Both the position numbers and the translations under genes were made by a program. A stretch of 64,000 nucleotides of DNA. Source: Pseudomonadales bacterium. Lineage in GTDB: Bacteria > Pseudomonadota > Gammaproteobacteria > Pseudomonadales > IMCC2047. Numbering within the stretch: the stretch's first letter is position 1; each line of letters starts with the position of its first letter. Below, piece after piece: positions 1 through 64,000 of this stretch. A model generated the notes under the pieces. That model searched no databases, was not told the origin of the DNA, and was given only the letters and a program-made list of their open reading frames with translations. The stretch lies in assembly GCA_036960805.1 (NCBI GenBank), contig JBALXL010000005.1, positions 15,300 through 79,299 on the forward strand, written 5' to 3'.

Positions 1-1383
1 AATAGTATCCAGCTTATCGGCGATGGAAACAGCGCAGCCGGTCAGTGTAGTGGGCAGTACATCACCAGAAAAGCGCGGTAAATACTGTTCGTAAATAGCC
101 TGTGCTACATCGGCTTCTTCACCATCATTACGCGCATAATCGGCGCCAATGGTACCTTGAAGGTCAGGGAACTCCTTAACCATGCTGGTAAGTAAGTCGG
201 CTTTGGATAACAGGCCAGCACGTTCAGCTTGGGCTGCATCAGAACCAATTAACGTAGCAATCTTGCCGGCCAGTTTGGAAATACGTTCAACTTTCTCGTA
301 AACGGTGCCTAGCTTAGACTGAAAAACTACTTTCTTAAGTAGCTCAAGGCGTGTTGCCAGTGCGGTTTCACGATCAGTATCATAGAAAAAAGCGGCATCA
401 GCTAAACGTGGACGAATCACACGCTCGTTACCGGATACGATTTGTGCAGGGTCTGTGCTTTCAATGTTACTAACAGTGATAAAACTGGGCAGCATCGTGC
501 CGTTGCTATCGGTAACGTGGAAATACTTCTGGTGCTCCTTCATGGAGGAGATCAGCGCTTGTTCAGGCAGACGCAGAAAGTCCTTATCGAACCCGCCAAG
601 CAAGGCTTGGGGCCATTCAACAAGCGCAGTTACTTCATCAAGTAACTCAGGGTCGATCACCGCAATGCCGTTATTATCAATGGCGATCTGCTTGACCTGT
701 TGGCGTACTAGCTCACGACGCTTTGAAAAGTCAGCCATAACGTGGCCGGTTTCATGCAAGGTGTTTTCGTAGGCCGATGGAGCGGTGATAGCAACAGCTT
801 CATTGTGGTGGAAGCGGTGGCCGTAACTGAATTGGCTGGATTTTTTGCCAAGAATTTCGCAATCAACAACCTGTTCGCCCATTAGCATAACCAACCAATG
901 AACCGGACGGATAAACTCAATACGTGAGCTGCCCCAGCGCATACGTTTAGGGATTGGCAGTTTGGATAGGGATTGTTGAACAATCGCCGGCAGTAGAACG
1001 GTGGTGTCTTTACCAGGAGTAACTGAACGGAAAGCCAGTTTTACACCCTTATCGGTATCCTGATGTTCTAGCTGATCAACGGTTGTGCCGCACTTGCGTG
1101 CAAAGCCTTCGGCAGCTTTGGTGGCATTGCCGTCGGCATCAAAAGCAGCCTTGACCGGTGGGCCAAACAATTCGGTCGCGATATCGTCCTGACGTTCCTG
1201 AAGGGCGGTGATCTGTACCGCCAAACGACGTGGTGCTGCAAAGACTTTGGTGGACTGATAGGCAATGTGCTCGGCCTGTAGACCGTCTTCGATGCCCTTT
1301 AAAAAGGCCGCAGCTAAACCGGTCAGCGCTTTGGGTGGTAGTTCTTCGGTGCCAAGTTCAACTAAAAAATCTTGAGTGCTCAT
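1..1383 (-). CDS. glyS: Glycine--tRNA ligase beta subunit, partial (C-terminus lies beyond the window start)
   Basis: The reverse strand from the ATG at 1383-1381 reads MSTQDFLVELGTEELPPKAL..., a typical GlyS N-terminus. It lies 3 nt downstream of the glyQ stop. The frame stays open to the window edge, so the ORF track does not list it. Confidence 0.9.
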   Translation of the reverse strand, partial: MSTQDFLVELGTEELPPKALTGLAAAFLKGIEDGLQAEHIAYQSTKVFAAPRRLAVQITALQERQDDIATELFGPPVKAAFDADGNATKAAEGFARKCGTTVDQLEHQDTDKGVKLAFRSVTPGKDTTVLLPAIVQQSLSKLPIPKRMRWGSSRIEFIRPVHWLVMLMGEQVVDCEILGKKSSQFSYGHRFHHNEAVAITAPSAYENTLHETGHVMADFSKRRELVRQQVKQIAIDNNGIAVIDPELLDEVTALVEWPQALLGGFDKDFLRLPEQALISSMKEHQKYFHVTDSNGTMLPSFITVSNIESTDPAQIVSGNERVIRPRLADAAFFYDTDRETALATRLELLKKVVFQSKLGTVYEKVERISKLAGKIATLIGSDAAQAERAGLLSKADLLTSMVKEFPDLQGTIGADYARNDGEEADVAQAIYEQYLPRFSGDVLPTTLTGCAVSIADKLDTI

Positions 1384-1386
1384 ATT

Positions 1387-2331
1387 CTATGCTTCTTCCT
1401 GTAAGTGAGCGCTTACATATTCGGCGCGAATTGCTTCATCTGCAAGGGGGAATCCTAACGCTTTACGGGCTTCGAAATAGGTTTCAGCAACGGCTCTGGC
1501 TAAACTGCGCACACGTAAAATAAAGCGCTGACGCTCCGTGACAGAGATTGCCTGACGGGCATCTAATAGGTTAAATGCGTGCGATGCCTTCAATACAAAT
1601 TCGTAAGCAGGCAGTGGCAAGTTAGCTTCGATAAGTTGCTGACATTCTTTTTCGCAATAATCAAAGTGTTCAAACAGCTTATCAACATTGGCATGTTTGA
1701 AGTTGTAGGTGGACATCTCTACTTCATTTTGGTGGAACACGTCACCATAGGTAACTGGGCCGTCCGGGCCTTCGGTCCAAACCAGATCGTAAATACTGTC
1801 AACACCCTGCAGATACATGGCGATACGTTCTAAACCATAGGTTATTTCGCCTGCAACAGGAAAACACTCTAATCCGCCAACCTGTTGAAAATAGGTGAAT
1901 TGGCTGACTTCCATACCGTTTAGCCAGACTTCCCAGCCTAGTCCCCAGGCCCCCAATGTTGGCGATTCCCAGTTATCTTCAACAAAACGAATATCGTGGA
2001 CACTGGTATCAATGCCGAGTTTTTCCAACGAGTTTAGGTACAATTCCTGAATGTTGTCAGGCGACGGCTTCAGCAAAGTCTGAAATTGGTAATAGTGTTG
2101 CAAGCGATTAGGGTTTTCACCATAGCGACCATCGGTAGGACGACGGCAAGGTTGTACGTACGCCGCACGCCAGTTTTCCGGCCCAATGGCGCGTAGGAAC
2201 GTGGCTGGATGAAAGGTGCCTGCGCCTACTTCCATGTCCAATGGTTGAAGTACGACACAACCTTGCTCTGCCCAATAGCTTTGCAGCGTATGGATTAAAC
2301 CCTGAAAAGTTAACACCTTATTTGTAGCCAA
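1387..2331 (-). CDS. glyQ: Glycine--tRNA ligase alpha subunit
   Basis: 314 aa. Strongly conserved GlyQ sequence ([19 protein letters not shown]..., [22 protein letters not shown]), immediately upstream of glyS. Confidence 0.97.
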
Positions 2332-2531
2332 AATCCCACCTGTATAATTACTTGCTAAAGGACCAATATGTCAGCCCGTGCGGCTCTGAAATTGAGCCCG
2401 CAGAAAACGCGTAAGTATACACTGGCAAAGAGTATTGCAAAAATTTTTAGGTTCAGTTGCTGGCTTAAATGAGGATTGGCTCGTCATAGGACGAACAAGG
2501 TACAATCGCGACACTTAAATTAAGAGAGACC

Positions 2532-3434
2532 TTGGCTTTGTCGGGTAAATTTAAAACAACTTTAATAAAACTAATGGCTCAGTTGATAGCATTACTGCCC
2601 CTAACAGTTATCCAGTTTTTGGGTGGTTTGATAGGCGCATGTTGCTGGTATAAAAAAACTGCCAGCGCGCGCATCACCATAAAAAACATCGAACTGTGTT
2701 TCCCGAGTTTATCCGCTGTAGAGCAGCAGGCCCTGGCTAAGCGCAGCGTGCAGGAAATGATGAAAACGGTATTGGAAGTTGGTAAAGCCTGGCTTGCACC
2801 GATGCCCGTTGTTTTAGCTTATAACCATAAAATCACCGAAGAACTTGATATCGATGCCGCACTGGCACGTGGGAAAGGCATCATCCTTGTTGCTCCGCAT
2901 CTGGGGAACTGGGAAATTCTTGGCCATTACTTGGCAAATCGCTTTGAGTTTAACGCGCTCTATCAGCCACCTAAAATAGCCGAATTAGATGAGTTTGTTC
3001 AAAAAGCCCGAGGCCGGGTGGGTACAAAATTACACCCGACGGATCGACGTGGGATTTTGGGATTATTCAAGGCACTACGTAATGGAGAGGTGGTGGGTGT
3101 TTTGCCGGATATGGAGCCGCCGGAGGAAGCCGGTGTCTACGCACCTTTTTTTGGCCTAGATGCACTATCAATGACATTGGTATCCAAACTGCTGCAAAAA
3201 ACCGATGCTATCGTGGTGTTTGCTTATGCGAAGCGGTTACCTGCTGGCAAAGGTTTTGAAGTGGTTATGAAACCTGCGCCCGATGATATTTATTCCGCAG
3301 ATATAGCGACGTCAGTGGCAGCCCTTAATCAGGGTGTTGAAGTCTGTGTTGAAGCTGCGGCTGAACAATATCAGTGGGAATACAAACGGTTTAAACATAA
3401 GCCCGGTGGTAAGACGCGCTTTTATAAGTTCTAA
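2532..3434 (+). CDS. LpxL/HtrB-family lipid A (lysophospholipid) acyltransferase
   Basis: 300 aa with an N-terminal TM segment and the APHLGNWE acyltransferase motif. Divergent from glyQ, as in many gammaproteobacteria. The start is uncertain: TTG at 2532 or ATG at 2574. Confidence 0.8.
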   Translation: MALSGKFKTTLIKLMAQLIALLPLTVIQFLGGLIGACCWYKKTASARITIKNIELCFPSLSAVEQQALAKRSVQEMMKTVLEVGKAWLAPMPVVLAYNHKITEELDIDAALARGKGIILVAPHLGNWEILGHYLANRFEFNALYQPPKIAELDEFVQKARGRVGTKLHPTDRRGILGLFKALRNGEVVGVLPDMEPPEEAGVYAPFFGLDALSMTLVSKLLQKTDAIVVFAYAKRLPAGKGFEVVMKPAPDDIYSADIATSVAALNQGVEVCVEAAAEQYQWEYKRFKHKPGGKTRFYKF

Positions 3435-3438
3435 GTTC

Positions 3439-4887
3439 TCAGCGGCGCCAGAACATGGGCGATAGAATCACGATAAAAGTAAACACTTCAAGGCGTCCCA
3501 GCAGCATAGACATGCTCAATACGCATTTCGCAGTATCATTGATACTGCTGTAATTAGCAGAAACGTCCCCCAAGCCCGGCCCCAGGTTGTTGAGGGTTGC
3601 CCCGACAGCCGACCAGGCTGTGACCTGATCTAACCCTGTGGCTAATAGCGCCAACAGCATAAAAACAAAGGCCAGAAGATATACTGAGAAAAATCCCCAG
3701 ATCGCTCCGACCACACGGTCAGGAACAGCTTGCTGCCCAAATTTAATGGTAAACACGCCGTTGGGGTGAATTAGACGTTTTACTTCCCGGATGCCCTGTT
3801 TAGATAGCAGCAGAATACGAATAACCTTCATACCGCCGCCGGTGGATCCTGCGCAACCGCCAACAAAAGCCGTTAAAAACAGCAGGAAGGGCAGCATGTT
3901 GGGCCAATGGGCAAAATCAGCCGTGGCAAAACCAGTGGTGGTGGCAATTGAAACCACTTCAAATATGCCTGCACGGAGCGCAGTAAGAGGCTCATAACCG
4001 TTGGTTACAACAAGCGTTGTGCAGGTGACGGCACTGATAATGACTAACAGGCTGATATAGAAACGAAATTCGGGGTCGGCAAGATAATGACGTACGCCAC
4101 GGCTTTGCCAGGCAACAAAGTGTAAGCCAAAGTTGGCTCCCGACAGAATCATAAAAAAGATGCCGATAGCTTCAATTAGAGGGCTGTCAAAATAGGCAAA
4201 ACTGGCGTCATGGGTTGAGAAGCCACCAATGGCTACCGTTGAGAAACTGTGAGCTAACGCATCAAAAAAGGTCATGCCAGCCGCCCAGTAGGCGAGCATG
4301 CAGAGCACGGTCAGGCTGGCGTAGATATACCAGAGCGCTTTGGCGGTTTCAGTAATGCGTGGCGTGAGTTTGGTGTCTTTAACAGGGCCGGGTGTTTCAG
4401 CGCGGTAGAGCTGCATGCCACCAATGCCGAGCATAGGGAGAATGGCTACGGCTAGCACGATGATACCCATGCCGCCCATCCACTGCAGTTGCTGGCGATA
4501 AAAGAGGATGGATTTTGGCAGCAAATCAATGCCGGTGATAACCGTTGCGCCAGTGGTGGTTAGGCCTGAAACAGATTCAAAGATCGAATCCACCATACTA
4601 AGCTGCAAGTCTTGGCTTAAATAGAAAGGTAATGCGCCAAACAGGCTTAATACGGTCCAGAACAAGGCCACCACAATAAAGCCATCGCGGGTGCGCAACT
4701 CATGGCGCACATGCTGTACGGGCAACCAAATAATCAAACCGCTGAAAAAAGTAATCGCCAGGGCTGATAAAAAGGCATGGATGGCGGCCTCTCCTAATGC
4801 CCATGAAATCAGCAGAGGGATTGCCATGGTCAAACTGAAGATCATCAACAGTATGCCAAGAATGCGCAAAATGACGGTAAAATGCAT
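3439..4887 (-). CDS. trkH: Trk-type K+ uptake protein TrkH
   Basis: 482 aa polytopic membrane protein with repeated TTTGF/GGxSTxGF-type selectivity motifs (SGLTTTGAT, IATTTGFAT). Adjacent to trkA. Confidence 0.9.
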   Translation of the reverse strand: MHFTVILRILGILLMIFSLTMAIPLLISWALGEAAIHAFLSALAITFFSGLIIWLPVQHVRHELRTRDGFIVVALFWTVLSLFGALPFYLSQDLQLSMVDSIFESVSGLTTTGATVITGIDLLPKSILFYRQQLQWMGGMGIIVLAVAILPMLGIGGMQLYRAETPGPVKDTKLTPRITETAKALWYIYASLTVLCMLAYWAAGMTFFDALAHSFSTVAIGGFSTHDASFAYFDSPLIEAIGIFFMILSGANFGLHFVAWQSRGVRHYLADPEFRFYISLLVIISAVTCTTLVVTNGYEPLTALRAGIFEVVSIATTTGFATADFAHWPNMLPFLLFLTAFVGGCAGSTGGGMKVIRILLLSKQGIREVKRLIHPNGVFTIKFGQQAVPDRVVGAIWGFFSVYLLAFVFMLLALLATGLDQVTAWSAVGATLNNLGPGLGDVSANYSSINDTAKCVLSMSMLLGRLEVFTFIVILSPMFWRR

Positions 4888-4947
4888 GAATTTGCAGTCT
4901 TATGTTATTAAAGTTGGCTTGTTAGTCGGTGCGCTTCGAAAGCTAAT

Positions 4948-6321
4948 CTAGAAGAAGCCAAGTCCAACCTGGAACAGGCGCTCTACTTCGCGAACTTTCT
5001 TTTTATCCGGTAAAAACAGGATGATATGGTCTTCGCTTTCGACGACCACGTCATCATGGGCAATGATGACTTGACCATCGCGCACAAGGGCGCCAATGGT
5101 GGTGCCCTTCGGAAGTGGAATGTTTTCCAAAGCCCGGCCGACCACCTTTGATGACTTCTGATCGCCACGCGCAATCACTTCAATGGCTTCTGCTGCGCCG
5201 TGGCGAAGCGAGTGTACGTTGACAATATCGCCCTGGCGCACGTGTCGTAATAAACGACCGACCGTGATTTGTTGCGGTGAAAAAGCGATATCAATTGAGC
5301 CGCCCTGCATCAGGTCTACATAGGCAGGGTTGTTGATCAGCGTCATTACTTTTCCGGCACCAAGGTTTTTTGCCATTAAGGAGGCCATGACGTTGACCTC
5401 GTCGTTATTGGTTAGGGCGCAAAACATATCCACTTTCTGAATATTTTCATCCAGCAATAACTCATCGTCAGAGGCATCACCCTGCAGCACGATGGTTTTA
5501 TCCAGCGATATTGAAAGCTGCTCACATCGTTCAGGGCTACGTTCCAGTAATTTGACCTGATAATCATTTTCCAGCTCACTGGCTAGGCGTTCACCAATAT
5601 TACCGCCACCAACGATCATGATCGATTTGTAATGTTTTTCCAGGCTACGCAGTTCGCTGATTACCTGGCGAATATCACGCTTAGCGGCAATGAAAAAGAC
5701 TTCGTCGCCTACTTCAATGACGGTCTTGCCTTCTGGAATGATGGAGCGGTTTTGGCGATAAATAGCGGCCACTCGGGTATCTACTGAAGGGATATGCTCG
5801 CGTAGTGTGGATAGCGCATGGCCTACCAATGGGCCACCTTCGACGGCCTTCACACCGACCAATTGCACTAGCCCGTCAGCGAAATTAACCACCTGCAGTG
5901 CGGTGGGGTGCTTAATAAGGCGATGGATATGGTTGGTGACTTCTCGGTGCGGGCTGATGATTTCATCAATGGGTATAGCTTTACGGTCAAATAATTTAGT
6001 GCGTTCCAGATACTCTTGTGAGCGCACACGGGCAATTTTATGAGGGGTATGAAACAGGGTATAGGCAACCTGACAGGCCATCATGTTGATTTCGTCACTG
6101 CTACTCAGCGCGATCAACAGGTCAGCATCGTTGGCTCCGGCATTTTCCAGCACATTGGGGTAGGAGGCGTTGCCGTGAACGGTACGAATATCCAGCCGGT
6201 CCTTTAAGGCGTCCAGCTTTTTAATGTCGTGATCGACAACGGTAATATCGTTGGCTTCACCGGCGAGAGTTTCCGCAACGCTTGTGCCGACTTGGCCGGC
6301 ACCTAGAATTATTATTTTCAT
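4948..6321 (-). CDS. trkA: Trk system K+ uptake protein TrkA (NAD-binding)
   Basis: MKIIILGAGQVGTSVAE Rossmann motif, with a second motif IMIVGGGNIGERLA. I moved the start to the internal ATG at 6321; the track ORF extends to 6354. Confidence 0.93.
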   Translation of the reverse strand: MKIIILGAGQVGTSVAETLAGEANDITVVDHDIKKLDALKDRLDIRTVHGNASYPNVLENAGANDADLLIALSSSDEINMMACQVAYTLFHTPHKIARVRSQEYLERTKLFDRKAIPIDEIISPHREVTNHIHRLIKHPTALQVVNFADGLVQLVGVKAVEGGPLVGHALSTLREHIPSVDTRVAAIYRQNRSIIPEGKTVIEVGDEVFFIAAKRDIRQVISELRSLEKHYKSIMIVGGGNIGERLASELENDYQVKLLERSPERCEQLSISLDKTIVLQGDASDDELLLDENIQKVDMFCALTNNDEVNVMASLMAKNLGAGKVMTLINNPAYVDLMQGGSIDIAFSPQQITVGRLLRHVRQGDIVNVHSLRHGAAEAIEVIARGDQKSSKVVGRALENIPLPKGTTIGALVRDGQVIIAHDDVVVESEDHIILFLPDKKKVREVERLFQVGLGFF

Positions 6322-6395
6322 TGGCTTAAAAGTTTTTGCCTGGCCAGAAAACAAAATTCCGGCTTATACAAAGGACTCGCTTTGTAGGTTTGTTG

Positions 6396-7703
6396 TTAGC
6401 GCTTTTGCAAACGTGCGTAATAAAAGCCGTCATGTCCCTGCTGTTGAGGAAATAACTGTCGGCCAAATGGCTGTTGAATACCCCAGTCAGCCTCGATACT
6501 AAGAATTTCAGCATCATTTTGTTGTCCCATAAAGCGAGCGATCACTTGCTCGTTCTCATCAGGTAACACGGAACAGGTTGCGTAGACGAGTATGCCACGG
6601 GGTTTAAGTAGAGACCAGAGAGCACTCAGTATCTCAAACTGCAGTTCTGCTAGTGCCGGAATATCATCATCACGGCGTAATAGTTTGATGTCTGGATGGC
6701 GACGGATGACACCGGTCGCTGAGCAGGGGGCATCCAGCAAAATACGGTCGTAACTTTGATTGTCCCACCACTGCTGTGGTTGGCTGGCATCACCCTCAAT
6801 TACTTTGGCGGTGAGTTGCAGACGCTCCAGGTTTTGGTGGATTTTTTTGGCGCGCTCGCTATCGAGTTCCAGTGCGGTGAGGCTGGCTAATGCGGGTTCT
6901 GTTTCCAGTAAATGGCACGTTTTTCCGCCAGGCGCAGCGCAGGCATCAAGAACATGTTGGCCGGGCGCAAGTTGTAGCAGTGTGGCGGCCAGTTGTGCGG
7001 CTTCATCCTGTACGCTGCTTTGGCCTTGATTAAAGCCGGGCAAGCTATCCACAGGTGCGGGCTTTTCTAGCGTAATAGCGGACGGGCTGAACTGACAGGG
7101 CGAGGCAGCAATACTGGCTGCTTCTACTTCTGCAAGATAGTCGGTACGGCTGTTGCGCAATTTGTTAACCCGTAACGTCATTGGCGCGCGTTCATTATTG
7201 GCGGCGCAAATATCTTGCCAATGTTCTGGCCAGCATTGTTTCAAGCGTTTGATTAGCCAGTAGGGGTGTGAGTACAGGTAATCGGTTTTTTTGTTCAGGT
7301 CGCCCAACATGGCATCTTTTTCACGCTGACTGCGACGCAAAATAGCGTTAATGAGGCCACTGGCGGAGGCTTTTTTCAGCTGTTTGCAGGCTTCTACAGT
7401 TTCACTGATGGCAGCATGAGCTGGGATGCGTGTAAATTCGAGCTGGTAGAGACCTAGCAATAATAAAATTTTCACATCTATATCTTTCGCTTTTAGCGGT
7501 TTATCCAGCAGCATATCAATTTGGGCATTTAAACGTTGATACCAACGGCACACGCCGAAACAGAGTTCCTGTAACAGGGCTTCATCCTGTACGGATAAAT
7601 CAGCACCCTGATAAGGAAATAAAGTAGCAAGAGAAAGCTGATTTTTGACGACGCGGCTTAATAGTTTGGTTGCGTGCGCTCGCAGATTGAGTTGTTTGCT
7701 CAC
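6396..7703 (-). CDS. rsmB: 16S rRNA (cytosine967-C5)-methyltransferase RsmB/Sun
   Basis: 435 aa with an NusB-like N-terminus and a SAM methyltransferase core (DACAAPGGKT, LDAPCSATGVIRRHPD). Sits in the canonical fmt-rsmB-trkA order. Confidence 0.93.
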   Translation of the reverse strand: MSKQLNLRAHATKLLSRVVKNQLSLATLFPYQGADLSVQDEALLQELCFGVCRWYQRLNAQIDMLLDKPLKAKDIDVKILLLLGLYQLEFTRIPAHAAISETVEACKQLKKASASGLINAILRRSQREKDAMLGDLNKKTDYLYSHPYWLIKRLKQCWPEHWQDICAANNERAPMTLRVNKLRNSRTDYLAEVEAASIAASPCQFSPSAITLEKPAPVDSLPGFNQGQSSVQDEAAQLAATLLQLAPGQHVLDACAAPGGKTCHLLETEPALASLTALELDSERAKKIHQNLERLQLTAKVIEGDASQPQQWWDNQSYDRILLDAPCSATGVIRRHPDIKLLRRDDDIPALAELQFEILSALWSLLKPRGILVYATCSVLPDENEQVIARFMGQQNDAEILSIEADWGIQQPFGRQLFPQQQGHDGFYYARLQKR

Positions 7704-8662
7704 GAGAAGGTTTTACCTACGGTGAAGACATCTTTTTTGGCGTTAAGTACGGCGCTGACGGGTAATGCTTTCGCGCCAGGTAACTGTACAACCTCGAGGC
7801 TTAAGCGGCCTTTGCCACAGGCGACCTCAATGCTATCAGCTGTGCAGTTAATAATAGTGCCGGCATCTTGGTTATGAGTTTTGCCATCAGCTTTGGCCTG
7901 CCAAATTCGCACACGGGTACCATCGAGTTCGCTATAGGCAACCGGCCAGCTATTGAAAGCGCGTACTAAGCGCTCAATTTCTTCGGCACTTTGTTGCCAG
8001 TTAACACAGGCCTGCGCTTTATCCAGCTTGTGCGCATAGTTAGCGTTTTTGTGATCTTGTACGGTGGCCTGTTCTTGCAAAGCCGGTAGGTTTTGCAGTG
8101 TTTCTAACAGGCAATCAGCGCCCAGTTGGGCCAGTCGATCATGCAAACTGCTGCCAGTATCATCGTCATTTATTGGACAGTCTTTTATTAACAGCATGTC
8201 GCCGGTATCAAGGCCAATATCCATTTGCATAATGGTAACGCCTGACTTTTCATCGCCTGCTAATACTGCGCGTTGAATAGGAGCAGCACCGCGCCAGCGT
8301 GGTAATAATGACGCATGTACATTAATACAGCCGAGTTTTGGTATAGCCAGTGCTTGTGGTGGCAATATCAGTCCGTAGGCAACAACGACCATAAGATCCG
8401 CGTTGAGCGCCTGCAGAATTTCTTGCTCAGCATTATCTTTTAGGCTCAGAGGCTGAAATACCGGAATATTATGTTGTTCCGCCAATTGCTTAACTGGGCC
8501 AGCAGTTAACTTACGGCCACGACCAGCAGGTCTGTCAGGTTGTGTGTAGACACCTACCACCTGATGGTGAGTGGTGAGTAGAGCTGCAAGGTTACTGGCG
8601 GCAAAATCAGGAGTGCCGGCAAAAACGATACGCAGCGGGCCGACGGATGAAGGTGACGCCAT
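7700..8662 (-). CDS. fmt: Methionyl-tRNA formyltransferase
   Basis: 320 aa with RIVFAGTPDFA, HASLLPRWRGAAPIQRA and the SLKD motif. Overlaps the rsmB start by 4 nt. Confidence 0.95.
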   Translation of the reverse strand: MASPSSVGPLRIVFAGTPDFAASNLAALLTTHHQVVGVYTQPDRPAGRGRKLTAGPVKQLAEQHNIPVFQPLSLKDNAEQEILQALNADLMVVVAYGLILPPQALAIPKLGCINVHASLLPRWRGAAPIQRAVLAGDEKSGVTIMQMDIGLDTGDMLLIKDCPINDDDTGSSLHDRLAQLGADCLLETLQNLPALQEQATVQDHKNANYAHKLDKAQACVNWQQSAEEIERLVRAFNSWPVAYSELDGTRVRIWQAKADGKTHNQDAGTIINCTADSIEVACGKGRLSLEVVQLPGAKALPVSAVLNAKKDVFTVGKTFS

Positions 8663-8744
8663 TAAATTATTTCTCTATTAATAAAGGAGCTTTACACTGA
8701 TGCTGGCGCAGGGATCAAAAACACCTGCGTGTGCAGATGTATTA

Positions 8745-9251
8745 TTAGGCACTTTGACGGTGCAGTTTTTCCAGTTTTTTACGAATGCGCTGACGCTTCA
8801 GTGGGGACAGATAGTCCACAAACAGTTTACCATCTAAATGATCAATTTCATGTTGGATACAGACTGCTAGCATGTCGTCATCTTCAAGTTCAAAAGCTTT
8901 ACCATTGAGATCAAGTGCACGTACCCTGATGTGGTCCGGGCGCTGCACCGTTTCGTAGAAGCCTGGAACTGATAAGCAGCCTTCGTCCATTTCTTCAAAA
9001 CCGTCACCAAGTATTTCAATTTCTGGATTGATAAATACCAACGGTTGATCTTTTTCTTCGGACACATCAATAACCACAATGCGTTTTTGTACGTTAACTT
9101 GAGTTGCTGCCAGGCCAATTCCGGGAGCATCGTACATGGTTTCGAGCATATCATCGGCAAGTTTACGAATGGAATCGTCCACTTCGTTAATAGGCAGCGC
9201 TTCTTTGCGCAGGCGGGGATCAGGAAATTCGAGAATAGTAAGTAACGCCAT
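8745..9251 (-). CDS. def: Peptide deformylase
   Basis: [15 protein letters not shown]..., [14 protein letters not shown] and HEIDH metal-binding motifs. I moved the start to the ATG at 9251; the track ORF extends to 9320. Confidence 0.95.
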
Positions 9252-9452
9252 AGGACAACAATTAAACTCCGGGGAAACGTGCTCAAGGACAATACTTTGC
9301 AGGCTGTTTAAACATTGCAAAATTAGTGTGATATAAAATCTTAGCTAAATACGGATTATAAAACTATATTTAGAGGCACATTGAAAAATTTGTTCTATTA
9401 TACAGATTATGTGTTCGCTATTTAACCACTAGTATTTGTAAGGATTCAAACC

Positions 9453-10502
9453 ATGAGGAAAGCGCTTTTTGGGCTGTTGAGTTTCATGTTGATCACTTTT
9501 TGTGTGCATGCCGCTCAACACGAGGATGAAAACCCATTACGACTTGATCATCCAGATAGATATGTTGTTGTTAAGGGCGACACTCTTTGGGATATCTCCG
9601 AGAGCTTTTTGCGCTCGCCCTGGTTATGGCCTGAAATTTGGCATGTAAACCCGCAAATTGCTAATCCGCACCTGATTTATCCAGGTGATGTTATTAGCCT
9701 GATTTATGTTGATGGCCAACCTCGTCTGACCTTAGAGCGTGGGCTTGGCAGCCGGACCGTAAAACTATCACCTGAAACACGTATTGAACCATTGGATACG
9801 GTTATCCCTGCAATTCCTCTGGATGCTATCAATCCGTTCCTGAAGCGTAGTCGTGTGACGGATCGTCAAACATTGGATCAAGCCGCCTATGTGCTTGCCG
9901 GACATGAAGGACGTATTGTGACTGGTGGCGGGGACCTTTTATATGCACGCGATGGCTCAGTTAATCAGTTGCAACAGTATTCTAGCTACGGTGTTTATCG
10001 TCCTGGGCAGATGTATGTGGACCCGGATACCGGTGAAGAGCTGGGTATCGAAGCGCTGGAAGTTGGTGTTGGTAAAGTAACGGCTAAAGATGCTGATGTT
10101 TCCACCGTACGTTTGTCTGTGGCTCGTGAAGAACTCCGTGCTAAAGATCGTTTGTTGCCAACGGAACAAACCAAGGTTACTCCAACCTTCTTTCCGAGTA
10201 GCCCTACCAATGAAGTGAAGGGTAAAATTATTGCTGTCCTCGGTGGCGTAAGCCAGGTGGGTATCTACGATGTGGTAGCTATTAACCTTGGCGCGCGGGA
10301 AAGTATCGAAGTCGGTAATGTGATGGCTGTTTACCATGATAACGGCAAGGCAATGGATCGTATTAAGAACGAGATAGTACAGTTGCCTCCTGAACGTGCG
10401 GGTATTTTGATGGTGTTCCGCGTGTTTGAAAAGATGAGCTACGGCCTGATTCTTAAAGCACAACGCCCATTAGCGATTAGGGATGAATTGAGAAACCCAT
10501 AA
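9453..10502 (+). CDS. LysM peptidoglycan-binding domain protein (secreted)
   Basis: 349 aa with a signal peptide and a LysM motif (YVVVKGDTLWDISESFL). Sits in the conserved def / LysM / dprA arrangement. Confidence 0.8.
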   Translation: MRKALFGLLSFMLITFCVHAAQHEDENPLRLDHPDRYVVVKGDTLWDISESFLRSPWLWPEIWHVNPQIANPHLIYPGDVISLIYVDGQPRLTLERGLGSRTVKLSPETRIEPLDTVIPAIPLDAINPFLKRSRVTDRQTLDQAAYVLAGHEGRIVTGGGDLLYARDGSVNQLQQYSSYGVYRPGQMYVDPDTGEELGIEALEVGVGKVTAKDADVSTVRLSVAREELRAKDRLLPTEQTKVTPTFFPSSPTNEVKGKIIAVLGGVSQVGIYDVVAINLGARESIEVGNVMAVYHDNGKAMDRIKNEIVQLPPERAGILMVFRVFEKMSYGLILKAQRPLAIRDELRNP

Positions 10503-10563
10503 ACGTACAGCGCAGTGTAAGTATAATAATAGCTGGCAGGATGCCGGTGATAATTAAGCAAGG

Positions 10564-11721
10564 ATGCCGATGGAACCACGAACGGATGATGAATTAGGGC
10601 CATGGTTGGCCCTTTTTTGTGTGCCACGCCTTTCTCTTAGGCTGAGCCATAAATTACTGCAAGCCTATCAAACACCCACCAAAATACTGACTGCGATGGA
10701 GCAGGAATTACGCGCTTGCCGTGTTAAGCCTGAAGCCATTACCGCAATGGCTGAATATCGGAAAACCCCTGAGCATAGCGCTATCGGTAAATTGCTGGCC
10801 TCGGCGCTTGAATGGCAAGCACGTGAGGCGGATCATCATCTTATTCATTGGACACATCCCTGTTACCCTCAGGCATTACGTGAAATTGCTCAGCCGCCGT
10901 TGCTGCTGTTTGTTGTGGGTAACGCGAAACTTCTGAATCAACCACAACTGGCGATGGTTGGCAGTCGCTCTCCCAGTATTGACGGACAGCAGTTAGCGTA
11001 CCAGTTTGCCGCACAGTTGAGCCGGGCCGGGTTTTTGATTACTAGTGGGCTAGCGATGGGTATTGATGGAGCTAGTCACGCTGGTGCTTTATCGACAAAT
11101 TTGCCCACTATTGCGGTCATGGCCACGGGTATTGATCAAGTCTACCCTCGCAAGCATCAAACTTTGGCTGAACAAATAAGGCGTAACGGGGCGCTTGTTT
11201 CGGAGTTCCCACTGGGGCAGGCTCCTCGTGCACAACATTTTCCCCAGCGGAACCGTATTATCAGTGGCTTAAGTTTGGGCGTGCTAGTAGTGGAAGCGGC
11301 TATTAAAAGCGGTTCTTTAATTACCGCACGTTTTGCACTGGAGCAAAACAGAGAGGTATTCGCAATTCCTGGATCAACCCATAATCCAGTAGCAAAAGGC
11401 TGTCATTTGTTAATTCGCGAGGGCGCAAAACTTGTGGAAACGGCAGAGCATATTTTGGAAGAATTGAGTTTACAATTGCCTCTTTTCTCATCCTCTTGCG
11501 AAAGTGAACAGCGACCGTCGCAGGTAACTAAGTTGCAGCAGTTGGTTCTGGAAAAAATGGGATTTGATATGATTTCTACAGATTTATTGGTGGAAAGAAC
11601 GCAGTTATTAGTCACGGAGTTATCTGCTACGCTCACAGAGCTTACCCTGTTGGGGCAGATTGAAAACACAACCGGTGGGTTTATACGCACCTTTACGGAC
11701 CATCCAAAAACCAGTAATTAA
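10564..11721 (+). CDS. dprA: DNA-processing protein DprA (Smf)
   Basis: 385 aa with the DprA Rossmann core (LAMVGSRSPS, SGLAMGIDGASH, PQRNRIISGLS, VVEAAIKSGSLITA). Confidence 0.9.
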   Translation: MPMEPRTDDELGPWLALFCVPRLSLRLSHKLLQAYQTPTKILTAMEQELRACRVKPEAITAMAEYRKTPEHSAIGKLLASALEWQAREADHHLIHWTHPCYPQALREIAQPPLLLFVVGNAKLLNQPQLAMVGSRSPSIDGQQLAYQFAAQLSRAGFLITSGLAMGIDGASHAGALSTNLPTIAVMATGIDQVYPRKHQTLAEQIRRNGALVSEFPLGQAPRAQHFPQRNRIISGLSLGVLVVEAAIKSGSLITARFALEQNREVFAIPGSTHNPVAKGCHLLIREGAKLVETAEHILEELSLQLPLFSSSCESEQRPSQVTKLQQLVLEKMGFDMISTDLLVERTQLLVTELSATLTELTLLGQIENTTGGFIRTFTDHPKTSN

Positions 11722-11828
11722 TCACAAGTATCTCCTTTCATTCGCTGGCTTCATCACTTGCAAGCCTTATCTGGCTGGGGTAGTTTTCTGTGTTATTAAT
11801 ATTGAAAGACCTCAGCGATTAACTTTTT

Positions 11829-12386
11829 ATGACATCACCATCTACTCCTATTCAACAAGCAGTTGCTGCTATACGTGCTGGTGGCGTTATTGCTTACCCA
11901 ACAGAAGCTGTTTGGGGCTTAGGCTGTGACCCTCACAACCTCGACGCAGTGGAGAAGCTGCTAGCGATTAAGCAGCGCTCGATGGCTAAGGGATTGATTT
12001 TAGTGGCCGCTAATATTGAGCAGTTAAAGCCTTTTTTTGGTGAAATGACGGCGGATCAATATCGGCTTTTACAAGCTAATTGGCCGGGCTTTACAACTTT
12101 TATAGTCCCTGCATCTCCGCAAGTTCCTCAATGGATAAAAGGTGACTTTGACAGTATTGCCTTGCGGGTCAGTGCCCACCCTTTGGTGCGTGAACTGTGT
12201 GAAGCATTTGCAGGCCCTTTGGTATCCACGTCAGCTAATTTGTCAGGGCAGTCTCCAGCGCAAAGTTTTGATCAGGTGGTGAAGACTTTTTCTACTAAAG
12301 TCGATTTTGTATTGCCGGGTAATTTGGGTGATGCATCTAAGCCTTCGCCAATTATTGATATTCATAGTGGCCAAGTATTGCGCTAG
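11829..12386 (+). CDS. tsaC: L-threonylcarbamoyladenylate synthase type 1 (TsaC/YrdC)
   Basis: 185 aa with GGVIAYPTEAVWGLGCDP and STSANLSG motifs. Confidence 0.87.
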   Translation: MTSPSTPIQQAVAAIRAGGVIAYPTEAVWGLGCDPHNLDAVEKLLAIKQRSMAKGLILVAANIEQLKPFFGEMTADQYRLLQANWPGFTTFIVPASPQVPQWIKGDFDSIALRVSAHPLVRELCEAFAGPLVSTSANLSGQSPAQSFDQVVKTFSTKVDFVLPGNLGDASKPSPIIDIHSGQVLR

Positions 12387-12482
12387 AAGTGTGACTTATA
12401 GCGTGAGATATATTTTTTCGTTGTCATATTTTGCTACCATGTGCCTTGTATTTACGGGGTTGTGACAGCCCTGTGAGATTAA

Positions 12483-14239
<1,757 letters not shown>

Positions 14240-14248
14240 CTGATAGCC

Positions 14249-14671
14249 ATGTGGTTTCAAAAAACCATCAACCTTAAACCTCAGTCTCGAGGTTTTCATT
14301 TGGTGACTGAAGAAGTTGAAGCACAACTGCCGGAGCTTTCAGAGCTCAAGGTAGGTTTGGCGCACCTTTTTATTCAGCATACATCCGCCTCATTGAGTGT
14401 TAATGAAAATGCTGATCCCACAGTGCGAATGGATTTTGAATCGCATATCAATCAAATGGTGCCTGAAAACGCGCCTTACTATCGACACACACTGGAAGGC
14501 CCTGATGATATGCCCGCGCATATTAAAAGCTCGCTAATGGGTTGTAGTGTGACAGTGCCGGTTAGCAACGGACATTTTAATCTGGGAACCTGGCAGGGTA
14601 TTTATTTGGGTGAACACCGTGATTATGGTGGCAGTCGGCGAATCGTGATTACTTTGCAGGGTGAAGGGTAA
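14249..14671 (+). CDS. YjbQ/UPF0047 family protein (secondary thiamine-phosphate synthase family)
   Basis: 140 aa with family-typical sequence (HTSASL..NENADP, MPAHIKSSL, GTWQGIYL.EHR). Confidence 0.85.
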   Translation: MWFQKTINLKPQSRGFHLVTEEVEAQLPELSELKVGLAHLFIQHTSASLSVNENADPTVRMDFESHINQMVPENAPYYRHTLEGPDDMPAHIKSSLMGCSVTVPVSNGHFNLGTWQGIYLGEHRDYGGSRRIVITLQGEG

Positions 14672-14706
14672 TTTAATAGCTGTACGAGATATGCTTTGTG
14701 TTAGTT

Positions 14707-14736
14707 GAATGACATTAAATCCGTTCAATGTCATTC
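14707..14736. terminator. 10-bp perfect inverted repeat between convergent genes (candidate bidirectional terminator)
   Basis: GAATGACATT (14707-14716) pairs with AATGTCATTC (14727-14736) across a 10-nt loop. It lies between the yjbQ-like (+) and gamma-CA-like (-) stops. There is no strong U-tract. Confidence 0.4.
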
Positions 14737-14775
14737 CAGTCACTAAAGAGCTAGCAGTTTAATCAAGAGAAGTGA

Positions 14776-15321
14776 TTAATGCGCATCCTGCATTTGATCT
14801 ACAAGATGTTGGTTTTTCAGTTTCACGTAATGGCCCGCGCTGTAAGTAAAGAACGAGCGCTCAAAGTCGGTTAATGGGCGTACACGTTTTGCTGGGCTGC
14901 CAAGATAGAGATAACCGCTTTCCAGTACTTTGCCTGGTGCCACCAAACTGCCGGCGCCCAGTACCACGTCTGACTCGATTACCGCGCCATCCATAATGGT
15001 CGCGCCCATGCCGATGAGAACGCGATCATGAACGGTGCAGCCGTGCAAAATTACTTTATGGCCGACAGTTACATCATCACCAACGTATAGCGAATGCCCC
15101 TCGTTGCTGGGGCCGGGGTGTGTGACGTGTAATACGCAACCATCTTGAATATTACTGCGGCTACCAATACGCACCTTGTTAACGTCAGCTCGAATAACAG
15201 TCATCGGCCATACTGAGGTGTCATCTCCGATTTTGGCATCGCCCAGCACCAGTGCAGTGGGATCTACATAAGTGTTGTTGCCTAATTTAGGCGTGATTCC
15301 TTGAAAAGTACGTGTTGTCAT
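14776..15321 (-). CDS. Gamma-carbonic-anhydrase-like / hexapeptide-repeat protein (YrdA family)
   Basis: 181 aa left-handed beta-helix hexapeptide repeats (IGDDTSVWP, IGSRSNIQDG, VGDDVTVGH, IGMGATIMDG). Confidence 0.85.
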   Translation of the reverse strand: MTTRTFQGITPKLGNNTYVDPTALVLGDAKIGDDTSVWPMTVIRADVNKVRIGSRSNIQDGCVLHVTHPGPSNEGHSLYVGDDVTVGHKVILHGCTVHDRVLIGMGATIMDGAVIESDVVLGAGSLVAPGKVLESGYLYLGSPAKRVRPLTDFERSFFTYSAGHYVKLKNQHLVDQMQDAH

Positions 15322-15449
15322 CAGATTTACTGTTCTCCGGCCTTGAATTAATAGATTTAAACAGAATATATCCTAAGTGTAGCGCAACCTAATTGTGGGC
15401 ACCTCTATTAATTGATGTGTCTTTATATAATAAATGGAAAAACTTTTCT

Positions 15450-17486
15450 ATGACCAACCCTCTGCTGCAGTCGGCCGAACTACCCACTTTTTCAGCAATT
15501 AAACCTGAGCATATACAGCCAGCTATCGAGCAATTACTGCAGCGCAATCGGGATCAGATTCATGCAGTATTAGCGTCGGGAAATGAACTGACTTGGGACG
15601 CTCTGGTGATGCCGCTTGAAGCGTTGGATGATCAGCTGAGCCAATCCTGGTCGCCGGTCAGTCATATGAACTCTGTGGTTAATAATGATGCCCTGCGTGA
15701 GGCTTATAACGCCTGTTTACCGTTGCTGAGCGAATACAGCACAGAAATGGGACAAAGCCCCGAGCTTTACAGTGCTTATCAGGCAATTGCGGATAGCGAA
15801 AGTTATGCTCAACTTGATCAGGCGCAGCAAAAAAGTATCGATAATACCCTGCGTGATTTTCGTCTTGCGGGCGTGGCATTATCGGACGATAAGAAACAGC
15901 GCTATGGCGATATCAAAAAGCGCCTGTCGGAACTTACCAGTAAATTTTCTGAAAATGTGCTGGATGCCACACAGGCTTGGACCAAGCTTGTAGATAACGC
16001 TGATGAATTAACCGGCGTGCCTGAATCCTCTTTAGCGGCCATGGCGCAGGCCGCTGAAGCTAAAGATCAACAAGGCTATTTGGTGACACTTGAATTCCCT
16101 TCCTATTTCCCCATCGTCACCTATTGTGAAAATGCCGCGTTACGCGAAGAGGTTTATGAAGCCTTTGTGACTCGTGCATCGGATCAAGGCCCTAATGCAG
16201 GTGAGTGGGATAACAGCGATTTAATCGATGAAATTCTCGCGTTGCGTCATGAGCTGGCAAGGTTGCTGGATTTTGATAATTACGCCGCCTATTCCCTGGC
16301 CACTAAAATGGCCGAAACACCGCGTCAGGTTACCCAGTTTTTACAGGATCTAGCCGATAAATCGCGGCCTCAGGCGTTACAAGAATTTGCTGAATTGCAG
16401 GCCTACGCAAAGGAAAGCTTTGATGTGGCAGCGTTACAGCCATGGGATGTTGGTTTTTACAGTGAAAAACTGCGTCAACATCGTTATGCGATTTCTCAAG
16501 AGGAGTTACGTCCTTATTTCCCGGTGAATAAAGTGATTTCCGGTATGTTTGAGGTAGTGCATCGTCTCTATGGCATTGATATTGAAGCGGTGACTGCGGT
16601 TGATAGCTGGCATCAGGATGTGCGTTTTTATGAAATCAAAAAAGACGGCCAAGCGATCGGTCGTTTTTATCTCGACCTTTACGCGCGTGCCAATAAACGT
16701 GGTGGCGCCTGGATGGATGAATGCCGGGTTAGGCGTCGTGACAGCGATGGTAACTTGCAGCTTCCTGTAGCGTATCTGACCTGTAACTTTAATGGCCCAG
16801 TTGGTGATAAACCTGCGTTGTTAACTCATAACGAAGTAACTACGTTGTTTCATGAATTTGGCCATGGTTTACACCATATGCTGACGCAAATTGAAGTGGG
16901 TGCCGTATCAGGGATTAACGGTGTGCCATGGGATGCGGTGGAATTACCCAGCCAGTTTATGGAAAACTGGTGCTGGCAGCCCGAAGGTATTGCACTCATC
17001 TCAAGTCACTTTGAAACCGGCGAGCCGTTGCCAAAGGCCATGCTGGATAAACTACTGGCGGCACGTAATTTTCAGGCAGCCATGCAAATGGTGCGACAGC
17101 TTGAGTTTTCGCTGTTCGATTTCCGTATTCATCAGGAATATAACCCGCAGCTTCAGGGTGGCGTACAGGCTATTCTGGATGAAGTCCGTGAACAGCTCGC
17201 TGTAGTGCCTATTGTGCCGTACAACCGGTTCCAGCATGGTTTTAGTCATATCTTTGCCGGCGGTTATGCGGCGGGTTATTACAGCTATAAATGGGCCGAA
17301 GTGCTGTCTGCCGATGCCTTCTCAAAATTTGAGGAAGAGGGTATTTTCAATAAAGAAACAGGACAATCGTTTCTGGAAAACGTACTTCATAAAGGTGGTT
17401 CAGAAGAGCCGATGGCATTGTTTGTAGCGTTTCGTGGGCGTGAGCCGAGTGTAGAGCCTTTATTGCGACATAGCGGATTGGCATAA
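15450..17486 (+). CDS. prlC: Oligopeptidase A (M3 family zinc metallopeptidase)
   Basis: About 678 aa from the ATG at 15450 (MTNPLLQS...), with the HEFGH zinc motif. The track ORF begins upstream at 15393. Confidence 0.92.
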   Translation: MTNPLLQSAELPTFSAIKPEHIQPAIEQLLQRNRDQIHAVLASGNELTWDALVMPLEALDDQLSQSWSPVSHMNSVVNNDALREAYNACLPLLSEYSTEMGQSPELYSAYQAIADSESYAQLDQAQQKSIDNTLRDFRLAGVALSDDKKQRYGDIKKRLSELTSKFSENVLDATQAWTKLVDNADELTGVPESSLAAMAQAAEAKDQQGYLVTLEFPSYFPIVTYCENAALREEVYEAFVTRASDQGPNAGEWDNSDLIDEILALRHELARLLDFDNYAAYSLATKMAETPRQVTQFLQDLADKSRPQALQEFAELQAYAKESFDVAALQPWDVGFYSEKLRQHRYAISQEELRPYFPVNKVISGMFEVVHRLYGIDIEAVTAVDSWHQDVRFYEIKKDGQAIGRFYLDLYARANKRGGAWMDECRVRRRDSDGNLQLPVAYLTCNFNGPVGDKPALLTHNEVTTLFHEFGHGLHHMLTQIEVGAVSGINGVPWDAVELPSQFMENWCWQPEGIALISSHFETGEPLPKAMLDKLLAARNFQAAMQMVRQLEFSLFDFRIHQEYNPQLQGGVQAILDEVREQLAVVPIVPYNRFQHGFSHIFAGGYAAGYYSYKWAEVLSADAFSKFEEEGIFNKETGQSFLENVLHKGGSEEPMALFVAFRGREPSVEPLLRHSGLA

Positions 17487-17548
17487 TGTCGGTGGTGCAA
17501 AATTAGTGAAGTGTTTTACATATCAATGTGAATCAAGGACATAGGCAA

Positions 17549-17794
17549 ATGAAGGATTTATTGTTTTTTGAAAAAATGGTGACGCCAAAAATTATCAACC
17601 TTGTTTACTGGTTGATGCTGGCTAGCACGATTGTTACTGGCTTTGGCGCGATGTTTAGCCATTATGGTGGCGGTTTTATTGCTGGTGTCATTATTTTAAT
17701 TAGCGGGGCTATTGGCGCGCGTATTTTTTGTGAATTGTTGATTGTGCTATTTAAAATCAACGAAAACATGCAGAAAATTGCTGATAAGCCTTAA
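17549..17794 (+). CDS. DUF4282-like small membrane protein
   Basis: MKDLLFFEKMVTPKIINLVYW... followed by two TM helices. AAGGA lies about 9 nt upstream of the ATG at 17549; the track ORF starts at GTG 17528. Confidence 0.6.
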   Translation: MKDLLFFEKMVTPKIINLVYWLMLASTIVTGFGAMFSHYGGGFIAGVIILISGAIGARIFCELLIVLFKINENMQKIADKP

Positions 17795-17846
17795 GCATTT
17801 TAAATTTCGTTTTGAAACTTCGTTTTATTAATTAAGGAAAGAAATC

Positions 17847-18128
17847 ATGAGCAGAGCAAGTGCAAGACACCTATTGGTAGAGACAGAAGAAAAGTGTGCA
17901 GAATTAAAAGCTGAAATTGAAAATGGTGCAGATTTTGCCGATGTTGCCAAAGAGCATTCATCTTGCCCGTCTGGCGGCAGTGGTGGTGATTTAGGCGAAT
18001 TTGGTCCAGGCCAAATGGTACGTGAGTTTGATGAAGTAGTTTTCAGCGCGCCGTTGAACACTGTACAAGGTCCGGTTAAAACGCAGTTTGGTTACCACCT
18101 ACTGGAAGTGACTAGTCGTACAGACTAG
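17847..18128 (+). CDS. ppiC: Parvulin-type peptidyl-prolyl cis-trans isomerase C
   Basis: 93 aa that closely resembles PpiC (ASARHLLV..., HSSCPSGGSGGDLGEFGPGQMV, FGYHLLEV). Confidence 0.9.
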   Translation: MSRASARHLLVETEEKCAELKAEIENGADFADVAKEHSSCPSGGSGGDLGEFGPGQMVREFDEVVFSAPLNTVQGPVKTQFGYHLLEVTSRTD

Positions 18129-18140
18129 CTAGATCAGTAT

Positions 18141-18174
18141 TCACCGCTGTAATGCGCAACGCATACAGCGGTGA
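18141..18174. terminator. Long perfect hairpin between convergent ppiC and the PepSY gene (candidate bidirectional terminator)
   Basis: TCACCGCTGTA (18141-18151) pairs with TACAGCGGTGA (18164-18174), with an inner TGCG/CGCA extension. Confidence 0.5.
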
Positions 18175-18186
18175 TTAAACCACAGG

Positions 18187-19695
18187 CTAGCTTTCCTTAA
18201 GTGCAGGTACTGCGAAGCGTTGGCTTTTTCGGCCCCGTCTTTTGCGGAGATAAAGAAGAGACCCCATACAGGCCGTCGTCATAATAAGTATCACAATGAC
18301 GCTCATGATCAGATCACGCGCTATCACACTGAATCCTACTTTATTGAGGAAACGGTATTTGTGCAGAAACATGAAATGCAACGTTTTGGCCAGCTCTGGC
18401 CCCGTCACACGATTAGCCACCAGTCCGGTTTGGGTTTCAATGTAATAAGCCAGTAAGCCTTCCTGTTTAAAAACCACCTTATGTACCGGCAAGCGTTTTA
18501 GTATTCCCGGATAGTCTCGGCCAAAGTGCTGACGAACCTCTGTTTTAGCAATTTTCTCAATGGCTACACCACTGGCTAACGCTGCAAGAGACATTGCATA
18601 TTGTCTGTCGCCATCTTTTAACCAATGGCCAGAGATGCTGGATTGGTAGTTGAGATTTTTACCTTGCTCGGTAACGTCATGATATTGCCAATAAACACCA
18701 TCGGATAGTCGCGCCAGTGAAATGTTAGTGCTGTTGCGTTGAGCTAGTTGCGGAATCGGGTTAACCGCTAATTCAGCGGTAGTGAAAGCAGCTGGAGGCG
18801 TGAAGGCGAAAAACTCATTGGCCTGATAATTCCCCCATAGCTGATGCAAACCGCTGGAGGCAAAACCAAGCATACTCAAGCTGATGAAAACGCCTATGGT
18901 ACGGTGCCAGGCATTCATGTTTTTTAGCTTGAGAGCTTTTGTTTTCACACGTTTAACAAAGCCGCCATAAAGTATCAGGCCACATACTCCAAGGATAAAA
19001 ATAAGAGCAATCAGCACGGCCAACACAGTGATTCTAATGGGGTCGTGACGTTCGCCGAGCCAGTCCCAGGTGTGAAGTGTTCGGAATGTCCACATCAGGG
19101 CATTTCGATAACGATCACTGACGGTTGCTAAGCGGCTGCTGGTGGTATCGACGACAACTTTTAATTTGTCAGGGCGATCAAAGCTGACACGATAGGCAGG
19201 TAGCAAACGATTGATCGGCGCATAGTAGGTATCAAACGACGTGAGCTTTTCCACTTGAGTAATAGGGGCATCGGGGATATCTGCAAAATAGCGTGCTAAC
19301 CATTGCGCATATTGATGATCGCCATTCATTAACTCCTCGCCGGTCTGTACGGAGAAGTAGCGCATGGTGAGCCAGGGCCAGGGGCGCGCTTCCTGATATT
19401 GACTGATTTCTGGTGCTGGTTGGCGAATTTGGATTTGATACCAAGTTTGCTCGTTGAATGTCACCAGGCGGAGTTGGTCGACCTGAGCAATATTGTGAGA
19501 CAGAAGCAGCTGTTGGATTGGCACATACCCATCGGCTATCGTGGGTGTGCTGGTTGGTAGCGCCTGGCGAGCCGCCTCGGTAGTAGCAACATGGGCCATC
19601 AAAGGGTGCGCTAGGCCGCTGAGGCACCATAATAAAATGGGCAGAGTCAGAAAAATGCCTAAGCGACGATGCCAGCGGTAAAGGAAGGCGATCAT
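18187..19695 (-). CDS. PepSY-associated TM-helix membrane protein (PiuB-like, iron-regulated membrane protein family)
   Basis: 502 aa with the N-terminal YRWHRRLGIFLTLPILLWCLSGL motif and additional TM helices. Its ATG overlaps the upstream receptor stop as ATGA. Confidence 0.8.
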   Translation of the reverse strand: MIAFLYRWHRRLGIFLTLPILLWCLSGLAHPLMAHVATTEAARQALPTSTPTIADGYVPIQQLLLSHNIAQVDQLRLVTFNEQTWYQIQIRQPAPEISQYQEARPWPWLTMRYFSVQTGEELMNGDHQYAQWLARYFADIPDAPITQVEKLTSFDTYYAPINRLLPAYRVSFDRPDKLKVVVDTTSSRLATVSDRYRNALMWTFRTLHTWDWLGERHDPIRITVLAVLIALIFILGVCGLILYGGFVKRVKTKALKLKNMNAWHRTIGVFISLSMLGFASSGLHQLWGNYQANEFFAFTPPAAFTTAELAVNPIPQLAQRNSTNISLARLSDGVYWQYHDVTEQGKNLNYQSSISGHWLKDGDRQYAMSLAALASGVAIEKIAKTEVRQHFGRDYPGILKRLPVHKVVFKQEGLLAYYIETQTGLVANRVTGPELAKTLHFMFLHKYRFLNKVGFSVIARDLIMSVIVILIMTTACMGSLLYLRKRRGRKSQRFAVPALKES

Positions 19696-21842
19696 AATTT
19701 GTACTCAAAGCCGACATAGACAGCGATGGGTTCACCGGGGTGTACAGAGGCACCACGTGAGCCTGCGGTAAAGCTAGCGGCGCCATCGGAGATGAAGTCT
19801 TTGTCGGTTAGGTTTCGGCCATCAACAAACCAGTTGAAATGATCGTTATGGCGGTAATTCACTTTCAAGCCGAGAAGAGCGTAACTGTCCACATCATAAG
19901 CGTCTCCGCCGCTGCCATCATAGGTCAAACCATAGCGGCTCACGCCACGAACATTGGGACTGATGCTCCAGGGGCCGTTTTTATAGTTTAGGGCTAGATA
20001 AGCGGTGTGTTCCGGGATGCGAGGTAGCTGGTCATTGTTAACCTGGCTGGAGCCCAGCGATGAGCTGCCATCAAAGTAGAAGTTTGACCAGTTGTAAGTT
20101 AATTGCAGGCGTAAGGTGTCACCATTTTTGAAAATATCGTATCCAGCTAGCCAGCCAAGGCCAACCTCTACACCTTCATGAATCGTGTCGCTGGCATTGA
20201 AGGTAATAGCGCGCTGGTTTGGTGCCGGTTCAAAGTCCAGTAATTCGTCTTTAACCTTGCTGTAAAAGTAAGTGATATCCCAATCGAGTTTATAGCGTTT
20301 GCCTTTGGTGCCTAGCTCGAACGTCCAGGCACTTTGCTCATCAAGAATAGTGCTGCTGTTGGTGCCTAAATCTGTAGAGGAGGGTAAGCCAGTGCTACGC
20401 GCAATATTGGCAAAAACATATTGTTTGGGGCCGAATTGGTGAGAAATGCCGAGCTTTGGGTTGATGCCGTGATGGTCGGCTGTATACGAGTCATCTCCGG
20501 TGTTGGCGTTTGGTTGTGGCTGTCCCAGGCAGGCCGGATTGCCAAAGGGAGGGAAGCAGGCCAGGAAAGCAGGTTCGTTACTCAGCTGATCATCAAAGTC
20601 ACTGTGCGCATTGATGTACTGTAAACCCACAATGACATCAGTGTCTGGTGTTAGCTCAATAGTATCTTCGAAGTAGAGTTCCAGCTGCTTACGCTTAAAG
20701 CTCGCATCATAGGTTTGATCTGTTTTAGTTTGTCCGCCGTCGGCATGGCGAAAGCGGTTGAGCGCATCATCACTGATGCCAACGCGAACACCGGCCAGAT
20801 AACGATGTGAGTAGTCGCCAATGTTGAGCGTGTTTTCATAATGCGCCGAGACACCAACTTGTCGGTAAGTGTTATCGATGATGCCAGTGAAAGGCGTTGG
20901 CAGGTGGTCGAGCTCGGTGTACTTGGCATAAATGCCAAAATCTAATCGCTCATCGCCGATAACTCGGCTGGTTTTGTTGGCAATTCGAAGGTCACGCCAG
21001 TTACGGTCAGTGTCAGAGGATTCGTTGTAGGTGCCAGCTTGCTTTGGGTCAGACCGGAATTGAGCCTTGCTGATGGTGCCGGGTAATTCCGAGCGAGCGC
21101 GAGTTGCCGAGAGATAGGTGCGGGTTTCCCACGAATCGTTCAGTTTGACGCCAAAGTTGGAATTAAAGCGATAGTTTTCCTGCACGGAGTGATCTCGATA
21201 ACCTTCTTTATTCAGGCTATTGAGGGAGACAAAATAGTCCTTGTTGTCGATGACATCGCCAGTCGCAAGTTGAACGCGACGGTAACCAAAATTGCCACCT
21301 TCAACACGCACCAAAGGGTCGCTGTTATATCCCGTTTTGGAAACGTAATTAATAGCGCCACCCTGAGATGCCGCGCCTAGTTTGAGCGCGTTGGCACCAC
21401 GAAACACCTCAACAAAATCAGTAGATAAAACATCGATTAACTGATTTGTTGTGCCGTTATCAAGGCGGCCAAGTGGAATGCCATCCTGAAAGGAGTTAAT
21501 GCCTCGGCCAAAAGAATTGCTGGCAATGCCCGAGCCTCGTATGGAGAGTAAAACATCGTCGTTGCCTGACTGAGACGTTACCCAAACACCGGGCACCTGT
21601 TTGAGAATGTCTTCCTGGTTGCTTAGTTTGCCATCCCGGAACTGTGAGCTCTCAATCACTGAGACTGCCCCCGGCGTTTGTAGAAACTTCTCCTGCGTTT
21701 CATGAAAGGTCGATTGCGTTAGCGTATAGGACTGATTGGGAATGGCTTTAATAATTTCAATGACCTTGTCAGACTCAGCTAAAGCGAGTGGTGCAAAAGA
21801 CAGGAGAGTAAAACTGCAGATAGCGCAGGCAAAATTTTTCAC
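19692..21842 (-). CDS. TonB-dependent outer-membrane receptor (substrate unknown)
   Basis: 716 aa with a signal peptide, a plug domain (VSVIESSQF, IRGSG, DGIPL) and a beta-barrel with alternating Y/F-rich strands. Confidence 0.9.
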   Translation of the reverse strand: MKNFACAICSFTLLSFAPLALAESDKVIEIIKAIPNQSYTLTQSTFHETQEKFLQTPGAVSVIESSQFRDGKLSNQEDILKQVPGVWVTSQSGNDDVLLSIRGSGIASNSFGRGINSFQDGIPLGRLDNGTTNQLIDVLSTDFVEVFRGANALKLGAASQGGAINYVSKTGYNSDPLVRVEGGNFGYRRVQLATGDVIDNKDYFVSLNSLNKEGYRDHSVQENYRFNSNFGVKLNDSWETRTYLSATRARSELPGTISKAQFRSDPKQAGTYNESSDTDRNWRDLRIANKTSRVIGDERLDFGIYAKYTELDHLPTPFTGIIDNTYRQVGVSAHYENTLNIGDYSHRYLAGVRVGISDDALNRFRHADGGQTKTDQTYDASFKRKQLELYFEDTIELTPDTDVIVGLQYINAHSDFDDQLSNEPAFLACFPPFGNPACLGQPQPNANTGDDSYTADHHGINPKLGISHQFGPKQYVFANIARSTGLPSSTDLGTNSSTILDEQSAWTFELGTKGKRYKLDWDITYFYSKVKDELLDFEPAPNQRAITFNASDTIHEGVEVGLGWLAGYDIFKNGDTLRLQLTYNWSNFYFDGSSSLGSSQVNNDQLPRIPEHTAYLALNYKNGPWSISPNVRGVSRYGLTYDGSGGDAYDVDSYALLGLKVNYRHNDHFNWFVDGRNLTDKDFISDGAASFTAGSRGASVHPGEPIAVYVGFEYKL

Positions 21843-22013
21843 AGAACTTTTCCATAGAGGGGTAGGGCGGGCAATTCTAGGGCAGCTTTGTTGTGTTCGG
21901 AATGTGACATAATGTCGCAGCGCGATTATCGGGCCCTGCGCGCGATAAGATGTTTATGTTAAGATGCGCGCATTGTTCGAATGGCATTAAATGATGAGTG
22001 GAAGGGTGTGTAG

Positions 22014-22955
22014 ATGATCGTTGTAACAGGTGGTGCAGGATTTATTGGTAGTAACTTGGTAAAAGGCCTGAATGAACAGGGCCGTACCGATATCTTGGTG
22101 GTGGATGACCTCACCGATGGAACCAAATTCGTCAATATTGCCGATTGTGAAATTGCCGATTACCTTGATAAACACATATTCCTTGAACGTCTTGAGTGCG
22201 GCATGTTACCTGGCGACATCGAAGCCATCATACATTTAGGCGCCTGCTCGGCCACCACTGAGTGGGATGGCCAATTCATGATGGAAAACAATTACGAGTA
22301 CAGTAAAAAGGTTTTCCACTACTGTATCGAAAACCGTATCCCCATGATCTATGCCTCTAGCGCCGCGGTTTATGGTGGAAATACTGAGTTCGCCGAACAG
22401 CGTGAAAATGAGCAGCCGCTCAACGTGTACGGTTATTCAAAATTCCTATTCGATCAATATGTGCGTCGCCACGAAGAGCAAATCCACAGCCAGGTTGTTG
22501 GTCTGCGTTACTTCAATGTTTACGGCCCGCGTGAATCTCACAAAGGTTCTATGGCCAGCGTGGCATTTCACCTGAATAACCAGATCAAAGAAAATGGTCA
22601 GGTGAAACTGTTTGAAGGCTGTGATGGCTATGAAAATGGCGGACAGTTACGTGACTTTATTTATGTGGGTGATGCGGTTAAAGCCAAATTGTGGCTATTA
22701 GCTAATCCTGAAGTTTCTGGGATTTTCAATCTAGGTACTGGTCAGGCACAACCCTTTATTGATGTTGCTAACGCAGTAGTCGACTGGCATGGCAAAGGTG
22801 AAATTGAATTCATCGCGTTCCCTGATCACCTTAAAGGTCGTTACCAGAGTTACACTCAAGCCGATATTAGCGCCCTGCGAGATGCCGGATACAACGAGCC
22901 TTTCCGAACGGTTGAAGAAGGTGTTCGTGAGTATCTTGATTTCCTGAATAAGTAG
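22014..22955 (+). CDS. hldD: ADP-L-glycero-D-manno-heptose-6-epimerase
   Basis: 313 aa. The N-terminus [41 protein letters not shown] is near-identical in pattern to enterobacterial HldD/RfaD. Confidence 0.95.
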
Positions 22956-22966
22956 GCCGCAAACGC

Positions 22967-23200
22967 ATGAAAAAACGCTTTATAGCTGGCGCGGTATGCC
23001 CACGTTGCGCGGAAATGGACAAGATCGTCATGTACGAACAGGACGGTAAAAATTTCCGTGAGTGCGTGGTCTGCGATTATGAGGATGAAATGCCCGCTGC
23101 TGGTGGTGCTTATGAGATTCCAACGCGCGTGAAGGAAAAACCGGTAGAGCCCGAATCTACTGTGCAAATACTTAACTTTGTTGATCCAAAAAACGATTGA
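22967..23200 (+). CDS. yheV: YheV-family putative zinc-ribbon protein
   Basis: 77 aa with a CPRC...CVVC zinc-ribbon arrangement and a YheV-like N-terminus (MKKRFIAGAVCPRC). Confidence 0.7.
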   Translation: MKKRFIAGAVCPRCAEMDKIVMYEQDGKNFRECVVCDYEDEMPAAGGAYEIPTRVKEKPVEPESTVQILNFVDPKND

Positions 23201-23242
23201 TTTACGCTTTCACCTCCCCCTCTTTCCTGCTCTGTTCAACGT

Positions 23243-23271
23243 AAGCCAAATAGCTCGTTTATTTGGCTTTA
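23243..23271 (+). terminator. Candidate rho-independent terminator after yheV
   Basis: AAGCCAAATA (23243-23252) pairs with TATTTGGCTT (23260-23269) across a 7-nt loop, followed by a short T-rich tail. Confidence 0.5.
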
Positions 23272-23345
23272 TCAGCTACACTTAATTTCTAAATAGGCTG
23301 ATCCAGTCGGCCGCGTGTTTCTGCTATTTGTCTATCGAGGGCAAA

Positions 23346-24653
23346 ATGAAAAAAGTATTTGTGCTGATTCTTTTGGTTGTGGCTATTGTTGTTGGCGTTA
23401 AAGGCTTTATTTATTATAAGGTTACGACGCAACTTGATGATGCGATTGCGCTGGTAAGCCCCTTCGTTTTGATTACTTATGAAGATGTGAGCAGCAGCCT
23501 TGAAGGCGAAGTGAATGTCGAAGGCGTCAAAATTAAAGCCTATGGCAACAGCTTGGAGCTGGCCATTGATGATGTGGGTGTTAAATTTCCAGACCTACAA
23601 ACGTTGATGTTTATTGGCGATGACCTAAAAAAACAACGCCTGCCTGAACAGATGAAGCTGACCCTAGATCATGTGCGAATGGATCTTCAGCATCTTGAAC
23701 CTTACATGATGCTGATTGAATCTCAGAGCCCGCAACCATTCCAGGATTATACCTTGCTGGGCTGTGGTGATCTCGAAACTGCGAGTCCACTGAACGTCTT
23801 GCAGCAGCTGGGTTACAGCGAACTAGATAGCACCCTGAAACTGGGCTATCGCTGGGACAGAGCATCCAAGCGCTTCACGATTGATAGCGACTTCCGCTGG
23901 CATGAAATGACCAGCAGCGCCGTAACGATTGATATCGATCAGATTGCTGCGCTCTCTGCAGCGGCGTTAATGTCTCAACCTGAACTCAAGCGTATTTCGG
24001 TCAATATTGAAGATGAGGGTTATAACACTCGTCTTCTGAATCATTGCGCAGCCGAACAAAATGTCAGTAAGGATGATTTTGTTGCCCTTCATATAGCGTT
24101 GATGAAAACAGCCTTAGCTAAGCAGGGTATCAGCCTTAGTGAGCGTGTTTTTGATGCCTACCAATATTACCTGAATGCTGAAGGCGGGCTGATGTTGCAG
24201 ATGCGTCCTGGCGATATTCAGCAATTAGCCAACCTCGATATGTTTAAGCCAAGCGATATTCCTGATCTGTTAGGCTTGGAAATTCACATGGGCGATGAGG
24301 TTATTCGTGATATTGAATTTGACTGGGATGAAGGCAAATTCAAGCAAACCATGGCTACTCTGATCGAGCAACCCAAGGCTAAAGCGGCCGCGACTGAATC
24401 TAAATCTAAACCCATGCAGCAGGAAGTCTCAGGGCCTCAATTTTCCGAAGTAAATCCGTCCAGATTAGCGAGTCAAATGCACCAAACTTTGCGGATCACC
24501 ACCTTTGATAAGCGAAAACTTGAAGGGATACTGCGCAAAATTACTGACGAACGTATTTATATCGACGTGCCGATGGCTGGAGGTAATGCCACGCTGCCCG
24601 TGCGTATTGCCGATATTAGTTTGGTTAAGGTTCTGCTGGAATCAGCCCCGTAA
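23346..24653 (+). CDS. Membrane-anchored hypothetical protein (no family recognised)
   Basis: About 435 aa from the ATG at 23346 (MKKVFVLILLVVAIVVGV... is one N-terminal TM helix). It has good coding character and an Ala/Lys-rich linker before a small C-terminal domain. Confidence 0.6.
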   Translation: MKKVFVLILLVVAIVVGVKGFIYYKVTTQLDDAIALVSPFVLITYEDVSSSLEGEVNVEGVKIKAYGNSLELAIDDVGVKFPDLQTLMFIGDDLKKQRLPEQMKLTLDHVRMDLQHLEPYMMLIESQSPQPFQDYTLLGCGDLETASPLNVLQQLGYSELDSTLKLGYRWDRASKRFTIDSDFRWHEMTSSAVTIDIDQIAALSAAALMSQPELKRISVNIEDEGYNTRLLNHCAAEQNVSKDDFVALHIALMKTALAKQGISLSERVFDAYQYYLNAEGGLMLQMRPGDIQQLANLDMFKPSDIPDLLGLEIHMGDEVIRDIEFDWDEGKFKQTMATLIEQPKAKAAATESKSKPMQQEVSGPQFSEVNPSRLASQMHQTLRITTFDKRKLEGILRKITDERIYIDVPMAGGNATLPVRIADISLVKVLLESAP

Positions 24654-24708
24654 AGCAGTTGCAGGGCATTGGTGAAGCCTGTAACTTTGCCGACTTACTA
24701 AAGAGTCG

Positions 24709-25326
24709 GTGGATGGAAACGTTGTGCAAATAGTCTGTCTTGATCTGGAAAGTATCCTGATCCCGGAAATCTGGATCGAATTTGCTCAGCGTACCGGCAT
24801 TGAAGAGTTGCGCGCCACAACCCGTGAAGTGCCGGACTACGACGTATTGATGCGCCAGCGTTTACGGCTGTTAAATGAGCATCAATTAGGGCTCAAAGAA
24901 ATCCAGGCTGTGATAGCCGAAATGGAACCGCTTACCGGTGCCGTGGAGTTTCTCGAATGGCTCAGACCACGCTATCAAGTGGTCATCATCTCCGACACCT
25001 TCTACGAATTTTCTCAACCGCTAATGCAAAAGCTCGGCTGGCCTACTTTACTGGCTCATCATTTAGTGTGTGATGACAATGAGCGAGTTGTTGATTACAA
25101 ATTGCGCCAGACCGATCCCAAGCGCCATTCAGTGATTGCCCTACAACAGCTGGATTATCAGGTGATTGCCGTCGGGGACTCCCATAACGACATCAGTATG
25201 CTGGAACAGGCCGATACCGGCATTCTGTTCAACAGTCCTGACGCGGTAAAAGCCGCTTATCCGCAGTTTCCTGTTACGGAAAGCTACGAAGAGTTAAAAG
25301 AGCAAATTCTGAAAGTTTCGTCATAG
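24709..25326 (+). CDS. thrH: Phosphoserine phosphatase / homoserine phosphotransferase ThrH (HAD family)
   Basis: Aligns by eye along its full length with Pseudomonas ThrH (CLDLE..L.PEIWI.FA..TGI, VIISDTFYEFSQPLM.KLG.PTLL, GDSHND.SML). The start is GTG 24709 or GTG 24724. Confidence 0.85.
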   Translation: MDGNVVQIVCLDLESILIPEIWIEFAQRTGIEELRATTREVPDYDVLMRQRLRLLNEHQLGLKEIQAVIAEMEPLTGAVEFLEWLRPRYQVVIISDTFYEFSQPLMQKLGWPTLLAHHLVCDDNERVVDYKLRQTDPKRHSVIALQQLDYQVIAVGDSHNDISMLEQADTGILFNSPDAVKAAYPQFPVTESYEELKEQILKVSS

Positions 25327-25394
25327 CCAAGAGCGCCATCCATCGTCATACCGGACTTGCCTTGGCATCCAGATTTTTGTTTTGATTTCGATAG

Positions 25395-25414
25395 ATTCCG
25401 GCTTGCGCCGGAAT
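25395..25414. repeat. REP-like palindromic element (ATTCCGG-N6-CCGGAAT) flanked by GTCAT/ATGAC
   Basis: Perfect 7-bp inverted repeat between convergent thrH and cbiX. A degenerate copy in the opposite orientation lies at about 25344-25372 (CGTCATACCGGACTTGCCTTGGCATCC). Confidence 0.45.
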
Positions 25415-25426
25415 GACGATCAATTG

Positions 25427-25454
25427 TTCTTACTTCTTACTTCTTACTTCTTAC
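25427..25454. repeat. Heptanucleotide tandem repeat (TTCTTAC) x4
   Basis: Four perfect head-to-tail copies read directly from the sequence. They span the stop codon and last codons (..CKK*) of the cbiX-like gene. Confidence 0.9.
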
Positions 25455-26724
25455 AACTAGGCGTTCCAGCCCCTGGCTCTTCACCTTTGGCAGCGTGAGC
25501 AGCCCGCTCCTCATCAATAACTTCCTGCGGGAACTGTCCCATAAAGCAGCAGCACACATTCTCGTCAATCATCGTGCGTGGCCCGTGGGGGTGGGCAATG
25601 TGGCGATAGGGCGCGTGGTGGTGACCATGCCCGTGAGAGTGACCGTGGTCGTGACTATGTGAATGATCTTGCGAATGGCTATGATCATGATCGGAGTGCG
25701 CGTGAGTTTGGCCATGCGAATGATCGTGGTCAGAGTGCTCATGTGGCGTACCCTGTCCGTGCGACTGGCCCTGTTCGTGGCTGTGTCCATGATCGTGTGA
25801 ATGCTCGTGACCATGAGCTTCATCATCCGACGGATCAGCAGCTTCCCCTTGGAATTCGGCATGATGGTGATGCACATCAATTTCACCGCGCGCCAGACGC
25901 TCTTTGAAGCTGGCCATCAAACCGCCGCCTTTTTCTTCACTGCGGATCGTTTCGTTTAGACGCAGTTCAAAAGTGTCGATCACATGCGATTGGTCACGCA
26001 GGTAATCCGCCTTGAAGTATTCAATGTCAGGCTGCTCACTAGCAACTTTATCCACGTAGGCATAAATTCGGTCGATCAAACGGCCGCCAAACAGGAAGTA
26101 GGGCGCCACAACAATTTTCTTGAAGCCCAGTTTTGCAGCCATTTCCAAGCCGCGACCTACAGAAGGGAAAGTTACACCGGAATAAACCGTTTCTGCCCAA
26201 CCAAAACCAAGATTCTCAGTAACAATACGCGTTAGCTTGGCGGCTTCCGCATTGGCTTCAACTACCGATGTGCCACGGCCAACAACAACCAGCATGGTGT
26301 CATACAGCGTGCCCACTTCCGGTATTTCCGTTAAACCAACAGCTTCTAAAATACGTTGCTGGAAAGCCAGAACCATCTCGTTATGCAGGCCAAGCTCTTT
26401 ACCGTACTCAATGGTCAGGTGCGGGTGCTTTTCTTGATAGGTCGTTAATACGGAGGGAATGTCATTTTGCGCGTGCGTCGCGGCAAACAGCATGCCCGGT
26501 ACTGCGTAAATGTGATCAACACCCTGTTCAAGCAACTTATCCAGCGCCATGTGTATATTCGGCGCAGAGTATTCCAGAAAGCCGTATTCCGCTTTGATGC
26601 CCGGATAACGGGCCCGTAGGCCAGCCGCCAATGAAGCAAATTCTTCTTCGGCAATCTTGGCGCGGCTGCCATGGCCGCAAATGATGACGCCCGCATTATC
26701 GGGTAGTGAAGCTAAATCAAGCAT
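25444..26724 (-). CDS. cbiX: Long-form CbiX/SirB-type sirohydrochlorin (cobalt/ferro)chelatase with His-rich C-terminal extension
   Basis: 426 aa with two CbiX half-domains (VIICGHGSR..., MLVVVGRGTS...VVAPYFLFGG). These are followed by about 90 aa dominated by H-x-H / D-H repeats and a CCC motif (ENVCCCFMG). Confidence 0.85.
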   Translation of the reverse strand: MLDLASLPDNAGVIICGHGSRAKIAEEEFASLAAGLRARYPGIKAEYGFLEYSAPNIHMALDKLLEQGVDHIYAVPGMLFAATHAQNDIPSVLTTYQEKHPHLTIEYGKELGLHNEMVLAFQQRILEAVGLTEIPEVGTLYDTMLVVVGRGTSVVEANAEAAKLTRIVTENLGFGWAETVYSGVTFPSVGRGLEMAAKLGFKKIVVAPYFLFGGRLIDRIYAYVDKVASEQPDIEYFKADYLRDQSHVIDTFELRLNETIRSEEKGGGLMASFKERLARGEIDVHHHHAEFQGEAADPSDDEAHGHEHSHDHGHSHEQGQSHGQGTPHEHSDHDHSHGQTHAHSDHDHSHSQDHSHSHDHGHSHGHGHHHAPYRHIAHPHGPRTMIDENVCCCFMGQFPQEVIDEERAAHAAKGEEPGAGTPSCKK

Positions 26725-27028
26725 GGGTGTATTCTCTCCTGTGGCCGCGAATTATAGGGGAGAATCAATGCAGGTAAAACCGGAAAAATTTAGGACGGGA
26801 GACAATATGAGGTATTTGTTTTCTGTCTATTGTTAGCTACAGTTAGCAGGGTTATAAAGCTCACACATTCTTAATGGATTTCTGGCCACGGACTGGTTCG
26901 TATGACTCCCCTTTGTAGCGCTCGCGCCATAAAAAATATGCACCTTGTTCATCATGGTGCACCACAGGCTGGCTGCGCGTTTTACACGCCTGTTAACCGA
27001 TTCTTATGAACTTTAGGAGTAATAAATA

Positions 27029-27274
27029 ATGACGAGACTGTTTCTGGTATTGGGAATTATTTTGTTGCTGGCGACGTTTATATGGATGCTTAAAAATCAC
27101 TTGGCGCGTGACAACAAAATAGACGAACTGCGTAAAGTCGAATTAGAAAGTGATTTGATGGATATCGATAAAGACATTGCCAAAGAAAAGGCGCATCAAA
27201 AGAACGTTTCTTCGGAAATTGACGAATTGAATTCAGTAAATAATAAAAATGAGAAGGAAAGTTCGAATGATTAA
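27029..27274 (+). CDS. Small membrane protein with acidic coiled-coil tail (hypothetical)
   Basis: 81 aa with one N-terminal TM helix followed by a charged helix. Its stop overlaps the downstream SPFH gene start (ATGATTAA). Confidence 0.5.
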   Translation: MTRLFLVLGIILLLATFIWMLKNHLARDNKIDELRKVELESDLMDIDKDIAKEKAHQKNVSSEIDELNSVNNKNEKESSND

Positions 27275-28514
27275 AATTCCCGCCAAGTTAATGGTTGTTG
27301 GATTATTGTTTTTAGCGACTCTGGTAGTCGCGTTTATGGCGTTTGGCATTAACAACGCCGGCCACAGAACCGTTGTGCAGTATCCAACCGGCACGCTGTA
27401 TGTGAAATTCAGTCCGGGTATCTACCCGCAGTGGTTTGGCACAACCGAAGTTTACAATGATGTAATTACTTTTGATTATGATAAATCAAATTCTGATGAG
27501 GGGTCATCAATTGATCAAACGGGCATCTCGGTTCGTTATCAGGATGGTGGTACCGGCACAGTTTACGGTAAAGCACGTTTCTCATTGCCCGGCGATGAAA
27601 ATACCATGCTGCATTTGCACAAAGCATTCCGATCTAACCGCGGTGTTTCGCAAAAGCTGATCAAATCAGTGACCGAAGAAGGCATGAACTTAACCGCCGG
27701 CTTAATGAGCTCGGAAGAAGCCTATGCTGAAAAACGTAGCATCTATACGCAGTGGTCCAGTCAGCAAATCTCGAAAGGTAAATTCCAAACCAGACTGCAA
27801 AAAATCAACACGGTCGATGAAGGCACTGGTAAAACAGTGACTAAAAATGTCCCCGTGATTAGCTATGGTGAAGATGGTCTGCCCGTTCATCTTGAAAGTG
27901 ATCTGGCGAACTACGGCGTTAGCGTTAACGGCTTCCAAATCACCGATTGGGATTTTGAACCAAAAACGCTGCAACAAATCGCCACCAAACGTGAAGCTAC
28001 CATGGCTATTATTACCGCCATCGCCAATGCCGAGCGTGCTAAACAGGACGCCATTACCTCCGAAGAGCAAGGTAAAGCTAACGTAATGACGGCTAAGTAC
28101 CAGAAAGAGGTGCTTAAAGAGCAAGCCATCGTTGATGCACAACGAGAAAAATCCGTTGCTGTGATTGCAGCTGAAAAACGGGTGGAAATGGCACGTCAGC
28201 AGAAGCTTGAAGCCGAGCAAAAGAAACTAGCCGCGGTTGAGTATAAGCAGGAACAAATTCTGCGTGGTGAAGGTGATGGCGCCTATAAACGTCTTGTTAT
28301 CGAAGCCGATGGCGCACTTGCGCAAAAGTTAGCAACCTATGAAAAAGTGATGAACCGCTTTGCTCAGGCCATTGAGAAACAAAAATGGGTGCCAGAAATA
28401 CAAATGGGCGGCGATTCAACTAGCAGCGGTGGTGCAAACGCCATGACGTTGATTGAAATGATGGGTGTTAAAGCCGCTAAGGATTTAGCGCTAGATATGA
28501 ATATTAAGAAGTAG
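27267..28514 (+). CDS. SPFH/band-7 (flotillin/HflK-like) domain membrane protein
   Basis: About 415 aa from the ATG at 27267, with AAGGAA 8-10 nt upstream. It has an N-terminal TM helix, an SPFH-like core and a long Ala/Glu/Lys/Gln-rich coiled coil (AERAKQDAITSEEQGKA...QQKLEAEQKKLAA). Confidence 0.78.
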   Translation: MIKIPAKLMVVGLLFLATLVVAFMAFGINNAGHRTVVQYPTGTLYVKFSPGIYPQWFGTTEVYNDVITFDYDKSNSDEGSSIDQTGISVRYQDGGTGTVYGKARFSLPGDENTMLHLHKAFRSNRGVSQKLIKSVTEEGMNLTAGLMSSEEAYAEKRSIYTQWSSQQISKGKFQTRLQKINTVDEGTGKTVTKNVPVISYGEDGLPVHLESDLANYGVSVNGFQITDWDFEPKTLQQIATKREATMAIITAIANAERAKQDAITSEEQGKANVMTAKYQKEVLKEQAIVDAQREKSVAVIAAEKRVEMARQQKLEAEQKKLAAVEYKQEQILRGEGDGAYKRLVIEADGALAQKLATYEKVMNRFAQAIEKQKWVPEIQMGGDSTSSGGANAMTLIEMMGVKAAKDLALDMNIKK

Positions 28515-28520
28515 CATTGT

Positions 28521-28544
28521 AAGGGGCTAAGCAGCCCCTTTTTT
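28521..28544 (+). terminator. Rho-independent terminator of the SPFH operon
   Basis: AAGGGGCT (28521-28528) pairs with AGCCCCTT (28533-28540) across a 4-nt loop, running into a T6 tract. Confidence 0.85.
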
Positions 28545-28566
28545 AAGCCATTCAGGTTTTACCAAA

Positions 28567-29478
28567 ATGTCCGATCAGCAAACACTTGCCACATTAAATA
28601 ATCAATTCGGTATCAACGGCCAGTTACAGTTCAAGGTGACTGGCGGCTTGATTGTGGCTGAAATAACCAATGATCACTCGCAAGCGAGCATTGTGTTGCA
28701 GGGCGCGCAGGTGTTGTCCTGGGTGCCTAACGGCGAGCAGCCGGTGATCTGGCTTTCTGACGAAGCGACGTTTATTACGGATAAAACCATTCGTGGTGGC
28801 ATTCCGGTTTGTTGGCCCTGGTTTGGTGCGCATCCTGATAATAACGAAGCGCCTGCCCATGGTTTTGTCCGAGCTGCGGCTTGGGCTGTAGTTGAGACAA
28901 AGTCGCTGGATGCCGGGCAAACACGCATTGTATTTCGCCTGCCGCAAACGGAAGTACCCTTAGAGTTATGGCCACACAACACCGAGTTGGAGTTTCAGGT
29001 CACTGTTGGCGCAAGACTTGAGCTGAACTTGATTACGCGCAACAAAGGCGCTGAAGCTGTCACCATCAGTCAGGCGTTACACAGTTATTTTACGGTGAGT
29101 GATATAAATCAGGTGGCGATTAAAGGGCTGGAAGACTGCCAGTTTATTGATGCCCTTGATGATTGGCAGCGCAAAGTCGAAACAAACTCGATTAGCATTG
29201 ATGCGGAAATTGACCGCATTTACCAAAACACCAAGCCCGTCTGTTTGCTTGAAGATGCCGGCTGGCAGCGCGGTATCAGCATTGAAACTACCAACAGCCA
29301 GTCAACCGTTGTCTGGAACCCCTGGATTGATAAATCAGTCCGGTTAGGTGATATGGGCGAGGGCGGTTATTTGAACATGCTCTGCATTGAGACCGGCAAT
29401 ATTGCTGATGATAACGTCAGCATTGCAGCGGGTGCGGAGCATTGTTTGGGTGTTTGTTATCGAGTTGTAAAAATTTGA
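28567..29478 (+). CDS. D-hexose-6-phosphate mutarotase (aldose 1-epimerase family, YeaD-like)
   Basis: 303 aa with RGGIPVCWPWFG and HGFVR motifs typical of YeaD. Confidence 0.87.
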   Translation: MSDQQTLATLNNQFGINGQLQFKVTGGLIVAEITNDHSQASIVLQGAQVLSWVPNGEQPVIWLSDEATFITDKTIRGGIPVCWPWFGAHPDNNEAPAHGFVRAAAWAVVETKSLDAGQTRIVFRLPQTEVPLELWPHNTELEFQVTVGARLELNLITRNKGAEAVTISQALHSYFTVSDINQVAIKGLEDCQFIDALDDWQRKVETNSISIDAEIDRIYQNTKPVCLLEDAGWQRGISIETTNSQSTVVWNPWIDKSVRLGDMGEGGYLNMLCIETGNIADDNVSIAAGAEHCLGVCYRVVKI

Positions 29479-29596
29479 GTTGAGTCGCTATTAGGTTTTT
29501 ATACTGATTCTAAATATCCACAGGAGACTTTTTGAGATTACGTTTTAGTTTATTCTTGAATGACCGGTTTCGACCCAAAGCGGTCATTTGATAGCT

Positions 29597-29623
29597 ATAA
29601 AAAACCCCACACAATGGTGGGGG
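29597..29623 (-). terminator. Rho-independent terminator of the PEP-CTERM gene
   Basis: On the minus strand, CCCCAC/GTGGGG form a stem followed by TTTTTTAT, 18 nt after the stop. Confidence 0.75.
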
Positions 29624-29640
29624 CATTCAAATAAAAACTC

Positions 29641-30285
29641 TTATATATTTTTTCTTTTCGCTAATCCAAATCCTGCTAGGCCAAGCCCTAATAGAGCAAG
29701 AGTGCTGGGTTCAGGAACCGTAGAGGTCGACGTAGAGCCTTCTATACTGAAAGCCATATGGTTAGTTTTTTGAACATTACTGGTACCAAAACTCTGCACA
29801 AGACCTGAACCAAAACCAGAATCACCATTGCCTATACTAGCCCTAGCAGTACCATCCATGTCTGTACTCACACCTAAAACGTAATTTCCAGCCAATAGAT
29901 TTATAGACAAGCCACTTAACGTTACGTCAAATCCGTTTGGAACAAGGTTATTAATTGATGTTAGGCCGTTTGGGGTCAAGCTACCAATCACACTAAATGT
30001 AGGGGTGATAACCGAGCCACCTACAGCGTCCAAGATAGTTACGAAGGTTTGTGTATAGCTGGAAGAGAGGATAGTAAAAATACTGTAGTTGATATCAGTT
30101 ATCGTAGAATTAGAGGCCAACTGGAAATCGTCAAAAATAGTATAACTAATAGCAGTAGCGCTATAGGTATTATTATGAGTAGTATTTGTGGGGTCAGTAG
30201 TGCCATTATCAAATAGTACAGTAGCGTACGTAGGGGCTGAAAAGCAGGCTATAGCAAGTGAGATGGCACCAATAAATTTAAACAT
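29641..30285 (-). CDS. PEP-CTERM sorting-domain secreted protein
   Basis: 214 aa with a signal peptide and a Thr/Ser/Asn-rich body. The C-terminus carries VPEPSTLALLGLGLAGFGLAKRK, which is the PEP motif plus a TM helix plus a basic tail. Confidence 0.8.
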   Translation of the reverse strand: MFKFIGAISLAIACFSAPTYATVLFDNGTTDPTNTTHNNTYSATAISYTIFDDFQLASNSTITDINYSIFTILSSSYTQTFVTILDAVGGSVITPTFSVIGSLTPNGLTSINNLVPNGFDVTLSGLSINLLAGNYVLGVSTDMDGTARASIGNGDSGFGSGLVQSFGTSNVQKTNHMAFSIEGSTSTSTVPEPSTLALLGLGLAGFGLAKRKNI

Positions 30286-30680
30286 TATTTATACCTTATT
30301 TATTGTTTATCTATGAAAATGCAAGTTCCGCACCATAAATATAAGCAAACAAAAACAAAGAGTTACATAAATAGACGATTCCAACTGTAAAATAACCTGA
30401 CGTTATTAGAGTATTTTTTAAGTGAATAATTTCACTAAGGCATAATATGCTGAAATATCTCAAGGCCAAATAAATTGAAACTCTGTATGCCTGCCCTTGG
30501 CACTAAGCGGACGGCCAGGTTATATCAAAACCTTGCTTTCAAACGTGTTAGATTAAGTCCGAACTAATACAAATTACTTATCTTTCAATTAAAGGGGTCG
30601 GTTAGAATTGCGATACCGTTCGTCGCATCCCCTTTTGACTGATTGATAAAAGCACCACCAAGCCAGCATTCGGAAGCTAA

Positions 30681-31004
30681 ATGAACAAGCGCGCCTATGA
30701 TCTATTTTTGAGTGTTTTGTCTAATGACAACTCTGCCATAGACCAAATAAGCACCTACAACGGTAGTGTCTACATTGAGCAGGGTGCTTTGGTTTTCTCT
30801 CTCACTGATCTATTTGATTTCCTCAGCCAGTCCTGCGAAGACAAAATCGACTACGCCGAATTCCAGCGGCAACTCTACCAGAGCACGCTTAACCAAGACC
30901 TAAAAGCCCACGGCGGCCAAGTGGTGGTTCACCGCTCAACGGGTAAGGTTGAGACGAATTTATATCGCCTTGAGCGTCTTCCTGTAGCCGATAACTCCTT
31001 GTAA
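30681..31004 (+). CDS. Hypothetical protein (orphan, no family recognised)
   Basis: 107-aa ORF in an AT-rich region. The coding call rests only on ORF length and a plausible amino-acid composition. Confidence 0.4.
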   Translation: MNKRAYDLFLSVLSNDNSAIDQISTYNGSVYIEQGALVFSLTDLFDFLSQSCEDKIDYAEFQRQLYQSTLNQDLKAHGGQVVVHRSTGKVETNLYRLERLPVADNSL

Positions 31005-31039
31005 AGAAAACTATAAAGACTTAACATTCCGCTACTCGA

Positions 31040-31250
31040 ACAGGTGCCAGCGCTTCAATTGCGAAGTTAGGATAATCGGGAAGTATGGATAGCGTGATCT
31101 TTGATCATCAATCCCATCGCTGCCCCCGCATCGGTAATGAAGAGTCGTTTACACAAGCCACTAGATTCAAGTGATCTGGGAAGGCGTAAACATTTTGGTT
31201 GAGCCATTTTTGACGCAACCCTCTTTGAGCCCGAAGACCGGCCTGCTCAT
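31040..31250 (+). promoter_or_regulatory. Cobalamin (AdoCbl) riboswitch
   Basis: Conserved elements appear in the correct order:
- GGTGCC (31043)
- AATCGGGAAG (31074)
- AATCCC (31110)
- CGCTGCCCCCGCATCGGTAA (31118-31137)
- AGCCACT...GGGAAGGC (31156-31185)
- B12-box-like GAGCCCGAAGACCGGCC (31227-31243)
It lies directly upstream of cbtB. Confidence 0.85.
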
Positions 31251-31294
31251 TAATTTAACCTTACTAAACGCACGGTGGGTGCAAGGTGTTAAAC

Positions 31295-31489
31295 ATGTCT
31301 TCAGTTCAAACTTCAATTTCTAAGTCTTCTACTTCTTTGGTAGCGACAACATCAACAGGTTGGTTAAGCACACTGACGGCTTTGGCCTTCGGTGCGATCT
31401 TAGTGTTTGCCGTAGGTTTCGCGCCTATGAGCGTTGCGCATAACGCCGCACACGACGTCCGCCACAGCATGGCATTTCCCTGCCACTAA
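31295..31489 (+). CDS. cbtB: Cobalt transporter subunit CbtB
   Basis: 64 aa from the ATG at 31295 (the track starts at GTG 31286). It has one TM helix and the C-terminal signature HNAAHDVRHSMAFPCH. Confidence 0.85.
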   Translation: MSSVQTSISKSSTSLVATTSTGWLSTLTALAFGAILVFAVGFAPMSVAHNAAHDVRHSMAFPCH

Positions 31490-31636
31490 GCCCTTAGGTT
31501 TCTGAGAAAGTCTTAGAGAGACTCAAGAACCCTCTCGATCGGATTTCACCAGAAGCTTCTGCGCGCTTTACATTTACCAGCCTGACATCAGGCTGGTTGT
31601 GCTATTTGTCTGATCTTGTTGAATTAGGATTTTGAG

Positions 31637-32395
31637 ATGCTTTTACGCGGTATTATCTATAGCTCCCTGTTGATTGGCTTGCTGGTTGGCCTGTTGTTGA
31701 CTGGGATGCAGTCTGTTGTTGTTAACCCTATTATTTTTGCTTCTGAAGCTTACGAAACCGAAGAGGTTGCACCTGTTGCAGCGGCTCCTCATGCGCATGA
31801 CCATGGCGCTCACGAACATAACGATGAAGCTTGGGCGCCGGCAGATGGCGCTGAGCGACTGTTCTATACAGCGCTGGCTAACGTGATTGCCAGCATTGGC
31901 TTCGCGGCGGTATTGCTGGCGTTGATGAGCCAGACCCAGCTGCAGGGTTGGACATCTTCTTCTTTAGGCAAAGGCGTGTTGTGGGGCTTGGCGGGTTTCA
32001 TCGCCTTTTTTGCTGCGCCCGGTATTGGTCTGCCACCGGAAATCCCCGGCATTGAAGCCGCGCCATTGGATAATCGCCAAGGCTGGTGGGCATTAACAGT
32101 CGTGATGTTTGTTGTTGGAATGGGTCTATTGGCTTTTGCTCCGCTGAAACTCAAGGCGGTTTCACTGGTATTTTTCGCGCTGCCCTATGTCATCGGTGCG
32201 CCGCATGGTGCTGGCCCTGAGTTCACGGGTGATGCTGCATCAGTTGCGGCACTGACTGATCTACATTCCACATTTATTATGGCTAGTGGTATCACCAACT
32301 TGGTGTTCTGGCTGGTGCTGGGTGCGTTCAGCGCCTGGTGCGTCAATCGCTGGGTTCTGAAAGGAGCCTCGGGTCATGCAGTCGCCCACGGCTAA
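31637..32395 (+). CDS. cbtA: Cobalt transporter subunit CbtA
   Basis: 252 aa with about five TM helices and a His-rich periplasmic loop (HAHDHGAHEHNDE). Paired with cbtB behind the B12 riboswitch. Confidence 0.85.
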   Translation: MLLRGIIYSSLLIGLLVGLLLTGMQSVVVNPIIFASEAYETEEVAPVAAAPHAHDHGAHEHNDEAWAPADGAERLFYTALANVIASIGFAAVLLALMSQTQLQGWTSSSLGKGVLWGLAGFIAFFAAPGIGLPPEIPGIEAAPLDNRQGWWALTVVMFVVGMGLLAFAPLKLKAVSLVFFALPYVIGAPHGAGPEFTGDAASVAALTDLHSTFIMASGITNLVFWLVLGAFSAWCVNRWVLKGASGHAVAHG

Positions 32396-34094
32396 TTCTG
32401 CCGCGCAGTTTCCCTTTGTTGCGGTTACTGGGCAGCAGTCCTTTAAGTTAGCGCTTATTCTTGCTGCCATTAACCCCAAGTTAGGCGGGGTGTTGATCAG
32501 CGGCCCGCGCGGTTGTGCAAAATCGACACTGGCACGCGGCATGGCCGATCTGTTGCCGGGCGGTACACATACTTTTGTAACCCTGCCATTGGGGGCCACC
32601 GAAGATATGTTGGTGGGCACACTCGATTTACAGCAGGTGTTGCAGGACAAAAATGTCGCCTTTCATCCTGGTCTTCTTTCAAAAGCTGATGGCGGCATTC
32701 TCTACGTCGATGAAGTAAATCTACTTAATGATCATTTGGTTGATTTGTTGCTGGATGTGGCCGTTAGTGGTGTGAACTGCGTTGAACGTGACGGTATCAG
32801 TCACTCACACGCGGCTAACTTCCTGTTAGTTGGCACCATGAATCCTGATGAAGGCGAACTGCGCCCACAGCTGCAGGATCGTTTTGGTCTGGCCGTGCAT
32901 CTGGATAATCAATACAGCCTCGAAGAGCGCGTTGAAATCGTGCGCCGTCGTGAGGCCTTTGATGTGGACCCTCAAGGTTACTGCTCACAATATTTAGCTG
33001 AACAAACAGAACTGTTAGCTGCGCTCGAAACGGCTCGTAACGCACTGCCGCAGGTGCAATGTTCCGATGCGCTGAGAATTGCCATTGCCGAGCGTTGCCA
33101 TGCTGCCGGTGTAGAGGGTTTGCGTGCCGATATCGTCTGGTATCGTGCAGCATTAGCGCATGCAGCCTGGTGTGAGCGCAATGATGTCAGCGAAGAGGAT
33201 TTGTCTGCGGTTGAAGAGCTAGTGTTGGCGCATCGTCGTAAAACACCGCCTTCATCATCGACGCCACCACCATCCTCAAATCGCCGACCTCCGCAGCAAC
33301 AGCCACGCAATGAGCAGGATAGTTCGTCAGAGCCAGAAACAGCGCAGGGCGAGTGGGGCTCGATGGCACCGCAGCAATTAAAAACAGCCGATGCGTTAAA
33401 TGCAGGTGTGCCGGTAGGTGCAATATCTCCGCAAACGGTTCGTTCTCAAACGCTAGATGCTGCCAGCTCAAGTGCATCAAAGGGCGCTAGCAGTGGTTCC
33501 GGTAAGCTGTCGCAAAAAGAAACACGCCGCCCGAACTGGTTCACCAGTCTGGTGAGTAGCGCCGGACAGTGGCCGCCTACCCAATTAAAAATGCGCAAAG
33601 CACGTAGCGGTCAGCCAGTGCTGCACTTTGTGCTGTTGGACACCTCGGCATCGACTCTGAAAAACAGCCTGTTTGCCAATGCCAAAGCGGCGATTATGGA
33701 AATTGCTGAGCAGGCCTACCGCTCCCGTGAACAACTAACGGTGTGGGGCTTTGGTAATCAACAGGTCGAAAACTTTTTGCCGCGCCGCCGTGCACCAAAA
33801 GCGTTACGCCAATTGCTCGATACCATTCCTGCTGGGGGTGGCACGCCGTTGCGTGAAGGCTTGCAACAGGCGGGCGATTACCTGCGACAAATAGCTAAAC
33901 AACATCCCGAGATGGCGATGCGCACTTATTTGATTACCGATGGCCGCAGTTCACAGCAGGTGGCGGATTTACGTTTACCGGGTGAATGCTTGCTGATCGA
34001 CATTGAAAGCTCGCCAGTTAAACGTGGCCGTGGTCAGGAGTTAGCGCGCGAACTGGCGGCTGATTATTTTTCACTTTCGCCAGCCCATGCGTAG
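32376..34094 (+). CDS. ChlD/BchD-architecture cobaltochelatase accessory subunit (ChlI-like AAA+ module, Pro/Ser linker, vWA/MIDAS domain)
   Basis: 572 aa. The N-terminus is very ChlI/BchI-like:
- FPFVAVTGQQSFKLAL
- GPRGCAKST
- ILYVDEVNLLNDHLVDLLLDVAVSG
- LRPQLQDRFGL
A PPSSSTPPPSS...QQQP linker follows. The C-terminal vWA domain carries the DTSAS MIDAS motif. The gene overlaps the cbtA end by 20 nt. Confidence 0.85.
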   Translation: MQSPTANSAAQFPFVAVTGQQSFKLALILAAINPKLGGVLISGPRGCAKSTLARGMADLLPGGTHTFVTLPLGATEDMLVGTLDLQQVLQDKNVAFHPGLLSKADGGILYVDEVNLLNDHLVDLLLDVAVSGVNCVERDGISHSHAANFLLVGTMNPDEGELRPQLQDRFGLAVHLDNQYSLEERVEIVRRREAFDVDPQGYCSQYLAEQTELLAALETARNALPQVQCSDALRIAIAERCHAAGVEGLRADIVWYRAALAHAAWCERNDVSEEDLSAVEELVLAHRRKTPPSSSTPPPSSNRRPPQQQPRNEQDSSSEPETAQGEWGSMAPQQLKTADALNAGVPVGAISPQTVRSQTLDAASSSASKGASSGSGKLSQKETRRPNWFTSLVSSAGQWPPTQLKMRKARSGQPVLHFVLLDTSASTLKNSLFANAKAAIMEIAEQAYRSREQLTVWGFGNQQVENFLPRRRAPKALRQLLDTIPAGGGTPLREGLQQAGDYLRQIAKQHPEMAMRTYLITDGRSSQQVADLRLPGECLLIDIESSPVKRGRGQELARELAADYFSLSPAHA

Positions 34095-34104
34095 GTAAGG
34101 TTTT

Positions 34105-34704
34105 ATGACGGATAAAAACGAAGCTCACAAAAAACGCGCCGCCTCCCGCAAAGCCGTGATCGATGCAAAGATAGCCAAATCTACCGAAGAGCGTGGCGTA
34201 CTGATTCTTTTGAAAGGTCCGGGCAAAGGTAAAAGCAGTTCAGCCTTTGGCACCATGGCGCGTTCAGTTGGACATGGTAAGAAATGCGCGGTGATTCAGT
34301 TCATCAAAGGGCGTTTGGAAACCGGCGAATACAAACTGTTTAAAGATCATCCGCTAATCGATTGGCACATTATGGGTCACGGTTTTACCTGGGAAACGCA
34401 GGATCGCGAGAAAGACATTGAAGCCGCGCAGCAGGCCTGGGCGCTGGCAGAACAGCTTTTGCAGGATGACAGCTACGATATGCTGGTATTTGATGAGATG
34501 AGCTACATGTTCAAATACGGTTATCTGGATGTGGAGCCGGTTGTTAAGGCTTTGGAAAACCGTCCACTCATGCAGAGTGTGATTATTACCGGCCGTACCA
34601 TGGCCGCGCCGCTGCAGGATGTTGCCGACACCATCAGTGTCATTCAGGATGAGCGTCATGCCTTCCGTCTAGGTGTTAAGGCGCAGGCAGGCATCGAATT
34701 CTAA
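34105..34704 (+). CDS. cobO: Cob(I)yrinic acid a,c-diamide adenosyltransferase (CobO/BtuR/CobA type)
   Basis: 199 aa with the P-loop-like GPGKGKSSSAFG motif and the DEMSYMFKYGYL region typical of CobO/BtuR. Confidence 0.92.
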   Translation: MTDKNEAHKKRAASRKAVIDAKIAKSTEERGVLILLKGPGKGKSSSAFGTMARSVGHGKKCAVIQFIKGRLETGEYKLFKDHPLIDWHIMGHGFTWETQDREKDIEAAQQAWALAEQLLQDDSYDMLVFDEMSYMFKYGYLDVEPVVKALENRPLMQSVIITGRTMAAPLQDVADTISVIQDERHAFRLGVKAQAGIEF

Positions 34705-36071
34705 TGACTGCTTCCTTGTCTGCAAGTTGCCCCGCTCTATTTATTGCCGCGCCGTCTTCCGGGCAGGGTAAAACAACAGTAACCGCTGCATTGGCGCGTT
34801 TTTTTGCCCGTCAGGGTAAAGACGTTCGTGTATTCAAAACCGGCCCTGATTACCTCGATCCGCAAATTCTCGCACAAGCCTCAGGCAAACATGTCGAGCA
34901 GTTGGATATGTGGATGGCTGGCGAAGCTTACTGCCAACAAAAGTTATATGAAGCGGCCAGAGAGGCTGACCTGATTCTGGTGGAAGGCGCGATGGGCTTG
35001 TTTGATGGCGAGCCCTCTAGTGCTGATCTCGCTTCACGATTTAATATTCCTGTTGCCCTGCTGATGGACGTGAAAGGCATGGCGCAGACTGCGGCGGCGA
35101 TTGCTATCGGCTTGGCTAACTTCCGTGATGACGTAAAGTTTGTCGGTTTGATTGCCAATAATTGTGGCTCGGAACGTCATGCCCAGCTAATTCGCGATTC
35201 ATTGCCTGACAGTCTTCCGCTGTTAAGTATTTTTCCGCGCGATGAAGCAGTGGCTCTGCCAGAGCGCCATTTGGGCTTGGTGCAGCCTTCCGAAGTTGGT
35301 GATGAGTTAGATGTTCGAATCAACAATGGCGCTGATCAGATAGGCGAGAGTCTTCAGCGCGAAGACAGTGGCATTGCTGAATTGCCAAAGCCCGTTGAGT
35401 TTTTCGCGGTGATGGAAGCTGCACCTGAACAAAGCGTCGATCTGAGTAAGGTTAAAATTGCCGTCGCCAAAGACGAAGCATTTACTTTTATTTATGACGC
35501 AAACATACGATTTTTGCGTGAGTTAGGCGCAGAAGTCAGCTTTTTCTCGCCATTAAGCGACAAAGCTCTGCCGGAAGCCGATGCATTGTGGTTTCCGGGT
35601 GGTTATCCAGAATTACATGCACAGCAGTTATCAAAAAATAGCAGCATGATTGCGTCTGTTCGTGATTTTTCAGCCACAGATAAGCCGATTTTGGCTGAAT
35701 GTGGCGGTTTCCTTTATTGCCTAGAAAGTCTGACTGATTTACAGGACGTCACTTATCCGATGGCAGGAATCTTAGCGGGCGAAGGCGCCATGCGCGGCAA
35801 GCGTGGCTGTCAGGGTATGCAAACAGCGCCATTGCCGGAAGGTGAGGTGCGTGCTCATGCTCACCATCGCTCACGCTCTAGCGGCACACCGGAGCCAATT
35901 GCTCATGGCCGACGCCAGCGACATCCTGCACCGGGTGAAGCAATCTTCCGAGAGCGTGGATTAACGGCTACCTACCTTCATTTGTTCTTCCCATCTAACC
36001 CAGAGGCCGTAGCGCAATTGTTTAAGCCCCAGCTAGGTAAAGAGCTGGGTCAAATGAAAGCGACGGGCTGA
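34704..36071 (+). CDS. cobB: (Hydrogeno)cobyrinic acid a,c-diamide synthase (CobB/CbiA)
   Basis: 455 aa with SGQGKTTVTAALAR, a GPDYLDP motif and a C-terminal glutamine amidotransferase domain (ECGGFLY). TAATG overlap with cobO. Confidence 0.92.
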   Translation: MTASLSASCPALFIAAPSSGQGKTTVTAALARFFARQGKDVRVFKTGPDYLDPQILAQASGKHVEQLDMWMAGEAYCQQKLYEAAREADLILVEGAMGLFDGEPSSADLASRFNIPVALLMDVKGMAQTAAAIAIGLANFRDDVKFVGLIANNCGSERHAQLIRDSLPDSLPLLSIFPRDEAVALPERHLGLVQPSEVGDELDVRINNGADQIGESLQREDSGIAELPKPVEFFAVMEAAPEQSVDLSKVKIAVAKDEAFTFIYDANIRFLRELGAEVSFFSPLSDKALPEADALWFPGGYPELHAQQLSKNSSMIASVRDFSATDKPILAECGGFLYCLESLTDLQDVTYPMAGILAGEGAMRGKRGCQGMQTAPLPEGEVRAHAHHRSRSSGTPEPIAHGRRQRHPAPGEAIFRERGLTATYLHLFFPSNPEAVAQLFKPQLGKELGQMKATG

Positions 36072-36082
36072 AGTAAAAGAAT

Positions 36083-37204
36083 ATGTGGCCGGAGAGCGAA
36101 GAAGAACCTCGCCCCTTACGTACCGGTCTGACCACTGGCTGCTGTGCCACGGCTTGTTGTGTCGCTACTGCGCATTTATTACTGGGCGAGCAACGCGTTG
36201 AAAATGCCACGGTGACCTTGCCAGAAAAACGCGGCAAGGCAGGTAAGCAGGTCGAGCTGGTAATCTGTGACTTACTTTTGAGTAGGGGAATTAGTGGCGA
36301 TTCGGCGCGCGCGGCAACGATTAAAGACGCAGGTGATGACCCAGACGTAACACACGGCGCCAAAGTGTTCGTTGATCTGGAGTTGATATCAGAGCAGGGC
36401 GTTCAGTTTAAAGCGGGTGACGGCGTGGGTACCGTGACTCGCGACGGTTTGGCATTAGCTGTAGGTGAGGCTGCGATTAATCCTGTGCCGCAAATGATGA
36501 TGCGACAACACCTTGAGGATATTGCCGCTAGCTACGGTTATCAGGGTGGCTTTGTAGTCAGCGTTGGCGTGGAAAAAGGCGCGGAACTGGCGCAGAAAAC
36601 CATGAACCCGCGCTTGGGTATTATGGGCGGTTTATCAATTTTAGGCACTACAGGTATTGTGCGGCCCTTTTCCTGTTCGGCCTATATTGCCTCGATTCAT
36701 CAGGGCATTGATGTGGCGCTGGCCAATGGTTTTCAGCATGTTGCTGCGACCACGGGCAATACCAGCGAAGAAGCGATTCGTACGTATTATGGCTTGCCTG
36801 AAATGGCGTTGATTGAAATGGGCGATTTTGCCGGTGCCGTGTTGAAGTATCTGAAACAAAAGCCGGTGCAGAAAGTCAGCCTGTGCGGCGGTTTTGGCAA
36901 ATTAAGCAAGTTGGCGAATGGTCATTTGGATTTACACAGCCGTGCTTCCAGCGTGGATTTTGAGCAGCTGGCCGGATTGGCAAAAGAAGCGGGTGCCGAT
37001 GAAACTTTGCAAGATTCGATCCGCCAGGCCAATACCAGCATGGAAGCGCTGAAGTTATGCCAGCAGCAGAATGTTGATCTAGCGGCCGGTGTCTGTGACG
37101 CGGCTTTACAACATGCACGGAAAATTGTGCCCGCTGAAGTCGAACTGGAAATATGGGCAGTTGATCGCAAGGGCCAGTTTATTGGCTCGGCGGGTGTGCA
37201 ATGA
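36083..37204 (+). CDS. cbiD: Cobalt-precorrin-5B (C1)-methyltransferase CbiD
   Basis: 373 aa with the [13 protein letters not shown] motif and the [13 protein letters not shown] region typical of CbiD. Confidence 0.9.
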
Positions 37205-37968
37205 AGCTGTTATTGCTGGGTGGCACGGCGGATGCACGCCGATTAGCGAAACGATTCCTCTGCGATGAAGAGGGGCGAGATGATATTGAAATCGTCTACA
37301 GCGTAGCAGGACTGGTGCGTATGCCGGATGTTGATTGCGAAGTGATCAGTGGCGGTTTTAGCCAGTTTGGTGGTTTGCAGGCTTATCTTGAGCAGCAAAA
37401 GATTGATGCCGTATTAGATGCGACTCATCCCTACGCGGAGGCGATGACCTCCACGGCCTGGTCGGTAACGCAGCAGCTTGGTATGTCCTATTGGCGCTTT
37501 CATCGCGCTCCCTGGCAGGCGCAGGCTGGTGATAAATGGCAGATGTTTGCGGGTTGGCCGCAGTTACTTGCGGCGCTGACGGAGTTCAAGTCAGTTTTTC
37601 TGACTGCCGGTCAGATAAATGAATTGGCAGTGGCGACGTTTGCCAAATATGGTGAACAGAACCAGAAGCAATTGTTGCGAACAGCGGTGCAGCCAAAGCA
37701 TCCTCTGTCGGATTCGATGAGCTGGATTAAAGCCATCGGTCCCTTTGATTTAGAAAACGAACTGACGCTGATGAAACAGAATCAGGTAGATGTGCTGGTC
37801 AGTAAAAACAGTGGCGGTAAAGCCACCGAGGCCAAGCTGGAGGCGGCGCGTAATTTAGACATTCCTGTTATGATGCTGGCCCGTCCGGCATTACCTGATG
37901 GCATAACAGCTTTTGACCAAATTGATGCCTGTTCAGAACATATATTGAATTTTGGAAGCAAGAAGTGA
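37201..37968 (+). CDS. cobK: Precorrin-6A / cobalt-precorrin-6A reductase (CobK/CbiJ)
   Basis: 255 aa with [20 protein letters not shown] and VSKNSGG motifs. ATGA overlap with cbiD. Confidence 0.9.
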
Positions 37969-38507
37969 GAGTATCGGTTTATATTGGAATCAGTTTAGAT
38001 GGTTATATCGCCCGGGCCGATGGCGATATTGACTGGTTAATGGCTGCTGATACATCTGATGGTTCGGATGATTATGGCTATAAGGCGTTTTCGGACAGTG
38101 TTGATTGTATGATCATGGGCCGGAACACTTTTGAAAAGGTGCTGAGCTTTCCCGAATGGCCTTATGTAGGTAAACGACTTATTGTTTTGAGCCGCACGTT
38201 AAAAGCGCTGCCCGTAGAACTTGAAGAGTGTGTGGTGTTGTATTCGGGGTCGATAATTGAATTGGTGAAGCAACTGGAAAATGAAGGCTGTCAGCGACTC
38301 TACATTGATGGTGGCGAAACCATTCAGTCGTTTTTGAATGAGGGTTTGATAACAGACCTGAGCATAACTCGAGTGCCGGTATTGTTAGGTGAAGGCTTGT
38401 CACTCTTTGGTAAAACTAAGCAGGACATTCAACTCAAACACATTTCCACAAAAACCTTCAAAAATGGTTTTGTGCAATCAATCTATGGCGTCGTAAATGA
38501 AGTTTGA
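37965..38507 (+). CDS. Dihydrofolate-reductase-family / RibD C-terminal-domain protein (function in this operon unknown)
   Basis: 180 aa with the family pattern SLDGYIA...DW, MGRNTFE, LIVLSR, YIDGGETIQSFL and ITRVPVLLGEGLSLF. GTGA overlap with the cobK stop and an 11-nt overlap with the cobH start. Confidence 0.8.
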   Translation: MRVSVYIGISLDGYIARADGDIDWLMAADTSDGSDDYGYKAFSDSVDCMIMGRNTFEKVLSFPEWPYVGKRLIVLSRTLKALPVELEECVVLYSGSIIELVKQLENEGCQRLYIDGGETIQSFLNEGLITDLSITRVPVLLGEGLSLFGKTKQDIQLKHISTKTFKNGFVQSIYGVVNEV

Positions 38508-39138
38508 ATACGAAATAAACCCACAGGCAATTGAAGCAGAGAGCTTCCGCCAGATTCGCGAGCTGACGCCGCTTGACGGTTTCAGCCGGGAACAACAGCA
38601 GGTGGTGATGCGTATGGTGCACAGCGTCGGCATGCCAGAGCTGTCGGCACAGGTACGTTTCAGTGCGAACGCCTGCGAGAATGGCTTGAAGGCATTGGCT
38701 GAAAACTGCCCGATTCTGTGCGATGCCGAAATGGTTAAGCAGGGCATTACCAAACGTATGATTCAATCGTTGCCGTTGTGTTACCTCAATGACGAACGCA
38801 CGCCCGAGTTAGCCAAAGAGCGTGGCGAAACCCGCTCAATGGCTGCCCTGCAACTTTGGCAGGAAAAATTAGCAGACAGTGTGGTGGTGATCGGTAATGC
38901 GCCAACGGCGTTGTTTCGGTTGCTGGAAATGATTGAGAAGGGCGCGGAAAAACCAGCGTTGATTATTGGTATCCCGGTGGGATTTGTAGGTGCTGCTGAA
39001 TCCAAACAGGCGCTGTGGGACGTACATGAAAAGCTGGGTGTGGAATGCATCACTCTGCTGGGTCGTCAGGGCGGTAGTGCAATTTCGGCGTCAGTCTGTA
39101 ACGCATTGTTGCGCTGCAATAAGGGCGAGTATTACTGA
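38497..39138 (+). CDS. cobH: Precorrin-8X methylmutase (CobH/CbiC)
   Basis: 213 aa with typical CobH sequence (NPQAIEAESF..IR, MVHSVGMPE, VVIGNAPTALF, IIGIPVGFVGAAESK). Confidence 0.93.
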   Translation: MKFEYEINPQAIEAESFRQIRELTPLDGFSREQQQVVMRMVHSVGMPELSAQVRFSANACENGLKALAENCPILCDAEMVKQGITKRMIQSLPLCYLNDERTPELAKERGETRSMAALQLWQEKLADSVVVIGNAPTALFRLLEMIEKGAEKPALIIGIPVGFVGAAESKQALWDVHEKLGVECITLLGRQGGSAISASVCNALLRCNKGEYY

Positions 39139-39139
39139 T

Positions 39140-40402
39140 ATGTCAGCCTTTAAAATTCACATCATCGGCCTGGGTGTTACCGACACGGCCGAGCTTTCAA
39201 AGGCTGCGACAAAGGCATTAGCGAGTTGTGAGCGTGTGCTGGGTTCGGCGCGTCAGCTGGAGGTTGTAGCCGGGCAGTTGTCAGGACAGCAAACCGAGCA
39301 ATTACCCGAGTTGAAGAATTTGCCCGTTTATCTGGCGGATTTGATTCGCGACGGCGTTTCTAGTCTGGCGCTGCTGGCTTCTGGTGATCCACTTTATTAC
39401 GGCATTGGTCGCTGGTTCAGCAAGAATTTTAGTGACCAGCAATTACATTTTTATCCGGCCGTTTCCAGCATTCAGATGGCGTGTCATCAGTTGGGCCTGT
39501 CGTTGCAGGATGTTGAGGTTTTAAGCCTCCACGGGCGTCCGCTGGAGAAAATTCGCAGCAAGTTGAAAGCGCGCCAAACGCTAGTGATTTTGACTGATAA
39601 AAACAGTTCGCCACAGGCACTGGCACGTGAATGCATCGCCGCCGGTTTTGATGAATCACAGCTGAGCGTGTGTGAAGCGCTGGGTTATCCGCAGCAGCGC
39701 ATCAGTCGTTATTCGGCTGATGAAATGCTGCATGTGAATATTGATTTTGACCCGCTGCACGTAACGGTGATTGAAACGCGCGGCGACGGCGGTGTGTTAC
39801 CGGAATTCCCTGGCATACCTGACGCCTCGTATGTTACTGACAAGGCGGATGGTCGGGGCATGCTGACTAAGCGCGATGTGCGACTGTCGATTTTGTCATT
39901 GATGCAGCCTGCCAACAATGAAGTGATTTGGGATATTGGCGCGGGTTGTGGCGGTGTCTCAGTTGAGTTGGCCTATTGGAATGAGACGACTCAAGTGGTT
40001 GCCATTGAGCATCACGATGAACGGTTGAAATGTTTGAATGCCAACCGTGACAAGTTTGGATTGATGGGTAATTTGACCGTTGTGCAGGGCCGCGCCCCCG
40101 AGGCGTTGGAGGAATTACCTGCGCCGGACAAAATCTTTATTGGCGGTAGCGATGGCAGTTTGCCGGAGTTGCTGGAGCAGTGCTGGTCCAAGTTGCCCGC
40201 GCAGGGCCTGTTAGTCGCGAGTGCAGTAACCGAGCAGAGCAAACAACAATTATTGGCGTTTTATCAGCAGCGCGAGACGGTGAGAGATAGCCGTAATGAA
40301 ACCTTACAGGTGGCGGTGAGCCATGGTACGCAATTGGCAGGACAGTTGGTCTATCGCCCCAGTTTGCCTGTGACGCTGTTTAAATTTAGTAAGAGAAAAT
40401 AA
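39140..40402 (+). CDS. cobL: Precorrin-6Y C5,15-methyltransferase (decarboxylating), CobL = CbiE+CbiT fusion
   Basis: 420 aa from the ATG at 39140 (TGATATG junction with cobH). It has an N-terminal tetrapyrrole methylase domain and a C-terminal class-I methyltransferase domain (WDIGAGCGGVSVE). The track ORF extends upstream into cobH. Confidence 0.92.
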   Translation: MSAFKIHIIGLGVTDTAELSKAATKALASCERVLGSARQLEVVAGQLSGQQTEQLPELKNLPVYLADLIRDGVSSLALLASGDPLYYGIGRWFSKNFSDQQLHFYPAVSSIQMACHQLGLSLQDVEVLSLHGRPLEKIRSKLKARQTLVILTDKNSSPQALARECIAAGFDESQLSVCEALGYPQQRISRYSADEMLHVNIDFDPLHVTVIETRGDGGVLPEFPGIPDASYVTDKADGRGMLTKRDVRLSILSLMQPANNEVIWDIGAGCGGVSVELAYWNETTQVVAIEHHDERLKCLNANRDKFGLMGNLTVVQGRAPEALEELPAPDKIFIGGSDGSLPELLEQCWSKLPAQGLLVASAVTEQSKQQLLAFYQQRETVRDSRNETLQVAVSHGTQLAGQLVYRPSLPVTLFKFSKRK

Positions 40403-40404
40403 GC

Positions 40405-41145
40405 ATGAAAGACGATTTTTCTGACATAGCGGTTGGCACCTTTATTGGTGTGGGCGTAGGCCCCGGCGATCCTGAACTGATTACTTTAAAAGCGTTACGC
40501 GCTATTCGTAAGGCCGACGTGATCAGTTATATCGCCAATGATAAGGGTGAGTCACAAGCAAAATACATTGCCCGCGAGGCTTTGGAAGAAGTTAAAGATG
40601 GCCAGCAGGAAATCCCAGTATGTATGCCGATGTGCAATGATCGCAACATTGCGAACGGTGTGTACGACAAGGCTGCATCTGAGATACGCGAGCAATTGGA
40701 ACAGGGCCACAACGTGGTTTTCATTTGCGAAGGTGACCCGCTGTTTTTCGGTTCTTTCACCTATTTGCTGGAGCGCCTTGAGGATGACTGCCCTTGTCAG
40801 GTGATTCCGGGTATTTCATCGATCAATTCTGCCTCGGCGGCGCTGCGCCATCCGTTGACCATGTTGAAGGAGTCGCTGGTCGTGGTGAGTGGTCGTCATA
40901 GCGACGAGCAATTACGTGAAGCCTTGCTCCAGCACGATAGCGTAGTGATTATGAAGGCAGGTCGTGCGCGACCGCGTATTCTGGTGTTGTTGAAAGAGAC
41001 AAACCGTTTAGGTGAAGCGCGTTATCTGGAGAATATTGGTCGTCGTGACGAAATAATTTTTGAAGATATGTCAGCGCTGGACGAAGAAGAAGGCCCGTAC
41101 TTTTCGCTGTTTATCGTCACACGTTCGGAACGAGATCGTACATGA
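40405..41145 (+). CDS. cobI: Precorrin-2 / cobalt-factor-II C20-methyltransferase (CobI/CbiL)
   Basis: 246 aa tetrapyrrole methylase (GVGVGPGDPELITLKA, CEGDPLFFGSF, PGISS). Confidence 0.9.
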   Translation: MKDDFSDIAVGTFIGVGVGPGDPELITLKALRAIRKADVISYIANDKGESQAKYIAREALEEVKDGQQEIPVCMPMCNDRNIANGVYDKAASEIREQLEQGHNVVFICEGDPLFFGSFTYLLERLEDDCPCQVIPGISSINSASAALRHPLTMLKESLVVVSGRHSDEQLREALLQHDSVVIMKAGRARPRILVLLKETNRLGEARYLENIGRRDEIIFEDMSALDEEEGPYFSLFIVTRSERDRT

Positions 41146-41918
41146 TTCGTATTGTTGCACTCACCGAGAAGGGCAAAGAGCTGGCTGTTCGCCTCAAGAG
41201 TGAGTTGGTGGATGCAGAGTTGTGGTACAAACCGCAGCCCTTTACCGAAAAAGTGCAGCAAGCATTTGCGGCCGGTGAACGTTTGATTTTGATCTGCGCT
41301 ACTGGCATTGCCGTGCGCACGCTGGGACCGGTGCTAGGTAACAAACATAATGATCCGGCGGTACTCGTGCTGGATGAGTTGGGCCAGTTTGTGATTCCGC
41401 TGTTGTCGGGTCATGAAGGTGGTGCCAATGAGTGGGGCGCTCAGGTGGCAGAAAAGCTGGGTGCTCAGTTAGTGCTGACGACAGCGAAAAGTTATTTAAA
41501 ACCGGTGTACTGTGTCGGCATGGGCTGCGAGCGTGATACGCCAGTGTCGGAAATTGCGGATCTGTTCAGCGATTGTCTGCAATCGCTGGGGTTGAATATT
41601 CGCGAGTTGAGCAGCATTAACAGTATTGATATTAAAGCTGATGAAGTCGGTTTCATCGATCTGGCGCGGATCAGTAAAATCCCGTTTCTAACCTGGGATA
41701 AAGAGCAGCTTGGCACCATGGAAAGTTTGCTTAGTACGCGCTCGGATTATATTTTTAACACCGTGGGTGTCTACGGTGTGGCTGAATCGGCGGCGCTTTA
41801 TGCAGCCCAGCAAGCCAGTGGTGATTTTGAGGCAGCGCCGGAGTTGTTGCTGCCAAAACAGAAAAAAGGCCGGGTAACCTGTGCGGTTGCGCGAGCCTAT
41901 GTGAAGGATGTTAGTTAG
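41142..41918 (+). CDS. cbiG: Cobalt-precorrin-5A hydrolase CbiG (N-terminal plus C-terminal/CobE-like domains)
   Basis: 258 aa. The CbiG N-domain shows ICATGIAVRTLGP...DPAVLVLDE.G.FVIPLLSGHEGGAN. A CobE-like C-domain follows (CVGMGCERDTP..., GVYGVAESAAL). ATGA overlap with cobI. Confidence 0.85.
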   Translation: MIRIVALTEKGKELAVRLKSELVDAELWYKPQPFTEKVQQAFAAGERLILICATGIAVRTLGPVLGNKHNDPAVLVLDELGQFVIPLLSGHEGGANEWGAQVAEKLGAQLVLTTAKSYLKPVYCVGMGCERDTPVSEIADLFSDCLQSLGLNIRELSSINSIDIKADEVGFIDLARISKIPFLTWDKEQLGTMESLLSTRSDYIFNTVGVYGVAESAALYAAQQASGDFEAAPELLLPKQKKGRVTCAVARAYVKDVS

Positions 41919-41921
41919 AGA

Positions 41922-42704
41922 ATGAGTAAATTATTTGTAGTGGGTACCGGTCCTGGTGATTCTGAATTAGTAGCACCTAAAGCACGTGCCGCAATTGTGG
42001 CGAGTTCTGATCTGGTGGCCTATGGCCTGTATCTGGATTTGTTGGGTGACGTGTGTGACGGTAAAGCGCATCATGATTTGCCTTTGGGTGAAGAAATTAA
42101 TCGTGCGCGTCTGGCATTGGATTTAGCGGCTAGCGGTAAAACGACGTCGCTTGTTTCCAGTGGTGATATCGGCATTTACGCGATGGCGACGCTGGTATTT
42201 GAGTTGTTGGATCGCCAACTTCAGGGCTTGGAAGATCACCCCGAATGGTTGGATGTCGAGATTGAGGTTATCCCCGGTATTTCTGCGATGCAGGCGGGCG
42301 CTGCGCGAGTGGGTGCGTTGCTTGGGCATGACTTTTGTACGGTATCGCTGTCGGATTTGCTGACGCCATGGGAAACCATTGAGCAGCGTATTCATTGCGC
42401 AGGCAAAGGCGATTTTGTAATTTCCTTTTATAATCCGGTATCGAAAAAACGCGATTGGCAACTTAATGCAGCACGCGATATTTTGCTGCAATCTCGCCCA
42501 GCGTCAACGCCGGTATTATTGGGTCGTCAGTTAACCCGTGAAGATGAAAGCGTCACCATCACCACCTTGGGCGAGCTGGATGCCAAAGACGTGGATATGT
42601 TCACGATGGTGTCGGTGGGTAATAGCGAATCACGTCATATTGTTAATGGCAGTAAAGAGTGGGTTTATACGCCCCGTGGCTACAGCAAAAAGTTGGTGAA
42701 TTAA
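41922..42704 (+). CDS. cobJ: Precorrin-3B / cobalt-factor-III C17-methyltransferase (CobJ/CbiH)
   Basis: 260 aa tetrapyrrole methylase (LFVVGTGPGD, SSGDIGIYAMA, IPGISAMQ, SLSDLLTPWE..I). Confidence 0.9.
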   Translation: MSKLFVVGTGPGDSELVAPKARAAIVASSDLVAYGLYLDLLGDVCDGKAHHDLPLGEEINRARLALDLAASGKTTSLVSSGDIGIYAMATLVFELLDRQLQGLEDHPEWLDVEIEVIPGISAMQAGAARVGALLGHDFCTVSLSDLLTPWETIEQRIHCAGKGDFVISFYNPVSKKRDWQLNAARDILLQSRPASTPVLLGRQLTREDESVTITTLGELDAKDVDMFTMVSVGNSESRHIVNGSKEWVYTPRGYSKKLVN

Positions 42705-43493
42705 ATGACAGTCTATTTTATTGGCGCAGGCCCGGGTGATCCCGAATTAATCACAGTAAAAGGCCAGCGCCTGATTAAAGAGTCACCAGTGATTCTGTAT
42801 GCTGGCTCGTTGGTTCCTCTCGAAATCCTCGATATTGCCGAGGGCCGAGCCGAGAAAATCATCGATACCGCTTCCATTGATCTCGACGAGATCATGGTGC
42901 ATATCGAAGCTGCGCATGCTGAAGGCAAAGATGTAGCACGAGTGCACTCTGGCGATCCTTCCGTGTACGGCGCGATTGGCGAGCAGATCCGCCGATTGGA
43001 GCAACTGGGTATCGATTTCGAAGTGATTCCTGGCGTTACAGCGACTTCTGCATCTGCCGCGTGGTTGGGCAAAGAGCTTACGCTGTCAGAAGTTTCGCAA
43101 ACGATCATCATGACTCGCTACGAAGGTAAAACGCCATTCCCGGAACGAGAGCGTTTGCCAGAATTGGCACGCAGTGGCGCAACTTTGGCTATTCATTTGG
43201 GCATTAATCGAATCCATAAAATTGTTGAAGAACTTATTCCACATTATGGCGAAGATTGTCCGGTAGCCGTGTGTTATCGAACCTCCTGGCCTGATCAGGA
43301 TAAGGTAATCGGCACCCTGACGGATATCGTTGCTAAAGTTCGCGAGAAAAAATTTACTCGGACAGCGCTGATTCTGGTCGGCCATGTGCTGGACAGTGAT
43401 CAATTCCGTGACTCTTATTTGTACAGTAAAGATCAGGCGCACGTTTATCGACCCAAGGTGAAGCCTGCTGTGGCACGTACGGTTAAAAGATAA
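42705..43493 (+). CDS. cobM: Precorrin-4 / cobalt-precorrin-4 C11-methyltransferase (CobM/CbiF)
   Basis: 262 aa (VYFIGAGPGDPELITVKG, RVHSGDPSVYGA, IPGVTA). Starts immediately after the cobJ stop. Confidence 0.93.
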   Translation: MTVYFIGAGPGDPELITVKGQRLIKESPVILYAGSLVPLEILDIAEGRAEKIIDTASIDLDEIMVHIEAAHAEGKDVARVHSGDPSVYGAIGEQIRRLEQLGIDFEVIPGVTATSASAAWLGKELTLSEVSQTIIMTRYEGKTPFPERERLPELARSGATLAIHLGINRIHKIVEELIPHYGEDCPVAVCYRTSWPDQDKVIGTLTDIVAKVREKKFTRTALILVGHVLDSDQFRDSYLYSKDQAHVYRPKVKPAVARTVKR

Positions 43494-43567
43494 CAATGAA
43501 GGGCGCTCTGAAGATGAGCGATAATACATTTTCAGAAACCCAACTAATGAATTAAAGGCTTATATTT

Positions 43568-43747
43568 ATGCGTATTAGAGATGTTATTTTTGTTGCGGTA
43601 ATTGCTTTTGGCTTGTGGTTTACGTTCGTTCCAGCTGAAGTGGCTGAAAAAGCAGGCAATCCTGCTTTCGGCACTAAAGAAACAGCTGAAACTTCTACTT
43701 TAAACCAACCAACTCCAGAGATGGCCGCACCTGCAGTCGCTGAATAA
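43568..43747 (+). CDS. Candidate small membrane protein (59 aa), absent from the ORF track because it is under the length cutoff
   Basis: My own translation is MRIRDVIFVAVIAFGLWFTFVPAEVAEKAGNPAFGTKETAETSTLNQPTPEMAAPAVAE*. It is on the operon strand, has AAGG about 10 nt upstream and one TM helix, and fills the cobM-cobW gap. Confidence 0.4.
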   Translation: MRIRDVIFVAVIAFGLWFTFVPAEVAEKAGNPAFGTKETAETSTLNQPTPEMAAPAVAE

Positions 43748-43780
43748 TTTGTAAATAGAAACACTCTATTGGAAGCAACC

Positions 43781-44866
43781 ATGCAACTAAACAAAATACC
43801 CGCCACTATCGTTACCGGTTTTCTGGGCAGCGGTAAAACTACGTTATTATCGAATGTTCTGAAACAGGCGGCGGGCAAACGTATTGCCGTGATCGTTAAT
43901 GAGTTTGGCGAACTGGATATTGATGCCGACCTGCTACGCAGCTGCCCGCTTAGCTGTGATGACGAAAGCAATGAGGGTTCAACAACGCAGGGGCAGGACG
44001 GTATTTACGAACTGGCCAATGGTTGTATCTGTTGCACCGTGGAAGAAGAGTTTCTGCCAGTGATGAAGCAACTGGTGGCGCGTCGTAATGATATCGATCA
44101 CATTCTGATTGAGACCAGCGGTTTAGCGTTACCGAAACCATTGGTACAGGCGTTTAACTGGCCTGAAATCAAACAGTTCTGCACCGTTGATGCGGTGATT
44201 ACCGTGGTTGACGGGCCAGCAATCAGCGCCGGTCGTTTTGCCAGTGATGAAGCGCGTGTTGAAGCGCAACGACAGGGCGATGAAAGTCTGGATCACGATC
44301 CAAGCCTGCAGGAATTGCTGGATGATCAGCTCAGTGCTGCCGATCTGGTGGTGGTTAGTAAAAATGATCTGCTCAGCGATGCCGAACGTGAAGAGGTGAG
44401 AAAACGCATTACCGCACGTTTACCCGAGTCAGTGAAAACGGCCTACATCAGCAACGGCGAAACTCAGCTGGATGTGTTGATGGGTATTGAAGCTGCTGCC
44501 GAAGATCGTATTGATGCGGTGCATACTCACCACGATCATCACCACCATCATGGTGAGCACCATGATCACGCCCACGATCACTTTGATTCCTTTGTGATTA
44601 CCATGGATGAAGTGGAAGCCGAGCCGCTACAAACGGCGTTGAAAGGTTTGCTTGCTGAGCACAATATCTTCCGTGCGAAAGGTTTTGCAGCTTTGCCGGG
44701 TAAACCGATGCGCCAGGTATTACAGGCGGTAGGTGAACGTCTTGATGTGCATTTTGATCGCCTCTGGCAGGCCGATGAAGCACGCAAAACTAGCCTGGTA
44801 TTTATCGGTAAAGATCTTGATGAAGCCGTGGTACGTAAGGCGCTTGAAACGGCGTTGGTGGCATAA
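43781..44866 (+). CDS. cobW: Cobalamin biosynthesis GTPase / metallochaperone CobW (COG0523)
   Basis: GFLGSGKTTLL P-loop, CICCT metal motif, ETSGLA, and the His stretch HTHHDHHHHHGEHHDHAHDH. The start is ATG 43781; the track uses TTG 43769. Confidence 0.92.
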   Translation: MQLNKIPATIVTGFLGSGKTTLLSNVLKQAAGKRIAVIVNEFGELDIDADLLRSCPLSCDDESNEGSTTQGQDGIYELANGCICCTVEEEFLPVMKQLVARRNDIDHILIETSGLALPKPLVQAFNWPEIKQFCTVDAVITVVDGPAISAGRFASDEARVEAQRQGDESLDHDPSLQELLDDQLSAADLVVVSKNDLLSDAEREEVRKRITARLPESVKTAYISNGETQLDVLMGIEAAAEDRIDAVHTHHDHHHHHGEHHDHAHDHFDSFVITMDEVEAEPLQTALKGLLAEHNIFRAKGFAALPGKPMRQVLQAVGERLDVHFDRLWQADEARKTSLVFIGKDLDEAVVRKALETALVA

Positions 44867-44995
44867 CTAGATTGACATTTCGACCAGCGGGAGAGATCTT
44901 TTCGGCATAGAAAAGAAAGGTCTCTCACCGTCGCTTACCCGCAAGCGAGTACAAGCGGGATGAAACGTATTTTTAATAGGTAATAAAAGCATTCT

Positions 44996-47900
44996 ATGCA
45001 CCTACTAGCCTCAAAACCCGGTGGCTTTGTCGATGACGAAGGTATTGTTGATCTGGACCAAAGCCCCGCTGACTTGGTTATTCTATCGGCAGCGGATAGT
45101 AGTTTAGCGGCGCTGGCCGGTGCAGTTGATATCCTATCCTCAGACTTTCCTTCCGTACGGTTAGCTAACTGGATGCAGTTGGCTAAACCGGCGGCCTTTG
45201 ACCTTTACCGACACAAGGTTTTGGATCATGCCAAGGTGGTGGTGCTGTCTTTGTTGGGTGGCAAAAACTACTGGCCCTACGGTTTTGAGCAGTTGTCGGA
45301 ATGGCTTAGCGAGGCGACACCCAAAAATCCTCGTCAATTAATCATCGTACCGGGTGATGACAGCGCCGATCCTGAATTAACGCTCGCTAGCTCGGTATCA
45401 CCTGAGCAAGCACATCGAGTGTGGCGTTATCTGCGTGAAGGTGGCGTGAGCAACGCGCAGCAATTATTGAATTTCATCGGCAGTGAATATCTCGATGGCG
45501 ATTACGCCTGGGGTGAACCCCAGCAGTTGCCACCCTGTTTGATGTACATGCCGAGCTTTGGCCAAGCAACGTTGCTTGAGTGGCAGCAGCGCTGGGCTCT
45601 GAATGACGATAAGACTGAGCAGCCCGTTTGCCTACTGTTGTTTTATCGGAGTCACCTGCAAAGCGCTAATACACAGATGTTTGATGGTCTGATTGAGTGC
45701 CTCGAACAGCAAGGCTTGCACCCGTTACCTATTGCCCTGACTTCCCTAAAAGACGCCGATAGCCTGACGCTGGTTAATTCATTAATCGAGCAAACCGGTG
45801 CGAGTTTAGTCATCAATACCACCAGCTTTGCCAGTAATAGCGTGTCTACGCCTGAGCTGTCGTCACAACCCACTCTGTACGAATCATCTTTTGAAAAAGC
45901 ACTGCCAGTTTTGCAGTTAGTGCTTTCCAGCAGTACCGAAGAGGATTGGCTCGAACATAGCCAAGGCCTGCGCAGCCGCGATATTGCCATGCAGGTGGTG
46001 TTGCCGGAAATGGACGGGCGCATTATCACTCGTGCCGTCAGTTTCAAGGCCGAAAGCCACTTCTGTGAGCGAGGTGAAATTTCTGTCGTGTCCTATGCGC
46101 TGCAACCGGAGCGAGCTTCCTTTGTAGCGCAACTGGCAAAGCGTTATTGCGCGCTGACCAGTAAACCGAATGCTGAAAAACGTATCGCGCTGATGCTGGC
46201 CAATTATCCAACGCGTGATGGCCGTATCGGCAATGGCGTCGGACTGGATACGCCTGCTTCGACTATCAATATTCTGCGCGCTCTTGAGCAGGCCGGTTAT
46301 CCGATCAGTAATGTGCCGGAAACGGGTAATCAACTGATTGAAGAATTGTTGGGGGCGGTTACTAATAACCCGGCGACTTTGCATCAGTTACCCTGTTGGC
46401 AGAGCATTGCTGTTGATGAGTATTTGGCGCATTTTCAAAAGCTACCCGAAGCCTGTCAGCGTGCTGTCACTGAGCAATGGGGTGGCCCCGAGCAAGATCC
46501 TAAATGTCGGCAAGGTCGTTTAATGATTGCCGGTATTCGCCTTGGTGAAACCTTTATCGGTATTCAGCCTGCGCGTGGTTTTAATATGGACCTTCAGGCC
46601 AATTATCACGATCCTGACTTGGTGCCGCCGCACAGTTACCTAGCTTGTTATTTCTGGCTACGCGAAACCTATCAAGTTGATGCCGTTATTCATGTCGGCA
46701 AACACGGCAATTTGGAATGGCTGCCGGGCAAAGGTCTTGGCTTATCTGAAAGCTGCTGGCCAGACATTGCGCTGGGACCTATGCCGCATTTTTATCCCTT
46801 TATTGTTAATGATCCCGGTGAAGGCGCGCAGGCTAAACGCCGTGCGCAGGCGACCATTATTGATCACCTGATGCCTCCGATGACGCGTGCTGAAAGCTAT
46901 GGTGAGTTGGCCGAACTGGAAAATTTGGTGGATGAGTATTACCAAGCGCTCGGTATGGATACCCGTCGTGAAACTTGGTTGCGCGAGCAGATTCTTGAAC
47001 AGGTCAAAGTCACCCATGTGCTTGATGAACTGAGTCTTTCACCGGAGTGCGAACAGGGCGATGACGAAGTGCTTGCCGAGCTGGATGGTTATTTGTGTGA
47101 AATTAAAGAGGCGCAGATTCGTCACGGTTTGCATATTCTTGGCGAGCTGCCTGAAGACTCAAAGCTGACCGACACGGTGGTGGCGCTGTTGCGCTTGCCG
47201 CGTGGCGAAGAACCAGCCGGTTTAGGTATTTTACATGCGCTGGCAACTGATCTGGCACTGAATTGCGTTGATCCATTGGCGCTGGATGCCACTCCCTGGC
47301 TGGGCAATAAACCGCAAGTTTTAGCGGATCTGGATGACAGTGTTTGGCGCACCGGTGCTGATACCCGTGAGCGTCTTGAGCTGTTAGCCCAAAAGTTGAT
47401 AGCAGAATATGTGGTTGCTGACGGTGAGAGCGCGTCATTGGCTGTGCAACTGTCAGCAACGTATCCGCAAACCAGTCAATTATTAGCCTACGCCAAACAG
47501 GTGTTGATGGCGGCGCTGGATCAAAGTGCTTATCTTGAAATCAATGCGCTGATCGAAGGGCTTAATGGATTGTTTGTCCCTCCCGGTCCTAGCGGCGCAC
47601 CAACCCGTGGGCGACTCGATACGTTGCCCACCGGACGTAACTTCTTCTCGGTGGATAATCGCTCTATTCCTTCGCCAGCGGCCTGGGTGCTGGGACAACT
47701 TTCTGCGCAGGCCTTAATCGAACGGCATCTGCAGGAGCACGGCGATTACCCCCAACAGCTGGGCTTGTCGGTGTGGGGCACGGCCACCATGCGCACCGGT
47801 GGTGATGATATCGCGCAGGCTTTTGCGCTGATGGGTATAAAACCGATTTGGGCACAGGGTTCGCAGCGGGTGGTGGACTTTGAAATTATGCCGGCCATGT

Positions 47901-48868
47901 TGATGGGCCGACCGCGTGTCGATGTCACCTTGCGTGTGTCGGGCTTTTTCCGAGACGCCTTTCCTAATGTGATTAAACTTTTTGATGCGGCGGTACTGGC
48001 GTTGGCTGAATTTGACGAGCCGGGGCAGGATAACCGCATACGTACTCATATCGAGACAAGACAGCAAACGTTGCTGGATGAAGGGCTGACTGAAAATGAA
48101 GCGCTGCGCCAAGCCAGTTATCGTGTGTTTGGAAGTAAACCGGGTGCCTATGGCGCTGGATTACAGGGCCTAATTGATGAGCGATGCTGGGATGAACAAA
48201 GCGATCTAGCAGAAGCCTATTTAAACTGGGGCGGCTATGCCTATGGTCGCCATGACTTGTCCCCAGAGGCTGAGAGCAAAGACTTTGGAGGCATTGAAGC
48301 GCAGGGTAGTTTCCGTCATCAGTTATCGCAGTTGGAAGCGGTGGTGCAGAATCAGGATAACCGAGAACATGATTTGCTCGATTCCGATGATTATTACCAG
48401 TTTCAGGGCGGCATGACTAATGCGGTCACCGTACTCAAGGGTGATGCACCAGCGGTGTATCACAGCGATCACTCCAATCCATCGGCACCTAAAATTCGTA
48501 CATTGAAAGAAGAGCTGAATCGCGTAGTGCGTTCTCGCTTGCTGAATCCTAAATGGATAAATGCCATGCAGGAGCACGGCTATAAAGGCGCTTTTGAGAT
48601 GACCGCCAGCGTCGATTATTTATTCGCCTACGATGCCACCACTAATTTGATTGACGATTATCAGTATGAAAAAGTAGCCGATGCGCTGGTGTTTGATGAA
48701 GTTAACCAGAAATTTTTGCAGGATAATAATCCTAATGCTTTGGAAGAAATGGCTGAGCGTTTACTGGAAGCCACTCAGCGCGGTTTGTGGCAGGAGCCGG
48801 GTGAATATGCCGATCAGTTACAGAGCTTATTATTAGAGCTGGATGAGCAACAGGAAATGAGTTCGTAA
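44996..48868 (+). CDS. cobN: Cobaltochelatase large subunit CobN
   Basis: 1290 aa with a typical CobN N-terminus (MHLLASKPG...IVDLDQSPADLVILSAADS.LAALA) and CobN/ChlH-family conservation throughout. Confidence 0.97.
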   Translation: MHLLASKPGGFVDDEGIVDLDQSPADLVILSAADSSLAALAGAVDILSSDFPSVRLANWMQLAKPAAFDLYRHKVLDHAKVVVLSLLGGKNYWPYGFEQLSEWLSEATPKNPRQLIIVPGDDSADPELTLASSVSPEQAHRVWRYLREGGVSNAQQLLNFIGSEYLDGDYAWGEPQQLPPCLMYMPSFGQATLLEWQQRWALNDDKTEQPVCLLLFYRSHLQSANTQMFDGLIECLEQQGLHPLPIALTSLKDADSLTLVNSLIEQTGASLVINTTSFASNSVSTPELSSQPTLYESSFEKALPVLQLVLSSSTEEDWLEHSQGLRSRDIAMQVVLPEMDGRIITRAVSFKAESHFCERGEISVVSYALQPERASFVAQLAKRYCALTSKPNAEKRIALMLANYPTRDGRIGNGVGLDTPASTINILRALEQAGYPISNVPETGNQLIEELLGAVTNNPATLHQLPCWQSIAVDEYLAHFQKLPEACQRAVTEQWGGPEQDPKCRQGRLMIAGIRLGETFIGIQPARGFNMDLQANYHDPDLVPPHSYLACYFWLRETYQVDAVIHVGKHGNLEWLPGKGLGLSESCWPDIALGPMPHFYPFIVNDPGEGAQAKRRAQATIIDHLMPPMTRAESYGELAELENLVDEYYQALGMDTRRETWLREQILEQVKVTHVLDELSLSPECEQGDDEVLAELDGYLCEIKEAQIRHGLHILGELPEDSKLTDTVVALLRLPRGEEPAGLGILHALATDLALNCVDPLALDATPWLGNKPQVLADLDDSVWRTGADTRERLELLAQKLIAEYVVADGESASLAVQLSATYPQTSQLLAYAKQVLMAALDQSAYLEINALIEGLNGLFVPPGPSGAPTRGRLDTLPTGRNFFSVDNRSIPSPAAWVLGQLSAQALIERHLQEHGDYPQQLGLSVWGTATMRTGGDDIAQAFALMGIKPIWAQGSQRVVDFEIMPAMLMGRPRVDVTLRVSGFFRDAFPNVIKLFDAAVLALAEFDEPGQDNRIRTHIETRQQTLLDEGLTENEALRQASYRVFGSKPGAYGAGLQGLIDERCWDEQSDLAEAYLNWGGYAYGRHDLSPEAESKDFGGIEAQGSFRHQLSQLEAVVQNQDNREHDLLDSDDYYQFQGGMTNAVTVLKGDAPAVYHSDHSNPSAPKIRTLKEELNRVVRSRLLNPKWINAMQEHGYKGAFEMTASVDYLFAYDATTNLIDDYQYEKVADALVFDEVNQKFLQDNNPNALEEMAERLLEATQRGLWQEPGEYADQLQSLLLELDEQQEMSS

Positions 48869-48871
48869 TAC

Positions 48872-50368
48872 ATGACCGATAAAACGTACAACACTTTGAT
48901 GGTACAGGGCACTACCTCCGATGCGGGTAAAAGCGTATTAGTAGCGGGGTTATGTCGTGTACTGTTTCGAAAAGGCGTCAAAGTGGTGCCTTTTAAACCG
49001 CAGAACATGGCGCTTAATAGTGCCGTGACTGTTGATGGCGGTGAAATTGGTCGCGCACAGGCGGTACAGGCCCAGGCCTGTGGGCTGGAGCCGCATACTG
49101 ATATGAATCCGGTATTGCTCAAGCCCAACAGTGATACGGGCGCGCAGGTTATTATTCACGGTCACGCCGTCACGGAGATGGATGCCGTGAGTTATCACGC
49201 TTATAAAGCCACGGCGATGAAAGCGGTGCTGGATTCCCATATCCGTCTACAAAATCAGTATCAGGTGGTGATGGTCGAGGGGGCAGGCAGCCCTGCAGAG
49301 ATTAATCTACGTGAAAACGATATCGCCAATATGGGCTTTGCCGAAAAAGTCGATTGCCCGGTGATTTTGGTGGCGGATATTGACCGTGGTGGTGTATTTG
49401 CGCATTTGGTAGGCACGCTCGAATTGCTGTCGGCCAGCGAGCAGGCGCGCGTGATGGGTTTTGTGATCAATCGTTTTCGTGGCGACGTCAGTATTTTGCA
49501 GCCGGGTTTGGATTGGCTGGAAGAACGTACCGGTAAACCGGTGTTGGGCGTATTACCTTTCCTGAAGGGTTTCCACCTGGAGGCCGAAGATGCAGTGGCT
49601 GGACAGCAGGAGCTGGATGCTGATAGTAAAACACTGAAAGTCGTGGTGCCGGTGGTATCGCGCATTAGTAATCACACCGATTTTGATGCGCTGCGGTTAC
49701 ATCCGCAGGTAGATATAGAGTTCGTCCGTGCTGGTGAAGAGATACCCGGCGCCGACCTGATTATCCTGCCCGGGAGTAAAAGTACCCGTAGTGACTTGCG
49801 CTGGTTACGAGAGCAGGGCTGGGATAAGGCAATTGAAAAGCATCTGCGTTATGGCGGTAAAGTGATTGGTATTTGCGGTGGTTTCCAGATGCTGGGGAAT
49901 ACAGTTGCTGACCCTGATGGTATCGAAGGGCCTGCGGGTAGTTCTGAGGGGCTGGGCCTGTTGGATATGGAAACGACTTTGGAGCGCGATAAGCAGCTGC
50001 GTCGCGACAAAGGACGTTTGGCTTTTACGACAGAAGATGCGCAAGTTGAAGGTTATGAAATTCATGCGGGCGTCACACAGGGCGCAGCCTTGGATCATCC
50101 TGCTGTGAAACTGACCGAGCGCAATGATGGTGCGGTGTCTGAAGATGGACAAATACTGGGCACTTATTTACACGGTCTGTTTGATCACTCCGAAGCTTGT
50201 GAGGCGCTGCTAAAGTGGGCGGGTCTTGAGCAGGTTCAGCGTATTGATTATCGCGCACGGCAAGAGGCGGATATTGAACGTTTGGCGGATGCTATAGAAG
50301 AGCATTTGGATTTGGATAGCGTTTATGAGGCATTAAGCCTTAACGCTGATGTTTGTGAGGGTGCGTAG
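48872..50368 (+). CDS. cobQ: Cobyric acid synthase (CobQ/CbiP)
   Basis: 498 aa with [24 protein letters not shown] and a C-terminal GATase domain ([10 protein letters not shown]). Confidence 0.95.
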
Positions 50369-50887
50369 TTGAAAGAGCTGATTTTAGGCGGTGCCCGTTC
50401 AGGAAAAAGCAAACTGGCTGAGCAAGCCGCTGAAGCGAGCGGTTTACGCAAAGTGTATATCGCTACGGCACAAGCCGGTGACGCCGAAATGGAGCAGCGT
50501 ATTGAGCTGCATCGTCAACGCCGAGGAGCGAGCTGGCAGTTAATTGAAGAGCCTGTTGATCTGGCGAAGGTGCTAAAAGAAGCCGCACGAGAAGATACCT
50601 GTATTCTGGTGGATTGCTTGACGCTGTGGCTGAGTAATTGCCTGTTTTGTGGTGATGATAGCGAGTGGCCACGTCAGCGAGCTGCCTTGCTGGAAATGCT
50701 GCTGCTGCTGCAGCTGCCGGGGCATGTTATTTTTGTCAGTAACGAAATCAGTATGGGGGTGATCCCCATGGGTGAAGTGACACGCCAGTTTGTCGATGAA
50801 GTGGGGTTGTTACATCAGGCACTGGCTGAAATTTGTAATCGAGTGACCTTGAGTGTGGCTGGTTTGCCTCATGTACTGAAAAGCTAA
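50369..50887 (+). CDS. cobU: Bifunctional adenosylcobinamide kinase / adenosylcobinamide-phosphate guanylyltransferase (CobP/CobU)
   Basis: 172 aa with LILGGARSGKS P-loop, IATA and VSNE..MG..P motifs. TTG start directly after the cobQ stop. Confidence 0.92.
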   Translation: MKELILGGARSGKSKLAEQAAEASGLRKVYIATAQAGDAEMEQRIELHRQRRGASWQLIEEPVDLAKVLKEAAREDTCILVDCLTLWLSNCLFCGDDSEWPRQRAALLEMLLLLQLPGHVIFVSNEISMGVIPMGEVTRQFVDEVGLLHQALAEICNRVTLSVAGLPHVLKS

Positions 50888-50900
50888 TGGATAAAAGACT

Positions 50901-51947
50901 ATGACCGAATGGATAAATGAGCCTATCAAAGAACTGTCAGTTGAGCGTTTAAATGAAGCGCTTGAACATCAAAGTCAGCTCACCAAGCCGCCGGGATCTC
51001 TAGGGCGAATGGAGGAACTGGCGGTATTGCTCTGCGCTTTGCAAGATACGTCACGGCCAACGTTGGAGCGAGTCTCTATTCGTGTATTTGCCGCTGATCA
51101 TGGCGTGGTTGCCGAAGGTGTATCGGCATTTCCACAGGAAGTGACGGTGGAAATGATTCGTAACTTTGCCAACGGTGGCGCGGCGATCAGTGTCTTGGCT
51201 GAAGCCCAGCAAGCCGATTTTGCCGTGGTGAATATGGGCACGGTAGTTCCAGCAACGGAGCATGCAAAGGTTATTCAAAACCCTATAGGGCCCGGCACCA
51301 ATAATTTCTGTGATCAGCCAGCAATGACCGGAGAGCAATTAGCGCAGGCGTTAAAAGCCGGTTCTGACATTGCAGAAGAGTTACATCAGCAGCAATGTCA
51401 GTTGTTCATAGGCGGTGAAATGGGCATTGGTAATACCACCACGGCTGCCGCATTAGCCTGTGCATTAATGAGCGAATCACCTGAAAAATTAGTAGGTCTG
51501 GGTACCGGTGTTGATGCTGAAGGTTTGCAGCGTAAGATGGATGTGGTGGCACGTGCTTTGGAATTTCATAAGGGTGAGCTAGATAGCCCGCTGGCTAGTC
51601 TGCAGCGACTGGGTGGATTTGAAATTGTCGCGCTGACGGGCGCTTATCTGCGTTGTGCCCAGCTGGGTATTCCTAGTCTGGTGGATGGATTTATTTGTTC
51701 GGTGGCAGCCTTGGCCGCGATGCAAATCAATCAGTCCTGTCAGGATTGGTTATTGTTTTCTCATCAGTCGGCAGAACGAGGGCATGCCCGCGTTCTGGAA
51801 GTATTAGAAGCTGATCCGCTATTGAATCTGGACATGCGACTTGGCGAAGGCAGTGGTGCGGCGGTTGCGTTACCACTGTTAAAACTGGCCTGTGAGTTAC
51901 ACAATAAGATGGCGACCTTTGAAAATGCTGGAGTAAGTACGGAATAA
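50901..51947 (+). CDS. cobT: Nicotinate-nucleotide--dimethylbenzimidazole phosphoribosyltransferase (CobT; P. denitrificans CobU)
   Basis: 348 aa with LTKPPGSLGRMEELA, GEMGIGNTT and MRLGEGSGAA motifs. Confidence 0.93.
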   Translation: MTEWINEPIKELSVERLNEALEHQSQLTKPPGSLGRMEELAVLLCALQDTSRPTLERVSIRVFAADHGVVAEGVSAFPQEVTVEMIRNFANGGAAISVLAEAQQADFAVVNMGTVVPATEHAKVIQNPIGPGTNNFCDQPAMTGEQLAQALKAGSDIAEELHQQQCQLFIGGEMGIGNTTTAAALACALMSESPEKLVGLGTGVDAEGLQRKMDVVARALEFHKGELDSPLASLQRLGGFEIVALTGAYLRCAQLGIPSLVDGFICSVAALAAMQINQSCQDWLLFSHQSAERGHARVLEVLEADPLLNLDMRLGEGSGAAVALPLLKLACELHNKMATFENAGVSTE

Positions 51948-51948
51948 C

Positions 51949-52593
51949 ATGTCACTAAGAGAATCCTCCGCAATTACTACGATTGATCTGCTCAGGCACG
52001 GCGAGTGTCAGGGTGGGGAGATTTATCGTGGCAGCACCGATGTGCCGCTTACCGATAATGGCTGGCAGCAGATGGAGTCATCCCTGCATATTGATGTGGC
52101 GCATGCCGAAAGACCTTGGGATCGCATTGTTAGCTCGCCTTTGCAGCGTTGCCGATTGTTTGCTGAAGCTAAGGCTCAGGAATTAGGCATTCCTTTGCAC
52201 AGTCATGACGGCTTCCGCGAGATGGATTTTGGCGATTGGGAAGGGCGCAGCATCGAAGAGGTGCATCGTGATGATGCAGAAGCGGTAACTAATTTTTACA
52301 AAGATCCTGCTACTGTCGCGCCACCGAATGGTGAATCCATGCAAATGGTGCAGGGGCGTTTGCTGTCAGCCTGGCAGCAAGTGTTAGATGAGCATAGTGG
52401 CGAGCATTTATTGTTGATTCAGCACGGCGGTACTATTCGTATTTTACTGGCGGAGCTTTTGCAAATGCCGCTGGCCTCAGTGACACGATTGGAAATCCAC
52501 TATGCTAGCCTTAGTCGTATTCAAGTCTATGAAACTGAAACAGAGCCTTTCCCTAAATTGGTTTTTTTAAATAAAACGGCTTACCGAAGCTGA
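51949..52593 (+). CDS. cobC: Alpha-ribazole phosphatase (histidine phosphatase family, Salmonella CobC type)
   Basis: 214 aa with the IDLLRHGE catalytic motif, the later HGG motif, and its position between cobT and cobS. Confidence 0.8.
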   Translation: MSLRESSAITTIDLLRHGECQGGEIYRGSTDVPLTDNGWQQMESSLHIDVAHAERPWDRIVSSPLQRCRLFAEAKAQELGIPLHSHDGFREMDFGDWEGRSIEEVHRDDAEAVTNFYKDPATVAPPNGESMQMVQGRLLSAWQQVLDEHSGEHLLLIQHGGTIRILLAELLQMPLASVTRLEIHYASLSRIQVYETETEPFPKLVFLNKTAYRS

Positions 52594-52653
52594 GAACTTT
52601 TACCGCCCAAAGTTTTCGTAGTAAGACTTAAAACTAACCTGAGAGTAATTAAG

Positions 52654-53025
52654 ATGATTGGATATGTGACGATTGGCGTTAAGGATATGGAAAAGGCTAA
52701 AAAATTCTATCTGGATCTTTTGTCAGATTTCGGAGTAAAAGTATTAGCAGATATGGGGCGCTTTGCCTTAATTGGTTCGTCTATGGAAGAGCCTTGTTTG
52801 GCAGTGTGCATCCCTGTTAATGAAGAAGACCCACAGCCAGGTAATGGTAATATGGTGGCTTTTAACCCCGGCTCTAAGGAAAAAGTAGACGTCTTTTATC
52901 ATAAGGCCATTGCACTAGGCGGCACCTGCGAAGGCGCGCCGGGGCAGCGTATCCCTGATGTTTTTTACGGCGCTTACTTCCGTGATCCAGATGGTAATAA
53001 AGTCGCTTTTTATCAATTTGGTTAA
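52654..53025 (+). CDS. VOC (glyoxalase/bleomycin-resistance/dioxygenase) family protein
   Basis: 123 aa with a single VOC fold pattern (IGYVTIGVKDMEKAKKFY...YFRDPDGNKVAF). Flanked by 60-nt and 103-nt spacers inside the cob operon. Confidence 0.8.
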   Translation: MIGYVTIGVKDMEKAKKFYLDLLSDFGVKVLADMGRFALIGSSMEEPCLAVCIPVNEEDPQPGNGNMVAFNPGSKEKVDVFYHKAIALGGTCEGAPGQRIPDVFYGAYFRDPDGNKVAFYQFG

Positions 53026-53063
53026 TAAAGCGACCTTTGCAGAAAATAGATGACGATGAAAAA

Positions 53064-53090
53064 GGGAGGGAATCTCTCCTGTTTTTCTTT
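53064..53090 (+). terminator. Weak terminator-like hairpin plus T-tract after the VOC gene
   Basis: GGGAGGG (53064-53070) pairs with CTCTCCT (53074-53080). Two of the pairs are G-U and the loop is 3 nt. GTTTTTCTTT follows. Confidence 0.3.
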
Positions 53091-53128
53091 CGTCCCTGCT
53101 TTGTGTAAAGGTCTCAGAGAGGTAAGTT

Positions 53129-53902
53129 ATGTTCAAATTCAGCCAGCATGTCAGCGCATTGCGTATGGCGTTGCAATTCCTAACTGTTTTCCCGGTAGGG
53201 AAAATCATGGAGCAAGATAAAAGCACCACGGGTCTGTCGCTACTTTATTACCCGCTGGTGGGGTTGCTGTTAGGTTTTGTGCTGGCGGTTTTTGCCTGGT
53301 TTGCACAATCGGTGCTGTCGATTTATTCGCTACAAATCTTCCTGCTGGCTGCATTGGTTTTAACTCTGTGGGTAGTTTTGACCGGCGCCTTGCATCTCGA
53401 CGGCTTGGCCGATTGCGCTGATGCCTGGATGGGCGGCTTAGGCTCGCGTTCGCGAACCTTGGAACTGATGAAAGATCCGACTTCCGGCCCGATTGCGGTG
53501 ACGGTTGTTGTCTTATTACTGCTGATTAAGCTTGCTTGTTTAGTGGCTCTGCTGGCTCATGCCTCCCTGTGGCTATTGTTGCTGGCCCCCTTCGTTGCGC
53601 GGCTTGCGGTGTTGGCATTGATGCTGATAACCCCTTATGTGCGTCCGCAGGGATTGGGAGAAATTCTCAGCAAACACTTTCCACGACAAGAAGCCAAAAT
53701 TGTCATGGCAATTATGGTTGTCGTTTTCCTGCTGCTGAATTTTTCGCAGGGGCTGGTTATTTTGCTGGTGACGGCTGTTGTGCTGCTGGTTTTGCGTACC
53801 ATGATGATGTCTCGCCTCAAGGGCTGTACGGGTGACACCTTAGGCGCGACGGTTGAGCTGGTGGAAGTTACGTGTCTGGTGGTATTGGCGGCCTTGCTTT
53901 GA
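53129..53902 (+). CDS. cobS: Adenosylcobinamide-GDP ribazoletransferase (cobalamin synthase; CobS, P. denitrificans CobV)
   Basis: 257 aa polytopic membrane protein with ALQFLTVFPV and HLDGLADCADA motifs. Confidence 0.9.
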   Translation: MFKFSQHVSALRMALQFLTVFPVGKIMEQDKSTTGLSLLYYPLVGLLLGFVLAVFAWFAQSVLSIYSLQIFLLAALVLTLWVVLTGALHLDGLADCADAWMGGLGSRSRTLELMKDPTSGPIAVTVVVLLLLIKLACLVALLAHASLWLLLLAPFVARLAVLALMLITPYVRPQGLGEILSKHFPRQEAKIVMAIMVVVFLLLNFSQGLVILLVTAVVLLVLRTMMMSRLKGCTGDTLGATVELVEVTCLVVLAALL

Positions 53903-54849
53903 GTACACTTTTTCTAGCCCTGCTGATAGGGCTTGTGTTGGATCGAATTTTTGGTGAAGTTAACCGTTTCCACCCTTTAGTTGGCTTAGGTAATTGTGTG
54001 CAGTGGCTGGAAAAACGCCTGAACCAGTCTCGGCAGACTTTCACGATGCGCAAAATGGCTGGAATATTGGCCCTGTTGCTGATGTTGCTGCCGGTAATTT
54101 GGCTGGCTTGTTTGTTGAGTTGTTGGTTTAGCTCGTCGAATTTTTTGACTCTGCTGTTTAGTGCTGTCGTGCTGTATTTTGTGGTGGGTTGGCGAAGCCT
54201 TGCCGAGCATGCATTGGCTGTGCACAGTGCGCTGATGAAAAAAGACCTGTCACTGGCACGTGAACGAGTTGGTTATATCGTTAGCCGCCAGACTTCGGGG
54301 CTGGATGAGGTGGCTGTCACTAAAGCGACCATGGAATCAGTATTGGAAAATGGCAGCGATGCCGTGTTCGCGCCGATATTCTGGTTTGTGGTGGCAGGCC
54401 CCGTTGGCGCGATTGCCTATCGTGTCATCAATACACTGGATGCGATGTGGGGCTACAAGAATGAACGCTTCCTCGCCTTTGGCTGGGCGGCGGCAAAGCT
54501 GGACGATTTGGTGAACTGGATTCCAGCACGTTTATGCGCTTTAACCTACGCCTTTGTATCTGGAGAAAGTGGTTGGCAGCGAGGTTTGTCAGCCTGGAAA
54601 AAGCAGGCTCCTCAGTGTGAAAGCCCAAACGCCGGGCCGGTAATGGCCAGCGGTGCCGGTGCGTTGAATGTGGCGCTGGGTGGTGATGCCGTTTATCATG
54701 GTAAAAGAGTTTTTCGTCCTGTACTGGGGCAGGGCTATGCGCCCGTACCGGGTGATATCGAGCGTGCATTAACGCTGGTGAAACGTGGCGTTTATTTTTG
54801 GGTTGTGGTCACACTTTTGGCTACATTGTTTGGACTATTTATTCTGTGA
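53872..54849 (+). CDS. cbiB: Adenosylcobinamide-phosphate synthase (CbiB; P. denitrificans CobD)
   Basis: 325 aa membrane protein with GEVNRFHPLVGLG and ESVLENGSDAVFAP motifs. The start is GTG 53872 or TTG 53899 (TTGA overlap with the cobS stop). Confidence 0.9.
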   Translation: MSGGIGGLALSTLFLALLIGLVLDRIFGEVNRFHPLVGLGNCVQWLEKRLNQSRQTFTMRKMAGILALLLMLLPVIWLACLLSCWFSSSNFLTLLFSAVVLYFVVGWRSLAEHALAVHSALMKKDLSLARERVGYIVSRQTSGLDEVAVTKATMESVLENGSDAVFAPIFWFVVAGPVGAIAYRVINTLDAMWGYKNERFLAFGWAAAKLDDLVNWIPARLCALTYAFVSGESGWQRGLSAWKKQAPQCESPNAGPVMASGAGALNVALGGDAVYHGKRVFRPVLGQGYAPVPGDIERALTLVKRGVYFWVVVTLLATLFGLFIL

Positions 54850-55919
54850 GCAAGGAATCTGTAAATATCACCCACGGTGGTGACCTTGATCAGGCGGTAG
54901 AGCTGTTTGGCATTCCTCGCGATCAGTGGCTGGATTTGTCCACAGGCATTGCGCCCTGGAGTTGGTTAGTGCCTGATATTCCCACGGAAATCTGGCAGCG
55001 TTTGCCGGCGGTAAAATGCCCGTTACCACAAGCAGGCGCTGACTATTACGGCTGTGCTCCTGAGGCTGTACTGGCCATTCCTGGCTCCCAATTCGCTATT
55101 CAAACCCTACCGCATCTTTTCCCTGAAAATACCCGTGTTGCATTGCCGCAGTTGGGCTATTTCGAGCATCGCAAAGCCTGGCACAAGGCCGGACATAGTC
55201 TGGTTGATTACAGCGATGGCTCGCTGGCGTTACTGGAAAGTAAAATTGAAGCGGGTGAGCTGGATGTGGTGCTGGTTATCAATCCTAATAACCCGACTAC
55301 TACATTGCTGGGTCGTGATCGCTTGCTGCATTGGTGTGAACTGCTGGCTCGTCGTGGCGGTTGTCTGATTGTTGATGAAGCCTTTATGGATAGCGCTCAG
55401 GGCATGAGTCTAGCGACAGAATGCCCGCGCCCCGGACTGATTGTGCTGCGTTCGTTGGGTAAGTTTTTTGGTCTAGCCGGTTTGAGGCTGGGCTTTGTGC
55501 TGGCCGAATCGCCAGTGCTGGAACTGTTAGCTGAACGCCTTGGCCCCTGGGCGGTGAATGGCCCGGCTCAGTATTTGGGTCGCCGAGCGATGATGGATAT
55601 GGCCTGGCATGCCGAGCAGCGCCAACGTATTAGCTACGCTATGGATGAACAGATGGCCTTGTTGAATTCAATCAATTGGGACGGCAAATTTAGTGTCTTG
55701 CGAGGCCCACTTTATTGCAGTGTCGCCATGTCGCTTAAGGCAATTGAACGCTGGTATAACCAGTGTGGTAAGCAGGGTATTTTGACTCGCCGTTTTGTGC
55801 GTTGTGAGTGTGATGGGCTGCTGCGCTTTGGCCTGACTAAAGATGCCGAACAGTTGGAGCGTTTAGAAAATGCGCTGAAGCTTTCAGTAGTTGAACAGGG
55901 GAGTTCTAGCGTTGAGTGA
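54846..55919 (+). CDS. Threonine-phosphate decarboxylase (PLP class I/II aminotransferase fold; Salmonella CobD / P. denitrificans CobC)
   Basis: HGGDL N-terminal motif, NPNNPTT, DEAFMD and SLGKFFGLAGLRLG (PLP lysine). GTG 54846 overlaps the cbiB stop as GTGA; the track ORF begins at 54798. Confidence 0.85.
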   Translation: MSKESVNITHGGDLDQAVELFGIPRDQWLDLSTGIAPWSWLVPDIPTEIWQRLPAVKCPLPQAGADYYGCAPEAVLAIPGSQFAIQTLPHLFPENTRVALPQLGYFEHRKAWHKAGHSLVDYSDGSLALLESKIEAGELDVVLVINPNNPTTTLLGRDRLLHWCELLARRGGCLIVDEAFMDSAQGMSLATECPRPGLIVLRSLGKFFGLAGLRLGFVLAESPVLELLAERLGPWAVNGPAQYLGRRAMMDMAWHAEQRQRISYAMDEQMALLNSINWDGKFSVLRGPLYCSVAMSLKAIERWYNQCGKQGILTRRFVRCECDGLLRFGLTKDAEQLERLENALKLSVVEQGSSSVE

Positions 55920-56628
55920 GCTAAGCCAGCAGCTGGAAAACCTGTATCAGGTCATTTTCAGTCGTCGCGATGTACGCAGCCAGTTTTTACCCGATGCTGT
56001 TCCAGATGAGGTGTTGAGCCGCCTGCTCTACGCCGCGCATCATGCGCCCTCCGTGGGCTATATGCAGCCGTGGAATTTTTTGGTGATCAAATCCGAAGAA
56101 GTGAAGCAGCGTATGCATGCTGCCTTTGCGGAAGCTAATGATGAAGCAAAGAACATGTTTGAGGGCGAGCGTCGCGAGCTGTATTCCTCCCTGAAACTGC
56201 AAGGCATTCTCGAAGCGCCGGTGAATATCTGTATTACTTGTGACCGTAACCGCACCGGACAAACGGTGTTGGGCCGTACTCACCAGAGTGATATGGACCT
56301 CTATAGCACGGTTTGTGCCGTGCAGAACTTCTGGCTCGCTGCCCGTGCGGAAAACATCGGTGTCGGTTGGGTGAGCATTGTTAAGCAGGAGCAGCTGCGC
56401 GAAACGCTCGGCATCCCTGAAGAGATTATTCCGATCGCCTATCTGTGCGTGGGTTATGTCAGCGAGTTTAACGACCAGCCCGACCTGGAAAAGGCCGGTT
56501 GGTCAGAGCGCCTGCCGCTCAACGATCTGGTCTATTACGATCAATGGGGGCAGGGCGGCAAAAATGAGTCGTTAGCTAAGCAAATTGAGAAGGATAAGGC
56601 GTTTCCTACCCTTCCCGAACAGAATTAG
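55891..56628 (+). CDS. bluB: 5,6-dimethylbenzimidazole synthase BluB (nitroreductase fold)
   Basis: IFSRRDVRSQFLPD, HHAPSVGYMQPWNF and GVGWVSI motifs. The start is uncertain (TTG 55891 or TTG 55912) and overlaps the end of the upstream gene. Confidence 0.88.
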   Translation: MNRGVLALSELSQQLENLYQVIFSRRDVRSQFLPDAVPDEVLSRLLYAAHHAPSVGYMQPWNFLVIKSEEVKQRMHAAFAEANDEAKNMFEGERRELYSSLKLQGILEAPVNICITCDRNRTGQTVLGRTHQSDMDLYSTVCAVQNFWLAARAENIGVGWVSIVKQEQLRETLGIPEEIIPIAYLCVGYVSEFNDQPDLEKAGWSERLPLNDLVYYDQWGQGGKNESLAKQIEKDKAFPTLPEQN

Positions 56629-57557
56629 TGGCGCTGAGTTTCAAATCCTGCCTCTTTTAACAGGCTCACAATGCCCTGCTCACCAATTAAATGCCCCGCC
56701 CCGATGACTACAAAAACGGTGCTGTCTTCTGCAAGATAGCCTTTGATTTTTTCACTCATCGTTAGGTTTCGTTCGGTGAACATCTTGTCAAAAAAGGCCT
56801 TTGACTCCGGGTGTTTCTGCAGTGGCTCATCAATCAATAATTGTTCCATTTGTGTGGTGTCACCGCTTTGCCATGCGCTAAATAATTTATGGGCAAGCTC
56901 CGGGAATGTGGGGAATTCTTCCAGTGCTTGAGTCATCGCCTGATCAGGGTCTTCCATGTTGAGTAACAGATCGAGCTGTTGTTGCAATGTTTCGAGTTCA
57001 ACAACGGGCTTGTTGCCTTTGGCGAGTTTCAAAAAATGCTGGTCGATACCAAATTCTGGAGACATGCCTAGTTTGGCAAGCTCGAGGCTTGTCAGGGACA
57101 TAATAAGCATGCCGGGTTTTTGTTTTTCTACAAGACGAATTGGCAGGCGAGCATTGGCAAGATAGGTTTCAAGTTTCTGATAGGTTTGCGGGCTTAGCTC
57201 ATCCTTTATGGTGCGCTGATCTTGATAGTTGCCCATATGGAGCAGGAGTTGTTGCGTTCTTGTGGGATCAAGATTGCTGATATCTACTTCTACGGCCAAA
57301 GTGTCGGAGGCTTTAAATGCGGTGCTAATTGCGCCACTCATCGGATAATAATCAGCATTAGCAAAATGTACTGAACCCAATAAATAGATACTGCTATTGC
57401 TGTCGCTAACCTTCCATAAGAAGCCTTTGTTTTCAATGGTTGAGCTCTGTGGAGCGAGGCTTGTTGTGTTTTGTGACTCAGCCAGTGCAAAGGGCGCACA
57501 TAGGGCGACCATCAGCATTAAAGCCAACTGTTGAATTAAAAGACGCGCTTTGATCAT
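56625..57557 (-). CDS. TraB/GumN family protein (periplasmic)
   Basis: 310 aa with a signal peptide, the GFLWKVS...IYLLGSVH motif and a C-terminal VVIGAGHL.G motif. Confidence 0.8.
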   Translation of the reverse strand: MIKARLLIQQLALMLMVALCAPFALAESQNTTSLAPQSSTIENKGFLWKVSDSNSSIYLLGSVHFANADYYPMSGAISTAFKASDTLAVEVDISNLDPTRTQQLLLHMGNYQDQRTIKDELSPQTYQKLETYLANARLPIRLVEKQKPGMLIMSLTSLELAKLGMSPEFGIDQHFLKLAKGNKPVVELETLQQQLDLLLNMEDPDQAMTQALEEFPTFPELAHKLFSAWQSGDTTQMEQLLIDEPLQKHPESKAFFDKMFTERNLTMSEKIKGYLAEDSTVFVVIGAGHLIGEQGIVSLLKEAGFETQRH

Positions 57558-57623
57558 GTTAATTATCCTGCTGTACGTAATGTTTTGTGCTGAGTGAGAT
57601 TAATCAGACCTTGGCTTCGATGA

Positions 57624-58937
57624 TTAAATCCATTGCTCATGCTTGTTGTAATAATAATAGACAAACGCCATGGAAATACTACGAGCTGCATGGAAGCATA
57701 GAAACGCGATCCATAAGCCATGGTTGCCATAGGGGGTAAAAAGATACCAGATCGGTAGGAAAACGCACAGTGAAGAAAATAACATGGTGTGTTGCATGGC
57801 TCGCGCTTTGGTTGCGCCGATAAAAATACCGTCCAATAAAAAACTCCAGCAGGCGGCAAAGGGCAGCAGTAGCAGCCAATGCCAGTATTGGAGGGTGATT
57901 TGAATCACACTATCAATATCGGTAAGTAAGCCGATTATTTGCTCATCAAAAATAGCTAACAACACCGTAAAAAGTAGTGCGCTATAAAAACACCAAATGG
58001 CACAGCCGCGGTTGGTTTCTTTAAAGGTGTTCAGATCGTGAGCGCCGATGGCTTGGCCTGATAATACTTCGGCGGCGTTCGCAAAGCCGTCCTGAGCATA
58101 GGAAAACACCATTAACAAGGTCATCAAAATAGCATTGGCGCTGAGCGTGATGTCGTCCTGCTGGGCGCTGCGGGCGTAAAAAAATGAGATCGTTAATAAC
58201 AGGCAAATAGTGCGAATAAAGATATATCGGTTCACTGATATCAGACGTGAATAACTCGCAAGGCTTAGCAGTTTTGGCGCTAATTTACTTGAATCCATCG
58301 CGCGAGTATTTTGTAGTGCTATCCACAAGCCCATGATGAGCAGACAATATTCAGCGATCAGGGATCCCCACGCTACACCGGCGGTGAGCATGTCGAACTG
58401 CATAACAAATAGATAATCCAACACAATGTTGATGAGGTTGGCGGTGATTGTTAGCAACAATACAGAGCGGATTTTACCAATGCTCAGTAACCAGCCGTAG
58501 ATAACGTAATGAGCCAGTGATGCAGGTGCTGCCCAGATACGAATATCACAATAAACGCGGGCGAAGTGTTCTACTTCAGCGCTAGGCGCCATGTAAGCAA
58601 AAGCGATATCAAATAACGGCTTTTGTAGGGCAATTAATATGACGCCTATCACGGAGGCCAAGATAATACCCTGCCAAAAAAGCAGCCGAGTTTTGGCGAG
58701 GTCGTTGGCGCCAAAGGCTTGGGCGGTTAACCCGGTCGTTCCCATGCGTAAAAAGCCAAAGGCCCAGAACAATAAATCAAAAACAATCGCACCTAACGCG
58801 ACAGCGCCTAAATAATGCGCGTAACTGAGATGCCCCAGGATAGCTGTGTCGACCAGGCCAAGTATTGGCACTGTCAGATTAGATAAAATCATGGGGCCGG
58901 CGATAAGCCAGATGCGGCGATGCAGTGCTGCTGTCAT
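57624..58937 (-). CDS. MATE-family efflux transporter (DinF-like)
   Basis: 437 aa with 12 predicted TM helices. The N-terminus IWLIAGPMILSNLTVPILGLVDTAILGHL is typical of the MATE/DinF subfamily. Confidence 0.87.
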   Translation of the reverse strand: MTAALHRRIWLIAGPMILSNLTVPILGLVDTAILGHLSYAHYLGAVALGAIVFDLLFWAFGFLRMGTTGLTAQAFGANDLAKTRLLFWQGIILASVIGVILIALQKPLFDIAFAYMAPSAEVEHFARVYCDIRIWAAPASLAHYVIYGWLLSIGKIRSVLLLTITANLINIVLDYLFVMQFDMLTAGVAWGSLIAEYCLLIMGLWIALQNTRAMDSSKLAPKLLSLASYSRLISVNRYIFIRTICLLLTISFFYARSAQQDDITLSANAILMTLLMVFSYAQDGFANAAEVLSGQAIGAHDLNTFKETNRGCAIWCFYSALLFTVLLAIFDEQIIGLLTDIDSVIQITLQYWHWLLLLPFAACWSFLLDGIFIGATKARAMQHTMLFSSLCVFLPIWYLFTPYGNHGLWIAFLCFHAARSISMAFVYYYYNKHEQWI

Positions 58938-59061
58938 GGGGTTTAGGCGGGTTAATGGTGACGTATTATTGCGATAGCTTATACCAAATAGCCACTCTGG
59001 GACGATGTTATATACACTATAGTCATATTGAGCGATTTTTAGTGTCGCTTGATTTGGCGCA

Positions 59062-59091
59062 TTGCGCGTTGCGAAAAAGCATGCATATAAT
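59062..59091 (+). promoter_or_regulatory. Candidate sigma70 promoter for the cox operon
   Basis: TTGCGC (59062-59067), an 18-nt spacer, then a perfect TATAAT (59086-59091), about 100 nt upstream of coxB. This is a sequence match only. Confidence 0.35.
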
Positions 59092-59189
59092 GTCGCGGGG
59101 TCCTCTCGCTGTATCGGGGACGTTGATGTTGTTGGAGTTGAAGAAAGAGAATAAAACTAAAACCAAACAACAAGCAGGAGGCGTGGGGG

Positions 59190-60320
59190 ATGTTGTCTAA
59201 AGCGATACCCTGGATCAGACTCGTTATAGGGTCTTTTTTGTTCTTTACCGTAAGTGCTCGGGCTGAATGGGAAGTCAACATGACTCCCGGTGTAACTGAA
59301 GTCAGCCAACAGGTCTATGGTCTTCACATGATCATTTTCTGGATATGTGTTGCCATCGGCGTAGTCGTTTTCGGCATCATGTTCTGGTCCATTATCGCGC
59401 ATCGTAAATCACTCGGTGTTAAACCAGCTACTTTCCATGAGAGTACGTTGGTCGAAATTATCTGGACCGCTATTCCCTTTGTCATATTGATTGCTATGGC
59501 TATTCCCGCCACTAGCGCATTGATTGATGCCTATGACACCAGTGAATCGGACGTTGATATTAAAATCACCGGTTATCAGTGGAAATGGCATTACGATTAT
59601 CTGGAAGAGGATGTTAGCTTCTTCAGTAATCTGACTACTCCTGCCGACGAAATTTATAATCGGGCCACCAAGAATCCCAACTATCTGCTCGAAGTTGATG
59701 AGCCGATGGTGGTACCGATTAATAAAAAAATCCGCTTCTTGGTGACCGCTAATGACGTGATCCACGCGTGGTGGGTGCCGGAAATTGCGGTCAAAAAAGA
59801 CGCCATTCCTGGTTTCGTGAATGAGGCTTGGACGATCATTCCTACGCCGGGTATTTATCGCGGCCAATGTGCGGAATTGTGCGGTAAAGATCACGGCTTT
59901 ATGCCTATCGTCGTGGAGGCCAAAACACAGGCTGATTACGATATTTGGTTAGCTGATCGTAAAGAAGCTGCTGCTAAAGAGCGTGAATTACGTGACAAAG
60001 TGTGGACGCTTGAAGGTCTGATGGAGCGTGGCGAAAAAGTTTATGCCACTAACTGCGCCGCCTGTCACAACGCCGATGGTTCGGGTATTCCTCCTACCTT
60101 CCCAGCGCTTAAAGGCAGTGCAATTGCCACAGGGCCGATTGAAGATCACATTAAGATCGTACTTGACGGGAAACCAGGCACCTATATGGCTGCGTTTGGG
60201 CCACAGCTGAGTCCAGTTGAGTTGGCAGCGGTTATTACCTACGAACGAAACGCCTGGGGTAACAGCAAAGGCGACTTTATCCAACCCATCGACATTGCAA
60301 ATATGCAAGCGGCTGAATAG
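59190..60320 (+). CDS. coxB: Cytochrome c oxidase subunit II with C-terminal cytochrome c domain
   Basis: 376 aa with two TM helices, the CuA site (HAWWVP...CAELCGKDHGFM) and the C-terminal heme-c motif CAACH. Confidence 0.93.
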   Translation: MLSKAIPWIRLVIGSFLFFTVSARAEWEVNMTPGVTEVSQQVYGLHMIIFWICVAIGVVVFGIMFWSIIAHRKSLGVKPATFHESTLVEIIWTAIPFVILIAMAIPATSALIDAYDTSESDVDIKITGYQWKWHYDYLEEDVSFFSNLTTPADEIYNRATKNPNYLLEVDEPMVVPINKKIRFLVTANDVIHAWWVPEIAVKKDAIPGFVNEAWTIIPTPGIYRGQCAELCGKDHGFMPIVVEAKTQADYDIWLADRKEAAAKERELRDKVWTLEGLMERGEKVYATNCAACHNADGSGIPPTFPALKGSAIATGPIEDHIKIVLDGKPGTYMAAFGPQLSPVELAAVITYERNAWGNSKGDFIQPIDIANMQAAE

Positions 60321-60333
60321 GAGGGCATGACAG

Positions 60334-61911
60334 ATGAGCGCATTGGAATCACACGGTCACGATCATCACGGCCCTGCTAAGGGCTTGATGCGGTGGGTTT
60401 ACACCACTAACCACAAAGACATCGGTACCTTGTACCTATGGTTTAGTTTTATTATGTTCCTGATCGGCGGCTCCATGGCGATGGTTATTCGCGCCGAGCT
60501 GTTCGAACCTGGCTTGCAAATTGTAGAGCCTGAGTTCTTTAACCAAATGACCACCATGCACGGTTTGATCATGGTGTTTGGTGCGGTAATGCCAGCCTTT
60601 GTGGGCTTGGCTAACTGGTTAATACCGATGATGATCGGCGCGCCGGACATGGCGTTGCCACGCATGAACAACCTGAGCTTCTGGATTTTACCTTTTGCTT
60701 TTGCGTTGTTGCTATCCACGTTATTTATGGATGGTGGTGCACCGAACTTTGGGTGGACTTTCTACGCGCCATTATCGACTACCTACGCGCCGTCAACGGT
60801 GACTTACTTTATCTTTGGTGTACACATCATGGGTGCCTCGTCGATTATGGGTGCGATTAACATTATCGCCACCATTCTTAACCTGCGTACCCCACAGATG
60901 ACGCTGATGAAGATGCCGTTGTTCGTATGGACTTGGTTGATCACAGCGTATTTGCTGATTGCGGTAATGCCTGTGCTGGCCGGTGTGGTAACCATGATGT
61001 TGATGGATATCCACTTTGGTACCAGTTTCTTCAGCGCTGCTGGCGGTGGTGATCCGGTACTATTCCAGCACGTGTTCTGGTTCTTCGGACACCCTGAAGT
61101 GTACATTATGATTCTGCCGGCCTTTGGTATCGTCTCGCAGATCATTCCGACCTTTAGCCGTAAGAAGCTATTTGGTTACACCTCGATGGTGTATGCAACG
61201 TCCTCGATCGCCTTCCTGTCGTTTATTGTGTGGGCGCACCATATGTTCACGGTGGGCATACCGTTGGCTGGCGAGCTGTTCTTTATGTATGCCACCATGC
61301 TGATTGCGGTGCCGACGGGTGTGAAGGTGTTCAACTGGGTTGCCACTATGTTTAAGGGGGCCATGACCTTTGAAACACCGATGCTGTTCGCGGTGTCATT
61401 TGTGGTGCTCTTCACGATTGGCGGATTCTCCGGTCTGATGCTGGCGATTGCTCCAGTGGATTTCCAATACCATGATACCTACTTCGTGGTTGCGCATTTC
61501 CATTACGTGCTTGTGCCTGGTGCTATCTTTGGTATTTTTGCTGCCGTTTATTATTGGCTGCCCAAGTGGTGCGGCAATATGTACGACGAACGGCTCGGCA
61601 AATTGCATTTCTGGATTTCCTTTGTCGGCATGAACCTGACGTTCTTCCCAATGCACTTTGTTGGACTCGCAGGAATGCCTCGCCGGATTCCTGATTATGC
61701 GCTGCAGTTTGCGGACTTTAATCAGGTTGCTTCGATCGGTGCCTTTATCTTTGGTGCCACGCAGTGGTTATTCCTGTTTATCGTTATTAAAGCGATTCGT
61801 AACGGTAAAAAAGCAACGGCTGAAGTGTGGGATAACCCGGAAGGCTTGGAGTGGACGATTCCTTCGCCCGCGCCGTACCATACTTTCTCCACACCGCCTG
61901 AAGTTAAGTAG
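60334..61911 (+). CDS. ctaD: Cytochrome c oxidase subunit I (aa3 type)
   Basis: 525 aa with highly conserved subunit I sequence (TNHKDIGTLYL, WFFGHPEVYI, HHMF, HFHYV). Confidence 0.97.
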   Translation: MSALESHGHDHHGPAKGLMRWVYTTNHKDIGTLYLWFSFIMFLIGGSMAMVIRAELFEPGLQIVEPEFFNQMTTMHGLIMVFGAVMPAFVGLANWLIPMMIGAPDMALPRMNNLSFWILPFAFALLLSTLFMDGGAPNFGWTFYAPLSTTYAPSTVTYFIFGVHIMGASSIMGAINIIATILNLRTPQMTLMKMPLFVWTWLITAYLLIAVMPVLAGVVTMMLMDIHFGTSFFSAAGGGDPVLFQHVFWFFGHPEVYIMILPAFGIVSQIIPTFSRKKLFGYTSMVYATSSIAFLSFIVWAHHMFTVGIPLAGELFFMYATMLIAVPTGVKVFNWVATMFKGAMTFETPMLFAVSFVVLFTIGGFSGLMLAIAPVDFQYHDTYFVVAHFHYVLVPGAIFGIFAAVYYWLPKWCGNMYDERLGKLHFWISFVGMNLTFFPMHFVGLAGMPRRIPDYALQFADFNQVASIGAFIFGATQWLFLFIVIKAIRNGKKATAEVWDNPEGLEWTIPSPAPYHTFSTPPEVK

Positions 61912-61931
61912 CTTAGGGAACGCAAAGTAAA

Positions 61932-62477
61932 ATGGCAAAACAGGCGCCAGGCACCAATAAACCCATTAAGCCTTTCAAGTTATTGGGGGTGGTGTTTGGC
62001 ATGTTCTGTTTCGGCTTTGCGTTAGTTCCCTTGTATGACGTGATCTGTGATGTCACTGGTTTGAATGGCAAAACTGGAGGTCGTTACGAAGTTTCCGGCG
62101 CCCTTGAAGTTGATGAAAGTCGATGGATAACCGTGCAATTTACCACCAGTAATAATGCTGATATGCCGTGGGTTTTTTCGCCCTCCGAGGCGGCACTAAA
62201 AGTGCGTCCCGGTGAAATGAATGAAACATATTTCGTGGCTAAAAATCCCACTGACCAGCGCATGGTTGCTCAAGCTGTGCCCAGTGTTGCGCCTTTTTAT
62301 GCCGCAGAATACTTACATAAAACAGAATGTTTTTGTTTCAATCAACAGATACTAGAGGCAGGCGAATCGATTGAGATGCCTCTGCGATTTTTTGTTGATG
62401 GTGACATTCCTGAGCGCGTCTCAAAGTTAACCTTATCTTATACCCTGTTTAATTTGCCCGATGTGGCGGCAAATTAA
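61932..62477 (+). CDS. ctaG: Cytochrome c oxidase assembly protein CtaG/Cox11
   Basis: 181 aa with an N-terminal TM helix and the CFCF copper motif (HKTECFCFNQQ). Confidence 0.9.
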   Translation: MAKQAPGTNKPIKPFKLLGVVFGMFCFGFALVPLYDVICDVTGLNGKTGGRYEVSGALEVDESRWITVQFTTSNNADMPWVFSPSEAALKVRPGEMNETYFVAKNPTDQRMVAQAVPSVAPFYAAEYLHKTECFCFNQQILEAGESIEMPLRFFVDGDIPERVSKLTLSYTLFNLPDVAAN

Positions 62478-62504
62478 AGCTGAATGCCCAGATGGAGAAT
62501 AACT

Positions 62505-63395
62505 ATGTCAACTGAAGGTTATGAAAGCTATTACGTACCGGAAAAAAGCCGAATGCCCATTTGTATGGCTATTGGCTTATTTGTGACGGTATTTGGTGCT
62601 GGTACGATGATGAATGACTCAAAGGCAGGTGTGGAGTCATCGGCACATTTGATTTTATTTGCGGGTTTTTTGATTGTTGCCGCTACGATGTACGCCTGGT
62701 TCGCCAAGGTGATTCAGGAAAACCACAACGGTATGTACAGTGGTCAGCTTAATCGCTCTTTTGTGTGGGGCATGGGTTGGTTTATTTTCTCCGAAGTGAT
62801 GTTCTTTGCGGCCTTTTTTGGAGCGCTCTATTACGTTCGCAGCTTTGCAGTGCCTTGGTTGGGCGGAGAGGGCGATAAGGGCGTTAGCCACATGTTATGG
62901 CCTGAGTTTCAAGCGGCGTGGCCGTTAATGGCAACTCCTGACGGAAGCCAATTCCCAGGACCGAAAGCGGTTATTGATCCAATGCACTTGCCATTGGTGA
63001 ATACTATCCTGCTGTTAACCTCCAGTGTAACAGTGCATTTTGCGCATAGTGCTCTGAAAGCCGGTAATCGCCAGCGTCTGAAAATGTGGTTGGCCTTAAC
63101 GGTTATTCTAGGTGTGTTCTTCCTGGGTTTTCAAATTGAAGAATACGTTGAAGCCTATACCGAGTTAGGCCTGACGCTTAATTCTGGTATCTATGGTTCA
63201 ACCTTCTTTATGCTGACGGGCTTCCATGGGGCGCACGTGACCATTGGTGCCTTTATGTTGTCGATCATGCTATATCGAGCCTGCAAGGGGCACTTTACGC
63301 CTGACGACCATTTTGGTTTTGAAGCGGCCTCTTGGTATTGGCACTTTGTGGATGTGGTTTGGGTAGGGTTGTTCCTATTCGTCTACATTTTTTAA
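62505..63395 (+). CDS. coxC: Cytochrome c oxidase subunit III
   Basis: About 296 aa from the ATG at 62505, with GGAGA 7 nt upstream. Typical subunit III C-terminus (FTGFHGAHVTIG, WYWHFVDVVW). Confidence 0.93.
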   Translation: MSTEGYESYYVPEKSRMPICMAIGLFVTVFGAGTMMNDSKAGVESSAHLILFAGFLIVAATMYAWFAKVIQENHNGMYSGQLNRSFVWGMGWFIFSEVMFFAAFFGALYYVRSFAVPWLGGEGDKGVSHMLWPEFQAAWPLMATPDGSQFPGPKAVIDPMHLPLVNTILLLTSSVTVHFAHSALKAGNRQRLKMWLALTVILGVFFLGFQIEEYVEAYTELGLTLNSGIYGSTFFMLTGFHGAHVTIGAFMLSIMLYRACKGHFTPDDHFGFEAASWYWHFVDVVWVGLFLFVYIF

Positions 63396-63413
63396 GTAAG
63401 CGAACTATGCACC

Positions 63414-63629
63414 CTAGCCTTGATGCCAGGGTGCGCTCAAGGTCAAATCTCCGCTCCATAAGCCATAGCTAACACAAGCCAGTAATAATACCGCCAGCAC
63501 AACTCGAATCCCCAGCAGTGTACGGGTGCGATTCGTTGAGCCCTGATCCTTCATTAAGAAAATGACACTGGCGACCAGGCTGATGAGAATGGCAATAAAT
63601 AGAATGGCAATGATTGGCTTGAGCCACAT
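63414..63629 (-). CDS. DUF2909-like small two-TM protein
   Basis: 71 aa from the ATG at 63629 (MWLKPIIAILFIAILISL...). It sits in the usual position between coxC and SURF1 on the opposite strand. Confidence 0.6.
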   Translation of the reverse strand: MWLKPIIAILFIAILISLVASVIFLMKDQGSTNRTRTLLGIRVVLAVLLLACVSYGLWSGDLTLSAPWHQG

Positions 63630-63708
63630 AGAACTTTCCCCGAATAAAAGAAGCAACACAGTGCGCAGATTGGCCTATCCTAACCTGTGTTTTTAGAGGT
63701 GCCTAGAT

Positions 63709-64000
63709 ATTAGCTTTGTATTTCACTTTAACTGGAAGCTCACGGTTTTCTATTTATTACTCTTGCCGCTGTTAGTGGGTCTGGGTGTTTGGCAGCTGCA
63801 ACGTGCCGACTATAAGCAAGGGTTACAGGATCTCTATGAGCAGCGTTCTGCGGCAACGGCAGTAGGCTTGTCTGAGTTGTCGGCTGAGCAGGATATTGCG
63901 TATTTACAGATTCGTTTACAGGGCCGGTTTGATAACGAACATCATTTTTTGTTGGATAACCGTGTCTTAAATGGCCGTGTCGGTTATGAAGTGATATCAC
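63709..64000 (+). CDS. SURF1-family cytochrome oxidase biogenesis protein, partial (continues beyond the window); start codon non-canonical or unresolved
   Basis: My own translation of the frame in phase with 63709 gives ..SFVFHFNWKLTVFYLLLLPLLVGLGVWQLQRADYKQ...FLLDNRVLNGRVGYEVIS, a SURF1 N-terminal signature. The frame opens after TAG 63694-63696, and there is no in-frame ATG/GTG/TTG before the conserved segment. Confidence 0.75.
   Translation, partial: MSFVFHFNWKLTVFYLLLLPLLVGLGVWQLQRADYKQGLQDLYEQRSAATAVGLSELSAEQDIAYLQIRLQGRFDNEHHFLLDNRVLNGRVGYEVIS

Follow-up and report, generated by a model that had tools for sequence, protein, structure and literature searches.

The 64,000-nucleotide stretch of DNA analysed here (the window) appears to carry a de novo cobalamin operon controlled by a B12 riboswitch, whose corrin ring is most likely built by an O2-independent, cobalt-early route in an aerobic bacterium. 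Sirohydrochlorin would be made by CysG, or by CobA and SirC, encoded outside the window, and cobalt would be put into it by a long-form CbiX (25444..26724). The intermediates, presumably containing cobalt, would then pass through CbiL, CbiH (ring contraction), CbiF and CbiG (lactone opening and C20 loss), and thereafter through CbiD, CbiJ, CbiET, CbiC and CbiA in turn. Adenosylation, amidation and nucleotide-loop assembly would follow, with a DMB lower ligand supplied by the O2-dependent BluB. CbtAB, CobW, CobN and a fused ChlID would form a second, energy-driven and conserved cobalt-handling module, which may load cobalt into a metal-free tetrapyrrole that the cell synthesises or imports, or may serve salvage, as proposed for haloarchaea.

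A cobalamin riboswitch at 31025-31260 (plus strand; RF00174, 80.7 bits) heads a co-directional run of genes of about 25 kb that ends with bluB at 56628, well beyond the 34105-48868 interval of the original prediction. It is the only cobalamin riboswitch of the window, a search of the 25-57 kb region at E < 0.5 giving no second match, and the whole operon is presumably controlled as a single transcript. Genes were assigned using NCBIfam, with its equivalog cutoffs, and Pfam; all those of the run lie on the plus strand. The riboswitch is followed by cbtB (31286..31489; TIGR02459, 72.5 bits versus a cutoff of 64.4) and cbtA (31637..32395; TIGR02458, 199 bits versus 183), coding for proposed cobalt transporter subunits, and by chlID. 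Next come cobO for the corrinoid adenosyltransferase (34105..34704; NF004637, 238.8 bits versus 185), cobB/cbiA for the a,c-diamide synthase (34704..36071; NF002204, 413 bits versus 254), cbiD for the C1 methyltransferase (36083..37204; NF000849, 493.8 bits versus an equivalog cutoff of 348), cobK/cbiJ for the precorrin-6A reductase (37201..37968; NF005968, 211 bits), a RibD_C-like ORF, cobH/cbiC for the methylmutase (38497..39138; NF006136, 246.6 bits), cobL/cbiET for the C5,C15 methyltransferase and decarboxylase (39140..40402, with its ATG start at 39140; TIGR02467 and TIGR02469) and cobI/cbiL for the C20 methyltransferase (40405..41145; TIGR01467, 220.5 bits versus 163). These precede a short-form cbiG (41142..41918), which has the Pfam domains CbiG_N and CbiG_C (CobE-like) without the middle domain, cobJ/cbiH for C17 methylation and ring contraction (41922..42704; TIGR01466, 288.6 bits versus 246), cobM/cbiF for the C11 methyltransferase (42705..43493; TIGR01465, 321 bits versus 260), cobW and cobN. 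The run is completed by cobQ/cbiP (48872-50368), cobP/cobU (50369-50887), cobT for the DMB phosphoribosyltransferase (50901-51947) and cobC for the alpha-ribazole phosphatase (51949-52593), all NCBIfam equivalog matches, by cobS (53129-53902), cbiB (53872-54849) and cobD for the threonine-phosphate decarboxylase (54798-55919), identified with Pfam and NCBIfam, and by bluB (55891-56628; TIGR02476, 268.7 bits versus 150). The predicted mosaic, an early-insertion gene set beside a CobN/CobW chelatase, is thus real: every listed gene is present and intact by NCBIfam and Pfam.

Two further ORFs are embedded in the run. The one between cobK and cobH (37965..38507, plus strand), unmentioned in the original prediction, codes for a RibD_C/DHFR-family reductase-like protein (Pfam RibD_C, E = 1.5e-16). 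It occupies the same slot in three other loci (L086-L088), is missing from L001 and L002, and has more distant homologues in unrelated gene contexts; it is an insertion between these two genes that is specific to the lineage. The other, read from the sequence between cobM and cobW (43568..43747, plus strand), encodes 59 amino acids with a hydrophobic N-terminus and shares 52% identity with its counterpart in the same gap of L001; in L086, too, a small gene is predicted there.

The expectation that CobG, CobZ and CobF are missing from the window held. A Pfam scan of all window ORFs of at least 150 amino acids revealed neither an NIR_SIR domain nor a FAD_binding_2-type flavoprotein, and no TP_methylase beyond those already assigned; in tblastn searches of the 64 kb, two divergent CobG sequences reached a best E of 0.3, and two CobF queries matched only the paralogues CobI and CobM. 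Genes for SUMT and precorrin-2 dehydrogenase are likewise missing from the window. The search for CobG was also negative in 80 related loci (cbiG with 10 kb of flanking sequence in each direction) from Hahella, Pontibacterium, Neptuniibacter, Amphritea, Bermanella, Maricurvus and Psychromonas, marine relatives of Oceanospirillales/Cellvibrionales type, as well as in the cob locus of a Ralstonia solanacearum megaplasmid; CobF and CobZ are missing from the related clusters too. The same CobG query picks up proteins of this family on other plasmids (28-34% identity) and none in any Ralstonia plasmid record, while 129 Ralstonia records have CbiG/CobJ matches. The predicted aerobic lifestyle was confirmed by HemF (12504-13418), an aa3 oxidase (59190-63395) and BluB.

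Such a lifestyle would also suit the aerobic, cobalt-late variant of the pathway of the Pseudomonas/Rhodobacter kind, in which a cobG or cobZ elsewhere in the genome would make precorrin-3B, CbiG and CbiD would replace CobF, and CbiX would serve siroheme or another product. In aerobic clusters of the Pseudomonas type, CobF is replaced by CbiD and a CbiG/CobE-like protein, which is compatible with this explanation, and CbiG and CbiD alone are weaker route markers than they had been taken for. The best 120 of 2287 CbiG homologues are all 250-290 amino acids long. In pairwise comparisons the window enzymes share 30-52% identity with reference enzymes, the methyltransferases being assignable to neither route, and the scores of CobH, CobI and CobM are slightly higher against the aerobic alphaproteobacterial versions, again in the direction of the cobalt-late variant. 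We nevertheless regard this variant as unlikely, because canonical cobG genes adjoin cobH within the cluster, whereas none was found in the 80 loci, the window or the Ralstonia locus, and because of the properties of CbiX.

A CbiX-type chelatase had been placed 5 kb upstream; the gene is present, but lies 7.4 kb upstream of position 34105 and 4.3 kb upstream of the riboswitch, on the minus strand. It is therefore outside the riboswitch-led operon, transcribed separately from it and devoid of a riboswitch of its own, a location that would favour the cobalt-late variant. Its product is a CbiXL-type class II chelatase of 426 amino acids (Pfam CbiX, E = 1.3e-45, in two stretches) with two CbiX domains, a His pair in the N-domain (H18/H84), a His-rich tail with 36 His, and a CCC motif. 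Alignment of 29 full-length cob-linked CbiX homologues revealed the N-domain His pair in all 29, a His-rich tail (10-36 His) likewise in all 29, and a CCC or CxxC motif in 25. The His pair, His-rich tail and Cys motif match the description of Bacillus megaterium CbiXL, which has its catalytic His residues in the N-domain and a C-terminal extension with an Fe-S centre and a His-rich region (PMC7689651). The closest solved structure, SirB (6jv6/5zt7), which also keeps the N-domain His residues, is a ferrochelatase, another point for the cobalt-late variant. Sequence does not reveal which metal a class II chelatase inserts (PMC7689651), and cobalt is the presumed metal of the window enzyme.

Gene context speaks more directly to the role of CbiX. 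By tblastn and ORF analysis, 30 of the 80 related loci have a CbiX homologue. In 17 of the 80, cbiX sits between cobK and cobH, the position held by cobG in canonical aerobic clusters: cobG is directly upstream of cobH in Rhizobium (L082) and Pseudosulfitobacter (L083), and the gene order is cobGHIJ in P. denitrificans (PMC8123684). Elsewhere cbiX directly follows cobM or cobN, often co-directionally, and in one locus (L007) it comes after a full-length CysG gene located behind cobN; 24 of the 42 cobN-containing loci have both cbiX and cobN. In the Ralstonia megaplasmid cluster, CbiX and CbiC are fused into one protein of 518 amino acids. Judged by this context, CbiX is a cob-cluster gene in this clade. 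The cobG-like position in 17 loci, the operons shared with cobN in others and the fusion to CbiC would all be unexpected of a siroheme-only enzyme, and the His-rich tail of all 29 full-length homologues also speaks against the cobalt-late variant; a siroheme-only role is unlikely given the cob-cluster linkage, the CbiC fusion, the CbiXL architecture and the lack of CobG in related clusters. The original prediction had left a choice between early cobalt insertion and ring contraction of metal-free intermediates by an unrecognised enzyme; the cob-linked CbiX and the lack of CobG in related clusters better support the former.

The ChlD-like protein of the original prediction also exists, as a single protein in which a Pro-rich linker joins a ChlI-like AAA+ ATPase to a VWA domain (Pfam AAA_5, Mg_chelatase, AAA_lid_2 and VWA_2), encoded at 32376..34094 on the plus strand, just outside the 34105-48868 interval. 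It scores 468 bits against TIGR02442, below the cutoff of 779, and its Walker A (GPRGCAKST), Walker B (ILYVDE) and MIDAS (DTSAS) motifs are intact; it is likely the motor and adaptor partner of CobN. The Co(II) GTPase metallochaperone CobW (43769..44866, plus strand) reaches 458 bits against a cutoff of 332 (TIGR02475), and CobN, the large subunit of a class I ATP-dependent cobaltochelatase (44996..48868, plus strand), 1562 bits against a cutoff of 822 (TIGR02257). The dN/dS values of 0.047 for chlID, 0.041 for cobN and 0.035 for cobW, about 0.04 throughout and on par with other cob genes, show strong purifying selection on the three genes, which are conserved and intact and thus functional. 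A complete late module under selection counts in favour of the cobalt-late variant, and any role of CobN in the present setting is conjectural. According to the textbook view, CobW is not used by the early pathway (PMC10206600), yet cbtAB-chlID and cobW-cobN, all of them genes for handling cobalt, are conserved in a riboswitch-regulated B12 operon, which argues that late chelation really occurs; an early-only model leaves this step without a substrate.

Such a substrate would be provided if CbiH, CbiF, CbiG and CbiD acted on metal-free, factor-level intermediates without O2, so that cobalt would be unneeded for ring contraction, with CobW and CobN-ChlID loading the finished corrin and CbiX offering an alternative early entry whenever cobalt is available. 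The conservation of both chelatases, often in one operon and together in 24 of the 42 cobN loci, fits this proposal, as does the purifying selection on cobN, chlID and cobW. Purple sulfur bacteria are anaerobic phototrophs. When starved of cobalt they produce cobalt-free corrinoids (PMC6771967), which suggests an O2-independent metal-free route in some Gammaproteobacteria. For activity of CbiH or CbiG on metal-free substrates, however, we could confirm no biochemical precedent, the sequences show nothing that marks metal-free specificity, and a passage of a study of haloarchaea, citing Moore 2013, describes the CbiG step as cobalt-dependent (PMC8305020). Such a double entry thus seems improbable. 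We give very little credence to a third alternative, in which CobN-ChlID with CobW would be the early chelatase, or would act on another pre-contraction intermediate, and CbiX would mainly buffer or deliver metal through its His-rich tail, or make siroheme. The operon does enclose cbtBA, chlID, cobW and cobN while leaving cbiX outside, and CbiXL deprived of its His-rich and Fe-S extension chelates unaffected, the region being proposed to store or deliver metal (PMC7689651). Against this, CobN passes its equivalog cutoff and the characterised CobN complexes use hydrogenobyrinic acid a,c-diamide (PMC10206600); the catalytic His pair in 29/29 full-length homologues argues that CbiX is still an active chelatase, and the CbiX-CbiC fusion suggests that it has an enzymatic role in the pathway. 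Cobalt-early synthesis accompanied by a conserved second module remains our preferred reading.

The rarity that the original prediction implied for this mosaic is not supported by comparison with known systems. The operons of the 80 marine loci are nearly collinear with that of the window (chlID, cobO, cobB, cbiD, cobK, in some loci cbiX, cobH, cobL, cobI, cbiG, cobJ, cobM, cobW, cobN, cobQ), with identities of 55-96%, and are its direct relatives. The window differs in having cbiX moved about 17 kb from cbiG and onto the opposite strand, and in carrying the RibD_C-like ORF between cobK and cobH, the site of cbiX in many relatives. The same mosaic, again without CobG, is found in an aerobic proteobacterium, on the Ralstonia solanacearum megaplasmid (CP047137.1), which shares with the window a cobalt transporter, CobN, a fused ChlID, CbiX, CbiD, a short CbiG with N- and C-domains, CobI, CobJ, CobM, CobK, CobW, CobO, CobB and BluB, and whose CobB (51% identity) and CbiX (42%) are the closest to those of the window among the references. 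The Ralstonia cluster differs by its CbiX-CbiC and CobJ-CobK fusions, an apparently separate CbiE, another gene order, a NiCoT with ferredoxin in place of CbtAB, and overall identities of only 30-50%.

Canonical cobalt-early clusters, those of Salmonella enterica, B. megaterium and Thermus thermophilus pTT27, resemble the window in having CbiL, H, F, G, D, J, E/T, C and A and a class II chelatase (CbiK/CbiX) without CobG. B. megaterium shares the CbiXL architecture, and the aerobe T. thermophilus combines CbiX, CbiG and CbiD with BluB, which favours the cobalt-early reading for the window. Unlike the window, they are devoid of CobN, ChlID and CobW and use CbiMNQO instead of CbtAB; Salmonella CbiG (351 amino acids) retains the middle domain. 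The cobalt-late clusters of P. denitrificans, Rhizobium and Rhodobacterales have CobW, CobN, CobO, CobB, CobH/I/J/K/L/M and BluB in common with the window, and those of P. denitrificans also CbtAB and a riboswitch. They differ by CobG beside cobH, by CobF, by a CobE only, without the CbiG N-domain, by the lack of an in-cluster CbiX, and by CobN partners that are CobS and CobT or separate ChlI and ChlD. Neither cobNST nor cbiX/K is exclusive to one route (PMC6461909). For haloarchaea (Haloferax volcanii pHV3), passages of a whole-genome curation assign cobalt-early synthesis on the strength of CbiX and CbiG, yet with CobN adjoining a fused ChlID, a further point for the cobalt-early reading; its authors regard what this late chelatase does as an open issue and speculate on a salvage role. 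Besides being archaeal, that system, as described there, has a small-type CbiX, pathway gaps at CbiD and CbiJ, and no reported CobW (PMC8305020). Genuine though it is, the mixture of early and late cobalt machinery is common and has been described before, recurring in Ralstonia and throughout marine Gammaproteobacteria, and the same combination is present in haloarchaea.

The corrin genes of the window are headed by its one cobalamin riboswitch detected by an Rfam scan (31025-31260), downstream of which the ORF list and the NCBIfam and Pfam scans delineate a near-continuous run in which all genes are read from the plus strand (31286-56628). The run opens with cbtB, cbtA, a fused ChlI/ChlD-like gene (chlID), cobO, cobB/cbiA, cbiD, cobK/cbiJ and a RibD_C-like ORF, continues with cobH/cbiC, cobL/cbiET (starting at 39140), cobI/cbiL, cbiG, cobJ/cbiH, cobM/cbiF and an ORF of 59 codons, and closes with cobW, cobN, cobQ, cobP, cobT and cobC, then cobS, cbiB, a threonine-phosphate decarboxylase gene and bluB, the single sizeable gap lying between cobC and cobS. 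Since a permissive Rfam scan found no second riboswitch between 25 and 57 kb and the cobM-cobW-cobN gaps contain no convincing terminators, it is plausible that the run forms one B12-repressed transcription unit. cbiX, which codes for 426 amino acid residues, is located outside this unit on the minus strand (25444-26724). The original prediction described an early-insertion gene set beside CobN and CobW; NCBIfam and Pfam confirm this gene content, with CbiD above its equivalog cutoff and CbiG composed of CbiG_N and CbiG_C domains, while the coordinates had to be corrected. The aerobic character that it proposed for the organism also holds, as Pfam recognizes HemF and an aa3-type oxidase and BluB scores above its equivalog cutoff. 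Upstream of the cob region, a TonB-dependent receptor accompanied by a PepSY-TM protein (18187-21842, minus strand) and a PEP-CTERM sorting-signal protein (29641-30285, minus strand) are encoded, neither being preceded by a riboswitch.

Two small ORFs of the run deserve a description of their own. The 59-residue product encoded in the cobM-cobW gap (43568-43747, plus strand) has a hydrophobic N-terminal segment (MRIRDVIFVAVIAFGLWFTF...) and shares 52% identity with its counterpart in the same gap of L001, a related locus at 96% identity; a small gene is called there in metagenome contig L086 as well. The same gap carries cbiX on the opposite strand in Cellvibrionales-type relatives, and a search of the window's gap for a cbiX remnant found none. 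The second ORF (37965-38507, plus strand) codes for a 180-residue protein resembling RibD_C/DHFR-family reductases and overlaps both cobK and cobH by a few bases, at a junction that is the site of cbiX in many relatives. It occupies the same slot in several JGI metagenome contigs (L086-L088, 83-86% identity), and homologs at about 65% identity reside in unrelated contexts. We rejected it as a general missing enzyme of the pathway given that it is restricted to a small sub-lineage and that the closest relatives, L001 and L002, lack it. The cobK gene of the window is 77% identical to that of L001 whereas neighboring genes exceed 90%, a divergence that suggests local recombination.

The predicted lack of CobG, CobZ and CobF was borne out for the window by Pfam scans and by tblastn with CobG and CobF queries. 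Among ORFs of at least 150 residues, Pfam detected no NIR_SIR domain, CobZ-like flavoprotein or spare tetrapyrrole methylase. CobG and CobF queries were taken from two annotated aerobic clusters, on Rhizobium pRL11 and on a Pseudosulfitobacter plasmid; in the window, the two CobG sequences gave a best E-value of 0.3 and CobF matched only its paralogs CobI and CobM. This negative result is meaningful because the same CobG query detects CobG proteins elsewhere at 28-34% identity. CobG was likewise not found by tblastn in any of 80 related loci spanning 10 kb on either side of cbiG, and ORFs inside these clusters without a match in the window include no CobG-like gene: they code for transporters (HupE/NiCoT-like, MFS with a His-rich tail, ABC ATPase) or are unrelated genes. 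Ralstonia plasmid records yielded no CobG match, with CbiG and CobJ matches in 129 of them, and no gammaproteobacterial cluster having both CobG and CbiG was found in the plasmid collection, where CobG is confined to Alphaproteobacteria. NCBIfam and Pfam scans of the window also revealed neither SUMT nor precorrin-2 dehydrogenase (CysG, or CobA and SirC); the source of sirohydrochlorin is presumably encoded outside it. A 441-residue ORF (23328-24653, plus strand) and cbiX point toward each other, separated by a gene for a HAD hydrolase. This ORF was considered as a CobG substitute and rejected on account of its N-terminal membrane anchor, its lack of cofactor motifs and the absence of any Pfam or NCBIfam match.

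A search of species-representative genomes with the window CbiG retrieved 264 relatives. Marine Gammaproteobacteria without cultured members supply the best of them (96% and 85% identity), ahead of Pontibacterium, Hahella, Neptuniibacter, Amphritea, Bermanella, Motiliproteus, Marinomonas, Psychromonas and Vibrio, which range from 55 to 66%. The protein database contains 2287 CbiG homologs, and the best 120 of these 2287 all have the short form made of the N- and C-terminal domains. Mapping the window proteins on the 80 loci delineated a conserved operon (chlID, cobO, cobB, cbiD, cobK, cobH, cobL, cobI, cbiG, cobJ, cobM, cobW, cobN, cobQ). cobN is present in 42 of the 80, and 33 combine cobN, cbiG and cbiD. 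The mosaic is therefore the norm across a large clade and not a peculiarity of the window genome. Complete genomes that carry this operon include Amphritea sp. HPY (CP194015), Neptuniibacter (CP180549) and Maricurvus nonylphenolicus (AP031498), and Hahella chejuensis and Neptuniibacter caesariensis MED92 are further carriers of the mosaic. At least two Amphritea genomes figure as non-producers among those listed in part of the tables of Shelton et al. (2019). In Marinomonas loci (L033, L037, L040, L044 and others) the operon stops at cbiG, and the 10 kb downstream lack cobJ, cobM, cobW and cobN and instead carry unrelated genes, among them a very large ORF and one for a ShlB/TpsB-like transporter; either other regions hold the rest of the corrin genes or these are missing. 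Loci of Psychromonas, Vibrio and Oceanospirillum (L048:17425-18087, L052 and L072:17980-18654) have between cobN and cbiX a gene for a nitroreductase-family protein with 36-37% identity to the window BluB, which may be a divergent BluB or another reductase. Two putative cobalt importers sit within the cob operons of relatives, where they replace or supplement CbtAB: a 234-residue protein that spans the membrane several times, has His-rich loops and matches no Pfam family (L018:3716-4420, 13 loci), and a 459-residue MFS transporter whose C-terminal tail is rich in His (L032:265-1644, 9 loci).

Of the 80 loci, 30 encode a homolog of the window CbiX no farther than 10 kb from cbiG. In 17 loci, including those of Hahella, Bermanella, Oleiphilus and Marinobacterium, the gene is immediately flanked by cobK and cobH; elsewhere it comes after cobM or cobN, frequently adjoining cob genes and sharing their strand, and in one locus (L007) a full-length CysG gene stands between cobN and cbiX. 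The gene immediately 5′ of cobH is cobG in the two canonical aerobic clusters that we retrieved (Rhizobium and Pseudosulfitobacter), as it is in P. denitrificans (PMC8123684). CbiX holds the cobG slot in this clade. The window CbiX comprises two CbiX lobes, with the His pair H18 and H84 in the N-terminal lobe and Arg at the equivalent C-lobe positions, in line with the rule that the catalytic His pair of CbiXL resides in the N-terminal lobe (PMC7689651); this pair also occurs in SirB and leaves the metal unfixed. The C-terminal extension used as a criterion for CbiXL of the B. megaterium type combines a His-rich region with an MxCxxC Fe-S motif; the tail of the window protein is rich in His (36 residues) and its Cys motif is CCC (ENVCCCFMG), not CxxC, the motif being CQLC in the subgroup of relatives with CbiX in the cobK/cobH slot. 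In an alignment of 29 full-length cob-linked homologs, all have the N-lobe His pair and tails with 10-36 His, and 25 have a CCC or CxxC motif, an architecture matching the one reported for the B. megaterium cobaltochelatase CbiXL (PMC7689651). Given that the structure of class II chelatases does not reveal their metal specificity, as cautioned in a review (PMC7689651), and that the closest solved structure to the window CbiX is the ferrochelatase SirB, we infer cobalt specificity from genomic context and not from sequence motifs. An arrangement in which CobN acts as the early chelatase, with CbiX as a metal store or ferrochelatase, seems highly improbable, as the catalytic His residues of CbiX are conserved and CbiX also occurs fused to CbiC. 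The same cob-linked, CbiC-fused CbiX, together with the missing cobG in every related cluster, speaks against a Pseudomonas/Rhodobacter-like variant of the aerobic pathway whose cobG or cobZ would lie outside the window, which we consider unlikely.

These observations, namely a cob-linked or CbiC-fused CbiX and related clusters devoid of cobG, support the early-cobalt-insertion branch of the original prediction. The simplest model, and probably the correct one, is that a cobalt-early, oxygen-independent route operates in an aerobe. CbiX would insert the metal into sirohydrochlorin, after which the products of cobI, cobJ, cobM, cbiG, cbiD, cobK, cobL, cobH and cobB would process intermediates bearing cobalt as of the factor II stage. 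Assigning the substrate type by similarity was rejected as a test of the route since it gives no clean split: the "precorrin" and "cobalt-precorrin" sub-family NCBIfam HMMs all score below their cutoffs, pairwise identities range from 30 to 52% to aerobic (Rhizobium, Pseudosulfitobacter), early-route (Salmonella, Thermus) and mosaic (Ralstonia) enzymes, and solved-structure matches do not discriminate between routes. Considering these HMM scores and identities, the phylogeny initially proposed for this purpose is unlikely to be decisive by itself.

The cobalt-early model leaves cbtAB-chlID and cobW-cobN, all cobalt-handling, without a defined substrate. This late-insertion module is no relic. 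CobN reaches 1562 bits against an NCBIfam equivalog cutoff of 822, and CobW, encoded immediately upstream of cobN, 458 bits against 332 (TIGR02475). The fused ChlID (572 residues) falls below the TIGR02442 cutoff; with its Walker A (GPRGCAKST), Walker B (ILYVDE) and MIDAS (DTSAS) motifs all intact, it could serve as motor and adaptor in one. When the window is compared with its 96% relative, dN/dS amounts to 0.041 for cobN, 0.047 for chlID and 0.035 for cobW, values in the range of those for cbiG (0.045) and cbiD (0.073). Recent metalation work assigns CobW to the late route alone (PMC10206600), and according to Shelton et al. neither cobNST nor cbiX/K annotations are exclusive to one route (PMC6461909). 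Retention of both chelatases would be accounted for by a hybrid route in aerobic marine Gammaproteobacteria and Ralstonia, in which CbiH/CbiG-type enzymes contract the corrin ring without oxygen or cobalt, CobW and CobN-ChlID insert cobalt late, and CbiX provides a parallel early entry. Such a route would also explain why purple sulfur bacteria starved of cobalt excrete corrinoids that lack the metal, an older observation (PMC6771967), and it would constitute a third way to B12 that allows the macrocycle to be built under cobalt scarcity. For activity of CbiH or CbiG in the absence of cobalt, we could confirm no biochemical precedent, and we regard the hybrid route as very unlikely.

A limited number of producers sustain the oceanic supply of B12, and seawater contains little cobalt. 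Among the candidate B12 producers are Oceanospirillales-type carriers of the cluster, in which one operon holds both cobalt-insertion systems that textbooks place in separate pathways. Knowing the role of CobW, CobN and ChlID beside CbiX, CbiG and CbiD would resolve an annotation problem that touches metagenomic calls of aerobic versus anaerobic B12 pathways (PMC6461909) and is a recognized issue in haloarchaea (PMC8305020).

With regard to known systems, early-route markers in the window are a class II chelatase gene, CbiG and CbiD, without CobF, and late-route markers are CobN with its AAA+/VWA partner and the adjacent CobW, without CobG/CobZ or CobF. B. megaterium is an aerobe that runs the cobalt-early, oxygen-independent route, and Thermus, also an aerobe, has CbiX, CbiG, CbiD and BluB without CobN. 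Haloarchaea, as described in part of one study (PMC8305020), share CbiX, CbiG, CobN and ChlID with the mosaic clusters; there, CbiD is a pathway gap, CobW goes unreported, and the organisms are assigned to the cobalt-early route despite adjacent CobN and ChlID, for which salvage is suggested. The cob cluster of the Ralstonia solanacearum megaplasmid (L081, CP047137.1) contains a cobalt transporter gene, cobN, a fused chlID, cbiD, a short cbiG, cobW and bluB and lacks cobG. It also encodes a 518-residue CbiX::CbiC fusion annotated as a hypothetical protein (L081:10688-12244) and a 525-residue CobJ::CobK fusion (L081:15717-17294). Its cobN region (approximately 3862-7950) has no gene in the PLSDB table and shows a break in the ORF list, which may reflect a frameshift or merely an incomplete gene table. 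The window, related loci and Ralstonia combine both chelatase classes with CbiG and CbiD in a cluster without CobG. This configuration is a known and widespread kind of cob cluster of which the window is an ordinary representative, not a new system, and CobN, ChlID and CobW beside CbiX are an already acknowledged puzzle that the window shares.

Follow-up and report, generated by a model that had tools for sequence, protein, structure and literature searches.

Is a reductase gene that overlaps cobK at one end and cobH at the other a step of corrin synthesis, or a gene that merely rides on the cob operon? The question is raised by a gene of the RibD C-terminal (RibD_C)/dihydrofolate reductase (DHFR)-like NADPH-reductase family, found in a 64,000-nucleotide stretch of the Pseudomonadales bacterium assembly GCA_036960805.1 (hereafter the window). 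From the DNA alone, the original prediction had put this gene forward as a candidate for an unassigned step in corrin synthesis, naming an alternative precorrin-6 reductase, a corrinoid reductase and a link to the flavin supply for BluB as possible roles. The 180-aa open reading frame, its GTG start shared with the cobK stop codon as GTGA and its 11-nt overlap with cobH were found exactly as predicted (Table 1). Its GTG aligned with the initiator methionine in 31 of 31 aligned homologs, indicating that the start is well placed, and a GGAAG is present 6 nt upstream.

Table 1. Features of the cob operon around the RibD_C gene, in window positions; carriers are contigs in which the RibD_C gene is present.
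Feature	Position	Strand	Support
Cobalamin riboswitch heading the cbtA...bluB operon	31025..31260	+	Rfam RF00174, 80.7 bits, E 2.7e-18
cobK (precorrin-6A reductase)	37201..37968	+	Pfam CbiJ/CobK, E 4.4e-53
Upstream junction, GTGA start/stop overlap with cobK	37965..37968	+	Common to all carriers
RibD_C/DHFR-like NADPH reductase gene	37965..38507	+	180 aa, GTG start; Pfam RibD_C, E 1.5e-16
Downstream junction, 11-nt overlap with cobH start	38497..38507	+	cobH ATG at 38497
cobH (precorrin-8X methylmutase)	38497..39138	+	Pfam CbiC/CobH, E 1.9e-70; NCBIfam NF006136

The operon begins on the forward strand with cbtA, a gene for a chlID-type chelatase subunit, cobO, cobB, cbiD and cobK. After the RibD_C gene it continues with cobH, cobL, cobI, a cbiG-like gene, two further methyltransferase genes, cobW, cobN, cobQ, cobU, cobT and cobC, and it ends with an ORF of VOC/glyoxalase fold, cobS, cobD, an aminotransferase gene and a genuine bluB (268.7 bits with TIGR02476, cutoff 150). 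From 31637 to 43493 the genes are packed with overlaps or short gaps, placing the RibD_C gene inside a tight, riboswitch-headed arrangement whose layout suggests co-transcription. Consensus scans of the region for an internal terminator or a promoter of its own returned terminator- and promoter-like sites at chance level, and the gene is therefore most simply regarded as part of the transcript controlled by the cobalamin riboswitch. No CobR or other flavin-reductase-type protein was detected among the operon ORFs scanned, all of them beyond 22000, in agreement with the original prediction. A second non-canonical gene of low GC content, the VOC gene (52654-53025, GC 0.441), occurs in the same operon, which indicates that this operon tolerates passengers.

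Family assignment was likewise upheld, with the protein scoring 61.3 bits against Pfam RibD_C (PF01872; cutoff 24.1) and residues 5-170 covering profile positions 5-196 of 197. The RibD reductase models were missed (TIGR00227, 31.1 bits against 150.15; TIGR01508, 21.2 against 186.45; TIGR00326, 19.6 against 156.35), as was NF041386 HdrA (26.4 against 300). RibD/RibG reductase domains and archaeal Rib7 share PF01872, the SLDG N-terminal motif and an aligning NADPH-binding half with the window protein; alignment to the RibD reductase models was limited to that half (residues ~88-144), and the window protein differs from RibD/RibG in having no deaminase domain and an unaligned substrate-binding half. 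FolA (PF00186) belongs to the same fold superfamily, with T. maritima DHFR among the Foldseek matches (E 3.7e-15), and has the nucleotide motifs GR(x)T and (D/G)GG in common with the window protein, but the latter scored 20.2 bits against DHFR_1, under the gathering cutoff of 25. By these curated tests, it belongs in the RibD_C superfamily and outside both the riboflavin-pathway reductases and the canonical DHFRs. The identical NCBI protein, derived from a MAG, is named 'dihydrofolate reductase family protein [Pseudomonadales bacterium]'.

A search of 5.8 billion proteins yielded 1573 homologs, the best relatives outside cob operons being 63-69% identical. The family consists of single-domain proteins of ~175-185 aa from Proteobacteria, Chloroflexota, Acidobacteriota, Cyanobacteria and Planctomycetota, as well as archaea; in a sample of 32 sequences, column identity averaged 60% and 30 columns were invariant. 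The window protein retained 29 of these 30 residues (sole exception A8G) and matched the stand-alone YyaP/3KY8-type clade in length, single-domain architecture and invariant residues. Its AF2 model (pLDDT 82) predicted a DHFR-type alpha/beta fold with a central sheet, and the top Foldseek matches were all RibD_C/DHFR folds (TM 0.7-0.89), led by 3ky8 (E 1.4e-21) and followed by SacH, YyaP and T. maritima DHFR. PDB 3KY8, a 'putative riboflavin biosynthesis protein' of Shewanella sp. PV-4, belongs to the same small stand-alone family and is the nearest solved structure (40% identity over a full-length alignment, phmmer E 3.6e-36, TM 0.89); it is an uncharacterised structural-genomics entry for which no cob context was found in the present work. 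The uncharacterised 'putative DHFR' RibD_C proteins YyaP of B. subtilis (2GD9), 3JTW of Pediococcus and MS0308 of M. smegmatis (2XW7) are likewise stand-alone (~175-190 aa) and share the fold and motifs of the window protein at 24-30% identity (E 1e-13 to 1e-18). The conserved motifs G52-R53 and D115-G116-G117 are present in the window protein and, from what is known of DHFR, are presumed to bind NADPH; by this analogy the enzyme would use NADPH.

The only biochemically characterised close structural relative was SacH (PDB 7XH2/7XH4), the safracin self-resistance hemiaminal/iminium reductase, which matches the window protein in fold and size (TM 0.82, profile E 8.9e-24) at only 23-25% identity. 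Whilst the SacH gene belongs to an antibiotic gene cluster, the window gene belongs to a cofactor operon. SacH catalyses NAD(P)H-dependent reduction of an iminium/hemiaminal carbon, and neither SacH nor eight of its RibD_C-type homologs reduced dihydrofolate (PMC10031226). Of its substrate contacts (PMC10031226), Ala9 aligned in the profile alignment with residue 8 of the window protein, Tyr38 approximately with Y37/Y39, Tyr68 with Y67 of an invariant WPY and Thr136 with T135, whereas Glu27 and Trp57 of SacH were not kept (M26 and K58).

These class tests bear on the possibility that the enzyme acts off the corrin ring as an auxiliary under B12 limitation, either reducing riboflavin-pathway pyrimidines and so supplying flavin for BluB, or tuning the folate pool to a stalled B12-dependent methionine synthase. 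BluB destroys one FMN per dimethylbenzimidazole. An auxiliary of this kind would fit a gene under purifying selection within a riboswitch-headed operon that ends with a bona fide bluB, in a fold family that takes in both RibD reductase domains and DHFRs. The RibD models were nonetheless far missed, with alignment confined to the NADPH-binding half, the DHFR_1 score fell under its cutoff and the SacH-type enzymes did not act on dihydrofolate. Moreover, close relatives with the same operon, bluB-type organisation included, do without the gene, and elsewhere the family lacks linkage to rib, fol or cob genes (both described below). The proposed link to BluB found no support in our analysis, and we regard an auxiliary role in flavin or folate supply as rather unlikely, although it ranks as the likeliest of the alternatives considered, ahead of direct action on corrins and, last, a functionless passenger.

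Co-occurrence of the family with cob operons, a check suggested in the original prediction, was surveyed. A family profile was run against one genome per species, the best 80 loci (45-69% identity) were kept and their flanks (±8 kb) were searched by tblastn with 14 Cob proteins of the window. No cob gene was found near any of these 80 stand-alone homologs, nor at ten metagenomic loci of the 63-68% identity tier (including L004-008 and L130-132), so that none of the 90 loci outside one clade was cob-linked. Clustering of neighbours within 4 kb revealed none conserved in more than six of 85 loci, the top clusters being generic (GGDEF, histidine kinase, SDR and ABC ATPase), and no link of the family to rib, fol or cob genes was seen in the surveyed loci outside the cob-embedded clade. 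Within that clade, every copy at least 81% identical to the window protein (P0001-P0005 and P0035; ~20 contigs) was flanked by cobK and cobH, overlapping the one by 4 nt and the other by 11 nt as in the window. One contig, L129, appeared to carry the gene without cobH downstream, but it is most likely chimeric, with unrelated GC-rich sequence after nt 654, and was rejected as an exception. No homologs of 69% to 81% identity were detected in the 5.8-billion-protein search. Judged by these sequences, the cob-embedded copies therefore constitute a single narrow clade, and a cob location is not a property of the family. Our search of the literature found nothing on a cob-linked RibD_C gene.

Contigs with close relatives of the operon were recovered by a metagenome scan with CobH and mapped with the Cob proteins of the window (CobH 90-96% identical to that of the window). 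Some of them carried the RibD_C gene (L001-3, L089, L092, L095 and L123; further carriers were L129 and L133-140) and five were non-carriers (L090, L091, L093, L094 and L122; CobH 92-95% identical), in which cobK leads directly to cobH with 15-22 nt between. The non-carrier contigs are short, and a second copy may lie elsewhere in those genomes, although the protein search had turned up no homolog of 69-81% identity. Absence of the gene from this junction in close relatives had been named beforehand as the observation that would tell against an unassigned corrin-synthesis step, and that claim is not sustained. Carriers and non-carriers shared samples (Ga0105355 and Ga0105359 among them), had diverged from the window to the same extent at synonymous positions (dS about 0.5-1) and interleaved in neighbour-joining trees of cobH and cobK (built without bootstrap).

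Both flanking genes differ between the two groups. CobH begins with MKF in carriers versus MPF in non-carriers and in the outgroup L097 (CobH 88% identical), and the last ~11 codons of cobK in carriers differ from those encoding the non-carrier tail VTAVLNRV. This hydrophobic CobK tail is similar in non-carriers and L097 and different in all carriers, a pattern indicating that the end of cobK was remodelled by insertion of the RibD_C gene. Given that the outgroup resembles the non-carriers in both respects (MPF and CobK tail), the insertion is the derived state. The RibD_C gene was also absent from the junction in all more distant relatives. Those with CobH of 70-76% identity have a 333-aa cbiX with a His-rich tail there, and the ~210-nt non-coding cobK-cobH spacer of L096-098 contained no remnant of RibD_C or cbiX. 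Since the same junction holds cbiX, a bare spacer or nothing in relatives, it is a permissive and variable site that does not reflect pathway logic.

Composition agreed with a late arrival. The original prediction had judged by eye that the gene is more AT-rich than its neighbours, and base composition bore this out, with a GC content of 0.431 where the remaining 23 genes of the operon average 0.511±0.020 (~4 SD low) and a GC3 of 0.436 compared to 0.516±0.050. The nearest stand-alone homologs have GC contents of 0.35-0.44 and occur in loci of 34-50% GC. Compositional evidence thus supports a foreign origin, and the further suggestion of later recruitment into the operon is borne out by the non-carrier relatives, the derived junction and the foreign GC content together.

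Presence/absence polymorphism and foreign GC content would also be expected of a neutral or decaying passenger, an insertion that is tolerated and whose protein is functionless. However, the 180-codon frame was intact in all ~20 carrier contigs, and across five carriers (our own NG86 implementation) dN/dS was 0.09-0.23 at dS of 0.30-0.62, compared to 0.08-0.15 for cobK. Together with the 29 of 30 invariant residues kept, this purifying selection indicates a gene that is still functional. Loss of function is largely refuted by these values, and we consider it the least probable of all the explanations weighed here. A recent sweep of the RibD_C cassette, suggested by a dS below that of cobH, was dropped: cobH was a high-dS outlier in a comparison that also took in cbiD, cobK, cobL, cobI and cbiG, and the dS of the RibD_C gene (0.37-0.62) was similar to that of cobK, cobI and cbiG.

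Overall, these observations favour, as the probable explanation, a functional, horizontally acquired accessory NADPH reductase of the YyaP/3KY8 clade that rides on the cob operon. Because sister genomes have the same operon without the gene, it would not be a required corrin-ring step, and the best-supported reading of the sequence comparisons is that it is dispensable for B12 synthesis and does not fill a missing pathway step. Three observations run counter to reading the gene as a passenger. The overlaps at both ends, combined with selection as strong as that on cobK, also fit a gene useful to the pathway; no copy of the cob clade was found outside a cob operon, such that a B12-linked benefit may exist; and the substitutions at residues 8 and 9 described below hint at a pocket altered since recruitment.

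Direct action in the corrin pathway, whether as an auxiliary precorrin-6A reductase, as a re-reducer of oxidised precorrin by-products or as a Co(II)-corrinoid reductase replacing CobR, would account for the position of a gene that overlaps cobK on one side and cobH on the other, and for the failure to find a flavin reductase of CobR type in the scanned part of the operon. Consistent with such a role, SacH illustrates that a DHFR-like protein can be co-opted for a bulky substrate other than folate, and the cob-embedded copies have changes of their own on the substrate-facing strand. Residue 8 was Gly in eight of eight cob-embedded copies and Ala in 114 of 114 stand-alone homologs, whilst residue 9 was Ile in seven of eight compared to Thr in 93% of stand-alone homologs. 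Both residues lie on strand beta1, where position 8 corresponds to the SacH substrate contact. V72L and I137V are two further clade-specific changes at otherwise conserved columns. The A8G and T9I substitutions could reflect a slightly altered pocket after recruitment, or equally a lineage-specific conservative change; they were the only evidence found for a function specific to the cob context.

Against direct action, sister lineages with the same operon do without the gene, the family has no cob linkage in other surveyed loci, and in other relatives the junction holds an unrelated cbiX or nothing, as expected of a permissive site. An alternative precorrin-6 reductase, as originally proposed, would not be needed, given the intact cobK (PF02571) that lies immediately upstream and is itself under selection. 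CobK/CbiJ and CobR are nicotinamide-dependent reductases of the B12 pathway, yet neither has any sequence or fold relation to the window protein. CobR is a flavin reductase, and the corrinoid reductases so far known are flavoproteins, whereas no flavin binding is known for the RibD_C/DHFR-like fold. The corrinoid reductase role put forward in the original prediction gained no support, and direct action on corrins is considered improbable. A related and slightly less probable possibility is that the cob clade was re-tuned after insertion, through Gly8 and T9I, into an optional NADPH-dependent corrin helper that re-reduces air-oxidised precorrin 'factor' by-products or assists reduction beside CobK.

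The favoured accessory reductase can be given a history and a putative mechanism. A stand-alone DHFR-like reductase gene from a lower-GC donor was inserted into the short cobK-cobH spacer in one narrow marine Pseudomonadales lineage, and in the process the last cobK codons and codon 2 of cobH were rewritten. Judging by its place in the operon, the gene would be transcribed with the cob operon behind the riboswitch, such that the protein is made when B12 is scarce, and its translation would be coupled to cobK through the GTGA and handed on to cobH through the 11-nt overlap. If DHFR, RibD and SacH are a guide, NADPH would be bound via G52-R53 and D115-G116-G117, and the protein may pass a hydride to a C=N-type bond in a substrate that rests on beta1 (residue 8), Tyr37/39, W65-P66-Y67 and Thr135. 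Its retention may be due to whatever reductase activity is native to the family, or to an auxiliary but non-essential advantage when B12 is limiting. Closely related populations that occur together may have acquired the gene, lost it or exchanged it with one another.

What is new here is the genomic context; the protein itself belongs to a known, functionally uncharacterised family, and nothing points to a new kind of system. If A8G and T9I did reflect a B12-linked substrate, which the evidence makes unlikely, an optional reductase would be added to a pathway whose steps are all believed to have been assigned. Were the re-tuned helper real, carriers would gain B12 yield in oxic seawater from a dispensable gene, and the aerobic-type pathway would have an optional reductase not assigned to it before. 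The locus also carries a caution, namely that a role in a pathway does not follow from translational coupling and a tight fit within the operon alone: a foreign gene has been spliced cleanly into a cofactor operon and kept under selection, whilst sister populations in the same samples have the junction without it. This natural presence/absence pair offers a means to probe the large uncharacterised YyaP/3KY8 branch of DHFR-like reductases.

Gene content at the cobK-cobH junction, where the RibD_C gene lies in the window, differs among relatives. A non-coding spacer of ~210 nt occupies it in three contigs (L096-L098), whilst in eight contigs from relatives further off (CobH 70-76%; L105, L109, L114-L117, L124 and L128) it is filled by a cbiX of 333 aa whose C-terminal tail is rich in His. 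Judged by this gene order, the site is permissive and its content varies. One further contig, L129 (LUKH01001164.1), agrees with the cobK-RibD_C stretch of the window through nt 654 and continues from there as unrelated GC-rich sequence (655-1220); the contig was most likely joined wrongly in assembly, giving a chimera, and the 208-aa 'protein' P0035 results from this join.

Immediately downstream, cobH gave dS values of 0.8-1.6 against three other carriers of the RibD_C gene (L001, L089 and L095), compared to 0.35-0.9 for the adjoining genes in the same genome pairs, an elevation that suggests recombination or a separate history of cobH. The mechanical ORF at cobL is over-extended; in relatives, the cobL homologs have a length of 420 aa and start directly past cobH (~39140 in window coordinates).

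Within the RibD_C protein, two adjacent residues distinguish the copies embedded in cob operons from stand-alone homologs. Residue 8 was Gly in all eight cob-embedded copies versus Ala in 114 of 114 stand-alone homologs, and residue 9 was Ile in seven of the eight versus Thr in 93%. In the alignment, residue 8 falls opposite a substrate contact of SacH, the DHFR-like reductase of safracin self-resistance.

Coordinates of features in and around the cob operon (window positions unless a contig is named)
Feature	Position	Strand	Details
Codons 8-9 of RibD_C ORF	37986-37991		
cobH	38497-39138		
Over-extended ORF at cobL	38990-40402	+	470 aa; overlaps cobH by ~150 nt
Terminator-like hairpin	31576-31597	+	9 bp, 6 GC, T-rich tail; between riboswitch aptamer and cbtA
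cbiX at cobK-cobH junction (example)	L115 2996-3997		
VOC/glyoxalase-fold ORF	52654-53025	+	123 aa; PF00903, 7.8e-11; between cobC and cobS
CbiX-type chelatase	25444-26724	-	PF01903, 1.3e-45; just 5' of operon
CobN/ChlID/CobW late-insertion chelatase set	32376-34094 and 43769-48868	+	

The hairpin upstream of cbtA was the strongest terminator-like one in the region, and may be a piece of the riboswitch expression platform or sit 3' of a small cbtB-like ORF. Alongside the CobN/ChlID/CobW set and the CbiX-type chelatase, the window also encodes CbiD and a CbiG-like protein, a set of cobalt-insertion genes that mixes the early and late types. The VOC ORF, which matched no NCBIfam model, has a GC of 0.441; it is the sole low-GC outlier in the operon besides the RibD_C gene, and is therefore probably a second passenger gene of the operon.
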